Source: Okamejei kenojei (taxonomy: Eukaryota). From it: DNA of 64,000 nucleotides. The notes below the pieces were generated by a model. The model was not told the origin of the DNA. It was given only the letters and a program-made list of their open reading frames with translations, and ran no database searches. Shown in pieces: positions 1-64,000 of the stretch; within the stretch, counting starts at the first letter, position 1, and each line of letters opens with the position of its first letter. The position numbers and the translations under genes are program-made. The stretch spans positions 25,544,001 through 25,608,000 of the forward strand of contig CM069147.1 of assembly GCA_035221665.1 (NCBI GenBank), in the 5' to 3' direction.

Positions 1-3000
1 CTCATTCTGCAGTTGGAACATTAGGGGTGTTAATTAACGCATTAAAAGGGGAACGATTTTAGCTCAGCTGAAAGCATACAACACAGATATTGTCTTCCTA
101 CAAAATAAGCATCTTAAACTTCAAGATCAAGCTAGATTGAGGGTGAGCTGGATAGGGCAAACTTTTCACTCATCATATACGTCAAAATCTAGAGGCACGT
201 CTATTATTATTCGCAAAGGCATACCATTTAAACCAAAAACTACCTTAACAGATAAGGACAGGAGATATTTGGTAGTTACCGACCGGTGAGATCCATGCTA
301 CCCCAATTACCTTGGTAAATATATATGCACCCAACTTTGACAATCCGCATTTTTTCAATAAAATCTTGAATATAATCGCAGAATATAATTACCAGAATGT
401 TATAATTGTGGAGACTTTAATTGTGTTTTAGACCCTTACTTAGATAAATCTAGTCAAAAACAGAGAGGTAATACGAAATATAAAACTAGCGAACTTTTAA
501 ACACATATATAAAAAATACAAATATAACAGATGTCTGGAGGATTGCAAATCTGACGGGCAGGGAATACTCGTTCTATTCAATGGCACACAAGACATATTC
601 ACATATAGATTATTTTCTGGTGGATGCAAAATTAATTTGGTACACTTCTAAACCAAAATACCATACAAATACGATTTCAGATCACTCCCCACCATCTTTA
701 TTTTTTAAAATGGAAGGAATGTCTAAGAATAAACCGTTTTGGAGGTACAACCCTCAAATTTTAAAAGACCCGCAGGGGAGTATATATTTAAAACGGCAAA
801 TGGATCTTTTTTTCGAAATAAATGACACGCCAGACATATCACCCACATTATTATGGAAATCTTTTAAAGCATTTATTAGAGGTGTTATAATTTCATACCA
901 AGCTTTTCAAAATAAAAAAAATAAGAACGAACAAAGACAGTTAGAAGAACAAATTAGACAATTGGACATAGACAATGCTAAAGACCCAACTACGGATAAA
1001 CATAATAAAATATCAATACTGAAATCTAAATTAAATAAATTATTATCAGCGATAGTTATAAGATTATTTGAAATTACTAGACAGGAACATTTTTGAATTT
1101 GGGAATAAGCCCCATAAATTTTGGCACGTCACTTAAAAAAACGAGAAAAAGAACACACGATTTCAAAGATCAAATCTGACAGAGGGGAAGTATTAACTTT
1201 ACCGAATGATATTAATAAAAGATTTGTGCAATTTTATGAGAATTTGTATACATCTAAAATGACAACATATACTAATAAAGTTACAGAGTTCTTGGATAAC
1301 TGTAATCTTCCCAAACTAGAGCTGCAGGAACAAGAGGAATTGTGAGCACAAATCTCAAATAAGGAAATATAAGAAACAATAATCTCATTAAAAAATGGAA
1401 AAACACAAGGTCCTGACGAATTTAGTAATGAATTCTATAAAAGTTTTTAAGACATATTCACGCCACGCCTACAGAAAATGTATACATATGCCTTTAAAGT
1501 ACAAATACTACCTGAAACACTAGCAGATCAACGATCATATTAATACTTAAGAAAGATAAAGATGTGGAAGAACCCGGATCATATAGAGCTATTGCTTTGT
1601 TAAACACAGATCAAAAAATATTAGCGGAAATATTAGCTAGAAGATTAAGTAAGTATACTGGTCAATTAATACATCCAGATCAAACGGGGTTTATCCCTAA
1701 GAAACAATCATTTAATAATTTGTGACGTCTGCTCAACACAATGCATTCACACCAAATTGAAGATCAAAAACTAACAATTATGTTGTTGGATGCAGAGAAA
1801 GCATTCGATCAGGTTGAATGGGATTATATGGTTAAGGTATTGCAAAAATTTCAACTGGGAGAAAATTTCATTCTATGGATTAAATTATTATATAATAAGC
1901 CAATGGCCAGAATATTAACCAATAATATTTTATCTATGAAATTTCAATTGTCAAGTGGTAATAGACAAGGATGTTCATTATCACCGCTGTTATTTCCTCT
2001 TATAATTGAACCCCTAGCGGAGAGATTTAGAACTCATCCGAATATCCATGGTTATTAAAAAAATATTAAAACAACAAAATATCATTATACGCTGATGATG
2101 TACTATTGTACATCACAAAACCTCATATCAATATACCAAATATATTACAATTAATCGAGGATTTCGGATCATTTTCAGGTATACAGAATAAATTGGAATA
2201 AAAGTGAAATCATGTCAATAAAACCGAAAGATTCCACACATCTCTTACAGTTTCCTTTTAAAATAGCTATGGAAAAATTTAAATATTTGGGTATTGAAAT
2301 CACTAGAAGATATTAAGACATGTTTAATGCAAATTATAACCCTTTACTTGAGAAATTATATAATTTAATTAAATTTTGGAAAACGCTTCCGATGTCCCTA
2401 ATAGGCTGAATAAATGCTATAAAAATGATTTTTCTACCACAAATGCTACACCTGTTCCAATCAATTCCAATTTACCTCCCCGAAAAGCTTTTCAAAAAAA
2501 CTGGATTCAGATATTACAAATTTTATATGGGATTATAAATCCCACAGAATACAAAGATCACATTTGAATAAACCCAAAGCAGTAGGGGGATTAGCACTCC
2601 CTAATTTCATGTATTACTATTGGTCTGTAAATATTAGAAATATAATTCAATTGCTGAATAATTGTCCCCAGCAACTGGATTGGATTACTATGGAGAAAGA
2701 GGACTGCTCCCCTTGTAATATTAGAGCGATCCTTCTTTCACCAATGAAGTTGAATAATACAATTTATAACAAAAATCCAATTAAACATAGTACAATTAGA
2801 ATTTGGAAACAAATAAAATACAGCTTAAAATGAAGAAATTTATCTCTCCTATATCCCATATTTAAAAACCTTTCGTTTAAACCCTCAATTATAGATAAAG
2901 CAGTTATACAATGGGAATGAGCAGGAATCAAAACCTTGGGAGATTTGTATGAAACGGGAAAATTATTATCATTTAAACAATTACAACTAAAGTATAATTT

Positions 3001-3133
3001 GGGAAACAATCAGTATTTTTTAATATTTCCAAGTATGTGACTATCTGAAAAAGTATGCACAAGAATATCACAGTATGCCATCAGATCTACTGGATGAAGC
3101 AATGAATACAAAGGCTGAATTAGAAAACCTAAT

Positions 3134-3211
<78 letters not shown>

Positions 3212-4205
3212 TTCTAAATGCAGAAATACCAACAACTGCGGGCATTACAAGAGACTGGGAAAAATAATTAAGTATAAAAATTTCCAAAGAAAGGTGGGAA
3301 GAACATTTATTAAATGTGCATAAAAGTTCAATTAACGTATACACACTTTAATACAATTTAAAGTCTTACAAAGATTACACTATTCAAAAACTAAAATAAG
3401 TAAACTTTTTCCCAACGTCTCACTTATTTGTGATAAATGTCTGTCAAGAGCTACTATAGCACACACGTTTGTCTTTTGTACAAAAAATCAAACATTTTGG
3501 ACTGAAATTTTTCAAATCTTCACAAAATTATTTAAAATAAAACTGACTCCAAAGGCAGATTGGAATATCTTTGGAGCAACGGAAGGTATCCCTGAATTAA
3601 ATGTGTTTCAAAAGACTCTATTTGAATGTGGCTTAATAGCAGCAAAAATCATAAGATTCTGGAAAAATGCTCCCATACCAACTGTAAATATGTGGATTTC
3701 AACAATGTTTGAAACACTATATCTGGAAGATATGAGACTCCGCCTGGCAGGAAAATCAGATAGTTTCTATAAGACGTGGTCGTCATTTATAGATCTACTA
3801 CAAGGATAAGGTGCAAGAGTACCTCAAAATGGTACCGACATCGGGTCTTGGTAAAGGGGGACGAAAAACTGTCGAGTTGGTAGATTCCTTTTGCGTGATG
3901 TTTCTAATAAAGTAACTGGCTTTTCATTTTTTCTTCTCTCTCTCTCTTTTTTTTCTAGGGTCTATCTCTTAATCTCCTTTCTCTAACTCTTTGACCAAGG
4001 GCTATTTTTTTCCCCTTTTCTTTTGGCACGCTTCTTCACTTTCACAACTCTTTTTCACTTTATCTACTTTATCTGTTTACTATTCCTTTTTTTTCTAAAA
4101 GCCTTAAAAAATTAAGGGGTACAATGATTTTAATAATATATATGGGATGTACACTGATGTAATTTACTGTACCTCTAATAAATAAAAATATAAAAATTAA
4201 AAAAA
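1..4205 (+). mobile_element. L1-clade LINE, ORF2 pseudogene (APE endonuclease, RT, C-terminal Cys domain) with 3' UTR and A-rich tail; 5' part lies outside the window
   Basis: Begins with FCSWNIRG (APE start). Fragments contain IDYFLV/SDH (581-1096), LDAEKAFDQVEW and GNRQGCSLSPLLF (1741-2058), YADD at about 2088, and GGLALPNF. AATAAA and an A-rich end at about 4177-4205. Many stops and frameshifts. Confidence 0.93.
3138..3204. repeat. (TA)n microsatellite inside L1 ORF2
   Basis: Direct reading of an uninterrupted TA run. Confidence 0.95.
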
Positions 4206-4952
4206 CATAATCCTCCGACATTTTCGACACCTCCAATGGAATTCCACCACTGGCCACATATTCGTATCTCCTCCCCTTTTGGCTTTCCGCAGAGTCCACT
4301 CCCTCCGTAACGTCCTGGTCAATTTGTCCTTTTCCACCGAAAACTCCCTGGTACTCTCCCTTGCAACTGCAGGAAATGCTACTCTTGTTGCTTTACCTCC
4401 CCCCTCAACTCAATTCAAGGACCAAAGCCGTCTTTCCAGGTGAGGCAGAGGTCCGCCTGCACCTCCTCCAATTTCATCTCTTGTATCCGCTGTTCCAGGT
4501 GTCAACTGCTTTACATCGGTGAGACCAATCGTAGGCTTCGTGACCCCTTCGCCCAGCACATCCACTCAGTTCGCATTAACCAACCTGATCAGCACTGCAA
4601 CTACCCCTCCCATTCCGAATCCAACCTTTCTGTCCTGGGCCTCCTCCATGGCCAGAGTGAGTCCCACCGCAAATTGGAGGAGCAGCATTTCATATTTCAC
4701 TTGGGTACTTTACTCCCCAGCGGTATGAACATTGACTTCTCCAATTTCAGTCAGTCCTTCCTTTCTCCATCCCTCCCCTCCCCTTCCCAGCTCTCCCACA
4801 GCCTACTGTATCCGGCTCTACCTTTCTTCTTCCTGCCCCCCCCCCACCTCCACATCAATTTGAAGAAGGGTCTCGTCCTGAAACGTCACCTATTCCTTCG
4901 CTGCGTAGATGCTGCCTCAACCGTTGAGTTTTTCCAGCATTTTTCTCTACCT
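4206..4952 (+). mobile_element. Penelope-like element remnant (GIY-YIG endonuclease end plus terminal repeat with degenerate hammerhead motif)
   Basis: ORF 4440-5171 contains CIRCSRCQLLYIGETNRRLRDPFAQH (GIY-YIG-type YIGET..R motif). Hammerhead-like motif ttgaagaagggtctcgtcctgaaacgtcacc at about 4860-4890. Confidence 0.85.
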
Positions 4953-5114
4953 GTGATTTATGTTGTTGATATACGCCACAGCCGAAATTATGCTCATCCT
5001 GAACGTTCCCATAACCATGTAATTATGAGGTCGTCGGCCAGTATTGTACAAAATAGATATGCCTGTGTAGTTGTTTTCCGGATCAAAAATACATGTTCTG
5101 CCTTACATTTGCAG

Positions 5115-5419
5115 ATCCACCAGCTCAGCTCAGAATATCCAAACTGCCTGATCAAAACTCCACCTCATTGAATCTCTCGTGTAAAGCGGATGAATTTTAC
5201 CCAGAGTCACTTAACCTTACTTGGTACCGAAATGCTATTGAGATTTTCGTGGACATCGATACAACGGTAAACCGGCTATGAATGGATTATATGAAGTTTC
5301 CAGTCATTTAAAGGAAACAAGGGCACTCCAGGACTGGTCAGACTATACTTGCCAAGTGGCGCACCGCACTCTTCCTACTCCACTGACTGCAACGTATCAT
5401 GTTCCGGATTCGAAAACAG
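5115..5419 (+). pseudogene. Frameshifted Ig C1-set domain exon, paralogue of the C1 exon at 22903-23208
   Basis: Acceptor tttgcag|AT and donor ACAG|gtaacg, both phase 1. Translation DPPAQLRI..LSCKADEFYPESLNLTWYRN.. then frameshift near 5275 to NGLYEVSSHL..DYTCQVAHRTL. Length is 305 nt against 306 nt for the intact paralogue. Confidence 0.9.
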
Positions 5420-5599
5420 GTAACGTAGAAAACATTAGAAGGTTCGATTGTAGCGGATTCAGATCGTCCTGTTTGGAGAGCGAAGTGGCTTCTATGGGGA
5501 GGATGGTTGCTCAATTGCAAAGTATTGTAATTCTATCTTGCTTACTGCCTTAATTCTATTGTTAAAATTAACAGCGTGGATATCAGATTGTACTAAATT

Positions 5600-6310
5600 G
5601 TAGTTGGAGCAGATAAAGCCCTTAACCGACTTGGATATTTAAGTGCAATAGGTATCAGGAGAGATGTGCACGTGCAGTGTTTATCCTGCGTTTTGTGGGA
5701 GACCAGCAACGAGTCCAATGTCTTTCACGGCCATTCCTTCAGAAAATGCTCTAAACGTCAGCTCCTGACTAACGTTCTTGCGCATCTGGTATTTAGGATG
5801 GATTTGCTGTGTAGCATCTGCGGTGCTTACGATGCTATGGATAGCGTGTTTCGTCGTGTGACCATTGGGCACTAAATGTATTTTTTCGAAAGCGATCAAT
5901 ATTGATTGATAGCTTTCGAAAAAAAAGCGTTTGGTGCCCAATGGCGGCCAAAGTAGTAGCACAATTGGGAAGTGCGGATGTGCATTGACTTTGGATAATC
6001 AAAGTTTAAGGAGCAAGACCCATGTAGTTGTTTAATCGAGGGTTCTTCCATTACCACTTGCGAATGAATAAAGGAATAGGAGGATAGATCAGGAGAATAC
6101 TTGGCTAAAGATATAGTTGAAAAGGGAAATCTTAAGGGAGATTTTAAGTGCTTTGCGAGTGGTGGTGTTGGAGGTACATGGAAGTACAGGCAATAGAGGA
6201 ATATGGATCATGCACAGGGAGATGTGTTCGGTTTGACGGCATCTTTAGCACAAATATTGTGGCACGAAGGGCCCGTTCCTGTGCTGTACTATTCTATGTT
6301 CTATGCTCTA
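5600..6310 (+). mobile_element. Highly degenerate CR1 LINE fragments (ORF1 N-terminal Cys region and 3' tail)
   Basis: VQCLSCVLWE..CSKRQLL resembles the CR1 ORF1 zinc-finger start. Tail gaagggcccgttcctgtgctgtactattctatgttctatg at about 6267-6304. Confidence 0.5.
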
Positions 6311-7430
6311 TAGAATAACATTCACTTTGATGATAAACTACAAATGTATTAGCCCTATTATCAAATGTGTTATTGGGTGTTTGCATCACAGATGTAGGCA
6401 AATTGGAATGATTTAAGATAAATACTATGTTAGTAGTTGGAGAGTTTAAGTAGGGCATTATTCATTCGAATTTTTTTTGTGATAAAGACAAATTGTGTCT
6501 AGAAAAAAACATTCTGGGCTAGAATATACGTAATCCAACTGTGACGGTGCTGCGCTGAATCTTAGGGCAATTTAAGGTAATTATTAGGTCCAGTGGTTGG
6601 GACAACATTTTCGATAGCGTCCATTACTTTAGGTTTCAGGTTAGTCATGGATCGGGATTACAATCGCCTGGAAATTAAGATCGTGAATAGGGAAGGCGGC
6701 AACATTATTTTAATATATTACCTGTCAAATTGAAACTGTATTTACGGTTAGGCCTACAGGGCTGAATCCTGTACATATGAAACACCGATAGTTGATGGCC
6801 AACGTGTTTATTTAAGGGAGGAAGGAAATGGCAACGTGCAGGGGTATCATACTGCTTGGTGAAGTGGAGAGTTAGATAAAGGGGAAAAGCAAGCACATGA
6901 AATCAGGCGGGGCAGTTTTTTTTAAATTTCGTTGAACTATTTTTCTTTATTATGTTATCTAAGAGGCTTAAGTTTACAGACGTATTACTTTGCTGTATAC
7001 ATTGGTGCGTCCTTTTCGCTACATATGACAATTCAACGTGCTTGACTCTATTGACCCTTGTTGAAGAATAATTGCTCCGTTAGAATTTAGGATCGCACAG
7101 CTCTTTCGATATACCTTCGGTAAATCAACATCAATGCATGCTGCATTCAATAATCCCTTTTATAATTTGAGATTGGGGTCTGTCTACTGAATGGGGCTTA
7201 AACTTCAGTGTCACTGATCTCTATGGCAATCAACGCTCATCATTTAGTTGTCAGCCTCCGAATATACATTTGCCCGATAACGTACAACGTATCTTTCTTT
7301 ACCCCTTGATTGTCTGAAGAAGCACAAAGTGTTTCCTTGACATGTTTTATTTGAAGAATGTTGACCTCTATCACTGGTTTTGAAGGAATTGCACGTTCAT
7401 TAATTCCCTTTCGTTTTATTAATTATATTA

Positions 7431-8700
7431 TCTATATAATTAAAAGTCTCATCTTGACCACTTCCTGTTTGCACTCCATATTGATTTTAGAAAAAACACT
7501 ACCACTTACGACTGTGATCTTTGGCCATCTTACTCAGAGTCCCCTTCTGCTGCGCAGGACAAGATGATTTTTCCCATCGATGAAAACTAAAAGAATCATT
7601 CGTGTTTTAAATATGTTGAAATGCTCTCTCCTGTCAATCACCCCATGAAGGCCACGCCCCTTCCGGTGGGAGGGGGAGGACTATAAAACCCGGAAGTGTG
7701 GGCGTGGCTCAGTCTCTGCAAGATGTGGGAGGGAGACGTCGCCTTGGTGGACTTGCACCATGCTTGAAATGGTAGGAAACTGCTTTTGAATTTGGTGGCC
7801 TTGCACCCTGCTTGAAACGGTATGAAACTGCTTTTGAATTTGGTGGCCTTCCTCCCTGCTTGAAATGGTAGGAAACTGCATTTGAATTTGGTGGCCTTGC
7901 ACCCTGCTTGAAATGGTAGGAAATCTCATTTGAATTTGGTGGCCTGCACTCTACTTGAAATGGAATTTCAAGAAATAGCCACACCAGCCGTGAGTGAGAG
8001 AGCTGCCAGCACAGTAGGATTGAGTGACTGAGCTGCCAGCCCAATAATCCATGCGGTCCACAATGTCCATACTAGCCCTCTGGAAACAAGTCCCTTCAGC
8101 CACAACACCTATACTAGCGCTCCAGAAAGGCCCAGAAAGACTAATTTAGACAGCATTCGCACAGATTATCCGAATTTGGACTACTACAAATGTGATGATC
8201 TACAGGACATTCTTAATTTGAAAGCAGTGGGCAGAAAGGCATGTCATGCGTGGTTTGAAGAGCAAAAACCTGTAGGTTACAATGCCAAATTTGAAAAGTT
8301 GAGGAAAAACACGGTGTACAGAATTGCTTATTGGTTGCTATCTGAGGAGTATGATGATGCTACTGATTATGATATGCCAATGTACCAGCTAGCAACTGAT
8401 CTGCTCCATAAAAACTTGATATTTTGCTAGAAATTGTAATTTATGTACCTGTCGGTTACGGACTTACAGCATATAAAACAATAATATTAAAGTTCTGATC
8501 TTGAGAATATCACATTTTTGAATTTTCAAGGAAGTCTGGGTGTTTATTATTATTTCCATCACAATGGAAATTTTGTAATTAGCTACAATTAGGTAACTAA
8601 CTAATTATATGCTTTAATTTCAGGCCATCCAAGTAAGATGTTTCATATTTGTTTCAGAATGCTTCAATCTATAATAACTGAAATTTTCATTCAGTTCTCT
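7431..8700 (+). mobile_element. Non-autonomous Helitron-like element, 3' end apparently lost
   Basis: A|TCTATATAATTAAAAGTCTCATCTTG 5' end (TC after A), similar to the 5' end of the element at 10052. Contains an internal 48-bp tandem repeat and a coding-like fragment at 8176-8430. Confidence 0.55.
7746..7965. repeat. Minisatellite, about 4.5 copies of a 48-bp unit
   Basis: Unit ggtggccttgcaccctgcttgaaa(t/c)ggta(g/t)gaaactgcttttgaattt repeated head to tail with no unique spacers. Confidence 0.9.
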
Positions 8701-8704
8701 TAAA

Positions 8705-9062
8705 CTCTCTCTAACTTCTACTGGTGCACAGTAGAGAGGATGCTGAGTGGTTGCATCGTGGCTTGGCTCGGCAACTTGAGCGCCCAGGAGTGGAAAAGAC
8801 TACAAAAAGTAGTAAAAAATGCCCAATCCATCATCAGCTCTGACCTCCCAGCCATCGAGGGGATCTATCGCAGTCGCTTCCTCAAAAAGGCTGGCAGCAT
8901 CATCAAGGACCCGCACCATCCTGGCCACACAGTCATCTCCCCGCCACCTTCTGGTAGAAGGTACAGGAGCCTGAAGATTGCAACGTCCAGATTCTGGAAC
9001 AGCTACGTCCCCATGCCATCAGGCTATTAAACTCAACTCAAACAAAACTCTGAACATTAATA
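8705..9062 (+). mobile_element. Rex1/Babar-type LINE 3' fragment
   Basis: FYWCTVERMLSGCIVAWLGN..LQKVVKNAQSII..IIKDPHHPGH..PSGRRYRS..SRFWNSY matches the typical Rex1/Babar C-terminus. Confidence 0.8.
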
Positions 9063-9066
9063 GACC

Positions 9067-9587
9067 TGCAGGAAGGGGATGATTTGCCCAGCTGTTTCTT
9101 GGTCGAGCGCGCCGACCACATAATGGTAGCGGGTCTCATCGTTTGTTATCCCGTGGACGAAGAATTGGGATTCGGCCTGCTGGAACCATACCTGTGGCTG
9201 GGTGGTCCAGAAGTTTGGCAGCTTCAGGGTGACGGCGCTGAATTAAGCTTGGTCATCGGCGGCGGCGGCGAAGGGTTAGGTTTTGGCAGGGCGCATTTTT
9301 CTTCCAGAATATCTATTCTGGACGTCGAGGTCACCAAATGTAGCAGACGTGGAGTTGTCCGTTAAAGAACGAGGCAGACACGAAGTTTATCCGAAATAAT
9401 GGTTCTTTATTACTGCACTAATTCTCCTCACTCACCAACCATGTGAGGGTGCGATTAACCCTTAAATAACCTCCCAGGGGCATCCGTGACCAAACCGTGA
9501 CCCCCATTTCTCATCACCAGGACACGCGAACCCCCAAAGAGGCGAAGGTTATGCACAGTGCGTGGCCCATCACCCAGTGCCGCCACA
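9067..9587 (-). mobile_element. Truncated Ty3/Gypsy retrotransposon: 5' LTR (9339-9587), tRNA-Trp-like PBS and start of gag
   Basis: On the minus strand the LTR runs TGTGGCGG...CTGCTACA and contains AATAAA. It is followed by TT-TGGTGACCTCGACG (PBS), then AVTLKLPNFWTTQPQVWFQQAESQF..ETRYHYVVGALDQETA (CsRn1-like gag N-terminus). Confidence 0.85.
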
Positions 9588-10051
9588 CTATGCCTTTAGT
9601 CTTACCAAAATACACGTCTCTGCACTTTGCTATGGAATTCCATCTGCCACTTCTCAGCCTACTCTCTCAACCTACCCAAGTCTTTCTGCAGAGTCCCTGC
9701 TTTCTCTACACTATCTACCCCTACACCTATCTTCATAAGTTCCTATGTTTCAACTGTTGTGATGTGGGTCAGAATGACAGTATACCATCTAACTTCCATC
9801 ATATGACTTGAAAATTATTGGAGATTTGGTTGATATGGGGAATGTTTCCCATCTTGCGGGGAATGTGTCCTTATTTTTTTCTTTTATGTTAACTGCTTAA
9901 CCCTTTCACCGTATGTCCTTACTGGATTAAGAGTGAACCTGGCCAATTCATTCATATGGGTAATATTTCCAAGTCATTGGACTTGTGACATCCATAGTAC
10001 ATGAGTTAACTATTGTAGTACTAATACTTGTAGTGTTGTATGCCTTGTTGA

Positions 10052-11062
10052 TCTATATATATATAACTAAAACTCATCTTGTTATCTGCAGGTTGGCATT
10101 GTTTTTCTATTCACGCAAAAACTGTTTTTCCCCATCTTACCCACCATTGTCCTGTGCTGTAAATGCAATACGTTTTGTTCAGATCGATGGCATATTTAAA
10201 AACTCATTGTTTAAAAACAGTTAAAAACCACGCATGCGTCTTTAGGGAACAGTTCCCTTTTGCATCTTTACTGGCGGCGCAAATGGCATGCAACCGATCC
10301 TCAGTTGTGCCTTTCCAGAATTGAGATGGCAGCGGCGGCGACGACGATGACGACGACGAGCCACGCCGACGATCTGGGGAATGGGCGCTGAGGCTGACGG
10401 CAGCAGCGGCCGGCTCCGTGGACGGGGAGAGGCCGTGCGACGATCCGGGGCCTGAACGCTGAGTCTGGCGGCGGCGGCCGGCTCTGGGGGCGAGCTGAGG
10501 CTGCGCCGAGGATCCGAAGCCTGGGCGCTGAGCCTGGCGGCAGCGGCGCTACTGCTTCCGGGCACACAAGGAGAGAAAGGAGCGGAAGTTGATCATCGGG
10601 AGTTAAGGAGGCAGGGTGGAGGGATTGAGGGAAGGGTGGGGGGGTGCGGGAGGTGAGGATGGAAAGTGGGGGAGTCGGGGAATAGAGAGAGAGGAGGGTG
10701 GAGTGGGGGATGTAGGGAGTAGGGAATAGAGGGAGGGGAGGGCAGTGGGGTGTAGGGGAGGAGAGGTGGGAGATAGTGGGATGGGAGAGGAGTTATGGAG
10801 GGAGCGAGGGAGGGAGTGACTTTGGGTAGGGGAAAGGAGAGGTGAGGGAGGGATTGGGAAGGAGAGGGGAATGAGAGAGAGGGTGAAGAGAAGGGAGAGT
10901 GCTGTGCACCGAGCGGAAACGAGCCGCGCCTGCGCAGTTGGCTGCATAGGGTGAGTGGTGGAATATTGTGTGGGGGAATGGGTTGCATTGGGGGAATGGG
11001 TGAGTGGTAGAATATTGCGTTGGGGAGCAGACCCAACAGGTCTGCATTAAGTATTTTACTAA
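10052..11062 (+). mobile_element. Non-autonomous Helitron-like element, both termini present
   Basis: 5' A|TCTATATATAT..AACTAAAACTCATCTTG. 3' hairpin GCAGACC-caaca-GGTCTGC (11027-11045), then CTAA|T at 11059-11063. This fits the A|T target, TC...CTRR ends and absence of a TSD. Interior is GC- and purine-rich. Confidence 0.65.
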
Positions 11063-12249
11063 TTAAATGTGGATGTGAGGAACAATGGGGATCCGGCTTG
11101 GGGGGGGGGGGGGACCGCCGTGAAGAACAATGGGGGCCCGGCGTGGGGGGACAGCTGTGCGGGACGGCAGGAGAGCAAATGGGGACACGGTGTAGGGAGG
11201 GGAGCACTCTACTTTGGAATCCTCTGGCCAGGGGATGTGTGTTTGTTTGTTTGATCCAGTGAAGGCGCTGTGCACATGGCAGCCAGCCAACAGTCGCTCA
11301 TCTTTTTCTTTTTCTTTTCACTTATAATTTCAAATTTTGGTGTACCTTGTGTGTTGTGACCGTCGGCAGACCAATTTCCCTCCGGGGATGAATAAAGTTT
11401 TATCGTTTCGTATTGTATCGAATCGAATCTAACCTGTGAGCCCTGGAATTACGTTATGGTACATACTGAGAGATCGTGGCTGAACAGTCACTGTGTCCCA
11501 GCGATCAAATACTGACCCTGTAATAGTGGGATCATTAAAGTTTCCAGTGGACGCGATATTTACTTCACTAGTGATACAAGGCCTCAAACGGCGGGCTGTA
11601 AGGAAAGTGTCAGGATATGACCTATTGGGTGGAAAGTGATAAAGGGATAGCATGCAAAATAAAGAGCTACTAAAGAACGGCTATGGAACTACTGCGGATT
11701 TCAGATAAAAGATTCAGTAGTAACGTTGATTGAGCATTCTGTAGTAACCTTATATAATTACCACAGTTAGCAGACAGGTGTATGTTGATGTATTTTACTG
11801 TCAATTGTTAACCGTGAAATGTTGCTGATAAAGAAAAAAGGATAACACAGCCTTGAGGGGCGCTCATTAGTTGGGACTTCGCCCAGGGACTGTGTCGCTA
11901 CCAGTGCCAAGGAAAAACTGCCAGCCTTGCTTGTGGGCGGATTCGCCTGCCACTGACTGGGTATCCACTAGGCTTTGTTGGAGAACCAGGATGATGAAAA
12001 TGAAGTACCACCAGCATTAAGCTATCCAGAAAACATGTGAAGAATCAGGGAACCGAACTGCGTGTTTATGTTTTGGCGAAACGATTACATGTAACAATAA
12101 TTTAGTAAGACCCGGTGTAAGGAATTGGATGCAGACACGATTAGAAGGACACAGTGCAGCTTTCTAAAGAACTGCAATAATTGTTGATATGCCCATTGCA
12201 TATCCTATGGTGACAAAGCATCCAGACCAGTTTAAAATGTAGGAGGCAG

Positions 12250-15200
12250 GAGAAGAGAGGATTCAACGATACAACACGTAAAAGGTAGCTACATTCATAC
12301 ATTATAACCATATAACAATATAACCATATAACAATTACAGCACGGAAACAGGCCCTCTCGGCCCTTCCAGTCCGTGCCGACCATTTGTTTTCCCCTAGTC
12401 CCATCTACCTGCACTCAGACCATACCCCTCCATTCCCTTCACGTCCATATACCTATCCACTTTACTCTTAAATGTTAAAATTGATCCTGCCTCCATCACT
12501 TCTGCTGGAAGCTGATTCCACACAGCCACCACCCTCTGAGTAAAGAAGTTCCCCCTCACGTTACCCCGAAACCTCTGTCCCTTAATTCTCATGTCATGCC
12601 CTCTTGTTTGAATCTTCCCTACCCTCAATGGGAAAAACGTATCCACGTCAACTCTGTCTATCCCTTTCATCATTTTAAAGACCTCAATCAAGCCCCCCCT
12701 TAACCTTCTGCGCTCCAAAGAATAAAGACCTAACTTGTTCAACCTTTCTCTGTAACATAGTTGCTGGAACCCTGGCAGCATTCTAGTAAATCTACTCTGT
12801 ACTCTCTCTATTTTGTTGACATCCTTCCTATAACTAGGCGACCAAAATTGTACACCATACTCCAGAATTGGTCTTACCAATGCCTTGTACAATTTTATCA
12901 TTACTTCCCTACTCCTATATTCAATGCTCGGATTTATAAAGGCCAGCACACCAAAGGCTTTATTTACCACCCTATCTACATGCGATTCCACCTTCAGGGA
13001 ACTATGCACAGTTATTCCTAGATCCCTCTGTTCCACAGCATTCCACAATTCCCTACCATTTACCATGTACGTCCTATTTTGATTTGTCCTGTCAAGATGT
13101 AGTACTTCACACTTATCAGCATTAAACTCCATCTGCCATCTTTCAGCCCCCTTTTCCAAATGGCCCAAATCTCTCTGTAGACTTTGAAAATCTACTTCAT
13201 TATCCACAACACCACCTATCTTAGTATCATCTGCATACTTACTTATCCAATTTTCCACCCCATCATCCAGATCATTGATGTACATGACAAACAACAGTGG
13301 ACCCAACACAGATCCCTGAGGCACCCCACTGGTCACCGGCTTCCAACCCGACAAACAGCCATCCACCATTACTCTCTGACATCTCCCATTCAGCCACTGT
13401 TGAATCCATCTTGCTACTCCGCCATTAACACCCAAAGATTGAACCTTCTTAACCAACCTTCCATGGGGAACCTTGTCAAAGGCCTTACTGAAATCGATAT
13501 AGACAACATCCACTGCTTTACCCTCATCAATTTCCCTAGTTACCGCTTCAAAAAATTCAAGAAGGTTTGTCAAACATGACCTTCCAGGCACAAATCCATG
13601 TTGACTGTTCCTGATCAGACCCTGTTTATCCAGATGCTTATATATATTATCTCTAAGTATCCTTTCCATCAATTTGCCCACCACTGACGTCAAACTAATA
13701 GGTCTATAATTGCTAGGTTTATTCTTTGAACCCTTTTTAAACAATGGAACAACATGCGCAGTACGCCAATCCTCCGGCACTATTCCCGTTTCTAATGACA
13801 TTTGAAATATTTCTGTCATAGCTCCTGCTATTTCTACACTAACTTCCCTCAATGTCCTAGGGAATATCCTGTCAGGACCTGGAGACTTATCCACTTTTAT
13901 ATTTTTCAAAAGTGTCAGTACTTCCTCCTCTTTGAATCTCATAGTTTCCATAGCTACTCTACTCTTTCCCCTTAACTCACCGAGTTCAATATCCTTCTCC
14001 TTGGTGAATACCGAAGAAAAGAAATTGTTCAATATCTCCCCCATCTCTTTTGGCTCTGCAGATAGCTGTCCATTCTGGTTCTCTAATGGTCCAATTTTAT
14101 CCCTCGTTATCCTTTTGCTATTAATATAGCTGTAGAAACCCTTTGGGTTTACTTTCACCTTTCTTGCCAAAGCAACCTCATATCTTCTTTTAGCCTTCCT
14201 AATTTCTTTCTTAAGATTCTTTTTACATTCTTTATACTCCTCTAGCACCTCATTTACTCCATGTCTCCCATAATTATTTATAATTATTTATAATTAATAT
14301 ATATATATGTATATATATATGTGTATATATGTATGTATATGTGTATATATCCTATTATTATGTGGGAAGGAATAATCTTTCCATTTGTTGGGTGCGTACA
14401 CATGGCCCCATCCACTCTAAAAGATGTAACCTCCCGAAGTCTATCGTTGTCAAGGTGTCTGAAATGGCCGACGGGTACACTTCCCGGAATTATACCACCA
14501 TGTGGTCTGCTAGTATGAATCTCAAAAGGAACACTGGTCCTCATTGGAGATGATGATATAACCACGCTACCAAGCTGGAGTTCCAGAAAGGGAAATCAGC
14601 AGCTTACGCCCTAAATCCATTTTCGTGGGGGTACCAACCCAAATACTATCGTACCCGACATTCCCCTTTCTGAAGAAGGGTCTCGACCACGTCACCATAT
14701 GATTACCAGTTTCACCAGAGATGCTGGCTGATCCTCTGAGTTACTTCAACTTTTCGTGTCTGTCTTCGGTTTGTAACCAGTGTCTGCAGTTCCCCGTAAA
14801 ACCTCCACTTTCATGACTCTCACTAATATTTCGGGCAAAGGAAGGCCTGAAGAAGCTATTTGCCTTGTCAGGTAACAGAGGGGACGCGTACAAGTGGGAA
14901 TCAATATTTCAATATGCCCGATGGTCCATGCGATGCTACACGAAGGAAATACAGTCATGTTATGGCCTGTAACTGTTCAACTGGAGACTTTTTTCATGAC
15001 ACCAGATTCCCCACTCGGTAGAATTCATTACCACCTACAATGGTGCATTTTGTGTCTGCGGCCATAGGGCCAATGTCGGGTTGCCCCAGGATTGGGCAAG
15101 CTTGTCTTTCCAGCCTACGTTATGCCTTTTATCTGCGACACTACCTCGTTACCCCTAACGCACTGACCAGGCGGACCGTCACTGAATCTGAAATGTTCCT

Positions 15201-15640
15201 TGTTACTGCAATCTCTTGTTCGGGGTGAGAAAGACCATCAAAGGTGGCGAGAGAGACAATCAAGCTCGCCTCTGCATTAGAAAAGATTATCTATGACATT
15301 GCCATAACTTTCAAGAAATAAATGCGGAGATGATGGCCATCCTGATGATTGGCCTGCAGAACTGAATAGCTTTACATTTCTTCCTAGCAGAAAAAGGAGG
15401 AACCAGTGCCGTCAGAGGATCTGAAAGTTTTTAATTTGACCATGATGCAAGAGATAACATCAGCAATTTGGCTGGCCATATCCGCAAAGACGCAGCCAAA
15501 ATACAGGGCAGTAATACGAGGAGCACATGGTCAAGGTGGGGATGTGCAACGGGAGGGCTGGGATTGATAGGGGCGTCCTTGGTGCAAAGGTAATATGTCT
15601 TCGTTCCCATCATTCTAGTACTCTTCGTGGCTTCATAAAT
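12250..15640 (+). pseudogene. env: Decayed endogenous retrovirus env (gamma/epsilon-type SU-TM), interrupted by a CR1 LINE and a Penelope-derived repeat
   Basis: SU pieces: YISYYY..NNLSICWVRTHGPIHSK (degenerate CWxC, about 14345-14420) and YNGAFCVCGHRA..LPQDW (about 15035). Cleavage and fusion region TRRTVTESEMFLVTAI. Immunosuppressive domain LQN*IALHFFLAEKGGT followed by S-x6-S-F, where each codon is one substitution from TGT (CX6CC), at 15354-15431. Confidence 0.8.
12304..14296 (-). mobile_element. Young 5'-truncated CR1 LINE with uninterrupted RT-to-end ORF2 (617 aa)
   Basis: ORF 12395-14248 contains KSPGPD, NYRPISLTS, DFSKAFDKVPH, GVPQGSVLGP and YADD. 3' tail is (GGTTATAT)n. Nearly identical to the copy at 57902-60457. 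Confidence 0.96.
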
Positions 15641-16554
15641 GTTGCTGATGATGGTGGAACAAAGTATCTCCTTTTTCCCCAAAGCACAGATCCTCGATCA
15701 CCAATAAGGTTTCCGGACACACATATTTGGAATTCAATTACCCTCCAAATAGTGCCTCGCGATCACAAGTGTATTGGATAGTTGCGAAATCATTGTAAAG
15801 GATGTGCACGTGCCTCGTAAACATCGGAGAGAAGTAACAAAGTAACAAAAGTAACAAATAAATCTTGTACTTAAATTATAAGGGAGGGATTTTGAAAAAA
15901 GAGAACCATAAAGGGGGAAGGGAGTAGAGGGCCGAACTGTAATGGGACATTTTACATAGCTGCCTTGGGGGGTGATTGGAAAAAAAAACCCAGAACACGA
16001 CGATGTGCTAAACTGAAGTGCATGATTCACAGCCATTATCAAAACATTCTGATAACGGAGGAATGTTGGGTTAGGTAGTTTAAACGGACAACGCAGAAAA
16101 AAACTGTAAATGATCATGCGATCTTTGTTCTGGTCTTGTTTGTCTGTTCGCAACGGCCGCTGTATAAGGCGCGCTTTGATAAAGTATAGCGTTGACTGCC
16201 TTACCCGATTATTGCGGGTGCATTTTAAAGTGGTTTTCCACACTACATATCAATAAACACGGGTCAAAATGATTATTTTTTGTATGAGAATTGCTTAATT
16301 AAAATAAGTGTACGCACAAATTCTAATAACAACAAATCCTTGTGCAATTGTGTCCCATGATAATATGGCGAGTATTTTCTTTGGCACTAAATATAAACCA
16401 ACAAGTAGATTCGGAGGACTTTTTGATGGGACAATATTGTGGAAAATTATTAGAATTGATATTTCTGTTCAAGCATAACATTATTAATCAATTGACTTAG
16501 TAAAAACAGAATAAAATATTGTTTTTGTTGTCTCGATGCAGCATTTCAATCTCT

Positions 16555-16765
16555 GTGGAGTCTCCGTGGAGTGTGCACGTTCTCCCGGTGACTGCATGTG
16601 TTTTCTCCGGGTAGGCAGGATTGTAGGTTAATTGGCCGCTGTAAATTTTCCTAGTGTGGTGAATTGGACGAGAAAGTGGGATAAACATAGAATGAGTATG
16701 AACGGATGATCAATACACAGCGTGGACTCAGTGAACCAAGAGCCTGTTTCCCTGCTGTATCTCTA
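16555..16765 (+). mobile_element. tRNA-derived SINE (V-SINE/HE1-like), partial
   Basis: Core gtggagtgtgcacgttctcccggtgactgcatgtgttttctccggg and a CR1-like tail gcctgtttccctgctgtatctctaa. Confidence 0.65.
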
Positions 16766-17654
16766 AACATTTAGAAATGTGGTTAGGTTTCGGGTTAGGT
16801 TAAAATTTCTCCCTTCTGTTCTACTTGAAAATCTATCGATTGCTTCATGGTTGTGGGCAAATAAGCAGGCGTTATCGTTTTGATGATAGTCCCATGTATG
16901 CCAAGGTAAACTAACTTTTACACAGACGACAATAATCATATGATACGGAATTAATCTAATCTTGAGATGATATCGGAAATAAGTTCTTGTATTATCTGTT
17001 TAGTTTAACTTCGCATCATGTTCGGAGCAGATATCCTTGGCCAAAAGGCCCGTTCCTCTGATATACTGTCCTGTGTACTTCTCAAAGGCCTTGCTAAAGT
17101 CCATTTAGACGACGTCTATGGCCCTGGCACCAGCAATCTTCTTTGTTGCTTCTTCATAATACTCCGGCAAATTCGTCTCCCGTGCACAAAGCCATGCTTA
17201 CTATATCCACTGAACGGATACAATTCCAAATACAGGTGTATCTCATCCCTCCACTTCACTCTGATTCATTTGTTCACTGTTCTCCATTCTGATTCGATGA
17301 ATCAAACGCGAATCCACATTGGTATTTTCCCAAATATACCTGTGTGTGCTTACGTGTGTCCAGTCGTCTCTTTGTTAATTTGAGCAGTCTCGATCATAAC
17401 TTCTTTGTCTTGCTTTCATTAAGGGAACGGTTATGCCATGATATAAGAAAACATATCTGTCCAGAGTTCCTTAGTCCTTGCAATATGCGGATTTTCATGG
17501 ATTGTTGGGATTCAGACATTGATTGACAACTAGAACACAAGGATGTGACAATACTATAGTATAAACCCTCTAATTCAGGTCAGTACTTTCAACTAATTTT
17601 GGCATTTACTAATCCAGGTCATTACTTTCAACTGCGGCACCCGCCTTGCATATA

Positions 17655-19245
17655 CAGTGGCTTGCAAAAGTTTTCATACCCCTTGAACTTTTCCACATTT
17701 TGTCACGTTGCAACCACAAACCTAAATGTATTTTATTGGGATTTTATGTGATAGACCAACACAAAGTGGTGCATAATTGTGAAGTGGAAGGAAAATGATA
17801 CATGGTTCCAAATTTTATTACAGATGAAAAACTGAAAAGTGTGGTGTGCAAAAGTATTCTGCCCCCCTGAGTCAATACTTTGTAGAACCACCTTTCGCTG
17901 CAATTACAGGTGCAAGTCTTTTGGGGTACGTCTCTAACAGCTTTACACATCTAGAGACTGAAATGTTTGCCCATTCTTCTTTGCAAAGTAGCTCAAGCTC
18001 AGTCAGATTGGATGGAGAGCGTCTTGGCAAGACTTGAAAACAGCAATTTTCAAGTCTTGCCAATTGGATTTAGGTCTGGACTTTGACTGGGCCATTCTTA
18101 CACGTGAATATGCTTTGATCTAAACCATTCCATTGTCGCTCTGGATGTACGCTTAGGGTCGTTGCCCTGCTGGCAGGTGAACCTCTGCCCCAGGCTCAAG
18201 TCTTTTGCAGACTCTAACAGGTTTTGTTCCAAGATTGCCCTGTATTTGGCCCCATCCATCTTCCCATCAACTCTGACCAGCTTCCCTGTCCCTGCTGAAG
18301 AAAAGCATCCCCAAAGCATGATGCTGCCACCACCATGTTTCACAGTGGGGATGGTGTATTCAGGGTGATGTGCAGTGTTAGTTTTCTGCCAAACATAGCG
18401 TTTTGCATTTAGGCCAAAAAACTTCAATTTTGGTCTCATCAGACCAGAGCACCTTTCTCCACATGTATGCTGTGTTCCCCACATGGCTTGTGGCAAACTC
18501 CAAACGGGACTTCTTATGGCTTTGTTTCAACAATTGCTTTCTTCTTGCCACTCTTCCATAAAGGCCCGATTTGTGGAGTGCGCGACCAATAGTTGTCCTG
18601 TGGACAGATTCTCCCACCTGAGCTGTGGATCTCTGCAGCTCCTCCAGAGTTACCTTGGCTGCTTCTCTGATAAATGCTCTCCTTGCCCGGCCTGTCAGTT
18701 TAGGCGGATGGCCATGTCTTGGTAGGTTTACTCTTTCCATTTTCGGATGATGGATTGAACAGTGCTCCGTGATATGTTCAAGGCTTGGGATATTTTTTTA
18801 TAACCTAACCCTGCTTTAAACTTCTCCACAACTTTATCCCTGACCTGTCTGGTGTGTTCCTTGGGCTTCGTGATGCTGTTTGTTCACTAATGTTCTCTAA
18901 CAAACCTCTGAGGCCTTCACAGAACAGCTGTATTCATACTGAGATTAGATTACACACAAGTGGACTCTATTTACTAATTAGGTGACTTCTGAAGGCATTT
19001 GGTTGCACTGGATTTTATTTAGGGGTATCAGCGTATCCCTGAATACTTTTGCACGCCACACTTTTCAGTTTTTAATTTGTAAAAAAAGTTGAAAACCATG
19101 TATCATTTTCCTTCCACTTCACAATTATGCACCACTTTGTGTTGGTCTATCACATAAAATCGCAATAAAATATATTTAGGTTTGTGGTTGCAACGTGACA
19201 AAATGTGGAAAAGTTCAAGGGGTATGAAAAATTTGCAAGCCACTG
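17655..19245 (-). mobile_element. Tc1/mariner DNA transposon with both long TIRs; transposase frameshifted
   Basis: TA|CAGTGGCTTGCAAAAG...TTTGCAAGCCACTG|TA with about 200-bp inverted repeats. Minus-strand fragments [30 protein letters not shown] and WPSQSPDLNPI. Confidence 0.96.
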
Positions 19246-20561
19246 TATATTCCAAATAGTCACAACCATGCAGTTTATTCCGCTGTTTTCCAAATCCTCC
19301 CGTAATTGGAGCAATTGGATTGCTTATGTGAACTGATATACTGATAGTAATTAATCGCTGAACTCCTTTATTAGCAATCAAACAACTTTGCGCAAACTAT
19401 AGAAGCAGGTGTCCGTACCACCCCTGTGAATTCTTCATCGACGTTTACATAGTTTAACCTGTATACATGAATTCCAGCGAGCAATTTCATCGGTTCACCT
19501 AAATATATGTTTTAGGGCGGAGAACGCTATTTGTGCTTTGAAAACCTGCAATAGTCGGTCCAAAGCCCACCATCTGGGCAACAAATCACATGCTATCTGT
19601 TTCACCGTGCCCACCCACCGCCATTCACGTCGGTTATGGAGTTATACAAAACCGTTTGACCAAACCGATGTAACACTGAAAGCTTTTCAGTGGTGGCGAA
19701 AGCAGAAACGCCGACAACAGTCGGCAGAACAAATGCCTCAGGAGCAGCGGTGAAGCAATTTATGCTTGTTTCCTGTTAAACTCGAAGCAATTACACCAGC
19801 AATCTCTGTTGAATAACGAATACCTCCCTCTGTTAAGAACTTTAAGAATGTGTTATCTATTTCTTTGCTAAACTATAGACCAATGGATCTCCCCCTTCTC
19901 ATCTGAAATGATTTCGCAGATATTTCTGCTGAAATGACGCAACTTCCGCACAAGTGTATCGATGTTTTTGCAGAAGCTAACTGAGCAAAATTAGGAATTT
20001 TCTCTTCATCCTGTGCGAAAACTCAAACTGAATTCAGTACGGAGAACAGGGGAATTTCAAAAATCTGGATTAGTGTTTAAATGTCCTCATCATAGCTTGT
20101 GTTAGCTGAAGGACTCGCCGATTACTGGGGTGGAAGCCATAAGGTATGAAATGGGCGGTGCAGTGAGGGGATGGGAAGGGAGCGGGGGGTCATGGTCGGG
20201 GATGGTAGGGATTCGGAATGATGACGTTGAATGGCGGAAAAGGACAGCGAGGGTTGGGGTTTGTAAAATGAGTGGTTTGATTGGGGAGGCGGGGAGTCAA
20301 TTTAGCCCAACTAGATGCAAAACGCAGGGTTTTAGAGCTCATCTACGTTTATTTTGTTTGGTGTATTGCTTTCTCTTCATTCAGTGAAATAGTCCACAGC
20401 CGATGGTGCCGCTGTTGACAGCAATGCAAGTAAATGTAAGTCTCGCCACATCGACAAGAGCCGCGCTGCAGTCACAGAAGAAGGGACGTGCTTCATCGTC
20501 TGACAATTCAACCTTCAGAAACGTCTACTGCTCCGCACGCCCTGTGATCACTTGCTGCAGA

Positions 20562-20617
20562 ATGTTGTCCAGCATTTGCACTTCGCTGTTTCTCGTTTTG
20601 GGGGATAATTTTCACAG
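20562..20617 (+). CDS. Exon 1 (signal peptide) of the VJ-C1 IgSF receptor; +1 frameshift in the G5 run at 20600-20604
   Basis: ATG at 20562 and donor ACAG|gtacat. Removing one G gives MLSSICTSLFLVLGIIFT-G and the phase-1 junction the V exon needs, across a 161-nt intron. Confidence 0.7.
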
Positions 20618-20778
20618 GTACATGGTATCCCCATAAACCTTTTATACAGACTAAAACCTACATCTATTGAAGAGTTCTTTAATGCGTGTCTCTATTTCCA
20701 TTTGCAATTAGCCCTGCTCCTGCGTTTAACCTTCTGGGGTGAAATATTCCTAATCGGGCCTGTTTTTCTTTCCTTTAG

Positions 20779-21099
20779 GGTATGGGAAAACTGCAGACAA
20801 AGTAACTCAATTTCCTCAAGCAGTGAATGTCTCGACGGGCCAAAATGCTTTGTTTCACTGCTCTGTTCCCTTCTTTCGTGAAGGGCCCAGCGTAAGCGTA
20901 CATTGGTGGAAACAGGGTGAGAATGTTTTTTTCATCCCAGACCCTGACGAGAGAACGGTTTCCGGCGTCAGTACTAAATTCAGTGGCTTCCTGAAAATAG
21001 TCAATGTGAGCCGACAGGATGCCGGAGTGTATTATTGTACCATCACCCGCCGGGGCACTTTAGTTGGCAACGGAACCGGGTCGACTTTAGTTGTGTTGG
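20779..21099 (+). CDS. Exon 2: germline-joined VJ-type Ig V domain of a SIRP/NKp30-like receptor
   Basis: Acceptor ttttctttcctttag| and donor G|gtaagt, phase 1/1, 321 nt. Translation [53 protein letters not shown] shows the B-strand C, C-strand W, DxGxYYC and a J-like GxG strand. Confidence 0.95.
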
Positions 21100-21761
21100 G
21101 TAAGTATGTTCAAACGAATGCGATTTCGCGACTGTGATATTGCCCTGCAAGTAACGTGTTTTTTTCAGATTTGAATCATTCATACGACCAGATGAATACT
21201 ATAAATATTGCCAATATACTGTAAATCATACCATAGATGGTCTGCATGTTAATATGTATAAACAATACGTTTTAGCGATATTAATCAAAACGTATCTTAT
21301 GTATTGGAAGTTTATTTCCAAAGCACAGCATAACATTAGTACAATACAGATAGCATTGTAGTGCCCGTTGTGAATACGGAAAAGACATGTGCAATTGGCG
21401 TAGTGGGTGACCCTATATGATTCACCATTTCACCTGCGTTAGATCAAGAGGACTGTTTGTTTTTATATTGGACGTTAGAGTCATTCAATTGTAACCGTGG
21501 CCTCCACATGAATAAGTTTGGACGCTCATGTTGCGAACGAAAAATAGCGAAGAATCGGAACCCAAATTTCCGTCAACATTTCAAATGACCTTCATGGTAT
21601 TCCGGACCTTCCAGCCATAATTCTCATATCACGACCAAATTATATTTTTCAGAATTTTTTATTCACAATGTTTGCAAATGATCGAGGAAATAGTAGCAGC
21701 AGAACATTTACATGTTTGGCATCTACCCGAGACGGCAGTATTACAAGAATGCACCGTCATG

Positions 21762-22580
21762 TTGTAGGAACTACAGATGCTGGTTTAAACCGAAGATAGA
21801 CACAAAATGCCAGCGTCACTCAGCGGGACAGGCAGCATCTCTGGATAGAAGGAATGGGTGACGATTCGGGTCGAGACCGTTCTTCAGACTGTCAGGGGAG
21901 ACGGAGATACAGAGATAAGGATATGTATGGTGTGAAAATGAGACAAAGGGGATGGCGATCAGGAGAAATGTAGAATAGATCATTGTTAGCTAGGAAAAGG
22001 GAACAATAAAGTAAACAGATGAAATGTAATCGAAGACAGTCAGACTAATCGTAGAATTGGGAAAGGGAGGGCGGGGGGGTGGAGAGAATGCGAAGGCAAG
22101 GGTTACTTGAAATTAGAGGCCATTAGTCATACCGCTGGGGTGTAAGCTGCACAAGCGAAATACGAGGTATTGTTCCTCCAATTTGCACTTGGCCTCACTT
22201 TGACAATGGAGGAGGCCCAGGACAAAAAGATCAGTGTGGGAATAGGAGGGGGAGTTAAAGTGTTGGCTAGCGGTGGGATCCCGTTGGAGGTGGCGAAAAT
22301 GCCGGAGAATTATGTACTGTATGCGACGGATGATGGTGTGAACGGTGAGGACTAGGGGGACTATGTCCCTGTTTCGACTGGGGGAGGGGGAGCAAGAGCG
22401 GAGCTGCGGGATATCGAGGAGACCCCAGTGAGGGCATCGTTAATGATGGAAGGGGGTAACTCCTGTTTCCTATTGAATGAAGACATCTCAGATGCCCTGG
22501 TATGGAGCACCTCATCTTGGGCGCAGACGCGGCGTAGACGGAGGAATTGGGAGTAGGAGAAGAGTCTCACAGGACGCAGG
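21762..22580 (-). mobile_element. Penelope-like element remnant in the V-C1 intron
   Basis: ORF 22361-22570 (-) reads YSQFLRLRRVC, the PLE RT C-terminal motif. Degenerate hammerhead motif at about 21857-21890. Confidence 0.8.
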
Positions 22581-22902
22581 ATATATATTTACCATCATGT
22601 TTTTCTTCACCAGACAGCACGAGTAAACGTTATCTCTGATTTAAATTCGGGTATAAAGGTTCCGTTTTCATTATTATAAAAGCATAATAAACGCGCGAAT
22701 CAGCCTCACATTAACCACTCACACTCCACACTCACTAAACATTGACACATACCGGTCACAATGATCTCATGCATCATTCTCGCAAACAACCTGTGCATAG
22801 ACTTAAATTAAAAATTATTGATTTTCAAGCATTTGCCAAGGTATCGTGTCCTTTGGATCATTTTCTACTAATATAAACGTATCACTATACTTTATTCCCT
22901 AG

Positions 22903-23208
22903 TTCCGCCAACTCCATTGAAAATTTACTCTGGAATTCCCGAGAAGGAGGAATTTTTCGTTATTCTCTGCGTGACATCTCCCTTTTACCCAAAGAATATC
23001 AGCTTCATCTGGTATCAAGATGGTAGAAAAACTACAACGGATTTAGTTAATAGCAACAAGCCCACCACAGATGGATTGTATGAAGCTTCCAGCCGATTAA
23101 AAGTGACACAGTATGTCCCGAGCGGCACCGTTTACACCTGCCTTGTGAATCATGTAACCCACCGTGTTCCTGCAATAGCCACTTACGTTGTCATCAACTC
23201 CGACACAG
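22903..23208 (+). CDS. Exon 3: Ig C1-set domain
   Basis: Acceptor tttattccctag| and donor ACAG|gtaaga, phase 1/1, 306 nt. [47 protein letters not shown] carries the C1 signatures FYP and YxCxVxH. Confidence 0.95.
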
Positions 23209-24439
23209 GTAAGACAGGTAAGACTATAGAAAGATACGTGGTTGGAGATTTCACAAAATGTCGCATGATAGGAATTACCGTTAGTCCTGGCCTGAAACTA
23301 TAAAATTTGAATATCCGTATATTATAATTGCATCCGCTCGATTTCCATGTTGTTGCAAATGTTCTCATCAAGTACACGCAAAATTGTCTTTTGACAAATT
23401 AATTGGGAGTTGCTACCTCCAGCATGTCAGGCGCTGCACCCCGAATCTCAAGAAAGCTATTCCCACAAATCTCCTCGATACGGTATAACCGCGGTGTTTC
23501 CATTTTCTTCAGCGGAAATAGATTGCCCCAGTAAAGCATCTCCCGTGACCAATTGCCCTTCATTTCTGCCGAAACGAGAAGACCCCAAACTTCTCCGAAC
23601 TCTTCATTGAACCGGTCACAATGATCTCATCTATCATTCTCGCAAACAACCCTAAATTAAAAATTATTGATTTCCAAGCATTTGCCACGGTATCGTGTCC
23701 TTTGGATCCACTGCTTCATCCATGAAGTTCCACGATCTGCCTTAAATCTTTTATCAGCTTAACAGAATTGTGTAATATGTTTCCTCTTTGCCCTATGCTT
23801 CCAAATTCCTCAAAATATAAGCATATCTTGGCTGATTTGTCCAGTCTAACAACGACCTCCTCACGTCTCCTATTTTTTTATGTAGGGTAAGAGCACTCCC
23901 ATAACAAACACAGAAACAATTCCCCGCCACCGCGAGGGTCAATTGTTTGATTCTAAACAAAATGCCGTGATCCCGATATCCGATTAACATATCTCGCCCT
24001 GCCGCTCTGTCTCTACCGCCGAATAAGTCAACGCAGAGGTGTAAGATAGATACATGAGCTAATATCCGCTCCTTGCCGAAAGGCCAGGGAGCTCAAACGG
24101 TGTCCCTCATTCCCTGAACATGACATAACTTCCTACAGATCAGAAATGTTGCCAATAACTTAACCTTGAAATAAAGTAACACGCTGAAAATATTCTCATT
24201 GACATTCCTGAATTTTAAAGCGAAGTTGTGAGTCGGACAGACGGTTTGCTGTCTCCGATTTAATCAGAAGTATTTCTTATATTGAACTTTCATTTTAATA
24301 AGGAATAAGCGAACACCGACCGGATCGTTTTTTAAAGCTGTTATTCTCGTAGTAAAGTATGAAAACCATTATTTCTCGCATATAAGAATAGGTTCCTAAA
24401 ATGACGCCTGAAAGCATGTTTTATTTTTTGATATATAAT

Positions 24440-26415
24440 ATAGAACAGTACACCACAGGTTCAAACATTTTGTCCCGCACGTGATGCAAGTTAAAATAAT
24501 TTCCTCTCCCTTTTTGTGATCAATTTCCTTACACACTCTGCATCTCAATGTACCTGTACGAAAGACTCTTAAAGCCCACGTTCACGTCTGCTTCCAACAC
24601 CACCATCACCTGGCAACGTTTTCCAGGCACTCACCATTTTCTGTATAAAAACAACTTGCCCCACACATCTCTAATCTTAAAGTTATGCCCTCGATTCTAT
24701 CACATGTTAACACTGGGAGAAGGGTTCTGACTATTTCTGACTATGTCCCTCATAACCCTTTGTACTTGTATCTCCCCACAACTTCCGATGCCCCAGAAAA
24801 AAATAATCCGAAGTTGGCCAAGCTCTCTTGATGGCCAATATCCTCTCATGCAGCCAGCATTCTGGTGAAGTCATAGAGCAATGGAACAGGCTGTACTGTC
24901 CAACATGCCCATGCCGACCTAGATGCCTGATCTACACAAGTTCCACCTGCCTGCATGCATCTCTCATCCTTCTAACCCTTTCCGAAATATGTAGCTGTCG
25001 AAATGTTTTTTAAATGATGTTTTAGTAAATCTGTTCTGCACCCTGTGAAATGTTTCCACATTCTTGCCACATTGGGTGACCAAAACGGCACACAACATTC
25101 CAAACGCGGCCTATTCAAAGTTTTATAAAGCGGTAACATGGCTCCCTCTCGGCACATGGCTCTAGCACTCAGTGCCACGACCGATGAAGGGAAGTATACC
25201 AAATGCATTCTTTACAATTCTATCAATTTGAGTTTGCATTATTGGGGAGCTATATCTTTAGACCCAAGTTCCAACAATACATCAGTGCTGTGGAAAGTAT
25301 TGCACAGCGTAACCGCGCACACTTGCTCCGATTAAACTGCATTTGCTATTTCTATGCACACATCTGCAATTATACCTTTCCCTGTTTAGACGGCGAGGGG
25401 CATAGTGTCAATGATGTTGACCAGCTGGAATTTGTCAAACATGTTCAGGGTAATATCCTTAGCCAATACGTGTCTGGCCCTACAAGGGGGAGGACAAAGC
25501 TTGACCTAATCATTGGAAATTGGGAAATTGGCAAGTGACTGAAGATGGTTATCAACAATTAAAACAGGATGTTGATCTGTTGGGCAGGTAGGCTGAGGAA
25601 TGGTTAATTGCGTTAAATACCAGTAAGTGAGAGGTGTTGCATTTTCTGAGGTCAAATAGTGTCAGGACCCAAACAGTGTAAGGCAGGGCTCTACGGAGTG
25701 ATGGGGAGCAGATGGATGTAGGAGTGCAGGTACTCACTTCCTTGAGAGTCTTGTCACAGGTAGATAGGGTGAGCAAGAAGGCGTTCGGCACAGTGGCCTT
25801 CATCATTCAGGATATTGAGTATAGAAGTTAGGAGGTCGTGTTACAATTGCACAGGACATTGGCGAGGCAACATTTGGAGTATTGTGTTCAGTTATGGCCA
25901 TCCTGTTACAGGAATGATGTTGTTAAGCTGTAAAGGGTGCAGAGAAGATTTACGAGGAAGTTACCAGGACTCGAGAGCCTGAGTTATAGGAAGAGATTGA
26001 GCAGGCTCAGACTTTATTCCTTGTGCTGCAGAAGGATGTGCGGTGATCTTATAGAAGTTCTCCGCATTAGGGGAACAGATAGGGTAAACGCACAGTATAT
26101 TTCTCAGAGAAGGGGAATCAAAAATTAGAGGGCAAAAATAAATCTGGACCGGTGCATGGAAAGGATGGTTTTAGAAGTTCATGGGCCAAACGGCAGGCAA
26201 GTGGAACTAGTGTAGATGTGAACTATGTCCAGACTGCTCTGGTTAATGAGCTAATATCTGGCTGGCTTATTAAAGTTTGAAATTGAATCTGCAGGTTCAC
26301 AACGGTTAATTGTAAAACAACTTTTATTATAAGCCACAATGTAGATGGGCTATATTGGTCCGCGTGGACAAGTTAGGCTGAAAGGCCTGTTTCCACATTG
26401 AATTACTCTTTGACC
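24440..26415. mobile_element. Old CR1 LINE fragments in both orientations (about 24440-25225 minus, about 25300-26415 plus)
   Basis: LYKTLNRPRLECCVPFWSP (minus) and QRRFTRKLPGL..GDLIEV (plus). Confidence 0.75.
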
Positions 26416-27107
26416 ACAAATGTTGGTGGGTGAACACAGGGATTGTCCACAAGGTTAAAGTCCGAAGCTGATGCAAGGCCAATTTTGAAGGTATTGGACA
26501 GGAATTTCAAACGTTTGGTGGAGGTTTGAAGCAGTAATAGATTGGTGGAGGCTTGGAGCAGTAATGGAGTAATAGGTAAGCAAATGGGAGTAAGGAAGCC
26601 CAGATGACATGCAAATTTGAGTCTCTGGTCAGGAAAAAAGGAGGTATGGGCCAGTTATAGGCAGCTGGGATGAAGTGTATCCTTGAAGGAAATTAGGGAA
26701 CTGAGGAGCATAATTAAGAGGCAGATCAAACGGACATAAAAAAGGCAATGGATAATGCTAGCAAATAATATTAAGGAAAATATGAAGACATTTCGTGAGT
26801 ACATTAAGGGAAAAATGGTAACTAGACAGTGATATAAAACCTGCTGTAACCTTTGACAACCTTCCTCCCAACTCCATCAATTTTATTAAATTTAATTAGA
26901 CCATTAGGCAAATCTATTTATTTTTCGCCAAACTCGTTTTCGGAAAAAACATAATCTGTCAATTGTATTTGTTTGCTTTTCGCAAATGTTCAAATTATTA
27001 AAAGATTTCTGAGCTTGCAGCGTATTACATCAGATTCAAGGGGGAGGGGTTTTCCAATTTCAGGAGCTACGATATTCATATGTATCTTATGCATTTGAAT
27101 CTTACAG

Positions 27108-27206
27108 GTACTACCATCATCAATTGTGTCAGGATAATGTGCGGTTTAGTAACGTTACTACTGCCTCTTCTCGTTGCAACATGTTGTATTGCAAGAAAAA
27201 ATAAAG
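27108..27206 (+). CDS. Exon 4: transmembrane segment with Arg in an N-x-x-R motif
   Basis: Acceptor cttacag| and donor AAAG|gtaaag, phase 1/1, 99 nt. Translation [33 protein letters not shown] is a hydrophobic stretch followed by a basic stop-transfer sequence. Confidence 0.85.
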
Positions 27207-29116
27207 GTAAAGAATAATTTAACCCAATTAAGCATTTTGTTCAGGGGGCTATAGCTCTAGAAAGGGAGGCGCGTGATCTCGCCTTTCTTGGGAAAAATAG
27301 CTTAATTTATCTTGTCATCTCGGTCGACAAAGCCATTGTGGGCCGAGGGGCATTTTCCTATGCTGTGTATTTATGTTTTATGTTACAATGAGTGGTCTCC
27401 CTATTTCTTCTGCGAAATTGCATTACCTTGCATGAAAGTATTCATATTCGCCATTCCGCCCATTTTTAAGCACACTAATATCCTACCGTAATGTGCTGTT
27501 CCCCTCAGTACTGAAGATCTCGCCCAATGATGTGTCACCCTTACTTCAGAAATCAGGTTTGATTCTGGTTCGAACAATCTACAGTACTGGAAGCAACGCA
27601 ACTGCGCTCATTGCTTTCTGTGAGCAGTTGCAGTTTAGTCTGCTTTCTTTTCCGCAGCCAGCCATGAATCGATCTGCAACCTGTCTCTAATTACGTATTC
27701 TCAGATCTTTTTTCATGTGTCCTATGTCGCCAGCCTATCTGACATTCCTTTGGAAATCTAGACAGTTTTTATTTGTATTTCATTATCATAGCCCTGCATC
27801 CATATTTGCTCGCTGCCACGTCAAATTAAATGAATCCCAGCAATCGGGAGAGATTGCTAACTGGAGATTCTATTTAATACCAGAGGCCTGGCTCCCGAAA
27901 AACACTGACTAGAATTAAAAGGCTAACGACATCAGCATGTTAATATCGATTCGGGATGAAGCCATGTATTTGCATATGATCGTCTCCATCGATCTATATT
28001 AAGCACCAACTCTATGAGAACCGCTTTTTTCGCGTGACAAAATGCCATTTTTGTAACTTGAGAAGACATTAGTATTATTAATTTACCAGGTGCCCAGAAG
28101 GAAGGAGAAATATCTGATATTAATGGGATGTACTCAAATTCCATGGAATTATTTCGGAAATATAATATAATATATTATACAAAATAAGGCACCTATTATA
28201 AGGAAATATAATATAATATATTATACAAAAGTAGCAGTCGAGCCGATTGGACGAAAATGAAGCATGGACCTAAAAATTACTGTCGGTAGTCTGCGATGCA
28301 TTTAATTGCCCTCAGAGTAATCTGAAGTAACATTTCACATTTACACGCCCATGAAAGAAGTAAAGTTAAAATATCTGTGTTTGCCTTCAATACAATGGAA
28401 ATTAGTTAGCAGTATCGTTGCTACCAATACCTCCCGGTAGCAGCCATTGAAAGGGTTTTGTACGTTAACACGATTGCAAGATGAAAACCCATCTTGCCAA
28501 GATGATATATTGCACTCACTTCTAAAAATTCCTGCATCTTGTCAACAAAATGTCTAAGGTCTATTAAATGCTCGTACCTCCAGAGCAAAATCATGAATGC
28601 CTTCCACGGATGCATGTGTGCCGTTTTTGCCTGGCACGCACTGCATGCCCAGTAATTACCATGTGAAGCCTCGAAGACAGTAGTAGTATATCCAATCAGT
28701 ACAGAATCAAGCTGCCCTCTATTTGCGCATAGAACGAAACCCCAATGCACTCGCAATCATCTCAGTGGACCTTCTCTGAACTATGTCGTGTAACTTTCTT
28801 GCGGAGAACGACACCATCGGGCTCTAAAATGGATCCAAACGAAAGTGTTACTTTCTTTAAGTAAGCGCATCGAAACAGACGACGTTTTTGCTGCTTTGCA
28901 CAGACTGACAACCACTTGGAAACTGAATTTTGATGTGAAATAAAATAAAAAATCGCGTACACGATTATTTCCGTTCAATCAGTTGGCTGTAATTTGCTTC
29001 TTTGCGTTTGTAAATGCTAAGATAAAGCAAAGACGTTTACGAAGATAATAAAGGCCAATTACGGCTAGGAAGCCTTCCCCCGCCATACCCACACTGCGAT
29101 TTATTTAGCTAATCTA

Positions 29117-30731
29117 CAGTGCCCTCCATAGTTTTGGACAAAGACCCATCACTCATATATTTGCCGCTGTACTCCACAATTTGAGATTTTTATTAGAAAA
29201 AAAATCACATGTGGTTAAAGTGCACATTGTCAGATTTTAATAAAGGGCCTTTTTATACATTTTGTAGGAATTACAGCAGTATTTATACATAGTTCCCTCC
29301 CCCCATTTCAGGGCACCATAATATTTGGGACACAGCAATGTTATGTAAATTAAAGTAGTCATGTTCAGTTTAGTATTTTGTTGCATATCCTTTGCATGCA
29401 ATGACTGCTTGAAGTCTGCGATTCATGGACATCACCAGTTGCTGGGTATTTTCTCTGGGATGCCCTGCCAGGCCTGTATTACAGTTATCTCTAGCTTATG
29501 CTTGTTTTGGGGGCTAGTACCCATCAGTTTTCTCTTCAGCATATAAAAAGCATGCTCAATTTGGTTCAGACCGGGTGATTGACTTGGCCACTCAAGAATT
29601 GACCATTTTTTTAGCTTTGAAAAACTTTTGCGGTAAGTTTGGGATCATTGACTTGCTGTAGCATGAGCTGCCGGCCAATGAGTTTTGATGCATTTGTTTG
29701 AAATAGAGCAGATAGGATGTGTCTTTACACTTGAGAATTCATTATGCTCCTACCATCAGCAATTGTATCATCAATGAAGGTAAGTGAGCCATTACCTTCA
29801 GCAGCCATACATGCCCAGGCCATAACACCCCCACCACCGTGTTTCACCGATGAGGTGGTATGCATTGGATCTTGAGCAGTTCCTTCTCTCCTCCATACTT
29901 TGCTCTTACCATCACTCTGATATCTTAATCTTCATCTCATTTGTCCACAAAACCTTTTTCCAGAACCGCGGGTGCTCTTGTAAGTACTTCTTGGCAAACG
30001 ATATCCGGGCCATCCTAATTTTGCGGCTAACCAGTAGTTTGCACCTTGCAGTGTAGCCTCTGTATTTCTGTTCATGAAGTCTTCCACGGAGAGTGGCCAT
30101 TGACAAATCCACACCTGACTCCTGAAGAGTGTTTCTGATCTGTCGGACAGTTGGTTGGGGATTTTCCTTTATTATAGAGAAAATTCTTCTCTCATCAGCT
30201 GTGGAGGTCTTCCATGGCCTGTCAGTCCCTTTGCGATTATTAAGCTCGAAAGTGCACTCTTGCTTCTTAATGATGTTCTGAACAGTTGATTTTGGTAAGC
30301 CTACGGTTTGGCTGATGTCTCTAACATTTTTATTCGTGTTTCTCAGACTCATAATGGCTTCTTTGACTTTCATTGGCACACCTTCGGTCCTTATGCTGCT
30401 TAACAGCAATAAAAGTTTTCAAAAGTGATGGAAAGACTGGAGGAAATACTAGGTGCTGAGTACCCCCTTAAACACCCCTGAGCAATTGCAAATGCCTGTG
30501 ATGCCATGTGTCCCAAACCTTATGGTGCCATGAAATGGGGGGACTGTGTATAAACCCGGCTGTGATTTCTACATGGTGAAACCAAAATGTTTAAAATGGC
30601 CTTTAATAAAACCTGACAATAAGCAATTTAACTACATGTGATTTTTTTTTCTATTACAAATCTCAAATAGTACAGTACAGAGGCAAATAAATAAATGATG
30701 GGTCTTTGCCCAAACATTATGGGGGTCACTA
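29117..30731 (-). mobile_element. Tc1/mariner transposon of a second, older family, intronic
   Basis: TA|CAGTGCCCTCCATA..GGACAAAGACCCATCA at the left end, with a degenerate inverted copy at the right. ORF 29912-30409 (-) has an HTH region and KKVLWTNEMK. Confidence 0.9.
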
Positions 30732-30934
30732 TTACTCGCTTTTTTTTAGTACTGTTGGAGCAGCAGAAGTGATCGACACTTCTATTCCTGTAATGGCGTT
30801 CCTGTTCCTGTCGAATCCATTTTAGAGTCTGATAATGTCGTTCTCTGCAAGAATCAATTCACCTTTGTTTAGAAGATGCATACTTTTCTCGTTTAGTCCA
30901 TGGAATGTGCAGGTGAAGCGATTGTGCCTTATTT

Positions 30935-31260
30935 TTAGTTTAGATTAGTTTCGTTTAGTTTAGTTTAGTTTAGATCCGTTTCGTTTAGTTTAATTTAATT
31001 TAGATAGAGTTTAGTTTAATTTAGTTTAGTTTTAGTTTAGATTAGTTTAGAGATACAACGCAGAAAAGGGCCCTTCCGCCCAGCGAGTCCATGCCGACCA
31101 GCGATGCCCGCATACTTACCATATCCTACACAAACTAGGAACAGTTTTACAATTATACCAAGCCAATTAACCTACAAACCTGTACGTCTTTGGACTGTAG
31201 GACCCGGTCTATGGCGCTGTGTGGCAACAACTCTAACGTTGCGCCAACGTGCCGCCCCAA
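30935..31260 (-). mobile_element. tRNA-derived SINE with (TTTAG)n tail expansion
   Basis: (TTTAG)n at 30935-31050 adjoins agagatacaacgcagaaaagggccc..aattaacctacaaacctgtacgtctttgga; same family as 41325-41640. Confidence 0.7.
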
Positions 31261-31613
31261 ATCTGATCTAAATCTGAGCAAATTCAGGATAAATCCAATG
31301 GCGGTGATCGACAAAAGGACAGGTACACATATATGTACGCATCAGGCTAAATATCAGTACCTCCGCCCTTCGGCATGGTTCGGCGTTCAATAAGGTGATG
31401 ATTGACTTAGCTCTGCGTTTACCACTGCCAACCGAACGATTGACGGCTTTACTTAAACATATTACATCTCCTGACAGAAAATGTAAAGTGGAGAAAAAAA
31501 GTCAAATTCTTGTCCTTGCGCATAATGTATCAAAAATATTTATATGGCAAAGTTAGACACAAGATGCTGGAGAAACGAAGCGGGTCAGGCAGCATCTCTG
31601 GAGAAAATGGATA

Positions 31614-31647
31614 AGTGACGTTTCGGGTCCGGACCCTTCTTCAGACT
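31614..31647 (-). ncRNA. Minimal type I hammerhead ribozyme motif in a Penelope-derived repeat
   Basis: Minus strand reads AGU-CUGAAGA-A-GGGUC-CG-GACCC-GAAA-CGUC-ACU: intact CUGANGA, GAAA and GUC core, stem I AGU/ACU, stem II, and a palindromic ACGU in place of stem III. Confidence 0.65.
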
Positions 31648-31966
31648 GAATGCAGCAGGGAGAGTAGAGGGAAAATTTGAAAGCGAAGTAAATTAGGAAA
31701 ATTCGGGGCCAGCAATAGATGACCTCAGGTAAAGTGGTTTCCCGATGGGCTGACTGTTGGCCAGGGACGTGTGTGAGTCCATGAGGGATGCATAGTTGCG
31801 AACTGCCATATCGGTAACCAACCTTTAGTGGAGGACGGGGGGGGGGGGGGGGGGGGGGGGGGGTTTAGCGAGGTGTTGCCGGCCTTGATTGGTCCTGTTT
31901 TTTTCTGCGCCTGCAGTTCCGCCTCCCCTCACCCACCACACACACACACACGCACGCACACGCACG

Positions 31967-32013
<47 letters not shown>

Positions 32014-32015
<2 letters not shown>

Positions 32016-32402
32016 CATCATAATCATCATCGGCGGTCAATCGAAACGAGTATGACTGTCCTCTTTTGGGAGGACGCCTGTGCGTGACTTTGTTCAACGT
32101 GGGGAGACTGGTGCACAGACAGCCACCACACGGTTCTTGACAGATCTGGGTCAGGATCCACTGGCACGGAGTCCAAGTCCACCGGGGACCCTTTACTGCT
32201 GCAGCCTTCATCCGTCTTCCCAGCCGTTCTGACGCTCCAATAAAGTCAGCCATCATCCTCTGCCTGTTCCACCGTTGAGGTCTTGGTTGGATTGCTGTTT
32301 GTCAGGGACCTTCCCATCGACCTTCAGGCATGGGTGGCTCTACCAAGAGCATAGCTCCAGACGGCATCGCTCTTAGTATCTCAAGGCCACGACAGGGTGA
32401 CA
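32014..32402 (-). mobile_element. Short non-autonomous RTE-clade-derived element within a (CA)n microsatellite
   Basis: The minus-strand 5' part (gagcgatgccgtctggagctatgctcttggtagagccacccatg) resembles, from memory, RTE/Rex3 5' UTRs. 3' tail is (GAT)n. (CA)n tracts flank both sides (about 31937-32013 and 32434-32506). Confidence 0.5.
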
Positions 32403-32455
32403 ATCCACATACACACATTCTCAGCCAAACACTCACACACACACACACACACGCA

Positions 32456-32508
<53 letters not shown>

Positions 32509-32761
32509 GCAGACTTAAGAAGTGTCCCGCCCCAAGAGATACCTGCCCATTTTCGTCAGATATGCTGCCTGACCCGCTGACTCACTCCAGCACTTTGTGT
32601 CTATCTTTGGTATAAACCAGTATCTGCCGTTCATTTTTATTACTTTTAGCTGGCAGCCTGTTGTAATAATTTCTGATGTTGCGATGCTCTCGTGTCTGCA
32701 TGAGATTTAAAACAACTTAATAAATGAACTCATGTTCTTCCCCCTAATTTTCATCTCGTAG

Positions 32762-32817
32762 ACCAAGCAGAAACCAGGGACGTTACGGCAGGAAACAAGA
32801 AAAGAGAGCAAACAATT
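32762..32817 (+). CDS. Exon 5: short cytoplasmic exon; read-through to TAA at 32851-32853 would give an alternative terminal exon
   Basis: Branch point, pyrimidine tract and acceptor ctaattttcatctcgtag|, phase 1. Translation DQAETRDVTAGNKKREQTI. Phase-0 donor ATT|gtacgg is only moderately strong. Confidence 0.6.
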
Positions 32818-33699
32818 GTACGGATAATGCCACTGACAACTAACAGCCAATAAAGCAAATGCGAGGTGCAGATGTAATCTATTCAGAATGGAATCCCAAG
32901 TAGTGTCCGTGCTCAAAGTGATATCTTGTTATTTGTGTAATTACTTATCAGCTCGTCCATTCTCTGACAACAAGCTGCAACAACCCTCAGAGAAAGGGTG
33001 AAATTACTATATTACAAGCATGAAACTGATTTTACAAAACTCCTATCCAACTGAGCCCTTCACCTTCAACACTTGGGGTGAAATGGGTTGCAAATGATTG
33101 CCCAAGTTATGTTCAAGTAAGTTTCGGTGTCCATGCGTTTAGCAGCTGTGCTCCATGTCTTTGCATATGTTTTGTAAAGGTAGGCACCTAAATTATAATT
33201 TCTGTAAAATAATATGCACTTCCAAGCGTGCGTTTACCGCATTCTTTCCTGTCGCTTTGCAATCGCTGAATGTTTGAAGTGTACGGAAAATTAAAAACAA
33301 ACATGATCAGAAATTGAAACACTGTACATCATATGAATAAAAATCGAAACTAATCCGTCTTGACTCGGTTGGGGAAAAGTAAACATATAGTGGGAAGCCT
33401 TTTGTTGCATGCTATCAGTCAAAGAAAAGACTATACATGAGTACTATCTAGCCGTCCACGGTGTACCATTAAAGGATAATAGCCTTCAAATATAATTAAA
33501 TGGGAAGTGCTGGAGCTTTGGGATTGCGAAATCTATAATATTGTAAGGGTCGGTGTGCACGTAATAAATGCTCCGTATGGCTGGATCCGTAAAATCAGTA
33601 ATACAGTCAGCATATCATTTTCATGGCCTTATTTCAGAACAGCAGGAGAGTAGAGAAGCACAGGTGTTCATGCAAGTACAGCAGCAGAGAATAGGAAGT

Positions 33700-36152
33700 G
33701 GAGGGGTAAAGGGTGCTGAGGAAGAGGATTTTTTGGAATGTATGCGGGATAGTTATCTAAATCAACATGTAGAGGTACCAACGCGAGAGCAGGCTATTTT
33801 AGACAGGGTTTTGAGTGACGAGGAAGGGGTAGTTAGCAGTCTTGTTGTACGTGCCACCTTGGGCAAGAGTGACCATAATATGGTTGAGTTCTTCATTAGG
33901 ATGGAGAGTGACATTGTTAATTCAGAAACAATGGTTCTGAACTTAAAGAAAGGCAACTTCGAGGGTATGAGACGTGAATTGGCCAAGATTGACTGGCAAT
34001 TAATTCTAAAAGGGTTGACGGTGGATATACAATGGAAGACATTTAAAGACTGCAGGGATGAACTGCAAAAAATGTTCATCCCAGTTTGGCAAAAGAATAA
34101 ATCGGGGAAGGTAGTGCAATCGTGGATAACAAGGGAAATCAGGGATAGTATCAAAACAAAGGATGATGCGTACAAAGTAGCCAGAAAAAGCAGCATACCA
34201 GAGGACTGGGAGAAATTCAGAGACCAGCAGAGGAGGACAAAGGGCTTAATTAGGAAAGGAAAAATTGATTATGAAAGAAAACTGGCAGGTAACATAAAAA
34301 ACTGACTGCAAAAGCTTTTATACATATGTGCAGAGAAAGAGATTAGTTAAAACAAACGTAGGTCCCTTGCAGTCAGAAACAGGTGACTTGATCATGGGGA
34401 ACAAGGATATGGCGGACCAATTGAATAACTACTTTGGTTCCATCTTCACTAAGGAAGACATAAATAATCTGCCGGAAATAGCAGGGGACCGCGGGTCAAA
34501 GGAGAAATTGAGTGAAATCCAGGGTAGTCGGGTGGTGTTGGGTAAATTGAATAGATTAAAGGCCGATAAATTCCCAGGGCCAGATAGGCTGCACCCCAGA
34601 GTACTTAAGGAAGTAGCTCAGGAAATAGTGGATGCATTAGTGATAATCTTTCAAAACTCTTTAGATTCTGGAGTAGTTCCTGAGGATTGGCGGGTAGCAA
34701 ACGTAACCCCTCTTTTTAAGAAGGGGTGGAGTGAGAAAACGGGGAATTACGGACCGCTTAGTCTAACATCGGTAGTGGGGAAACTGCTAGAGTCAGTTAT
34801 TAAAGATGGGATAGCAGCACATTTGGAAAGTGGTGAAATCATTGGACAAAGGTAGCATGGATTTACGAAAAGTAAATCATGTCTGACGAATCTTGTGGAA
34901 TTTTCGAGAATGCAACTAGTAGCATGGATAAGGGAGAACCAGTGGATGTGGTATATCTGGACTTCCAGAAGGCTTTCGACAAGGTCCCACATAAGAGATT
35001 GGTATACAAACTTAAAGCATATGGCATTAGGGGTTCAGTATTGATGTGGATAGAGAACTGGCTGGCAAACAGGAAGCAAAGAGTAGGAGTAAACGGGTCC
35101 TTTTCACAATGGCAGGCAGTGACTAGTGGGGTACCGCAGGGCTCAATGCTGGGACCCCAGCTATTTACAATATATATTAATGATCTGGATGAGGAAATTG
35201 AAGGAAATATCTCCAAGTTTGCGGATGACACTAAGCTGAGGGGCAGTGTTAGCTGTGAGGAGGATGCTAGGAGGCTGCAAGGTGACTTGGATAGGCTGGG
35301 TGAGTGGGCAAATGTTTGGCAGATGCAGTATAATGTGGATAAATGTGAGGTTATCCACTTTGGTGGCAAAAACAGGAAAGCAGACTATTATCTAAATGGT
35401 GGCCGATTAGGAAAAGGGGAGATGCAGCGAGACCTGGGTGTCATGGTACACCAGTCATTAAAAGTAGGCATGCAGGTGCAGCAGGCAGTGAAAAAAGCGA
35501 ATGGTATGTTAGCTTTCATAGCAAAAGGATTCGAGTATAGGAGCAGGGAGGTTCTACTTCAGTTGTACAGGGTCTTGGTGAGACCACACCTGGAGTATTG
35601 CGTCCAGTTTTGGTCTCCAAATCTGAGGAAGGACATTATTGCCATAGAGGGAGTTCAGAGAAGGTTCACCAGACTGATTCTGGGATGTGACTGTCTTATG
35701 AAGAAAGACTGGATAGACTCGGTTTATACTCTCTAGAATTTAGGAGATTGAGAGGGGATCTTATAGAAACTTACAAAATTCTTAAGGGGTTGGACAGGCT
35801 AGATGCAGGAAGATTGTTCCCGATGTTGGGGAAGTCCAGGACAAGGGGTCACAGCTTAAGGATAAGGGGGAAATCCTTTAAGACCTAGATGAGAAATACT
35901 TTTTTCACACAGAGAGTGGTGAGTCTCTGGAACTCTCTGCCACAGAGGTTAGTTGAGACCAGTTCATTGGCTATATTTAAGAGGGAGTTAGGTGTGGCCC
36001 TTGTGGCTAAGGGGATCAGAGGGTATGGGGAGAAGGCAGGTACGGGATACTGAGTTGGATGATCAGCCATGATCATATTGAATGGCGGTGCAGGCTCGAA
36101 GGGTCGATTGGCCTACTCCTGCACCTAATTTCTATGTTTCTATGTTTCTATG
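33700..36152 (+). mobile_element. CR1 LINE (second subfamily), 5'-truncated, with frameshifts
   Basis: ORFs 33568-34305, 34328-34855 and 34879-35736 contain SDHN, DFQKAFDKVPH, GVPQGS and FADD. Tail is (TTTCTATG)n. Confidence 0.95.
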
Positions 36153-36254
36153 GACTAAAGCAGAGACTGGCGGTATGGTGTGTAGCCAATCGAAAGACAA
36201 ATCAATTGATAATAATATGATCAAACTCTATTCGTTAAAGATATAGAAGAAACA

Positions 36255-38460
36255 ATGAACTGCAGATGCTGGTTTAACAAGGAAGACAAAATGCTGGAGC
36301 AAATCAGTGGACCAGACAGCATTCGTGGAAAACTTGCGATCGGTGACGTTTCAGGTCAAGACCCTTCTTCAAATTAATGACGTTTCGGGTCGGGACCCTT
36401 TCACCTGGAATATCTCTGACACCTCTCTTCCCTTTTTTGATCTCTCTGCCTCTTGTCACAGGAGACAAACTATGAACTGACGTTTACTCCACGGCTACAG
36501 ACTCCCACAGTTATCTGGACTACACTTCCTTCCACCATGGCTCATACAAAGACGCTATCCCCTATTCTCAATTCCACCGACTGCACCACATTGGCTCTTT
36601 TTCAATCGAGGACATTCAAGTCGTCCTCTTGCTGTAGTAATGTTAGTTCTCCCCTTCTGTCATAAATGGACCCCTGACTCGCGTCCCCTCTGTGCCCCGT
36701 AGCTCTGCCCTCGCGCCCCTTCCCCCCCAAACAGAACAAGGATATAGTCCCTTTGTCCTCATCTTTCACTACACTAGCCACTGAATCCAATACTTCAGTC
36801 TTTGGTATTTCTGTCACCTCCAATGTGATCCCACCACTAATCATACCCTCCGCATCCACCATATCATAATCCTGCATTTCCAGCATCTCTGATGTGATCA
36901 CAAAAGCAATCATATCTTACCATCTCCACCCACTCTGCGTTTGCAGAGATCACTCCTTCTACAATTCCATGGTTCATCCCTTCCCACCAAAACCACCTCC
37001 CCCCCGAATACTTCCCCTGTCCTCTAATGCATGGTGCATTGAGTTTAATATAGAGAAGTGTGAGCTATTGCTTTTTGGGAAGTAAAACCATCTACACAGT
37101 GAATGGCAGAGCTCTGGGGAGTGACGGGGCGGACGGATCTGGGAATACAGGTACATAGTTCCATGGAAGTCACAAGTAGATAGGGTAGCCAAGAACGCTT
37201 TCAGCACATCGGCCTTCATCAGTCAGAGTATTTAATATAGAGTTCGGGAGGTCATGTTACAGTTATGCATGCCATTGATGTGGCAACACTCATGGTATTG
37301 TGTTCTGTTTTGGTCACTTGGTTGCAGGAAATATGCTATTAGGATGGAAAGGTTACAGAGAAGTAAGACGAGAATGTTGCCAGAACACGTCCGGGCTATA
37401 GAGAGAAATTGTGCAGGCTAGGACTTTATTCCTTGGTGCAGAAGGATGAGGGGTGATCTTATAGAGGTGTACAAGATCATGAGAGGAATATGGTACTTTT
37501 ACCCAGAGATAGGGAATCGACAAGCAGAGGAGATCGGTTTAAAGTGAGTGTGGGAATTTTTAATCAGAACCTGCGGAGAAACCTTTTTACACTAAGGGTG
37601 GGCGGTGTGCGGAACGAATAGCCAGAGGAGGTAGTTGAAGCAGGTACTGTAACAAAGTTTACAAAACCTTTAGAAAGGTACATGGACAGGATAGGTTTAG
37701 ATGGTTAAGGGCCAAACACAAGCCGAGTGTGGATGCAGCACGTTGGTCGGCGCAGGCAAGTTGTTAGAAAGGGCCAGGCGATGTGACTATGACTCTCTAT
37801 AAGTCTAACCACAGGAAATGCAACACCTGTCTTTATACCTTCACCCTCGCCTCCATTCAGGGACCCCGGCACTCCTTCCAGGTGAGACAGAAGTTCACGT
37901 GCACCTCCACCAAACTTATGTACTCTATCCGCTCTTCCCTATATGGCCTCATGTACACCCACTGGACTGAATGTCGTCTCTTTAACCATTTCGCTCCTAA
38001 CACTAGGGTTTGATCACCAAGGCCAGCGGGAACTCATTTCTAACTATTTTAGCCCCACTTTTCATTCCCATACTTACCCTTCTGGCCTGGGCCTCCTCCA
38101 TTCCCAGAGTGAGTCCACACGCAAACTGGAGGACAGCACCTCATATTCTGCTTGGGTGGGTCCAATTTCAGCTAACCTCTAACGAACCCATCATATTTTC
38201 GCCCATAAACCCTCACCTCTTTCTCACCCCCCCGCACACCCTTGAGCCCTGGCTGACCATGTATCTACCCTTTCCTTCCCTTCCCTATTTATCCACGGTC
38301 TTACACAATTTTCTACTTGTCAATCCTCCAACTTTACAATTCGCAAATCTTGAATTATTTTGTCCCACAACTTGGTGTGTGTACCGTATGTGTAAATATA
38401 TTTATACCCATTGTCAAATAATCTGCTTATCACCACCCCTCCCGCCTCTGATCACCTAAG
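36255..38460 (+). mobile_element. Penelope-like remnants with a nested CR1 3' fragment (about 37020-37800)
   Basis: Same PLE family sequence as 4206-4952 (gacactcc..ttccaggtgagacagaagttcacgtgcacctcc). The CR1 piece reads EFNIEKCELLLFGK. Confidence 0.75.
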
Positions 38461-38482
38461 ACCTGTCATACTTTCTCCTGCG

Positions 38483-38514
<32 letters not shown>

Positions 38515-38819
38515 ACTCAAGCGGCAGGTAAGCATAATTCCTAGACGAGCTCAATTACGCACACTTTGCTAGGGAAAACACTGATGTGGCTTCCGAGCCC
38601 CCATAGCCCCGATGGTATCACAATCTCAGTCATAGAAGCCGACGGCAGATTATTCTTCAGGAGGGTGAACTCTGGAAAAGCGTCTGGACCTGATGGCCTG
38701 GTCATGTTCTTACAACCTGTGCAGACCATTCGTCTCAGAGCGATTCCCAAATGTGTAATTATATTTGTTTCCCGATTGTTTGACTCCATGTTAAATATTA
38801 ACTTTATGTCTTAAGTGAT

Positions 38820-38930
38820 AAGGGTGGCATGGTGGCGTGGGGGTCGTGTTGCTGCTTCACATCGCCAGAGACCAGAGTTCAATCCTGACTATGGCCACTG
38901 TATATACGTAGATTGCACTACCTCCCTGTG
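38820..38930 (+). mobile_element. tRNA-derived SINE head
   Basis: ggtggcatggtggcg (A box-like) and gagttcaatcct (B box-like). Confidence 0.55.
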
Positions 38931-39525
38931 AGAGTTATGAGCAAACATGTGAATGAGAGGGATTTCGTAACTTTGTTTAGTGGATTAGCACATGCAAAAT
39001 CTAGGTGTTATGCTTGACATATCTCTCTTTTTAAGAGAAAAGGTACAGGCTTGTCCAAGATAGGAGAATTTTATCTGCAAAACAGATGAAGAACGGATGC
39101 TTCACTACTCGTGCACACAGCGTTTTTTTTTCTGACAACCATCACTGTGATGTGGTTACTGTTGCATTAAAACAGTATCAATGCGTGCAAAGAAGCAGTT
39201 ATTCGCCTATCCTTAATATCACGCATTTGGTGAATTACAACGTAATGGAAACGCTATCTGTGGTTGCTAAATGTAGTGGTCACAACAGAAATTCTATAGT
39301 ACATTTTATGGGTTAATAGCATTGGCGCAATGGAAATGTGTTCGTTCAGCCCACAGTGAAAATTGTCATTGCAATGGACGTAATGATGTCTGTTTAATGG
39401 ATACGTTAGGTTTGTTCAAGGGAGTATGAACGCTGACGTGGCTTCTGTGGTTATTTGAATGACATATAACTCAGTATTGCATGTCTTAAAACATTCCGAA
39501 TATGCGGTTGTTTTTTTCTTAACAG

Positions 39526-39732
39526 GTGGAAAACCATAAACCCGGGAAAGGGAAAGTGTTATACAAGGGACTGAAGACGCTGGTCCTGATTTCAAAAATT
39601 GTCCATAGTTTTTCTTCCACTTGTACTATCTGCAACGCTGTGGTTTTAAGAACACTTCCTCCTTGCAGCAAAATTGATGTCTGTTTTAGTTTTCCATATA
39701 TTGAACAAAATGTGTGTGCCCATCCAAGATAA
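39526..39732 (+). CDS. Exon 6 (terminal): cytoplasmic tail with ITIM VLYKGL
   Basis: Strong acceptor tttttttcttaacag|. The phase-0 frame VENHKPGKGKVLYKGLK.. is open to TAA at 39732, whereas the phase-1 frame stops after 3 codons. AATAAA at 39806-39811. Confidence 0.6.
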   Translation: MENHKPGKGKVLYKGLKTLVLISKIVHSFSSTCTICNAVVLRTLPPCSKIDVCFSFPYIEQNVCAHPR

Positions 39733-39805
39733 TTACTGTTATCCCGAGTATACCTGGAGCTTATAATGACGGTAACTTACCCTTTAGAAGTGCAGCAGAT
39801 AATCC

Positions 39806-39811
39806 AATAAA
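39806..39811 (+). promoter_or_regulatory. Candidate polyadenylation signal of the receptor gene
   Basis: AATAAA about 75 nt after the exon 6 stop codon. Confidence 0.45.
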
Positions 39812-40252
39812 AAACTATGGAACGCTGTTGTGCGGTGGTTCGCCGAGAAACGATAAGGTACAGTCCCAAGTTAGGACACGAGTGCTTTAAGGGTGTTGGA
39901 AAGAACTACAGATATTGGTTTACAGAGAATATATGCTCAAAATGCTGGAGTAACTCAGCGGGACAGGCAGCATTTCTGGAGAGAAGGAATGGGTGACGTT
40001 TCGGGTCGAGACCCTTCATTAGACAGAGTCAGGCGACAGGAATTCTAGAGATATGGAAGGATATGGTGTGAAAACGACAGATCAAAGCAGATGTGGATAA
40101 GGAATTGTAGAATGGTAACGCCCTCTGCGGAAAGCGGAAAGTTGTGAAGATGGGAAGATATGGCTAGTGATAGGAACCCGTTGGAGGAGGTGAAAATGTC
40201 GGAGAACTGTGTGCTGTATGCGAGGGCCGATGGGGTGAAAAGTGCGGACTAG

Positions 40253-41110
40253 AAAGGGACCATATCAGGGGTGACAGTGGAACAGCTATGGCAGGAATTT
40301 CTGGGAATAATCCGGAAGATGCAGGATCTTTTCATTCCGAAGAGGAAGAAAGATTATAGTGGGAGAAAGGCGCGACCGTGGCTGACAAGGGAAGTCAAGG
40401 ATAGTATAAAGCTAAAAGAGAAGGCGCATAACAAAGCAGAGATCAGCAGGAAGCCAGAGAATTGGAAAGCTTTAAAGAACAACAGAAGGTAACTAATAAG
40501 GCAGAAAGGGCAGGGAGAGAAGATGAAATACGAAGCCAATAAAATAAAAGAGGATAGTAAGAATTTCTTCAGTTATAAAAAGAGTAAGACAGAGACAAGA
40601 GTGGAACTTGGGACTGTGGAGAGTGGTGCAGGAGAAGTGATAATGAGGAATAAAGAAATGGCAGAAAAGTTTAATAACTTTTTTTGCATCAATCTTCGCA
40701 ATGGAAGACACCAGCAACGTGCCTGAAATTCAAGAGAGTCAGGGGTTGGCAGTTAGTGGAGTGGTTATTACTAGGGAGAAGGTGCCTGGGAAGCTGAAAG
40801 GGCTGAAGGCGAATAAGTCAACTGGACCAGATGGACTGCACCCTAGGGTTTTGAAAGAGGCAGCTTTAGAGATTGTGGAGGTCAGATGTTGGCGAATCTG
40901 AGGACTTCTTTGCCACAGAAGGCTGTAGAGGCCGTCAGTGGATATTTATAAGGCAGAGATAGATATATTTTCGATTAGTACAGGTGTCAGAGGTTAGGGG
41001 GAGAGGACAGGAGAATGGGATTAGGAGGGATCAGCCATTATTGAATGGCGGAGTAGACTTGATGCGCCGAATGGCCTAATTCTACTCCTATCACTTATGC
41101 CCTTCTGACC
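40253..41110 (+). mobile_element. CR1 LINE fragment with an internal deletion near 40880
   Basis: RPWLTREVKDSI and KSTGPDGLHPRVLKE join directly to 3' UTR sequence. Confidence 0.8.
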
Positions 41111-41324
41111 TTCTTATCGAGTCCACATCACAAGATTAGATAATGTACAGCCAGAGCTAAACACACTTCTCGGCATCTGCATACAATGGCATCTTGTGTT
41201 TCTTGTGCTTCTTGTGCGTGGTGGTGGAAAGATTGGTGGAAGCAGGGCTGCGACGTGAACGCTTTCCTTGACCCCACCTTCTGACCTTATGATCTATGAT
41301 CACGGGGCTCTACTCCGTTTAGTT

Positions 41325-41640
41325 TAGAATTCACAGATACAGCACGGAAACAGGCCCTTTGGCCCACTGGGTCCACGCCGACAAGCGACCCGCACACATT
41401 AACACTACCCTACAGCTACTAGGGACATTTTGTTTACATTTACCAAGCCAATTAACCTACATACCTGTACGTCTTTGGAGTGTGGGAAGAAACCGAATAT
41501 CTCGGAGAAACCCACGTATGTCACAGGAAGAACGTACACACTCTGTACAGACAGCACACGTAGTCGGGATCGAACCCGTGTCTCTGGCGCTGCATTTGCT
41601 GTAAGGCAGCAACTCTACCGCTGCGCCACCATGCCGCCAT
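41325..41640 (-). mobile_element. tRNA-derived SINE (V-SINE/HE1-like), near full length
   Basis: Minus-strand head ggcggcatggtggcgcagcggtagagttgctgcc..gggttcgatcccg (A and B boxes). Tail gggcctgtttccgtgctgta is shared with the CR1 3' end. Confidence 0.85.
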
Positions 41641-43319
41641 GTTGCAACTGGAGAGAGGGTCAGCAGGAGCACAGCTGCTGAGATACTGGGGAGACCCGGG
41701 TGAGGGCCTCATCTGCGATGGAAGACGAGAATCCCCATTTCCTAAAGAATGAGGACATTGGATGTCCTGGTTTGGCACACGTCATCTTGGGCGCAGATGC
41801 AGCGAAGACGTAGGAATTGGAAGTAGGGGATAGAGTTTTTGTAGGACGCAGTGAGGCAATAAGTGTAGTCTAAATAGCTGTGAGTTTATACTAGATGTCA
41901 GTCGATATTCTATTTCTTGTGTTGGTGCCAATGAGATAAAGAAACGGAAGGGAGATGTCGGAGATGGTCCAAGTGAACTTGAATGCGGGATGGAACTTAG
42001 TCGTGATGTTAATGAAGTCTGTGAGTTCTGCATGGGAGCCCCAATGCAGTCATCAATGTAATATAGATAGATTTCTGGGATAAGCCCAGTGTACGCCTTG
42101 AACAGGGATTGTTTGACCTTCCCCGCAAAGATAGACATACAAAGCTGGAGTAACACATGGACATGCACTTCTCGATGTTGTTACTTATTGTAGCTGCAGT
42201 ACTTGTATTTGGGCCAGTTGAGTTTATACTGAATGGTAGGGCCCAGCGTATTGATAATGGCGTCAGTGAATATGAACTCAAGCAATAAGACTTCCTCAAT
42301 GGCGGAGATTGCTATTGCCTGTATTTAAACGCCGCTTGCCACACCGTCCCTAAATTTATCCGCGCATGCAGACCCGAACGACCTAATTTCTGGATGACCC
42401 GGTAATTGAAATGAAAACAGATGATAATCAGTGAATTCGCATTTGAATTTACGATTGAAGTAAATTGTTGAGTAAACAGCTAAACATATATAGCTCTAGG
42501 TGACTGTGATAGACAACTCCTGAAACGATATCCAGATTTTGAATAGTCAGAGGACCAATTTGTGAAATAAAATAACTGTCACCATCTACCCCCACAAACA
42601 GCCTACCCATAAATTTACACCTCACCTCACACGCTTAAATCGTCTGCCTGTGCACGCACAGCATACAAAAAAACACGCACACACTATTTAAGAGAGAATC
42701 AAGTCAAGAGAGCAGCTCGAGGGTGACATGGGAGTGACCAACCAATTTTGCCTGGAATTCAATTCCTTTCCCTTTAATGAAGCCTGAAACATATGTGTCT
42801 GCAGAATATGACTGAGCATCCGCTGTTAAGATCTGGGAATCATCAACAAGGTCGGCATTATTGTTGTCCCCAAACTGTGCTTCAAACATTGACAGTGATC
42901 TATCAACCTGCTATGAGACACAAGACCGCAGGTACAAAACCAGGTAAATAAGACCTCTCGCATTAAAAATAAGTGCAATTCAATCCAACAGTCCTTCCTC
43001 GCTCCCAACTGTATCCCTAATCAGACCGTCTGTCTAAAGTGCATATATTTTAACAGTAACTAGTCTACCACAGATATTATCCTCACGGTTTTATAGTTCC
43101 CAGGGGTGGGGGGAGGAGGGGGGACAATGTCTTCATTGGAGGAAATAATATGAGACTTTATTGCCTTCCATCACAATGTGGAATGTGGTGGAACCGCTGT
43201 GGTGGATGTTTATGTTAATGTTTATGCAGTTGTGTCTTGTTGCTTTTTCTGGTAGGACTGTACGGCAAAGCAAATTCTCTGTTTGTTGAAAAATATATTT
43301 AGCTAATAAATTACATGAG

Positions 43320-45430
43320 TTGCGAGTTATTAGCTTCCTACTGAGTCCTCTGTAAAGATCTGATCAAGCCTGGGAGATTTGTCTGCCTTCACACAACTTA
43401 GAACGTTCAGTACTTCATCGACCGTAATACCGACTTACCTCAAGATCCTTCCTTTAACTGTCCCAAATTCTGAGATGCCTCCGTTGTTTTCCATAGCAAA
43501 GCCTCAGTTTCTCTCATTGCCTAAACGTCCTCACACCCAGGTGCCTTGCCTTTCACTCTAACAGAATGTGCTGCCCAGAAATCTTGTCATCATACTTTTT
43601 AAAGCATCCCACTTTTCAAATTTTTCGTTCCACGCAATTAAACTAGTGCAATCAACTTAAGCAACTCCTTATCCAATACGATCAAAGTAGGCCCTGCCCC
43701 AATTACGTTATTTTGACGAGTGGGACGGCCCTATCTCTATCCTTAACTATCTTTAAACTATCTTTAAACTAATTGAACAGCGGTCAATGGTCGCATAAGG
43801 CTCACCCAAAGAACGCTTCAGTCACATGTTCTTCCCAATTTCTTAAGAGTAGATCAAGCTCTGCCCTCAACCATGTCGGGCCCTCTGCATGTTGCATGAG
43901 GAAACGTTCCTGAACACATTTGACACATTCCACCCCACCTAAGCCTTTTGCACAATGCAGTCTCAGTGTATGATTGAAAGTTAAAATCCCCGACCATGAT
44001 AACCTTATCATTAGTCTTGCAGCTGCCTGCAACGCTGGGGCATATTTGCTCTTCTAATTTCTGTTAATTATTTGTGAGTGACAACAAGGTGATAATCCCC
44101 TTTTTTATGTCTCCACTCTATCCATATATTCTCACTGGACGAACTACCAGTAATGTTATCTCGGACTACTGCCATAACAGTCTCCTTAATCAATAAAGCA
44201 ACAGCCCCTCTTCGTTTACCCCCAGACCTATCTCTCCTACAACACCTGTATTCTGGAACATTAAGTTGCCAGTCCTGTCCCTCTGTTAGCCTGGTTTCCT
44301 TAATTGCTACGGCATTCCAGTCGCGCAGACCTATCCACACCTTGAGTTCATCTGACTTATCAATAAGGCCTCTCGCATTAAAATAAGTGCAATTCAAACC
44401 AACAGTCCTTCCTCGCTCCCTATTGTAAACCTTTCTAATATGTCCTCTGACCTTATTTCATCTCCACGCATACGGCTGCCAGCCTCTCATCTCAGTCTTG
44501 CTTCGGATCCCACCCCCTTCCAATCTAAATTAAACCCTTTAAGGGATTCCCGTTTCTCCTTAAAAGTATGCCTATAACCCTAACCCCCCTCTATGGTCAC
44601 CCCTCAGCCTCTTGCGCTCCAAGGAAAACAGTCGCAGCCTATCGAGTCTCTCCTTAGATCGCAAGCCGTGCATCATGGTAACATTCTTTTGAATCGTCTC
44701 TGAAAATTCTAGCTTAACTATTTCATTCCTACAGTATGTCAACCATAATTGCACAGAAAACTCCAGGTGCGGTCTCACCAACATATTGTACATCCGTAAT
44801 ATATCATCCTAACACAATGACCCGACCAATGAAGGTAAATATTCTATACAACTTCCTCATCCACACTGTCACTGTGTCGCCACCTTCAGAGAGCTATGTT
44901 CTTCTACACCCTAGGTCGCTCCGCAAAATTTCCAAGATTTTGCATTCGCAATATATATCCCTCCCTGGAATAAATACATCAATTTGTAATGTTTTTAGTT
45001 AACTTCCACCGGTGATTGTATAGCGACTCTCGCAGTTGATCTAGATCCTGCTGCAAACTCAGACAATCATCCTCACTCTCTACAATGCCACCAGTTATCG
45101 TGCCATTTGTAAATGTACCCAATGCCACCTACATTCTCTTCCACAACGTTAACAAAACGGGGAAAGTAGCACTGATCCGTGTTGCGCCAATTGTTTACTG
45201 GCCAATACATTTTGAAAGTTACCATCTATTAACTCCTTCCACAAGGTCAGTTTTAGAAACATAGAAAATAGGTGGAGGGGGAGGTCATTTGGCCCTTCAA
45301 GCCTTCACCACCATTCATTGTGATCATGGCTGATCATCCATAATCAGTAACCCGTGCCTGCCTTCTCCCCATATCCCTTGATTTTGCTAGCCCCTAGAGC
45401 TCTATCTAACTCTTCAACTATCTAATGATC
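43320..45430 (-). mobile_element. Degenerate CR1 LINE fragments
   Basis: YFNARGL..KETRL..RRDRSGGKRRGAVAL (APE region) and LVRPHLEFSVQLW. Confidence 0.75.
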
Positions 45431-45848
45431 AACATTGGTAAATTATGCAGCTGAGCACTTCAGCAACTATTTCCACGCAGAAACATTAAAGAAAATTCGT
45501 CTGAGTTAGCAGGTACATTTTGTTTGGCTAGTCGCTAATGCGTAGTCTTATGTTTAATCAATGATCACTGGACAACCAGAGCAGTGATAAATAAACCAAT
45601 TTGTTCTTTCGCAGAAGGAAATATAATATTATAATAATAACATTTTTCATATTAGTAAAGGCATTTGGTATTTTGCTATCATTTACAATGTCCATTTGTG
45701 GTGGTGTATTTTTGGAAATATGTTGATTGATGTAATAATTATAACAACTCGCTGAAAACTTTCAGACAATGCAATTCCAATGTGATCCAAAGTTTACATA
45801 TACTACTCTAAACATCGCTGGTCTAGAGACATCTACTAAATCCAGATA

Positions 45849-47918
45849 CAGTGGCTTGCAAAAGTATTCATACCCCTTGAACATTTCCACATTTTGTCAC
45901 GTTACAACCACAAACGTAAATGTATTTTATTGGGATTTTATGTGATAGACCAACACAAAGTGGTGCATAATTGTGAAGTGGAAGGAAAATGATACATGGT
46001 TTCCAAATTTTATTACAAATAAAAAATTGAAAAGTGTGGCGTGCAAAAGTATTCAGCCCCCCTGAGTCAATACTTTGTAGAACCACCTTTCGCTGCATTT
46101 ACAGCTGCAAGTCTTTTGGGGTATGTCTCTACCAGCTTTGCACATCTAGAGACTGAAATTTTTGCCCATTCTTCTTTGCAAAATAGCTCAAGCTCAGTCG
46201 GATTGGATGGAGAGCGTCCGTGAACAGCAATTGTCAAGTCTTGCCAGAGATTCTCAATTGGATTTAGGTCTGGACTTTGACTGGGCCATTCTAACACATA
46301 TAACCATATAACCATATAACCATATAACAATTACAGCACGGAAACAGGCCCTCTCGGCCCTTCCAGTCCATGCCGACCATTTATTTTCCCCTAGTCCCAT
46401 CTACCTGCACTCAGACCATACCCTTCCATTCCCTTCACGTCCATATATCTATCCACTTTACTCTTAAATGTTAAAATCGATCCTGCCTCCACCACTTCTG
46501 CTGGAAGCTCATTCCACACAGCCACCACCCTCTGAGTAAAGAAGTTCCCCCTCACGTTACCCCGAAACCTCTGTCCCTTACTTCTCATGTCATGCCCTCT
46601 TGTTTGAATCTTCCCTACCCTCAATGGGAAAAACGTATCCACGTCAACTCTGTCTATCCCTTTCATCATTTTAAAGACCTCAATCAAGTCCCCCCTTAAC
46701 CTTCAAATCAAGTCCCCTCTTAACCTTCAACCTTAACATGAATATGCTTTGATCTAAACCATTCCATTGTAGCTCTGGCTGTATGTTTAGGATTGTTGTC
46801 CTGCTGGAAGGTGAACCTCCGCCCCAGTCTCAAGTCTTTTGCAGACTCTAACAGGTTTTATTCCAAGATTGCCCTGTATTTGGCTCCATCCATCTTCCCA
46901 TCAACTCTGACCAGCTTCCTTGTCCCTGCTGAAGAAAAGCTTCCCCACAGCATGATGCTGCCACCACCATGTTTCACAGTGGGGATGGTGTGTTCAGGGT
47001 GATGTGCAGTGTTAGTTTTCCAGCACACATAGTGTTTTGCATTTATGCCAAAAACCTCAATTTTGGTCTCATCAGACCAGAGCACCTTCCTCCACATGTT
47101 TGCTGCGTCCCCCACATGACTTGTGGCAAACTGCAACTGCAACAGACTTCTTATGGTTCTGTTTCAACAATGGTTTTCTTCTTGCCACTCTTCCATAAAG
47201 ACCCGATTTGTGGAGTGCACGACTAATAGTTATCCTGTGGACAGAATCTCCCACCTGAGCTGTGGAACTCCGCAGCTCCTCCAGAGTTACCATGGGCCTC
47301 TTGGCTGCTTCTCTGATCAATGCTCTCCTTGCCCGGCCTGTCAGTTTAGGTGGACGGCCATATCTTGGTAGGTTTGCAGTTGTGCCATACACTTTCCATT
47401 TTCGGATGATGGATTGAACAGTGCTCCGTGTTATGTTCAAAGCTTGGGATATTTTTTTATAACCTAACCCTGCTTTAAACTTCTCCACAACTTTATCCCT
47501 GACCTGTCTGGTGTGTTCCTTGGGTTTCATGATGCCCAAGGAACATTGTTTGTTCACTAATGTTCTCCAACAAACCTCTGAGGCCTTCACAGAACAGCTG
47601 TGTTTATACTGAGATTAGATTACACACAAGTGGACTATTTACTAATTAGGTGACTTCTGAAGGCATTTGGTTGCACTGGATTTTATTTAGGGGTATCAGA
47701 GTAAAGGGGGCTGAATACTTTTGCATGCCACACTTTTCACTTTTTTATTTGTAAAAAGATTTGAAAACCATGTATCATTTTCCTTCCACTTCACAATTAT
47801 GCGCCACTTTGTGTTGGTCTATCACATAACATCCTAATAAAATACGTTTACGTTTGTGGTTGTAACGTGACAAAATGTGGAAAAGTTCAAGGGGTATGAA
47901 TACTTTTGCAAGCCACTG
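45849..47918 (-). mobile_element. Tc1/mariner transposon, same family as 17655-19245, with a nested CR1 insertion
   Basis: TA|CAGTGGCTTGCAAAAGTATTC...AGCCACTG|TA. ORFs 47072-47590, 46858-47142 and 46067-46330 carry the HTH, WSDETK and WPSQSPDLNPIENLW motifs. Confidence 0.96.
46299..46735 (-). mobile_element. 3' fragment of the young CR1 subfamily, inserted in the Tc1 transposase
   Basis: Nearly identical to 12304-12710, with a (GGTTATAT)n tail. It interrupts sequence that is contiguous in the other Tc1 copy at about 18100. Confidence 0.95.
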
Positions 47919-48039
47919 TACGTTGAAGAAAGCACGATATATGCCCAGGTAAGTGTAACAAGAGCCTATTAATGGAACAATTCACGAATCAAAGATGAAT
48001 GCATGTTGACCAGTTATCTTTGTAAGGTCTCTGTCGTTA

Positions 48040-50945
48040 CATAGATACATAGACAATAGGTGCAGGAGTAGGCCATTCGGCCCTTCGAGCCAGCACCGCC
48101 GTTCACTGATCATCCACAATCAGTTCCCCATTCTTGCCTCCTCCCCATATCCCTTGATTCCTCTTGTCCTAAGAGCTCAATCCAACTCTCTTTTGAATGT
48201 ATGCAGTGAATCGGCCTCCACTGCCTTCTGAGACAGAGCATTCCACAAATTCACAGCCCCATGGGTGAAAAAGGTTTTCCTCATCTCAGTTCTACCCCTT
48301 ATTCTTAAGGCCTACCCCTTATTCTTATAATGTCCTACCCCTTATTCTTAAATTGTGGCCCCTGGTTCTGGACTCCCTCAAAATCGGGAACATGTTTCCT
48401 GCATCTAGCCGTTAATAATTGTATAAGTTTCTATACGATCCCCTCTCATCCTTCTAAATTCCAGTGAATACATGCCCAGTCGCTCCATTCTTTCATCATA
48501 TGACAGTCACGCCATCCCCGGAATTAACCTTGGGAACCTACGCTGCACTCCCTCAATAGCAAGAATGTCCTTCCTCAAATTAGGAGACCAAAGCTGCACA
48601 CAATACTCCAGGTGTGGTCACACTAGGGTCCTGTACAACTGCAGAAGGACCTCTTTGCACCTATACTCAACTCCTCTCATTATGATGGCCAACCTGCCAT
48701 TAGCTTTCTTCACTGCCTTCTGTACCTGCATGCTTACTTTCAGTGACTCAAAGTAACTCCCAGATCCCGTTGTACTTCCCCTTTCCCTAACCTGACACAA
48801 TTCAGATAATAATCTGCCTTCTTGTTCTTGCCACCAAAGTGGATAACCTCACATTTATCCACATTATACTGCATTCGCCATGCTTCTGCCCACTCACCCA
48901 ACCTGCGCAAGTCACCCCGCATCCTCATAGCATCCGCTTCACAGTTGGCACTGCCACCCAGACTTGTGTCATCTCCAAATTTGCTAATGTTACTTATAAT
49001 TATTTCATCTAAGTCAATAATATATATTGTAAATAGATGTGGTCCCAGCACCGAGCCTTGCGGGTCCCCACTAGTCATTGCCTGCCATTCTGAAAGGGAC
49101 CCATTAATCCCTACACTTTGTTTCCTGTCGGCCAACCAATTTTCTATCCATGTCAATACTTACCCCCAATTCCATGTGCTCTACTTTTGCCCTCTAATCT
49201 CCTGTGTGGGACATTACCAAAGGCTTTCTGAATGTCCAGGCACACTACATCCACTGGCTCTCCCTTGAACATTTTAGTTGTTACACCCTCAAAAAATCCC
49301 AGATGATTAGTCAAGCATGATTTCCCCTTCGTAAATCCATGCTGACTTGAACCGATCCTGTCATTGCTATCCATACGCGCCGCTATTACCTATTTAGTAA
49401 TCGACTTCAGCATCTTCCCCGCCACTGATGTCAGGCTAACAGGTCTATAATTCCCTGCTTTTTCGCTCTCTCTTTCTTAAAACGTGGGATAACATCGGCT
49501 ACTCTCCAATCCACAGGAACTGACCCAGACTCTATTAAACATTGGAAAATTATCACCAATGCGTCCACAATTTTTGAACCACCTCCCCGGGTACCCTGTG
49601 TTACAGACCATCAGGCTCTGGGGATGTATCAGCATTCAGTCCCATCAGTCTACCCAACACCATTTCCTGACTAATGTGAATTTCCTTCAGTTTCTCCATC
49701 ACCCTAGGTGCTCTGTCCCCTAGTATAGCTGGGAGATTGTTTGTGTTTTCCTTAGTGAAGATAGAACCAAAATACCTGTTCAACTCACCTGCCATTTCCT
49801 TGTTTCCCATAATAAATTCACCAGTTTCTGTCTTCAAGGAGCCCACATTTGTCTTAACTATTTTTTTCCTCTTCACATACATAAAGACGGTTTTACTATC
49901 CTCCTTTCCATTCTTGGCTAGCTTACCTTTGTACCTCATTTTTCTCCTCGTATTGCCTTTTTAGTTACCTCTGTTGATCTTTAAAAGTGTCCCAATCCTT
50001 TGGCCTTCCGCTCATCTAAACTATGTTATACGTCTTATCTTTTATTTCTATACTGTCCTTGACTTCCCTTGTCAATCACAGTCGCCTCTTGCTCCCCTTA
50101 GAATCTTTCTTCCTCTTTGGAATGAAAAGATCCTGCATTATCTGGATTATTCCCTGAAATACCTGCCATTGGTGTTCCACTGTCATCCCTGCTAGGGTCC
50201 GTTTCCAGTCAACTTTGGCCATCTCCTCTCTCATGCTTCCATCGTCCCCTTTGTTCAACTGCAATACTGACACTCCCAATTTTACCTTCTCCCTCTCAAA
50301 TTGCAGATTGAAACTTATCATATTATGGTCACTACCTCGTAATGGTTCTTTTATCTTGAGTTCCTTTATCAAATCCGGTTCATTACACAACACTAAATCC
50401 AGAATTGCCTTCTCCATAGAAACATAGAAACATAGAAAATAGGTGCAGGAGGAGGCAATTGGGCCTTTCGAGCCAGCACCGCCATTCATTGTGATCACGA
50501 TTGATCGTCCACTATCAATAACCCGTGCCTGCCTTCTCCCCATATCCCTTGACTCCACTAGCCCCTAGATCTATTTAACCATCTCTTAAATTATTGGCCT
50601 CCACTGCCCTCTGTGGCAGGGAATTCCATAAATTCACAAACCCCATAAACTCCACAAATTCACAAATTCCATAAATCCACAAATTCCATAAACTCCCTGG
50701 TAGGCTCCGGTACAAGCTGTTCTAAGAATCCATCTCGGAGGTACTCTACAAATTCCCTTTCTTGGGATCCAGTGCCAAGCTGATTTTCCCAGTCAACCTG
50801 CATGTTGAAATCTCCAATAACCACCGTATCATTACCTTTTGTTACATGCCAATTTTAACCCCTGATGCAACTTGCACGCTATATCCAGGCTACTGTTTGG
50901 GGGCCTGTAGATAACTCCCATTAGGGTATTTTTACCCTTACAATT
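48040..50945 (-). mobile_element. Older CR1 LINE with a nested CR1 3' fragment (about 50418-50700)
   Basis: Fragments ILDLVLCNEP..SDHN, QHGFTKGKSCLTN, GDPQGSVLGP and FGDD. Confidence 0.9.
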
Positions 50946-51194
50946 ACATTTTTATTTTATTTTTTTTTAATTTCCAAAATGTTTATGATAAAGCTTCACA
51001 CAGAAGACTTTAAGGTTTTAGGCCCAATCATTAGTTTATATTATACAGTTATAACATTAAATGCAGAAAGTATTTATCAATGAATAACTTAAATTGGAAA
51101 CTATTCAACACTCGTTTACCCATCCTAATTTGGTCCAAATCACTACACATGCTTGCTGATTAGAAACGCTCTTCTTATTCCCTCCACAGTTTTA

Positions 51195-54100
51195 ATTTCT
51201 TTTTTTTTCCTTTTTTTTGTGTTTATTTTTGTTAGAAGTAAGTACAATAGTCTGGTACTTAAGTGCCTAATACATAAATACATATTTTCATTCTTGTACA
51301 ACTTCATACTTTTGATTCAATAATAAAAGAACAGTGAGAGAAAAAAGAAATAAAGAGTGTCGGAATAGATAGACAAGCGAGTAGAAACAGAAAGCGAAAG
51401 AAATAAAGGACAGAGATGAGAAGTTAAAAGATTGAAAGAAAAGGAGAAAGTAAAGAAAAGAGAGATTAGGAGAGATCTACCTATCTCGTATTTTTGCCCA
51501 TCCGTCACCCAGTTCTAAACCATTTAATTTCTAAGGTTATGTTATGTTGCACCATATGCTTGTAAAAAGTTGACAAAAGGAGACCAAATCTTTAAGAATT
51601 GGTCTACTTTGCCTAGTAGGAGGAATCTAATTTCTTCAATATGTAGCGTTTCGGACATGCTTGAGATCCACATTTTGAATGATGGCATAGGTGCGTTTTT
51701 CCAAAATTTAAGTATAAGTTGTTTTGCTGTTATTAGACCATAATTAAGAAAAGCTTCTTGGAATATAGTTAGTTTACTTCCCTCTTCCATTGATCCAAAG
51801 ATAATCAATTCTGTATTGGGGTTCAATTTTGTGTTAAATAGTTTTGTAAAAATTCCAAAAATTTCATTCCAAAATTTATACAGTTTTGTACAAGAGACAA
51901 AGGAATGTGCTATAGTGGCATTTTGAGTTAGATATTTGTCGCAGACGGGGGAAACATTTGAACATATTTTATTCAGTCTTGTTTTCGAATAATATAATCT
52001 ATGTAAAATTTTAAATTGAATTAGGTTATGTCTTACATTCATTGAACATTTGTTTACATATAATAATTTTTATCCCATCTATCGTTCGGAATTTTTATCA
52101 ATAACTCTTGTTCCCAGTCTTCTAATTGCCTCTGTCGTTGGTGTTTCTATATTTAGAATTATATTATATAAGTAAGATATTAAATTGCTTGATTCTGCCT
52201 TTCTATTCATTCCTTCCACCAATAAATCTGGGGTTAAAGTTTGATATCCTTGTATATACTTTTTCAAATAATCTTGAATTTGAAGGTATTTGAAATATTG
52301 ACTACTTTTCTAATTATATTTTAGTTGTAGTTGTTGGAATGATTAAAAAAATCCCATTTCATACATATCTCCCATCGTTTTAATTCCTATTCTTTTCCCA
52401 ATGGATAAACGTTTTATCAATAATGGATGGTTTGAATGAGGGATTATTAGCTATTGGAGAAAGAAGCGATAATTTTCTTAATTTTAAAGTTAATTTTATT
52501 TGTTTCCAAATTCGTACTATACTATGAATAATTGGATTCTTCTTGTATATTATATTGTTCAGTTTTATCGGGGAAAGAAGTATCGCTCCTATATTATAAG
52601 GGGAACAATCCTCTTTCTCCATTCTTATCCAATCTACCTGTTGGGCAGAACTGTCCAACCAGTAGATTATATTTTTAATATTCACTGCTGAATAATAATA
52701 CAATAAGTTAGGGAGTGTCAGTCCCCCTGATTCTTTAGATTTACACAAGTTTTTTTTTAAATTCTGTGTGATTTATAATCCCATATGAAATTTATAACAT
52801 CAGAATCTAGTTTTTTAAAGAATTTTTTAGGTAAGTATATTGGTATTGATAGAAATAGGTACAATATTTGTGGTAAGAAGATCATTTTTATCGCGTTTAT
52901 TCTGCCTATTAAAGACATCGGCAGTGTTTTCCAAAATTTAATCAACCCATTTAATTTAGTTAATAAAGGCATATAGTTTGCGTTGAGTAATGATTTATAG
53001 TTCCTAGTAATTTGGATGCCCAAATACTTAAATTTTTATGTTGTAATTCTAAAAGGGAATTTCAACAGATGTGTCGACTCTTGAGGTTTTATTGTCATAA
53101 TTTTGCTTTTGTTCCAATTTAATCTATATCCTGAAAAATAACCAAATTCCTCTATTAAATTTAGTATATTTGGTATACTAATTTGCGAATTTGTAATATA
53201 TAATAATATGTCGTCTGCATATAATGAAATTTTATTATTTGAGTGCTTGGTATTATACCCATGAATATTCGGATGGCTTCTTATACTTTCAGCTAAAGGC
53301 TCTATCACTAGTGCAAATAGCAGGGGTGATAACGCGCACCCCTGCCTATTGCCCCTTGCTAATTGGAATTTCGGGGATAATATATTATTAGTCAGTATTC
53401 TAGCCGTCGGCTTATCATATAATAATTTTACCCATGAAATAAAATTATCTCCCATTCCAATACTTTGAATAAATATTGCCATGCTACTTGATCGAAAGCT
53501 TTTTCTACATCCAATGAAATAATTGCTAGTTCTTCTTCAGTAATATGTGAGTACATTATATTAGACAGCCGTCTCAAATTGTTAAATGAGTATCTCTTTG
53601 GTATGAACCCTGTTTGGTCCAGATTTATTAGTTTAATAACATATTTACTCAATCTTCTCGCTAGGGTCTTTGCTAATATTTTTTGGTCTGTATTTAGGAG
53701 TGCAATAGCTCTATATGAGCCTGGGTCTTCTAGATCTTTATCCTTTTTTGGTATAAGTGTAATAGTTGACTCCGTTAGTGTTTCTGGTAGCTTATTTTCT
53801 TCAAAAGCGTATATATATATAAATCTTGCAACCGTGGAGAAATTATCTCGTAGAATCTTTTATAGAATTCATTACTAAAGCCATCTGGTCCTGGCGTTTT
53901 GCCATTCTTCAACAAACTAATTGTTTCTTCTATTTCCTGTAGTGTAATCTGAGCTCCTAATCCCTCTTGTTCCACCATATTTAATTTTGGAAGATTACAC
54001 TTATCTAAGAAATTTGTAATTTGAGTATTATTTGCACAGGTTTTCGATGTATATAAGTTTTGATAAAATTGAGCAAATCTTTTATTAATATCTTTAGGTA

Positions 54101-56180
54101 GTGTTAGTAATTCCCCTTTGTCTGATTTAATTTTAGTAATTGTATTTCCTGTTTCCCGTTTTTTCAGTTGGCATGCTAGGAGTTTATGAGATTTATCACC
54201 AAATTCGAAATTTTCTTGTTTTGTAATTTGAAATAATCTTATTATTCTGGCCGATAAAATTCTATTTAATTTATATTTTAGTATTATTATCTTATTATGT
54301 TTATCTATAGTTGGTTCTTTGGCATTTTTTAAATCTAATTGTCTAATTTCTTGTTCTAACTGCAATTGTTCAGTATTATTCTTTTTATTTTGGAAAGCTT
54401 GATATGAGATTATAGTTCCTCTAATAAATGCCTTAAAAGTTTCCCATAATAAGGAGGGTGAAATAACTGGTGTATCATTTGTCTCAAAGAAGAATCTCAT
54501 CTGCTCTTTTAAATATGTGCAACCTTGTGAGTTATTTAAAATTTGGGGGTTAAATCTCCAAAACGAATTTTTATCAGGCATTCCTTCTAATTTTAAAGAA
54601 AAAGTTAACGGGGAATGATCAGAAATAATACTATTATGATATTTAGAAATATATGTATATGGAATTAATTTTGTGTCCACTAAGAAATAATCAATACGTG
54701 AATATGTTTTATATACTGTTGAATAAAATGAATATTCCCTACCTTCTGGGTTAGTGATCCTCCATACATATGTTATATTAGTATTTTTCATGTATGTATT
54801 TAGTTCACTCGTTTTAGATTTTATGTTAGTCCTTTTTTGTTTTGCTGATTTATCCAAATATGGATCTAAAACACAATTCAAATCTCCCCCTATTATCACA
54901 TTTTGATGATTAAGTTCTGAAATTATATCCAAAATTTTACTAAAGAATTGGGGGTTGTCAAAATTAGGAGTATAAATATTTATCAAAGTAAGTGGAGTAG
55001 AATAAATTCCTCCCATGACAATGACGTACCTCCCCTCTTTATCTGCTATGGTATTCTTTAATTTAAATGGTATACCTTTACGAATGTAAATGAAGAGTAG
55101 TATGTTTGCCCAATCCAATTTGCCTTCAGTCTTATCTGTGTTTGATATTTCAGATGCGTCTCTTGTAAGAAAATAATGTCACTGTTTAAGGCTTTTAATT
55201 TGGCAAAGATCTTACCCCTTTTAATTGGTTCATTAGCGCCCCTTATATTCCAACTACAAAATGTGATTCCTCCAGTTTTCTTTTGTTTATCGTCTTGCAT
55301 TATGAATCATGTTAATACCTTTACTTCATATGGTGCAACCAAGAACCTTATAACTCCAGATGAAGGGTGGTCATCCCCAGCTGTTAAGTTTTGTTGGCAT
55401 CTCCCCTTCAGAATAAACCTTGAAAAAGACCAGAAAGTGTAGAGTCGTGAAAAGATAATTAACAAACAAAAAGTGATATTATAATATCCAAAAATAAAGA
55501 TATTATAATTAAAAACAAACCACCAGGTGGTAGAAAAATTCTTATTGACTTCCGTAGATGTTTTTATGTTTCGCTCTGCCCCCTTGACCAATTATTATTA
55601 ATTGGAAGAGAGAGTGATACAAAGTTCAAAATTATATATATAAAATAAAACGTACTCCAATAGCTAGATTAGAAATGTATCTTCAAAGAGGAAAAACAAA
55701 ATAAAAAGTAGTTTCCAACATTAAGTATATACTTAGATATAACGGTAATTATGTTAATTACATATCCATATCTATCAATATGCCTAGATTTATTACAATT
55801 AAGTCTCAAACTTTTGTATCAGACAACAGCAGGTTCCAAGGGGTTAACCAGATTCAGACCCTTGGATAACTTCCAAGTATCCGAGTCTCCCCCCCCCCCT
55901 TTACGCGCAATCTAGACTAAGTCTACTATATCCATAAAATGTATTAATATGTTATTAATACTTATCAATCATATTTAACTCGTTATTCTTATTAGCAAAT
56001 AATTAACATCATGAAATAAACATCAGCTATAGTTAAGCTATGCCTTAATATTACACAATTTTATTAATTATATTTTATGTTAGTATGTAATTATATGTTT
56101 CTTAAATCATAAATTTCTATATACAGTTTTAATTTCTTTAAACCCTAAAACCTTCAAAGGATTTCTCCAAGTGTTTCCAA
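51195..56180 (-). mobile_element. L1-clade LINE with complete but disrupted ORF2 (ATG 55300 to stop 51542) and AT-rich upstream region; related to the copy at 1-4205
   Basis: ITFCSWNIRG..FLQETH, SRIDYFL..SDH, RQGCALSPLLF..LYADD, CDKY..HSFVSC. AATAAA and A-tail at about 51195-51230. The 5' boundary is approximate. Confidence 0.92.
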
Positions 56181-56214
56181 TTCTGACCTTTGTTCCCAAT
56201 TTTTTAATCTTTTT

Positions 56215-57420
56215 ATTATTATTATTTTTAATTTGTTATTACTATACAAAACAAAAAAGAGAAAGAAAAGAAAGAGAAGAAAGACAACAGAAAAAACCGC
56301 CAGACATAACACTATTGGTGCAATCCACATGGTGCCACACAGTCAGGCATTGCAAGAGCACAAGTAAAGAGCACAGGACTACATCGCTGCAGAAAATATG
56401 AAATTATTGGTCTTTGAGATGGTTAATAAATGGTCCTCAAACACTTAAAAATTTGTTGGGTACCTTGGAGTTGTGGAAGCGTATCCTTTCCATCTGTATG
56501 ATTATTATCATTTCATAGGGCCATTTTTCGAAGCAGGGGGTGTGGATGATTTCCAGTCTGTTAGGATCATTTTATTGGCTGCCACCATACCAAGCATCAG
56601 TGCTTGTTGTTCTTCAGACGTGAAGGTCAAAGCAGTCTCTGGGCATCCAAAAAGTGCCAGTTCTGGATCAGGGGGAATATCTTTTCCATAGATCCCAGAG
56701 AACCACTTAAATATCTCAGACCAGTATCTTTGTATATGAGGACAGAGCCAGAAAATGTGTATCAAAGAACCATCTGCACCTTTGCATCTGTCACATAATG
56801 GAGAAATAGATGGATAGATTCGATGTAATTTGGTCTTTGATTAATGGAGTCTATGGATGACTTTAAACTGAATCAGTTTATACCTGACATTTATCGAACA
56901 AGTTTGGATTCTGGTCAAACCTTCATTCCAAATGTCGTCAGACACCTCGAAAGTCAGCTCAGTAGACCAAGCTTCTTTCAGATGGTTAGTGGATATAGAA
57001 GTGGTGAATAGACGCACAAAGCGAGTTATTAGATGTTTGGAGCCCGGAGTAAGCTACAGGAGCTCGTAGAGTGGGCGACTGTCAGGCATGGTTTGAAAAT
57101 TTGGAATTTGGTCTTTAACGTAGTGCCTAGTTTGGAGATAGCGAAAAAAATAAGAGTTGGAAAGGTTAAATTATGATTTCAGCTGATTAAACTAAGCAAA
57201 CTTTTTGTCTATATATAAATCTCTGAGGGTCGCAAGGCCCTTGTCCCTCCAGACAGTAAATACCCCATCCGTCTGTGATGGCAAAAAGGAATGGTTGTGA
57301 CATATGGGGGTGTAAATAGAGACATTTGACAAACGAGGCATATAGAGAGTTCCACGAAAAGTGGATCCATCCTGTTGTCCCATCAATGTGATTATAATTA
57401 CGGACGTCCATTTGCAGAAC
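56215..57420 (-). mobile_element. L1-clade LINE 3' fragment of a different family
   Basis: HIFWLCPHIQRYW..ALFG..ILTDWKS and TPICHNHSFLP..WRDKGLATLRDLY. Confidence 0.8.
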
Positions 57421-57901
57421 ATGATACAACAGGTTATATCCTGTTATACCATCAAAACAATTACATGTTTTTCGAAGTGGTGGGTTCTGGCCTCAATATT
57501 TTCTGGTGCTAGTAGAGAACATAATAAAACGACCATATTTAATCATCAACGTGTCACAACCTGCCTGCCAATAGTCGGTTAATAATCGAGTTGTGACCAG
57601 ATTCTTTCGGCTGCAGAAATTGACCATTTCGGTCATTCTATTCTTGTTATTTGAACCTCTCCTCGTTAGTCATAATGCTACAGAAAAGCACACGGAAAAG
57701 TTGAAAACCTTTGGTTTGCTTCCGCTTTCCTGTGATAACTGCCCCTATTTAAATAGCCCGACCTTTGCAACATTTCACCTAGTGTTTAAAAGCGTCTACT
57801 TTTATAACAAACGAAAACAATGCTTTTGCAGCCAACTCCTTAAACCGGTTAAAATGTTTCCCATAGAATGCTGCGGCCGGAGAAAAGGCCCTGTGGTTTA
57901 A

Positions 57902-60457
57902 ATTAGTAGTAAGCACAAGGTAGTGATATTAGTAGTAAGCACAAGGTAGTGATATTAGTAGTAAGCACAAGTAGTGATTGTGGGAGATTTCAATTTTCCA
58001 AAAATAGACTGGGAAACACATTCTGTAAATGGGCTGGATGGTTTGGAGTTTGGAAAATGTGTGCAGGATAGTTTTTTGCAGCAGTACATAGAGGTATCGA
58101 CCAGAGAAGGGGCAGTGCTGGACCTCCTGTTAGGAAATGAGGCAGGTCAGGTGACGGAGGTATGCGTTGGTGAGCACTTCGGGACCAGTGATCACAATAC
58201 CATTAGTTTCAATATAATTATGGAGAGAGTCAGAACTGGACCTAGGGTGGAGATTTTTGATTGGAGAAAGGCTAACTTTGAGGGAATGCGTAAGGATTTT
58301 AAAGGAGTGAATTGGGACACTTTGTTTCATGGGAAGGATGTAGAAGAGAAATGGAGGACATTTAAAGGGGAAATTGTAAGCGTACAGAATCTTTATGTCC
58401 CTGTTAGGTTGAAAGGAAATAGTAAAAATTGGAAAGAGCCATGGTTTTCAAGGGAAATTGGACACTTGTTTCGAAAAAAGAGAGATATCTACAATAACTA
58501 TAGGAGGCATGGAGTAAATGAGGTGCTAGAGGAGTATAAAGAATGTAAAAAGAATCTTAAGAAAGAAATTAGGAAGGCTAAAAGAAGATATGAGGTTGCT
58601 TTGGCAAGAAAGGTGAAAGTAAACCCAAAGGGTTTCTACAGCTATATTAATAGCAAAAGGATAACGAGGGATAAAATTGGACCATTAGAGAACCAGAATG
58701 GACAGCTATCTGCAGAGCCAAAAGAGATGGGGAAGATATTGAACAATTTCTTTTCTTCGGTATTCACCAAGGAGAAGGATATTGAACTCGGTGAGTTAAG
58801 GGGAAAAAGTAGAGTAGCTATGGAAACTATGAGATTCAAAGAGGAGGAAGTACTGACATTTTTGAAAAATATAAAAGTGGATAAGTCTCCAGGTCCTGAC
58901 AGGATATTCCCTAGGACATTGAGGGAAGTTAGTGTAGAAATAGCAGGAGCTATGACAGAAATATTTCAAATGTCATTAGAAACGGGAATAGTGCCGGAGG
59001 ATTGGCGTACTGCGCATGTTGTTCCAATGTTTAAAAAGGGTTCAAAGAATAAACCTAGCAATTATAGACCTATTAGTTTGACGTCAGTGGTGGGCAAATT
59101 AATGGAAAGGATACTTAGAGATAATATATATAAGCATCTGGATAAACAGGGTCTGATCAGGAACAGTCAACATGGATTTGTGCCTGGAAGGTCATGTTTG
59201 ACAAATCTTCTTGAATTTTTTGAAGAGGTAACTAGGGAAATTGTTGAGGGTAAAGCAGTGGATGTTGTCTATATGGATTTCAGTATGGCCTTTGACAAGG
59301 TTCCCCATGGAAGGTTGGTTAAGAAGGTTCAATCTTAAGGTTTAATGGCGGAGTAGCAAGATGGATTCAACATTGGCTGAATGGGAGATGGCAGAGAGTA
59401 ATGGTGGATGGCTGTTTGTCAGGTTGGAAGCCGGTGACCAGTGGGGTGCCTCAGGGATCTGTGTTGGCTCCACTGTTGTTTGTCATGTACATCAATGATC
59501 TGGATGATGGGGTGGAAAATTGGATAAGTAAGTATGCAGATGATACTAAGATAGGTGGTGTTGTGGATAATGAAGTAGATTTTCAAAGTCTACAGAGAGA
59601 TTTGGGCCATTTGGAAAAGTGGGCTGAAAGATGGCAGATGGAGTTTAATGCTGATAAGTGTGAAGTGCTACATCTTGGCAGGACAAATCAAAATAGGGCG
59701 TACATGGTAAATGGTAGGGAATTGAGGAATGCTGTGGAACAGAGGGATCTAGGAATAACTGTGCATAGTTCCCTGAAGGTGGAATCGCATGTATATAGGG
59801 TGGTAAAGAAAGCCTTTGGTGTGCTGGCCTTTATAAATCAGAGCATTGAATATAGGAGTAGGGAAGTAATGTTAAAATTGTACAAGGCATTGGTAAGATC
59901 AATTCTGGAGTATGGTGTACAATTTTGGTCGCCTAGTTATAGGAAGGATGTCAACAAAATAGAGAGAGTACAGAGGAGATTTACTAGAATGTTGCCAGGG
60001 TTCCAGCAACTATGTTACAGAGAAAGGTTGAACAAGTTAGGTCTTTAATCTTTGGAGCACAGAAGGTTAAGGGGGGACTTGATTGAGGTCTTTAAAATGA
60101 TGAAAGGGATAGACAGAGTTGACGTGGATACGTTTTTCCCATTGAGGGTAGGGAAGATTCAAACAAGAGGGCATGACATGAGAATTAAAGGACAGAGGTT
60201 TCGGGGTAACGTGAGGGGGAACTTCTTTACTCAGAGGGTGGTGGCTGTGTGGAATGAGCTTCCAGCAGAAGTGGTGGAGGCAGGATCGATTTTAACATTT
60301 CAGAGTAAAGTGGATAGGTATATGGACGTGAAGGGAATGGAGGGGTATGGTCTGAGTGCAGGTAGATGGCACTAGGGAAAACAAATGGTCGGCACGGACT
60401 GGAAGGGCCGAGAGGGCCTGTTTCCGTGCTGTAATTGTTATATGGTGTTATATGGTA
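57902..60457 (+). mobile_element. Young CR1 LINE, 5'-truncated in the endonuclease, with a triplicated 26-bp 5' end
   Basis: ORFs 57974-59338, 59401-60048 and 60052-60375 contain GDFN, SDH and YADD. Nearly identical to 12304-14296. Confidence 0.96.
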
Positions 60458-60929
60458 AATATATCTATCTATCTGTCGTTATCTCAGCACTCCTCTTTGC
60501 TCCTTCAACTGACATTGCCATTTTCGGGAAAAACACGAAGGATTGTAGCAATTCAGCGGGTTAGGCAGCATCTACGGGGGGGCATCGATGACGAAGTTTG
60601 TGACTCAACCCCAAAAGTCCCCTATCCATCGTATCCCCTGATGCTGACAAACGGCCGAGTTACTCAAGCACTTTGCGTTTTGCATCTGCAGTTCCTGTGT
60701 CGCTAATTTCGGACAAGAATCAACTCATTTCTTACCTTCAGTGCTGTGTAATTTGCTCCGCCTGGCAAAAAATGCCAGCGCTGGATTAATTCGCACGCAT
60801 ATGGCAAATCCACCCGCCAGAAAGCAGAAGAGTTTAACGCTAGTTCCTAAAGGCAAAATAAAAGCTGAACATTAGAATTTTTCAGAGGTTATCTTCATTG
60901 AATAATCAGATTACATGAACCAAGGAATT

Positions 60930-61760
60930 ACAGAATGGGTTCCACATTTTCACTTTGCTACGCTGTATTCCATCTGCCACTTATTTACCCACTCTCTCAA
61001 ACTGTCCAAGGCCTGCAGCAAACTCCCTGCTTCCTCAACACTATCTGCCCCTGAACCTACCTTAGTGTCATCTGAAAACCTGGCGAAAAAGCCATCAATT
61101 TCATCATCCAGATAATTAACATATAATGTAAAATGACACAACACCGACCCATGCAGAACACCACTAGTCAACCGCAATAAACCACAAAAGGCCCCTTTAT
61201 TTACACTGTTTGTCTTCTGCCAGTCAGCAAGTCTTCAATCCGTGCTAATCCCTTGCCTCTAATACCTCTAATGCCTTGCGCATCTATTTTGTTTAACGGC
61301 CTCAAATGCCTATTACAATTCCAAACGACGCTTATTGATACCCTCTCGTCTATCCCGCTTGTTATCTCCTCAAAAAACCCTAAAAGAATTGACAGGCAAG
61401 AATTAACAAAACCATGCCGACATTTGCTTATTTTATCATGTGCATCCAAGTACCCGAAATGTGATCATTAATACGGATTCTAAAATTTAGCCTTTAAAGA
61501 GGACTGGACTTACTCTATATATTATTCTGCCTGATACAATATACACGTAAGTCACGTTATACCACCCCGATAAAGTGACACTCTGGATCCACTCCAGGCA
61601 CATCTTCGCAGTTAGTAAATCTGCTGTTTCACGTCTGCAAAGACCCTGGAACAATTCTGACCTCCAGTGTTCTCTGGAGTTTTTATATTCCCACGATGAC
61701 CACGTTACTTCCGTAGGGTACTCTAATATCTCCCCAAATCTCAACGATTTGCAGGATTGT
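60930..61760 (-). mobile_element. Degenerate CR1 RT fragment
   Basis: TSGVLHGSVL..FSDDTKVG..WQMEYSVAK. Confidence 0.75.
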
Positions 61761-62639
61761 TGGTTAATTGGCCATTATACAGTCATTAAGTTTGAAGAGG
61801 GGTCTCGACCCGAAACGTCACCCATTCCTCCTCTCCAATGACGCTGCCTGTCCCGTTGAGCGACTGCAGTATTTTGTGTCTATCTCCGTCAGTAATGTGA
61901 TTGTCATTTTGTGGGAAGTTGATAGGACTGTGCAGGGAATGAAATGGGGCGACAGTAGGTTTTGAACAATTAGGGACCAGCTGATCCCAAGCACCTGTTT
62001 TCTTACTTTAACTACATAAAACATGTATACCCGAACCGTTGGTGTTGGGCCTGGAGAAAAGTATACAGTCTCCGTCGCTAATGGGATCCTTATTATTTAT
62101 CAAGAAAGAACTAACATGTAAAAGCAACGAGGTTGTGCCATTGCTTTTGGATAGAAAGTACGTCCAGTGCAAGATTGGGCAAATAAGTTAAGGGCAATGT
62201 TTACAATGCTCTCTCTCCATTAGCTTTCCATTTCAATTTCATATTTTCAACATTCATCTGGGGGGGGGGGGGGGGTGCTGCTATTAATTCCCATTGGAAG
62301 CCCGCGTACTCGCACAGTTATCTCCAGCGCGTTTCCTCCGACTGAGCCAGGTCAACGGGCTCGATTTCCTATGTCTTTTCTGAGACATTGTTTGACATTT
62401 TCTGATAATCGCACGTTCTGTAATCGCAAATTTCACTGGACCTTAATTGGTACATGTGACAATAAACTGACCTTGAAACCTTGAAACGTATCGCTATTTC
62501 TATAAGCACCCTCTACTTCAACATGTTTGCCTCCATCATAGTTTGGTCCTCAGCCATGCATGCTCAATTTATCAGTCTGCTGCTCTGAAATCTCGTCCCA
62601 ACACCCACCTGGAACAAGAAGAGCTTTCTCCTTGTCCAT

Positions 62640-63670
62640 AAGGTCAAGGTCATAAGGAATGGAGTAGAATTAAACCATTCGGTCCGTCAAGTATACTCCA
62701 CAATTCAATCATGGCTGAACTATCTCTCCCTACTAACCCCACTCTTCTGCCTTCCCCCCACAGCATCTGACACCTGTACTAATCACGAATCTATCTATCT
62801 CTGCCAATAAAATATCCACTGACGGCCTTCGCTAGCAAATTATTCCACAGATTCACCAATAATCTGTAGGTAATCTTAAGTAATTTTAAATGCTGCAGAA
62901 TTAGTAATGAGTTCGAAAAAAACCCATTATTTCAATTGGAAACCTGAAACTCTCAGACCAATAAAACACTGAGTGCCAGTTAGCAAGTCCAAGGCAGAGA
63001 AAACTTCAGAAGGATGATTTAACAGGCCTGGGGTTCCTTGAGAAGGGCAATCGCCAACTTGGACTCAACAGCGACACATCTAGTAGAGCTGCTGTTTCAC
63101 AGCACCAAAGATACAAGTTCAATTCTAAATTGGGCCCTGACAAATGTAGAGTTTGCACCCTCTCCCTGTAATCATGTGGGTTTTCTCCTGGTGCTCCAGG
63201 TTTCTCTCACACCCCAAAGACGTGTGGATTTTTGCAGCAGCAATCGAGACTCCATGATAGGTTATAAGGGATAGGAGAAGAATTAGGCCATTCAACCCAT
63301 CAATTCTACTTCGCCATTCAATCGTGGCTGATCTATCTATCCATCCTAACCCCACTCTCCTGCCTTCTCACCATAAGCTCTTGTACTAATGAAGAATCTA
63401 TCTATCTCTGCCTAAAAAAATATCAACTGACTGCCTCCACGGCCTTCTTTTAATTATTTAATTTTGAGGCTATGACCTCTAGTCCTAGACTCTCCCGCAA
63501 GTGGAAACATTCTCTCCACATGCACTCTATCCAAGCCTTTCACTATTCTGTATGTTTCAATTAGGTTCCCCATTCTTCTGAACTCCAGCGAATACACGCC
63601 CAGTGCCGACAAACGCTCAACATAGGTTGACCTACTCATTCCTGGGATCATTCTTGTAAACATCTTCTGT
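62640..63670 (-). mobile_element. CR1 3' fragments and SINE pieces
   Basis: FTRMIPGM..LIETYRIVKGLDRV..TRGHSLKIK, plus repeated CR1 3' UTR sequence. Confidence 0.7.
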
Positions 63671-63830
63671 ACTACTACCCTCTAATCACATGGAATCATG
63701 CTCTATATTTTAAGCGGCCATCGCAGTCATGGCACCAGCTGACCGCTGATCTCCCTCTCCTTTCTTTATCGGAAAGGCATTGTTTCACCACAAATCATCG
63801 TCACTCTCCTGTATCTGCGAGCACCTAGTT

Positions 63831-63985
63831 GCCTTCTCACCATACCTTCGCATTCAGCGATAATATTGTAATGTTTGCCCTTTCAAAACTTCCATTAACA
63901 CCACACAGGGTGCCTTCTCATCGTACCTTCGCATTCATCGATAGATATTATAATGTTTGCCCTTTCAAAACTTCCAGTAACACCA
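63831..63985. repeat. Tandem duplication, two copies of an approximately 81-bp unit
   Basis: gccttctca..taccttcgcattca.cgata..at..taatgtttgccctttcaaaacttcca.taacacca occurs twice. Confidence 0.85.
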
Positions 63986-64000
63986 TCTGCGTACTCCCGC

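Follow-up and report, generated by a model that had tools for sequence, protein, structure and literature searches.

The SIRP receptors (SIRPα/β/γ, CD172; PDB entries 2wng and 4i2x) combine a single-exon V domain carrying a germline J-like strand with C1-set domains and a transmembrane segment, and they exist in forms with long tails containing several YxxL/I motifs as well as in short-tailed forms with a basic residue in the transmembrane segment. These features are shared by the chondrichthyan family to which we assign the gene described here, where the YxxL/I motifs of the long tails read VPYAAL, TVYAQ, LTYAAL and TEYAQL. The SIRP ectodomain is, however, arranged as V-C1-C1, whereas the present family has a single C1 domain, and the similarity of the family to SIRP is no higher than its similarity to Ig light chains and UrIg2. 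A 2026 survey dated the SIRP family to tetrapods (PMC13262535).

In cartilaginous fish the UrIg and UrIg2 genes (9dmx) are non-rearranging and have the split leader, the single-exon VJ domain and the C1-type domains that we also find at the present locus. UrIg is a secreted protein with three C domains, and in UrIg2 the C domains number nine to eleven, with hinge exons in batoids (PMC12227049). In contrast to these multi-C proteins, the gene described here has one C1 domain, a transmembrane Arg, a short tail and paralogues with ITIM tails, and in contrast to the single-copy UrIg and UrIg2 it is part of a large multigene family. The NKp30 (NCR3) receptor also has a non-rearranging VJ domain, a short tail and a transmembrane Arg, which in mammals couples to ITAM adaptors, but it has no C1 domain, whereas a C1 exon is present here. 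Finally, the KIR, LILR/PIR, teleost NITR and Xenopus CEACAM pairs resemble the family in placing near-identical ectodomains both on ITIM-bearing chains and on chains with a charged transmembrane segment, and in the recurrent conversion between inhibitory and activating forms, with leftover ITIM sequence in the activating copies. They differ in having V/I or C2-type domains rather than VJ and C1, and no sequence relationship to these four groups was seen in this analysis.

Exons and domains of the skate gene

The stretch of DNA analyzed (the window) consists of 64,000 nt of the forward strand of Okamejei kenojei contig CM069147.1, and all positions are counted within it. The queries used for searches and folds were single exons or natural database proteins, never joined exons. 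The plus strand probably carries a five-exon gene between positions 20562 and 32853 (approximately 12.3 kb) encoding a short-tailed type I membrane receptor of the Ig superfamily, in a copy that is either disabled or affected by a homopolymer error. This span is shorter than the 19 kb, extending to position 39732, that had been proposed for the gene in the original prediction. The remainder of the window contains only transposon ORFs. The splice sites are canonical throughout with phases 1/1/1, the donor phase of the leader exon as assembled being the exception.

The VJ domain is encoded by one exon (20779..21099, plus strand), which has canonical phase-1 sites at both ends and holds the Cys, WWK and DAGVYYC motifs together with a J-like G strand. 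Pfam recognizes the exon as V-set (1.5e-10) and Ig_3 (3.6e-11), the match to the family HMM has an E-value of 3e-48, and the identity is 89% to the homologue P0001 from Leucoraja erinacea and 88% to P0002 from Amblyraja radiata. The proposal that a V domain and its J-like strand share one exon is thereby borne out, as is the proposal of a non-rearranging gene, since no recombination signal sequence (heptamer-spacer-nonamer) was found in the region 19500-27500. An AlphaFold model of the V domain has a pLDDT of 86.9 and a split G strand. Structure searches with this model do not discriminate between candidate relatives, as IgNAR V, NCAM, basigin, antibody and TCR V domains, CD79b, NKp30 and CD8 all reach Z-scores of 12-14.

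The following exon (22903..23208, plus strand; phase 1 in and out) encodes a true C1-set domain, as had been predicted, with the motifs FYP, WYQDG, GLYEASS and YTCLVNH. Its Pfam match to PF07654 (2.3e-12) reaches 47.5 bits where the gathering score is 21, it matches the family HMM with an E-value of 3.4e-48, and it is 86-89% identical to P0001 and P0002. The best match among PDB sequences is UrIg2. The model of the domain (pLDDT 85.1) has a C1-type fold, and its top Foldseek matches are without exception Ig CL domains or membrane-proximal domains of MHC class II, with TMq values of 0.75-0.83. No match to a second C1 domain was obtained between the V and transmembrane exons (21100-27107).

The transmembrane exon (27108..27206, plus strand; phase 1 in and out) was located by an exon scan, tblastn and the family HMM (E 1.4e-05), and it is bounded by the splice sites cttacag/ and AAG/gtaaag. 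It is 83% identical to the transmembrane segment of P0001 by tblastn, in agreement with the segment originally proposed, and its membrane span has an Arg at the outer end. The terminal coding exon (32762..32853, plus strand), to which the transmembrane exon can be joined in frame, begins after the acceptor ctcgtag/ and encodes the tail D-QAETRDVTAGNKKREQTIVRIMPLTTNSQ, which was recognized by a regex match and by comparison with the P0001 tail. The tail has 30 residues, none of which is Tyr, and its stop codon TAA at 32851-32853 overlaps an AATAAA sequence at 32849-32854.

The leader exon (20562..20617, plus strand) encodes the opening portion of a split signal peptide, running from an ATG at 20562 to the donor CAG/gtacat. 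It contains a run of five Gs at 20600-20604, which places the donor after position 20617 in phase 2, where phase 1 is required, and the frame as assembled reaches a stop codon at 20879-20881 inside the V exon. With four Gs the leader would read MLSSICTSLFLVLGIIFTG and end in ...LVLGIIFTG, which is the family leader consensus (compare ...AVLAIIFTG in P0004 and ...VLGIIFTA in P0153). The frameshift is genuinely present in the assembly, the correction of the G run in the original prediction presupposes an assembly error, and low-depth DNA contigs show no indel over 20400-20799. The canonical leader is missing also from the models of both skate homologues, P0001 and P0002. One extra G in the leader means that the copy may be a pseudogene, and the out-of-frame leader, the contigs without an indel and the homologue models without a leader together suggest that it may be dead. 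We consider it about equally probable that the extra G marks a recently disabled allele or pseudogene and that it is a homopolymer error. The only two sequencing runs that contain this DNA, with approximately 0.2 of its words, are DNA-like over 17400-23399, with no exon-to-exon joints, and they are deep only across repeats at 17600-19400 and 21600-22600.

Family membership and nearest relatives

Judged from its sequence, the gene is the skate representative of one subfamily in a multigene VJ-C1-TM family that is confined to cartilaginous fish in these searches, as all family-like matches whose source was looked up are chondrichthyan (sharks, rays, skates and Callorhinchus). Its V, C1 and transmembrane exons all match the family HMM at levels well above chance, which upholds the proposed membership of a poorly characterised chondrichthyan receptor family. 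The gene and the two skate proteins form a three-row clade with SH-aLRT support of 99 on both the V and the C1 trees, and on the C1 tree, for which the domains were extracted from HMM columns, the gene lies within a batoid clade with support of 96. The whole-protein E-values within the family are approximately 1e-50 to 1e-170, against approximately 1e-20 to 1e-33 for Ig chains and UrIg2.

The VJ-C1 layout is not without precedent, contrary to what the earlier reading implied: SIRP, UrIg/UrIg2 and PRARP have been published, and the automatic NCBI annotation of shark, ray and chimaera genomes already includes dozens of family members. Public databases list the family under inconsistent automatic names only, of which SIRP-alpha-like is the commonest, others being tapasin-related-like, Ig lambda-1-like and NCR3LG1-like. 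Our survey of tails and transmembrane segments gave 33 long-tailed members with ITIM motifs and 16 short-tailed members with a basic transmembrane residue, the activating and inhibitory labels being taken from automatic gene models, some of which are truncated or chimeric. The long-tailed members have three to five ITIM/ITSM-type tyrosine motifs. Long- and short-tailed members are interspersed on both the V and the C1 trees, and the 14 changes between activating and inhibitory forms counted on the V tree, compared with a mean of 13.7 for shuffled labels, indicate interspersion only and no direction of change.

The closest known proteins appear from sequence comparison to be SIRPα/γ and UrIg2. 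When the family profile was compared with PDB entries over contiguous V-C1, the best match was SIRPα (2wng) with 63.8 bits in an alignment covering d1-d2, i.e. both V and C1, followed by a λ light chain (55.3), UrIg2 (52.0) and SIRPγ (51.7), and the nearest ESM Atlas clusters are SIRPα (0.97). The naming of SIRP among the closest known relatives thus holds.

Another way to read these data is that the family is the NCR3 (NKp30) family of nurse shark that Kinlein et al. reportedly described in 2021 (MT914154-MT914161), and so is already described under that name. We regard this as unlikely. The J-like strand GNGTGSxLxV has what we take to be a resemblance to the G strand of NKp30, the transmembrane Arg is found in NKp30 too, some family members, e.g. 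Callorhinchus P0019, are without a C1 domain, and alignment of the V model with NKp30 (6yjp) gives a Z-score of 12.3 and 25% identity. The structural match is, however, equalled by those to dozens of unrelated V and I-set domains, and among the matches, including those obtained with orectolobiform queries, none was named NCR3 or NKp30 or came from nurse shark. In addition, NCR3 is regarded in the literature consulted as a gene with VJ alone, and UrIg as the novel VJ-C1 gene (PMC10751288, PMC12227049).

Cytoplasmic tail and relics of ITIM exons

A membrane span with a basic residue, together with a short tail devoid of signalling tyrosines, defines an activating-type receptor, and both features are found here, so that the copy is predicted to be short-tailed with an activating-type layout and not ITIM-bearing. 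P0001 ends in ...ARKNK-DQAETDAC and so has the same short DQAET... tail, and P0002 has a near-identical ectodomain and a long ITIM tail.

According to the original prediction the gene instead encodes an inhibitory VJ-C1-TM-ITIM receptor of approximately 347 aa from six exons with phases 1-1-1-1-0, in which a 20-nt exon 5 (32762-32781) is joined to 39526-39732. The phases of this model are compatible by arithmetic, the acceptor at 39525/39526 looks good, the sequence VLYKGL matches the ITIM consensus, and ITIMs are present in many paralogues. We nevertheless find the model very improbable, for the donor that it requires (GAC/GTTACG at 32781/32782) is poor and the acceptor to be used with it lies 6.7 kb away, while exon 5 reads on in frame to the stop codon that overlaps AATAAA, and the nearest homologue, P0001, terminates in that very exon. 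The VLYKGL ORF proposed as exon 6 (39526..39732, plus strand) matches neither the family tail HMM nor the whole-family HMM and is unlike the conserved tail exons of the family, and elsewhere in the family an Arg-bearing transmembrane segment accompanies short tails. With exons 5 and 6 unconfirmed as modelled, the ITIM and the 347-aa product are unconfirmed as well, and the genuine ITIM exons at the locus are broken.

The first of these, at 30894..30935 (plus strand), is what remains of the first ITIM exon of the family and reads tttag/SMECAGEAIVPYF-stop, with 9 of 12 residues as in the P0002 sequence SMERASEAMVPY(AALNL). It is truncated by a (TTTAG)n-like satellite. In the six-frame translation it is the sole match of at least 9 of 12 residues, a level that none of 20 shuffles reached. 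The second relic, a phase 0/0 ITIM/ITSM exon of the family at 45766..47948 (plus strand), was identified from tail-HMM matches and sequence and consists of the segments 45766-45848 and 47921-47948, which together read TMQFQCDPKFTYTTLNIAGLETSTKSR-Y-VEESTIYAQ/gtaagt. It is split by a Tc1/mariner element of 2.07 kb (45849-47918) that has inserted at a TA, with terminal inverted repeats of 222 nt that are 94% complementary and with transposase remnants on the minus strand.

The presence of two wrecked ITIM exons downstream of the transmembrane exon suggests that the copy derived from an inhibitory ancestor, although the one at 45.7 kb may instead be left over from an adjacent gene that has since disappeared. 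A regex search downstream of 47948 found no copy of the family's last tail exon. Two further matches were rejected, namely a TM-like HMM match at 56084-56398, which is AT-rich low-complexity sequence, and a weak tail-like match at 23957-24031, which is in the wrong order and at chance level. A minus-strand match at 31684-31767 was left aside.

It is conceivable, and we put it forward tentatively, that the family is the cartilaginous-fish counterpart or sister lineage of SIRP. In this case membrane-anchored, non-rearranging VJ-C1 receptors with inhibitory and activating partners would have existed by the base of the jawed vertebrates, long before the tetrapods, and the present locus would record a conversion from an inhibitory to an activating receptor. 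In such a conversion one ancestral ITIM exon would have been truncated and another disrupted by the Tc1 transposon. If it works like SIRPβ, NKp30 and activating KIR, the receptor would recognize a ligand through its VJ domain, the transmembrane Arg may pair with an acidic transmembrane residue of an ITAM adaptor of the DAP12, FcRγ or CD3ζ class, and the adaptor would carry the signal. We can only infer the pairing with an adaptor, because the Arg sits at the margin of the hydrophobic stretch.

Ig-type genes and the meaning of the family

Germline-joined Ig light-chain clusters exist in cartilaginous fish, several homologues are named 'Ig lambda-1 light chain-like' by NCBI, and UrIg2 is the best total PDB match for both the C1 exon and the family profile, but that the locus should be a germline-joined Ig light-chain/TCR-type cluster, or should belong with UrIg and UrIg2 to their secreted or multi-C lineage, is hardly credible and already contradicted by the transmembrane exon: at its 3' end the C1 exon has a phase-1 donor and no stop codon, and that conserved exon follows, the region 19500-27500 is free of recombination signal sequences, there is one C domain where UrIg has three and UrIg2 nine to eleven, the mutual E-values of the family are far beyond those of Ig chains and UrIg2, and paralogues carry ITIM tails.

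Genes with never-rearranging VJ and C1 domains are the favoured models of what the RAG transposon invaded. The published examples from cartilaginous fish are few (UrIg, UrIg2 and NCR3), and they are secreted, multi-domain or without C1. The present locus itself adds less than the family, as it is one activating-type and possibly disabled copy, which illustrates how such copies arise and decay. A large membrane-bound family of paired VJ-C1 receptors would add an NK/myeloid-type receptor system at the base of the jawed vertebrates, and if this is true, the origin of SIRP-like receptors could shift back by several hundred million years, to before the tetrapod origin assigned to them.

Exons and domains of the receptor gene

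The gene opens on the + strand with a short, hydrophobic leader exon (20562-20617, ATG at 20562, donor CAG/gtacat), and after an intron of 161 nt it continues into a VJ exon (20779-21099, +) encoding a complete V-type domain with the motifs FHC, HWWKQGE and DAGVYYC, a J-like strand at its end and the donor TGG/gtaagt. The C1 exon (22903-23208, +) follows, and its C-type domain shows the motifs FYP, WYQDG, GLYEASS and YTCLVNH. Pfam assigned the V domain to V-set/Ig_3 (E about 1e-10) and the second domain to C1-set with 47.5 bits, where the curated cut-off is 21. The best superpositions of the AlphaFold model of the C1 exon (pLDDT 85.1) were with C1-set domains throughout, namely membrane-proximal domains of MHC class II and CL domains of Ig, with a TM-score of about 0.8. 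A scan for exons in phase 1 at both ends that contain a hydrophobic core gave one good candidate for the membrane span, 27108-27206 (+), flanked by cttacag/ and AAG/gtaaag. No recombination signal sequence (heptamer-spacer-nonamer) was found in 19500-27500. Therefore the first four exons of the original prediction, with their canonical-type splice sites, are real, and its description of a non-rearranging VJ-C1-TM gene was correct. Very high-copy repeats (word depth 1e5 to 3e6 in DNA runs) occupy 17600-19400 and 21600-22600, the latter within the V-to-C1 intron.

The terminal exon and two relic tail exons

A phase-1 join connects the TM exon to a terminal exon starting at 32762 (+, acceptor ctcgtag/ at 32761/32762), which reads D-QAETRDVTAGNKKREQTIVRIMPLTTNSQ and stops at a TAA (32851-32853) inside an AATAAA, giving a tail of 30 residues without tyrosine. 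The Leucoraja erinacea homologue P0001 is likewise short-tailed, with the C-terminal end ...CIARKNK-DQAETDAC. The gene naturally ends at the stop at 32851-32853, and the 19-kb span and ITIM-bearing tail proposed earlier are not supported. That model quits the terminal exon after 20 nt, at a donor (GAC/GTTACG) with few positions agreeing with the consensus, and picks up again at 39526, 6.7 kb on, in an ORF that includes VLYKGL; this ORF resembled neither the profile built from 20 family tails nor the whole-family profile. The VLYKGL motif was rejected as an ITIM, and we conclude that it reflects an over-extended gene model. Nor is an intact product of 347 aa supported.

Downstream of the TM exon, on the + strand, there are two fragments of true family tail exons. 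The first (30894-30935) opens with tttag/ and reads SMECAGEAIVPYF-stop, where the Amblyraja radiata homologue P0002 carries SMERASEAMVPYAALNL at the corresponding position; nothing else in the six-frame translation matched at 9/12 or better, and 20 shuffles produced no match that good. The second starts at 45766, opens with ttcag/, reads TMQFQCDPKFTYTTLNIAGLETSTKSR and matches the tail profile. A Tc1/mariner element of 2.07 kb (45849-47918) has inserted at a TA within this exon; the element has 222-nt terminal inverted repeats (94%), a TA target duplication and minus-strand transposase remnants. Past the duplicated TA the exon continues as VEESTIYAQ/gtaagt. Read across the insertion it gives 37 codons in phase 0/0, a family-type exon (...LTYAALNIAGS...STEYAQ/). 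Between 32.9 and 45.7 kb a family-profile search detected no further V, C1 or TM exon that would point to another gene. The simplest reading is that both relics are decayed ITIM exons of the window gene's inhibitory ancestor, although they may belong to a vanished neighbouring gene instead.

Several repeats accompany these exons. A TTTAG-like satellite (30936-31060) lies directly 3' of the truncated ITIM exon, the TM-to-tail intron holds (CA)n/(TG)n microsatellites and a poly-G/poly-C run (31900-32500), and a LINE-like fragment around 46391-46687 splits the transposase remnants themselves. The remainder of the window contained only LINE and Tc1 ORFs, the LINE ORFs matching Pfam RVT_1 (reverse transcriptase) and Exo_endo_phos_2 (endonuclease) at 12395-14248 (-), 33568-35736 (+), 53775-55118 (-) and 57974-59338 (+). 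The one at 33.5-35.7 kb follows just downstream of the terminal exon in the same orientation.

A chondrichthyan family resembling SIRP

Relatives were sought exhaustively with HMMER, the V exon by itself serving as query, and two near-identical proteins came up, P0001 and P0002; the window therefore stems from a skate or something closely related. P0001 (319 aa) carries the name 'tyrosine-protein phosphatase non-receptor type substrate 1-like', another term for SIRPα-like, and its identity to the window gene is 89% for V, 86-88% for C1 and 83% for the TM exon. Among 30 looked-up matches and all named word-index family matches, the family came from sharks, rays, skates and the chimaera Callorhinchus only; a Vipera row (a long-branch multi-Ig protein) and a Carassius row (a weak match to Ig heavy chain) were discarded as non-family. 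The automatic NCBI names are inconsistent (SIRPα-like, SIRPβ-1-like, tapasin-related-like, Ig lambda-1 light chain-like, NCR3LG1-like, CD276, PD-L1-like), which suggests that no curated family name exists.

V and C1 trees were built separately, and in both the window exons and the two skate proteins formed one group (SH-aLRT 99). In the C1 tree this group is nested in a batoid clade (SH-aLRT 96), within one subfamily that also includes several shark orders. By their tails the family members fall into two classes, long-tailed ones with three to five tyrosine motifs in the conserved order (V/A)xYAAL, TVYAQ, LTYAAL, TEYAQL, which we take to be reminiscent of the SIRPα tail motifs, and short-tailed ones with Arg or Lys within the membrane span. 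Both types are scattered across the trees; the 49 labelled rows show 14 changes between them, and shuffling the labels gave no more. This pattern is compatible with repeated conversion or ectodomain homogenisation and also with noise of automatic gene models.

Such models have their oddities. P0002 contains two near-identical C1 domains and looks like a chimeric or read-through model; the stretch 27535-27672 (+), unique in the window, translates with 49% identity to its last 55 residues. P0001 has an odd 68-residue N-terminal extension, to which GC-rich simple repeats at 10250-10480 (+) translate with ~53% identity in two pieces, and probably borrows an upstream non-leader exon in place of a signal peptide. 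A second C1-set exon (5117-5420, +) has good splice sites (tttgcag/ ... cag/gtaacg) and an internal frameshift near 5258-5268. It is of a different subfamily, nearest to Heterodontus P0055 (54% identity), and a V or TM exon to go with it was not found within the window.

When the family profile was searched against all PDB sequences, UrIg2 scored highest overall, its three C domains adding up to 119.6 bits, and the best contiguous V-C1 match was SIRPα (63.8 bits), followed by λ light chain (55.3), UrIg2 V-C1 (52.0) and SIRPγ (51.7). In the ESM Atlas a full-length family member adjoins SIRPα clusters at 0.97. In architecture and logic alike the family therefore resembles SIRP. SIRP, its possible orthologue, has two C1 domains where the family has one, and a 2026 survey dated the SIRP family to tetrapods (PMC13262535). 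The family could overlap with the published nurse-shark 'NCR3 family', but no match in our searches bore such a name and NCR3 is treated as a VJ-only gene (PMC10751288). Identity with UrIg or UrIg2 was rejected, as UrIg has three C domains and is secreted and UrIg2 has nine to eleven (PMC12227049), whereas the window gene has one C1. An Ig or TCR cluster was rejected as well. The window gene is a real gene of a real, under-described family.

The leader frameshift and the proposed mode of action

As assembled, the leader exon comprises 56 nt and ends in phase 2 because of a five-G run at 20600-20604, whereas the V exon requires phase 1, and translation stops at 20879-20881 after about 52 residues. 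With four Gs the leader would read MLSSICTSLFLVLGIIFTG, the family leader consensus (AVLAIIFTG in P0004 and VLGIIFTA in P0153, two other family proteins). No indel was reported over 20400-20799 in the low-depth DNA contigs of run X1, and a canonical leader is absent from both skate homologue models; these lean, neither of them strongly, towards a real leader defect. We regard a genuine frameshift as about evenly balanced, and the window copy, an activating-type member, is possibly disabled.

In SIRPβ, NKp30 and activating KIR the basic membrane-span residue has an aspartate of DAP12, FcRγ or CD3ζ as its partner. By analogy, the Arg of the window gene, which lies right at the margin of the hydrophobic stretch, would pair with the aspartate of one of these adaptors. 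With an ectodomain common to ITIM-bearing paralogues, a basic membrane-span residue and a short tail without signalling motifs, the window gene is laid out like the activating partner in a paired receptor system.
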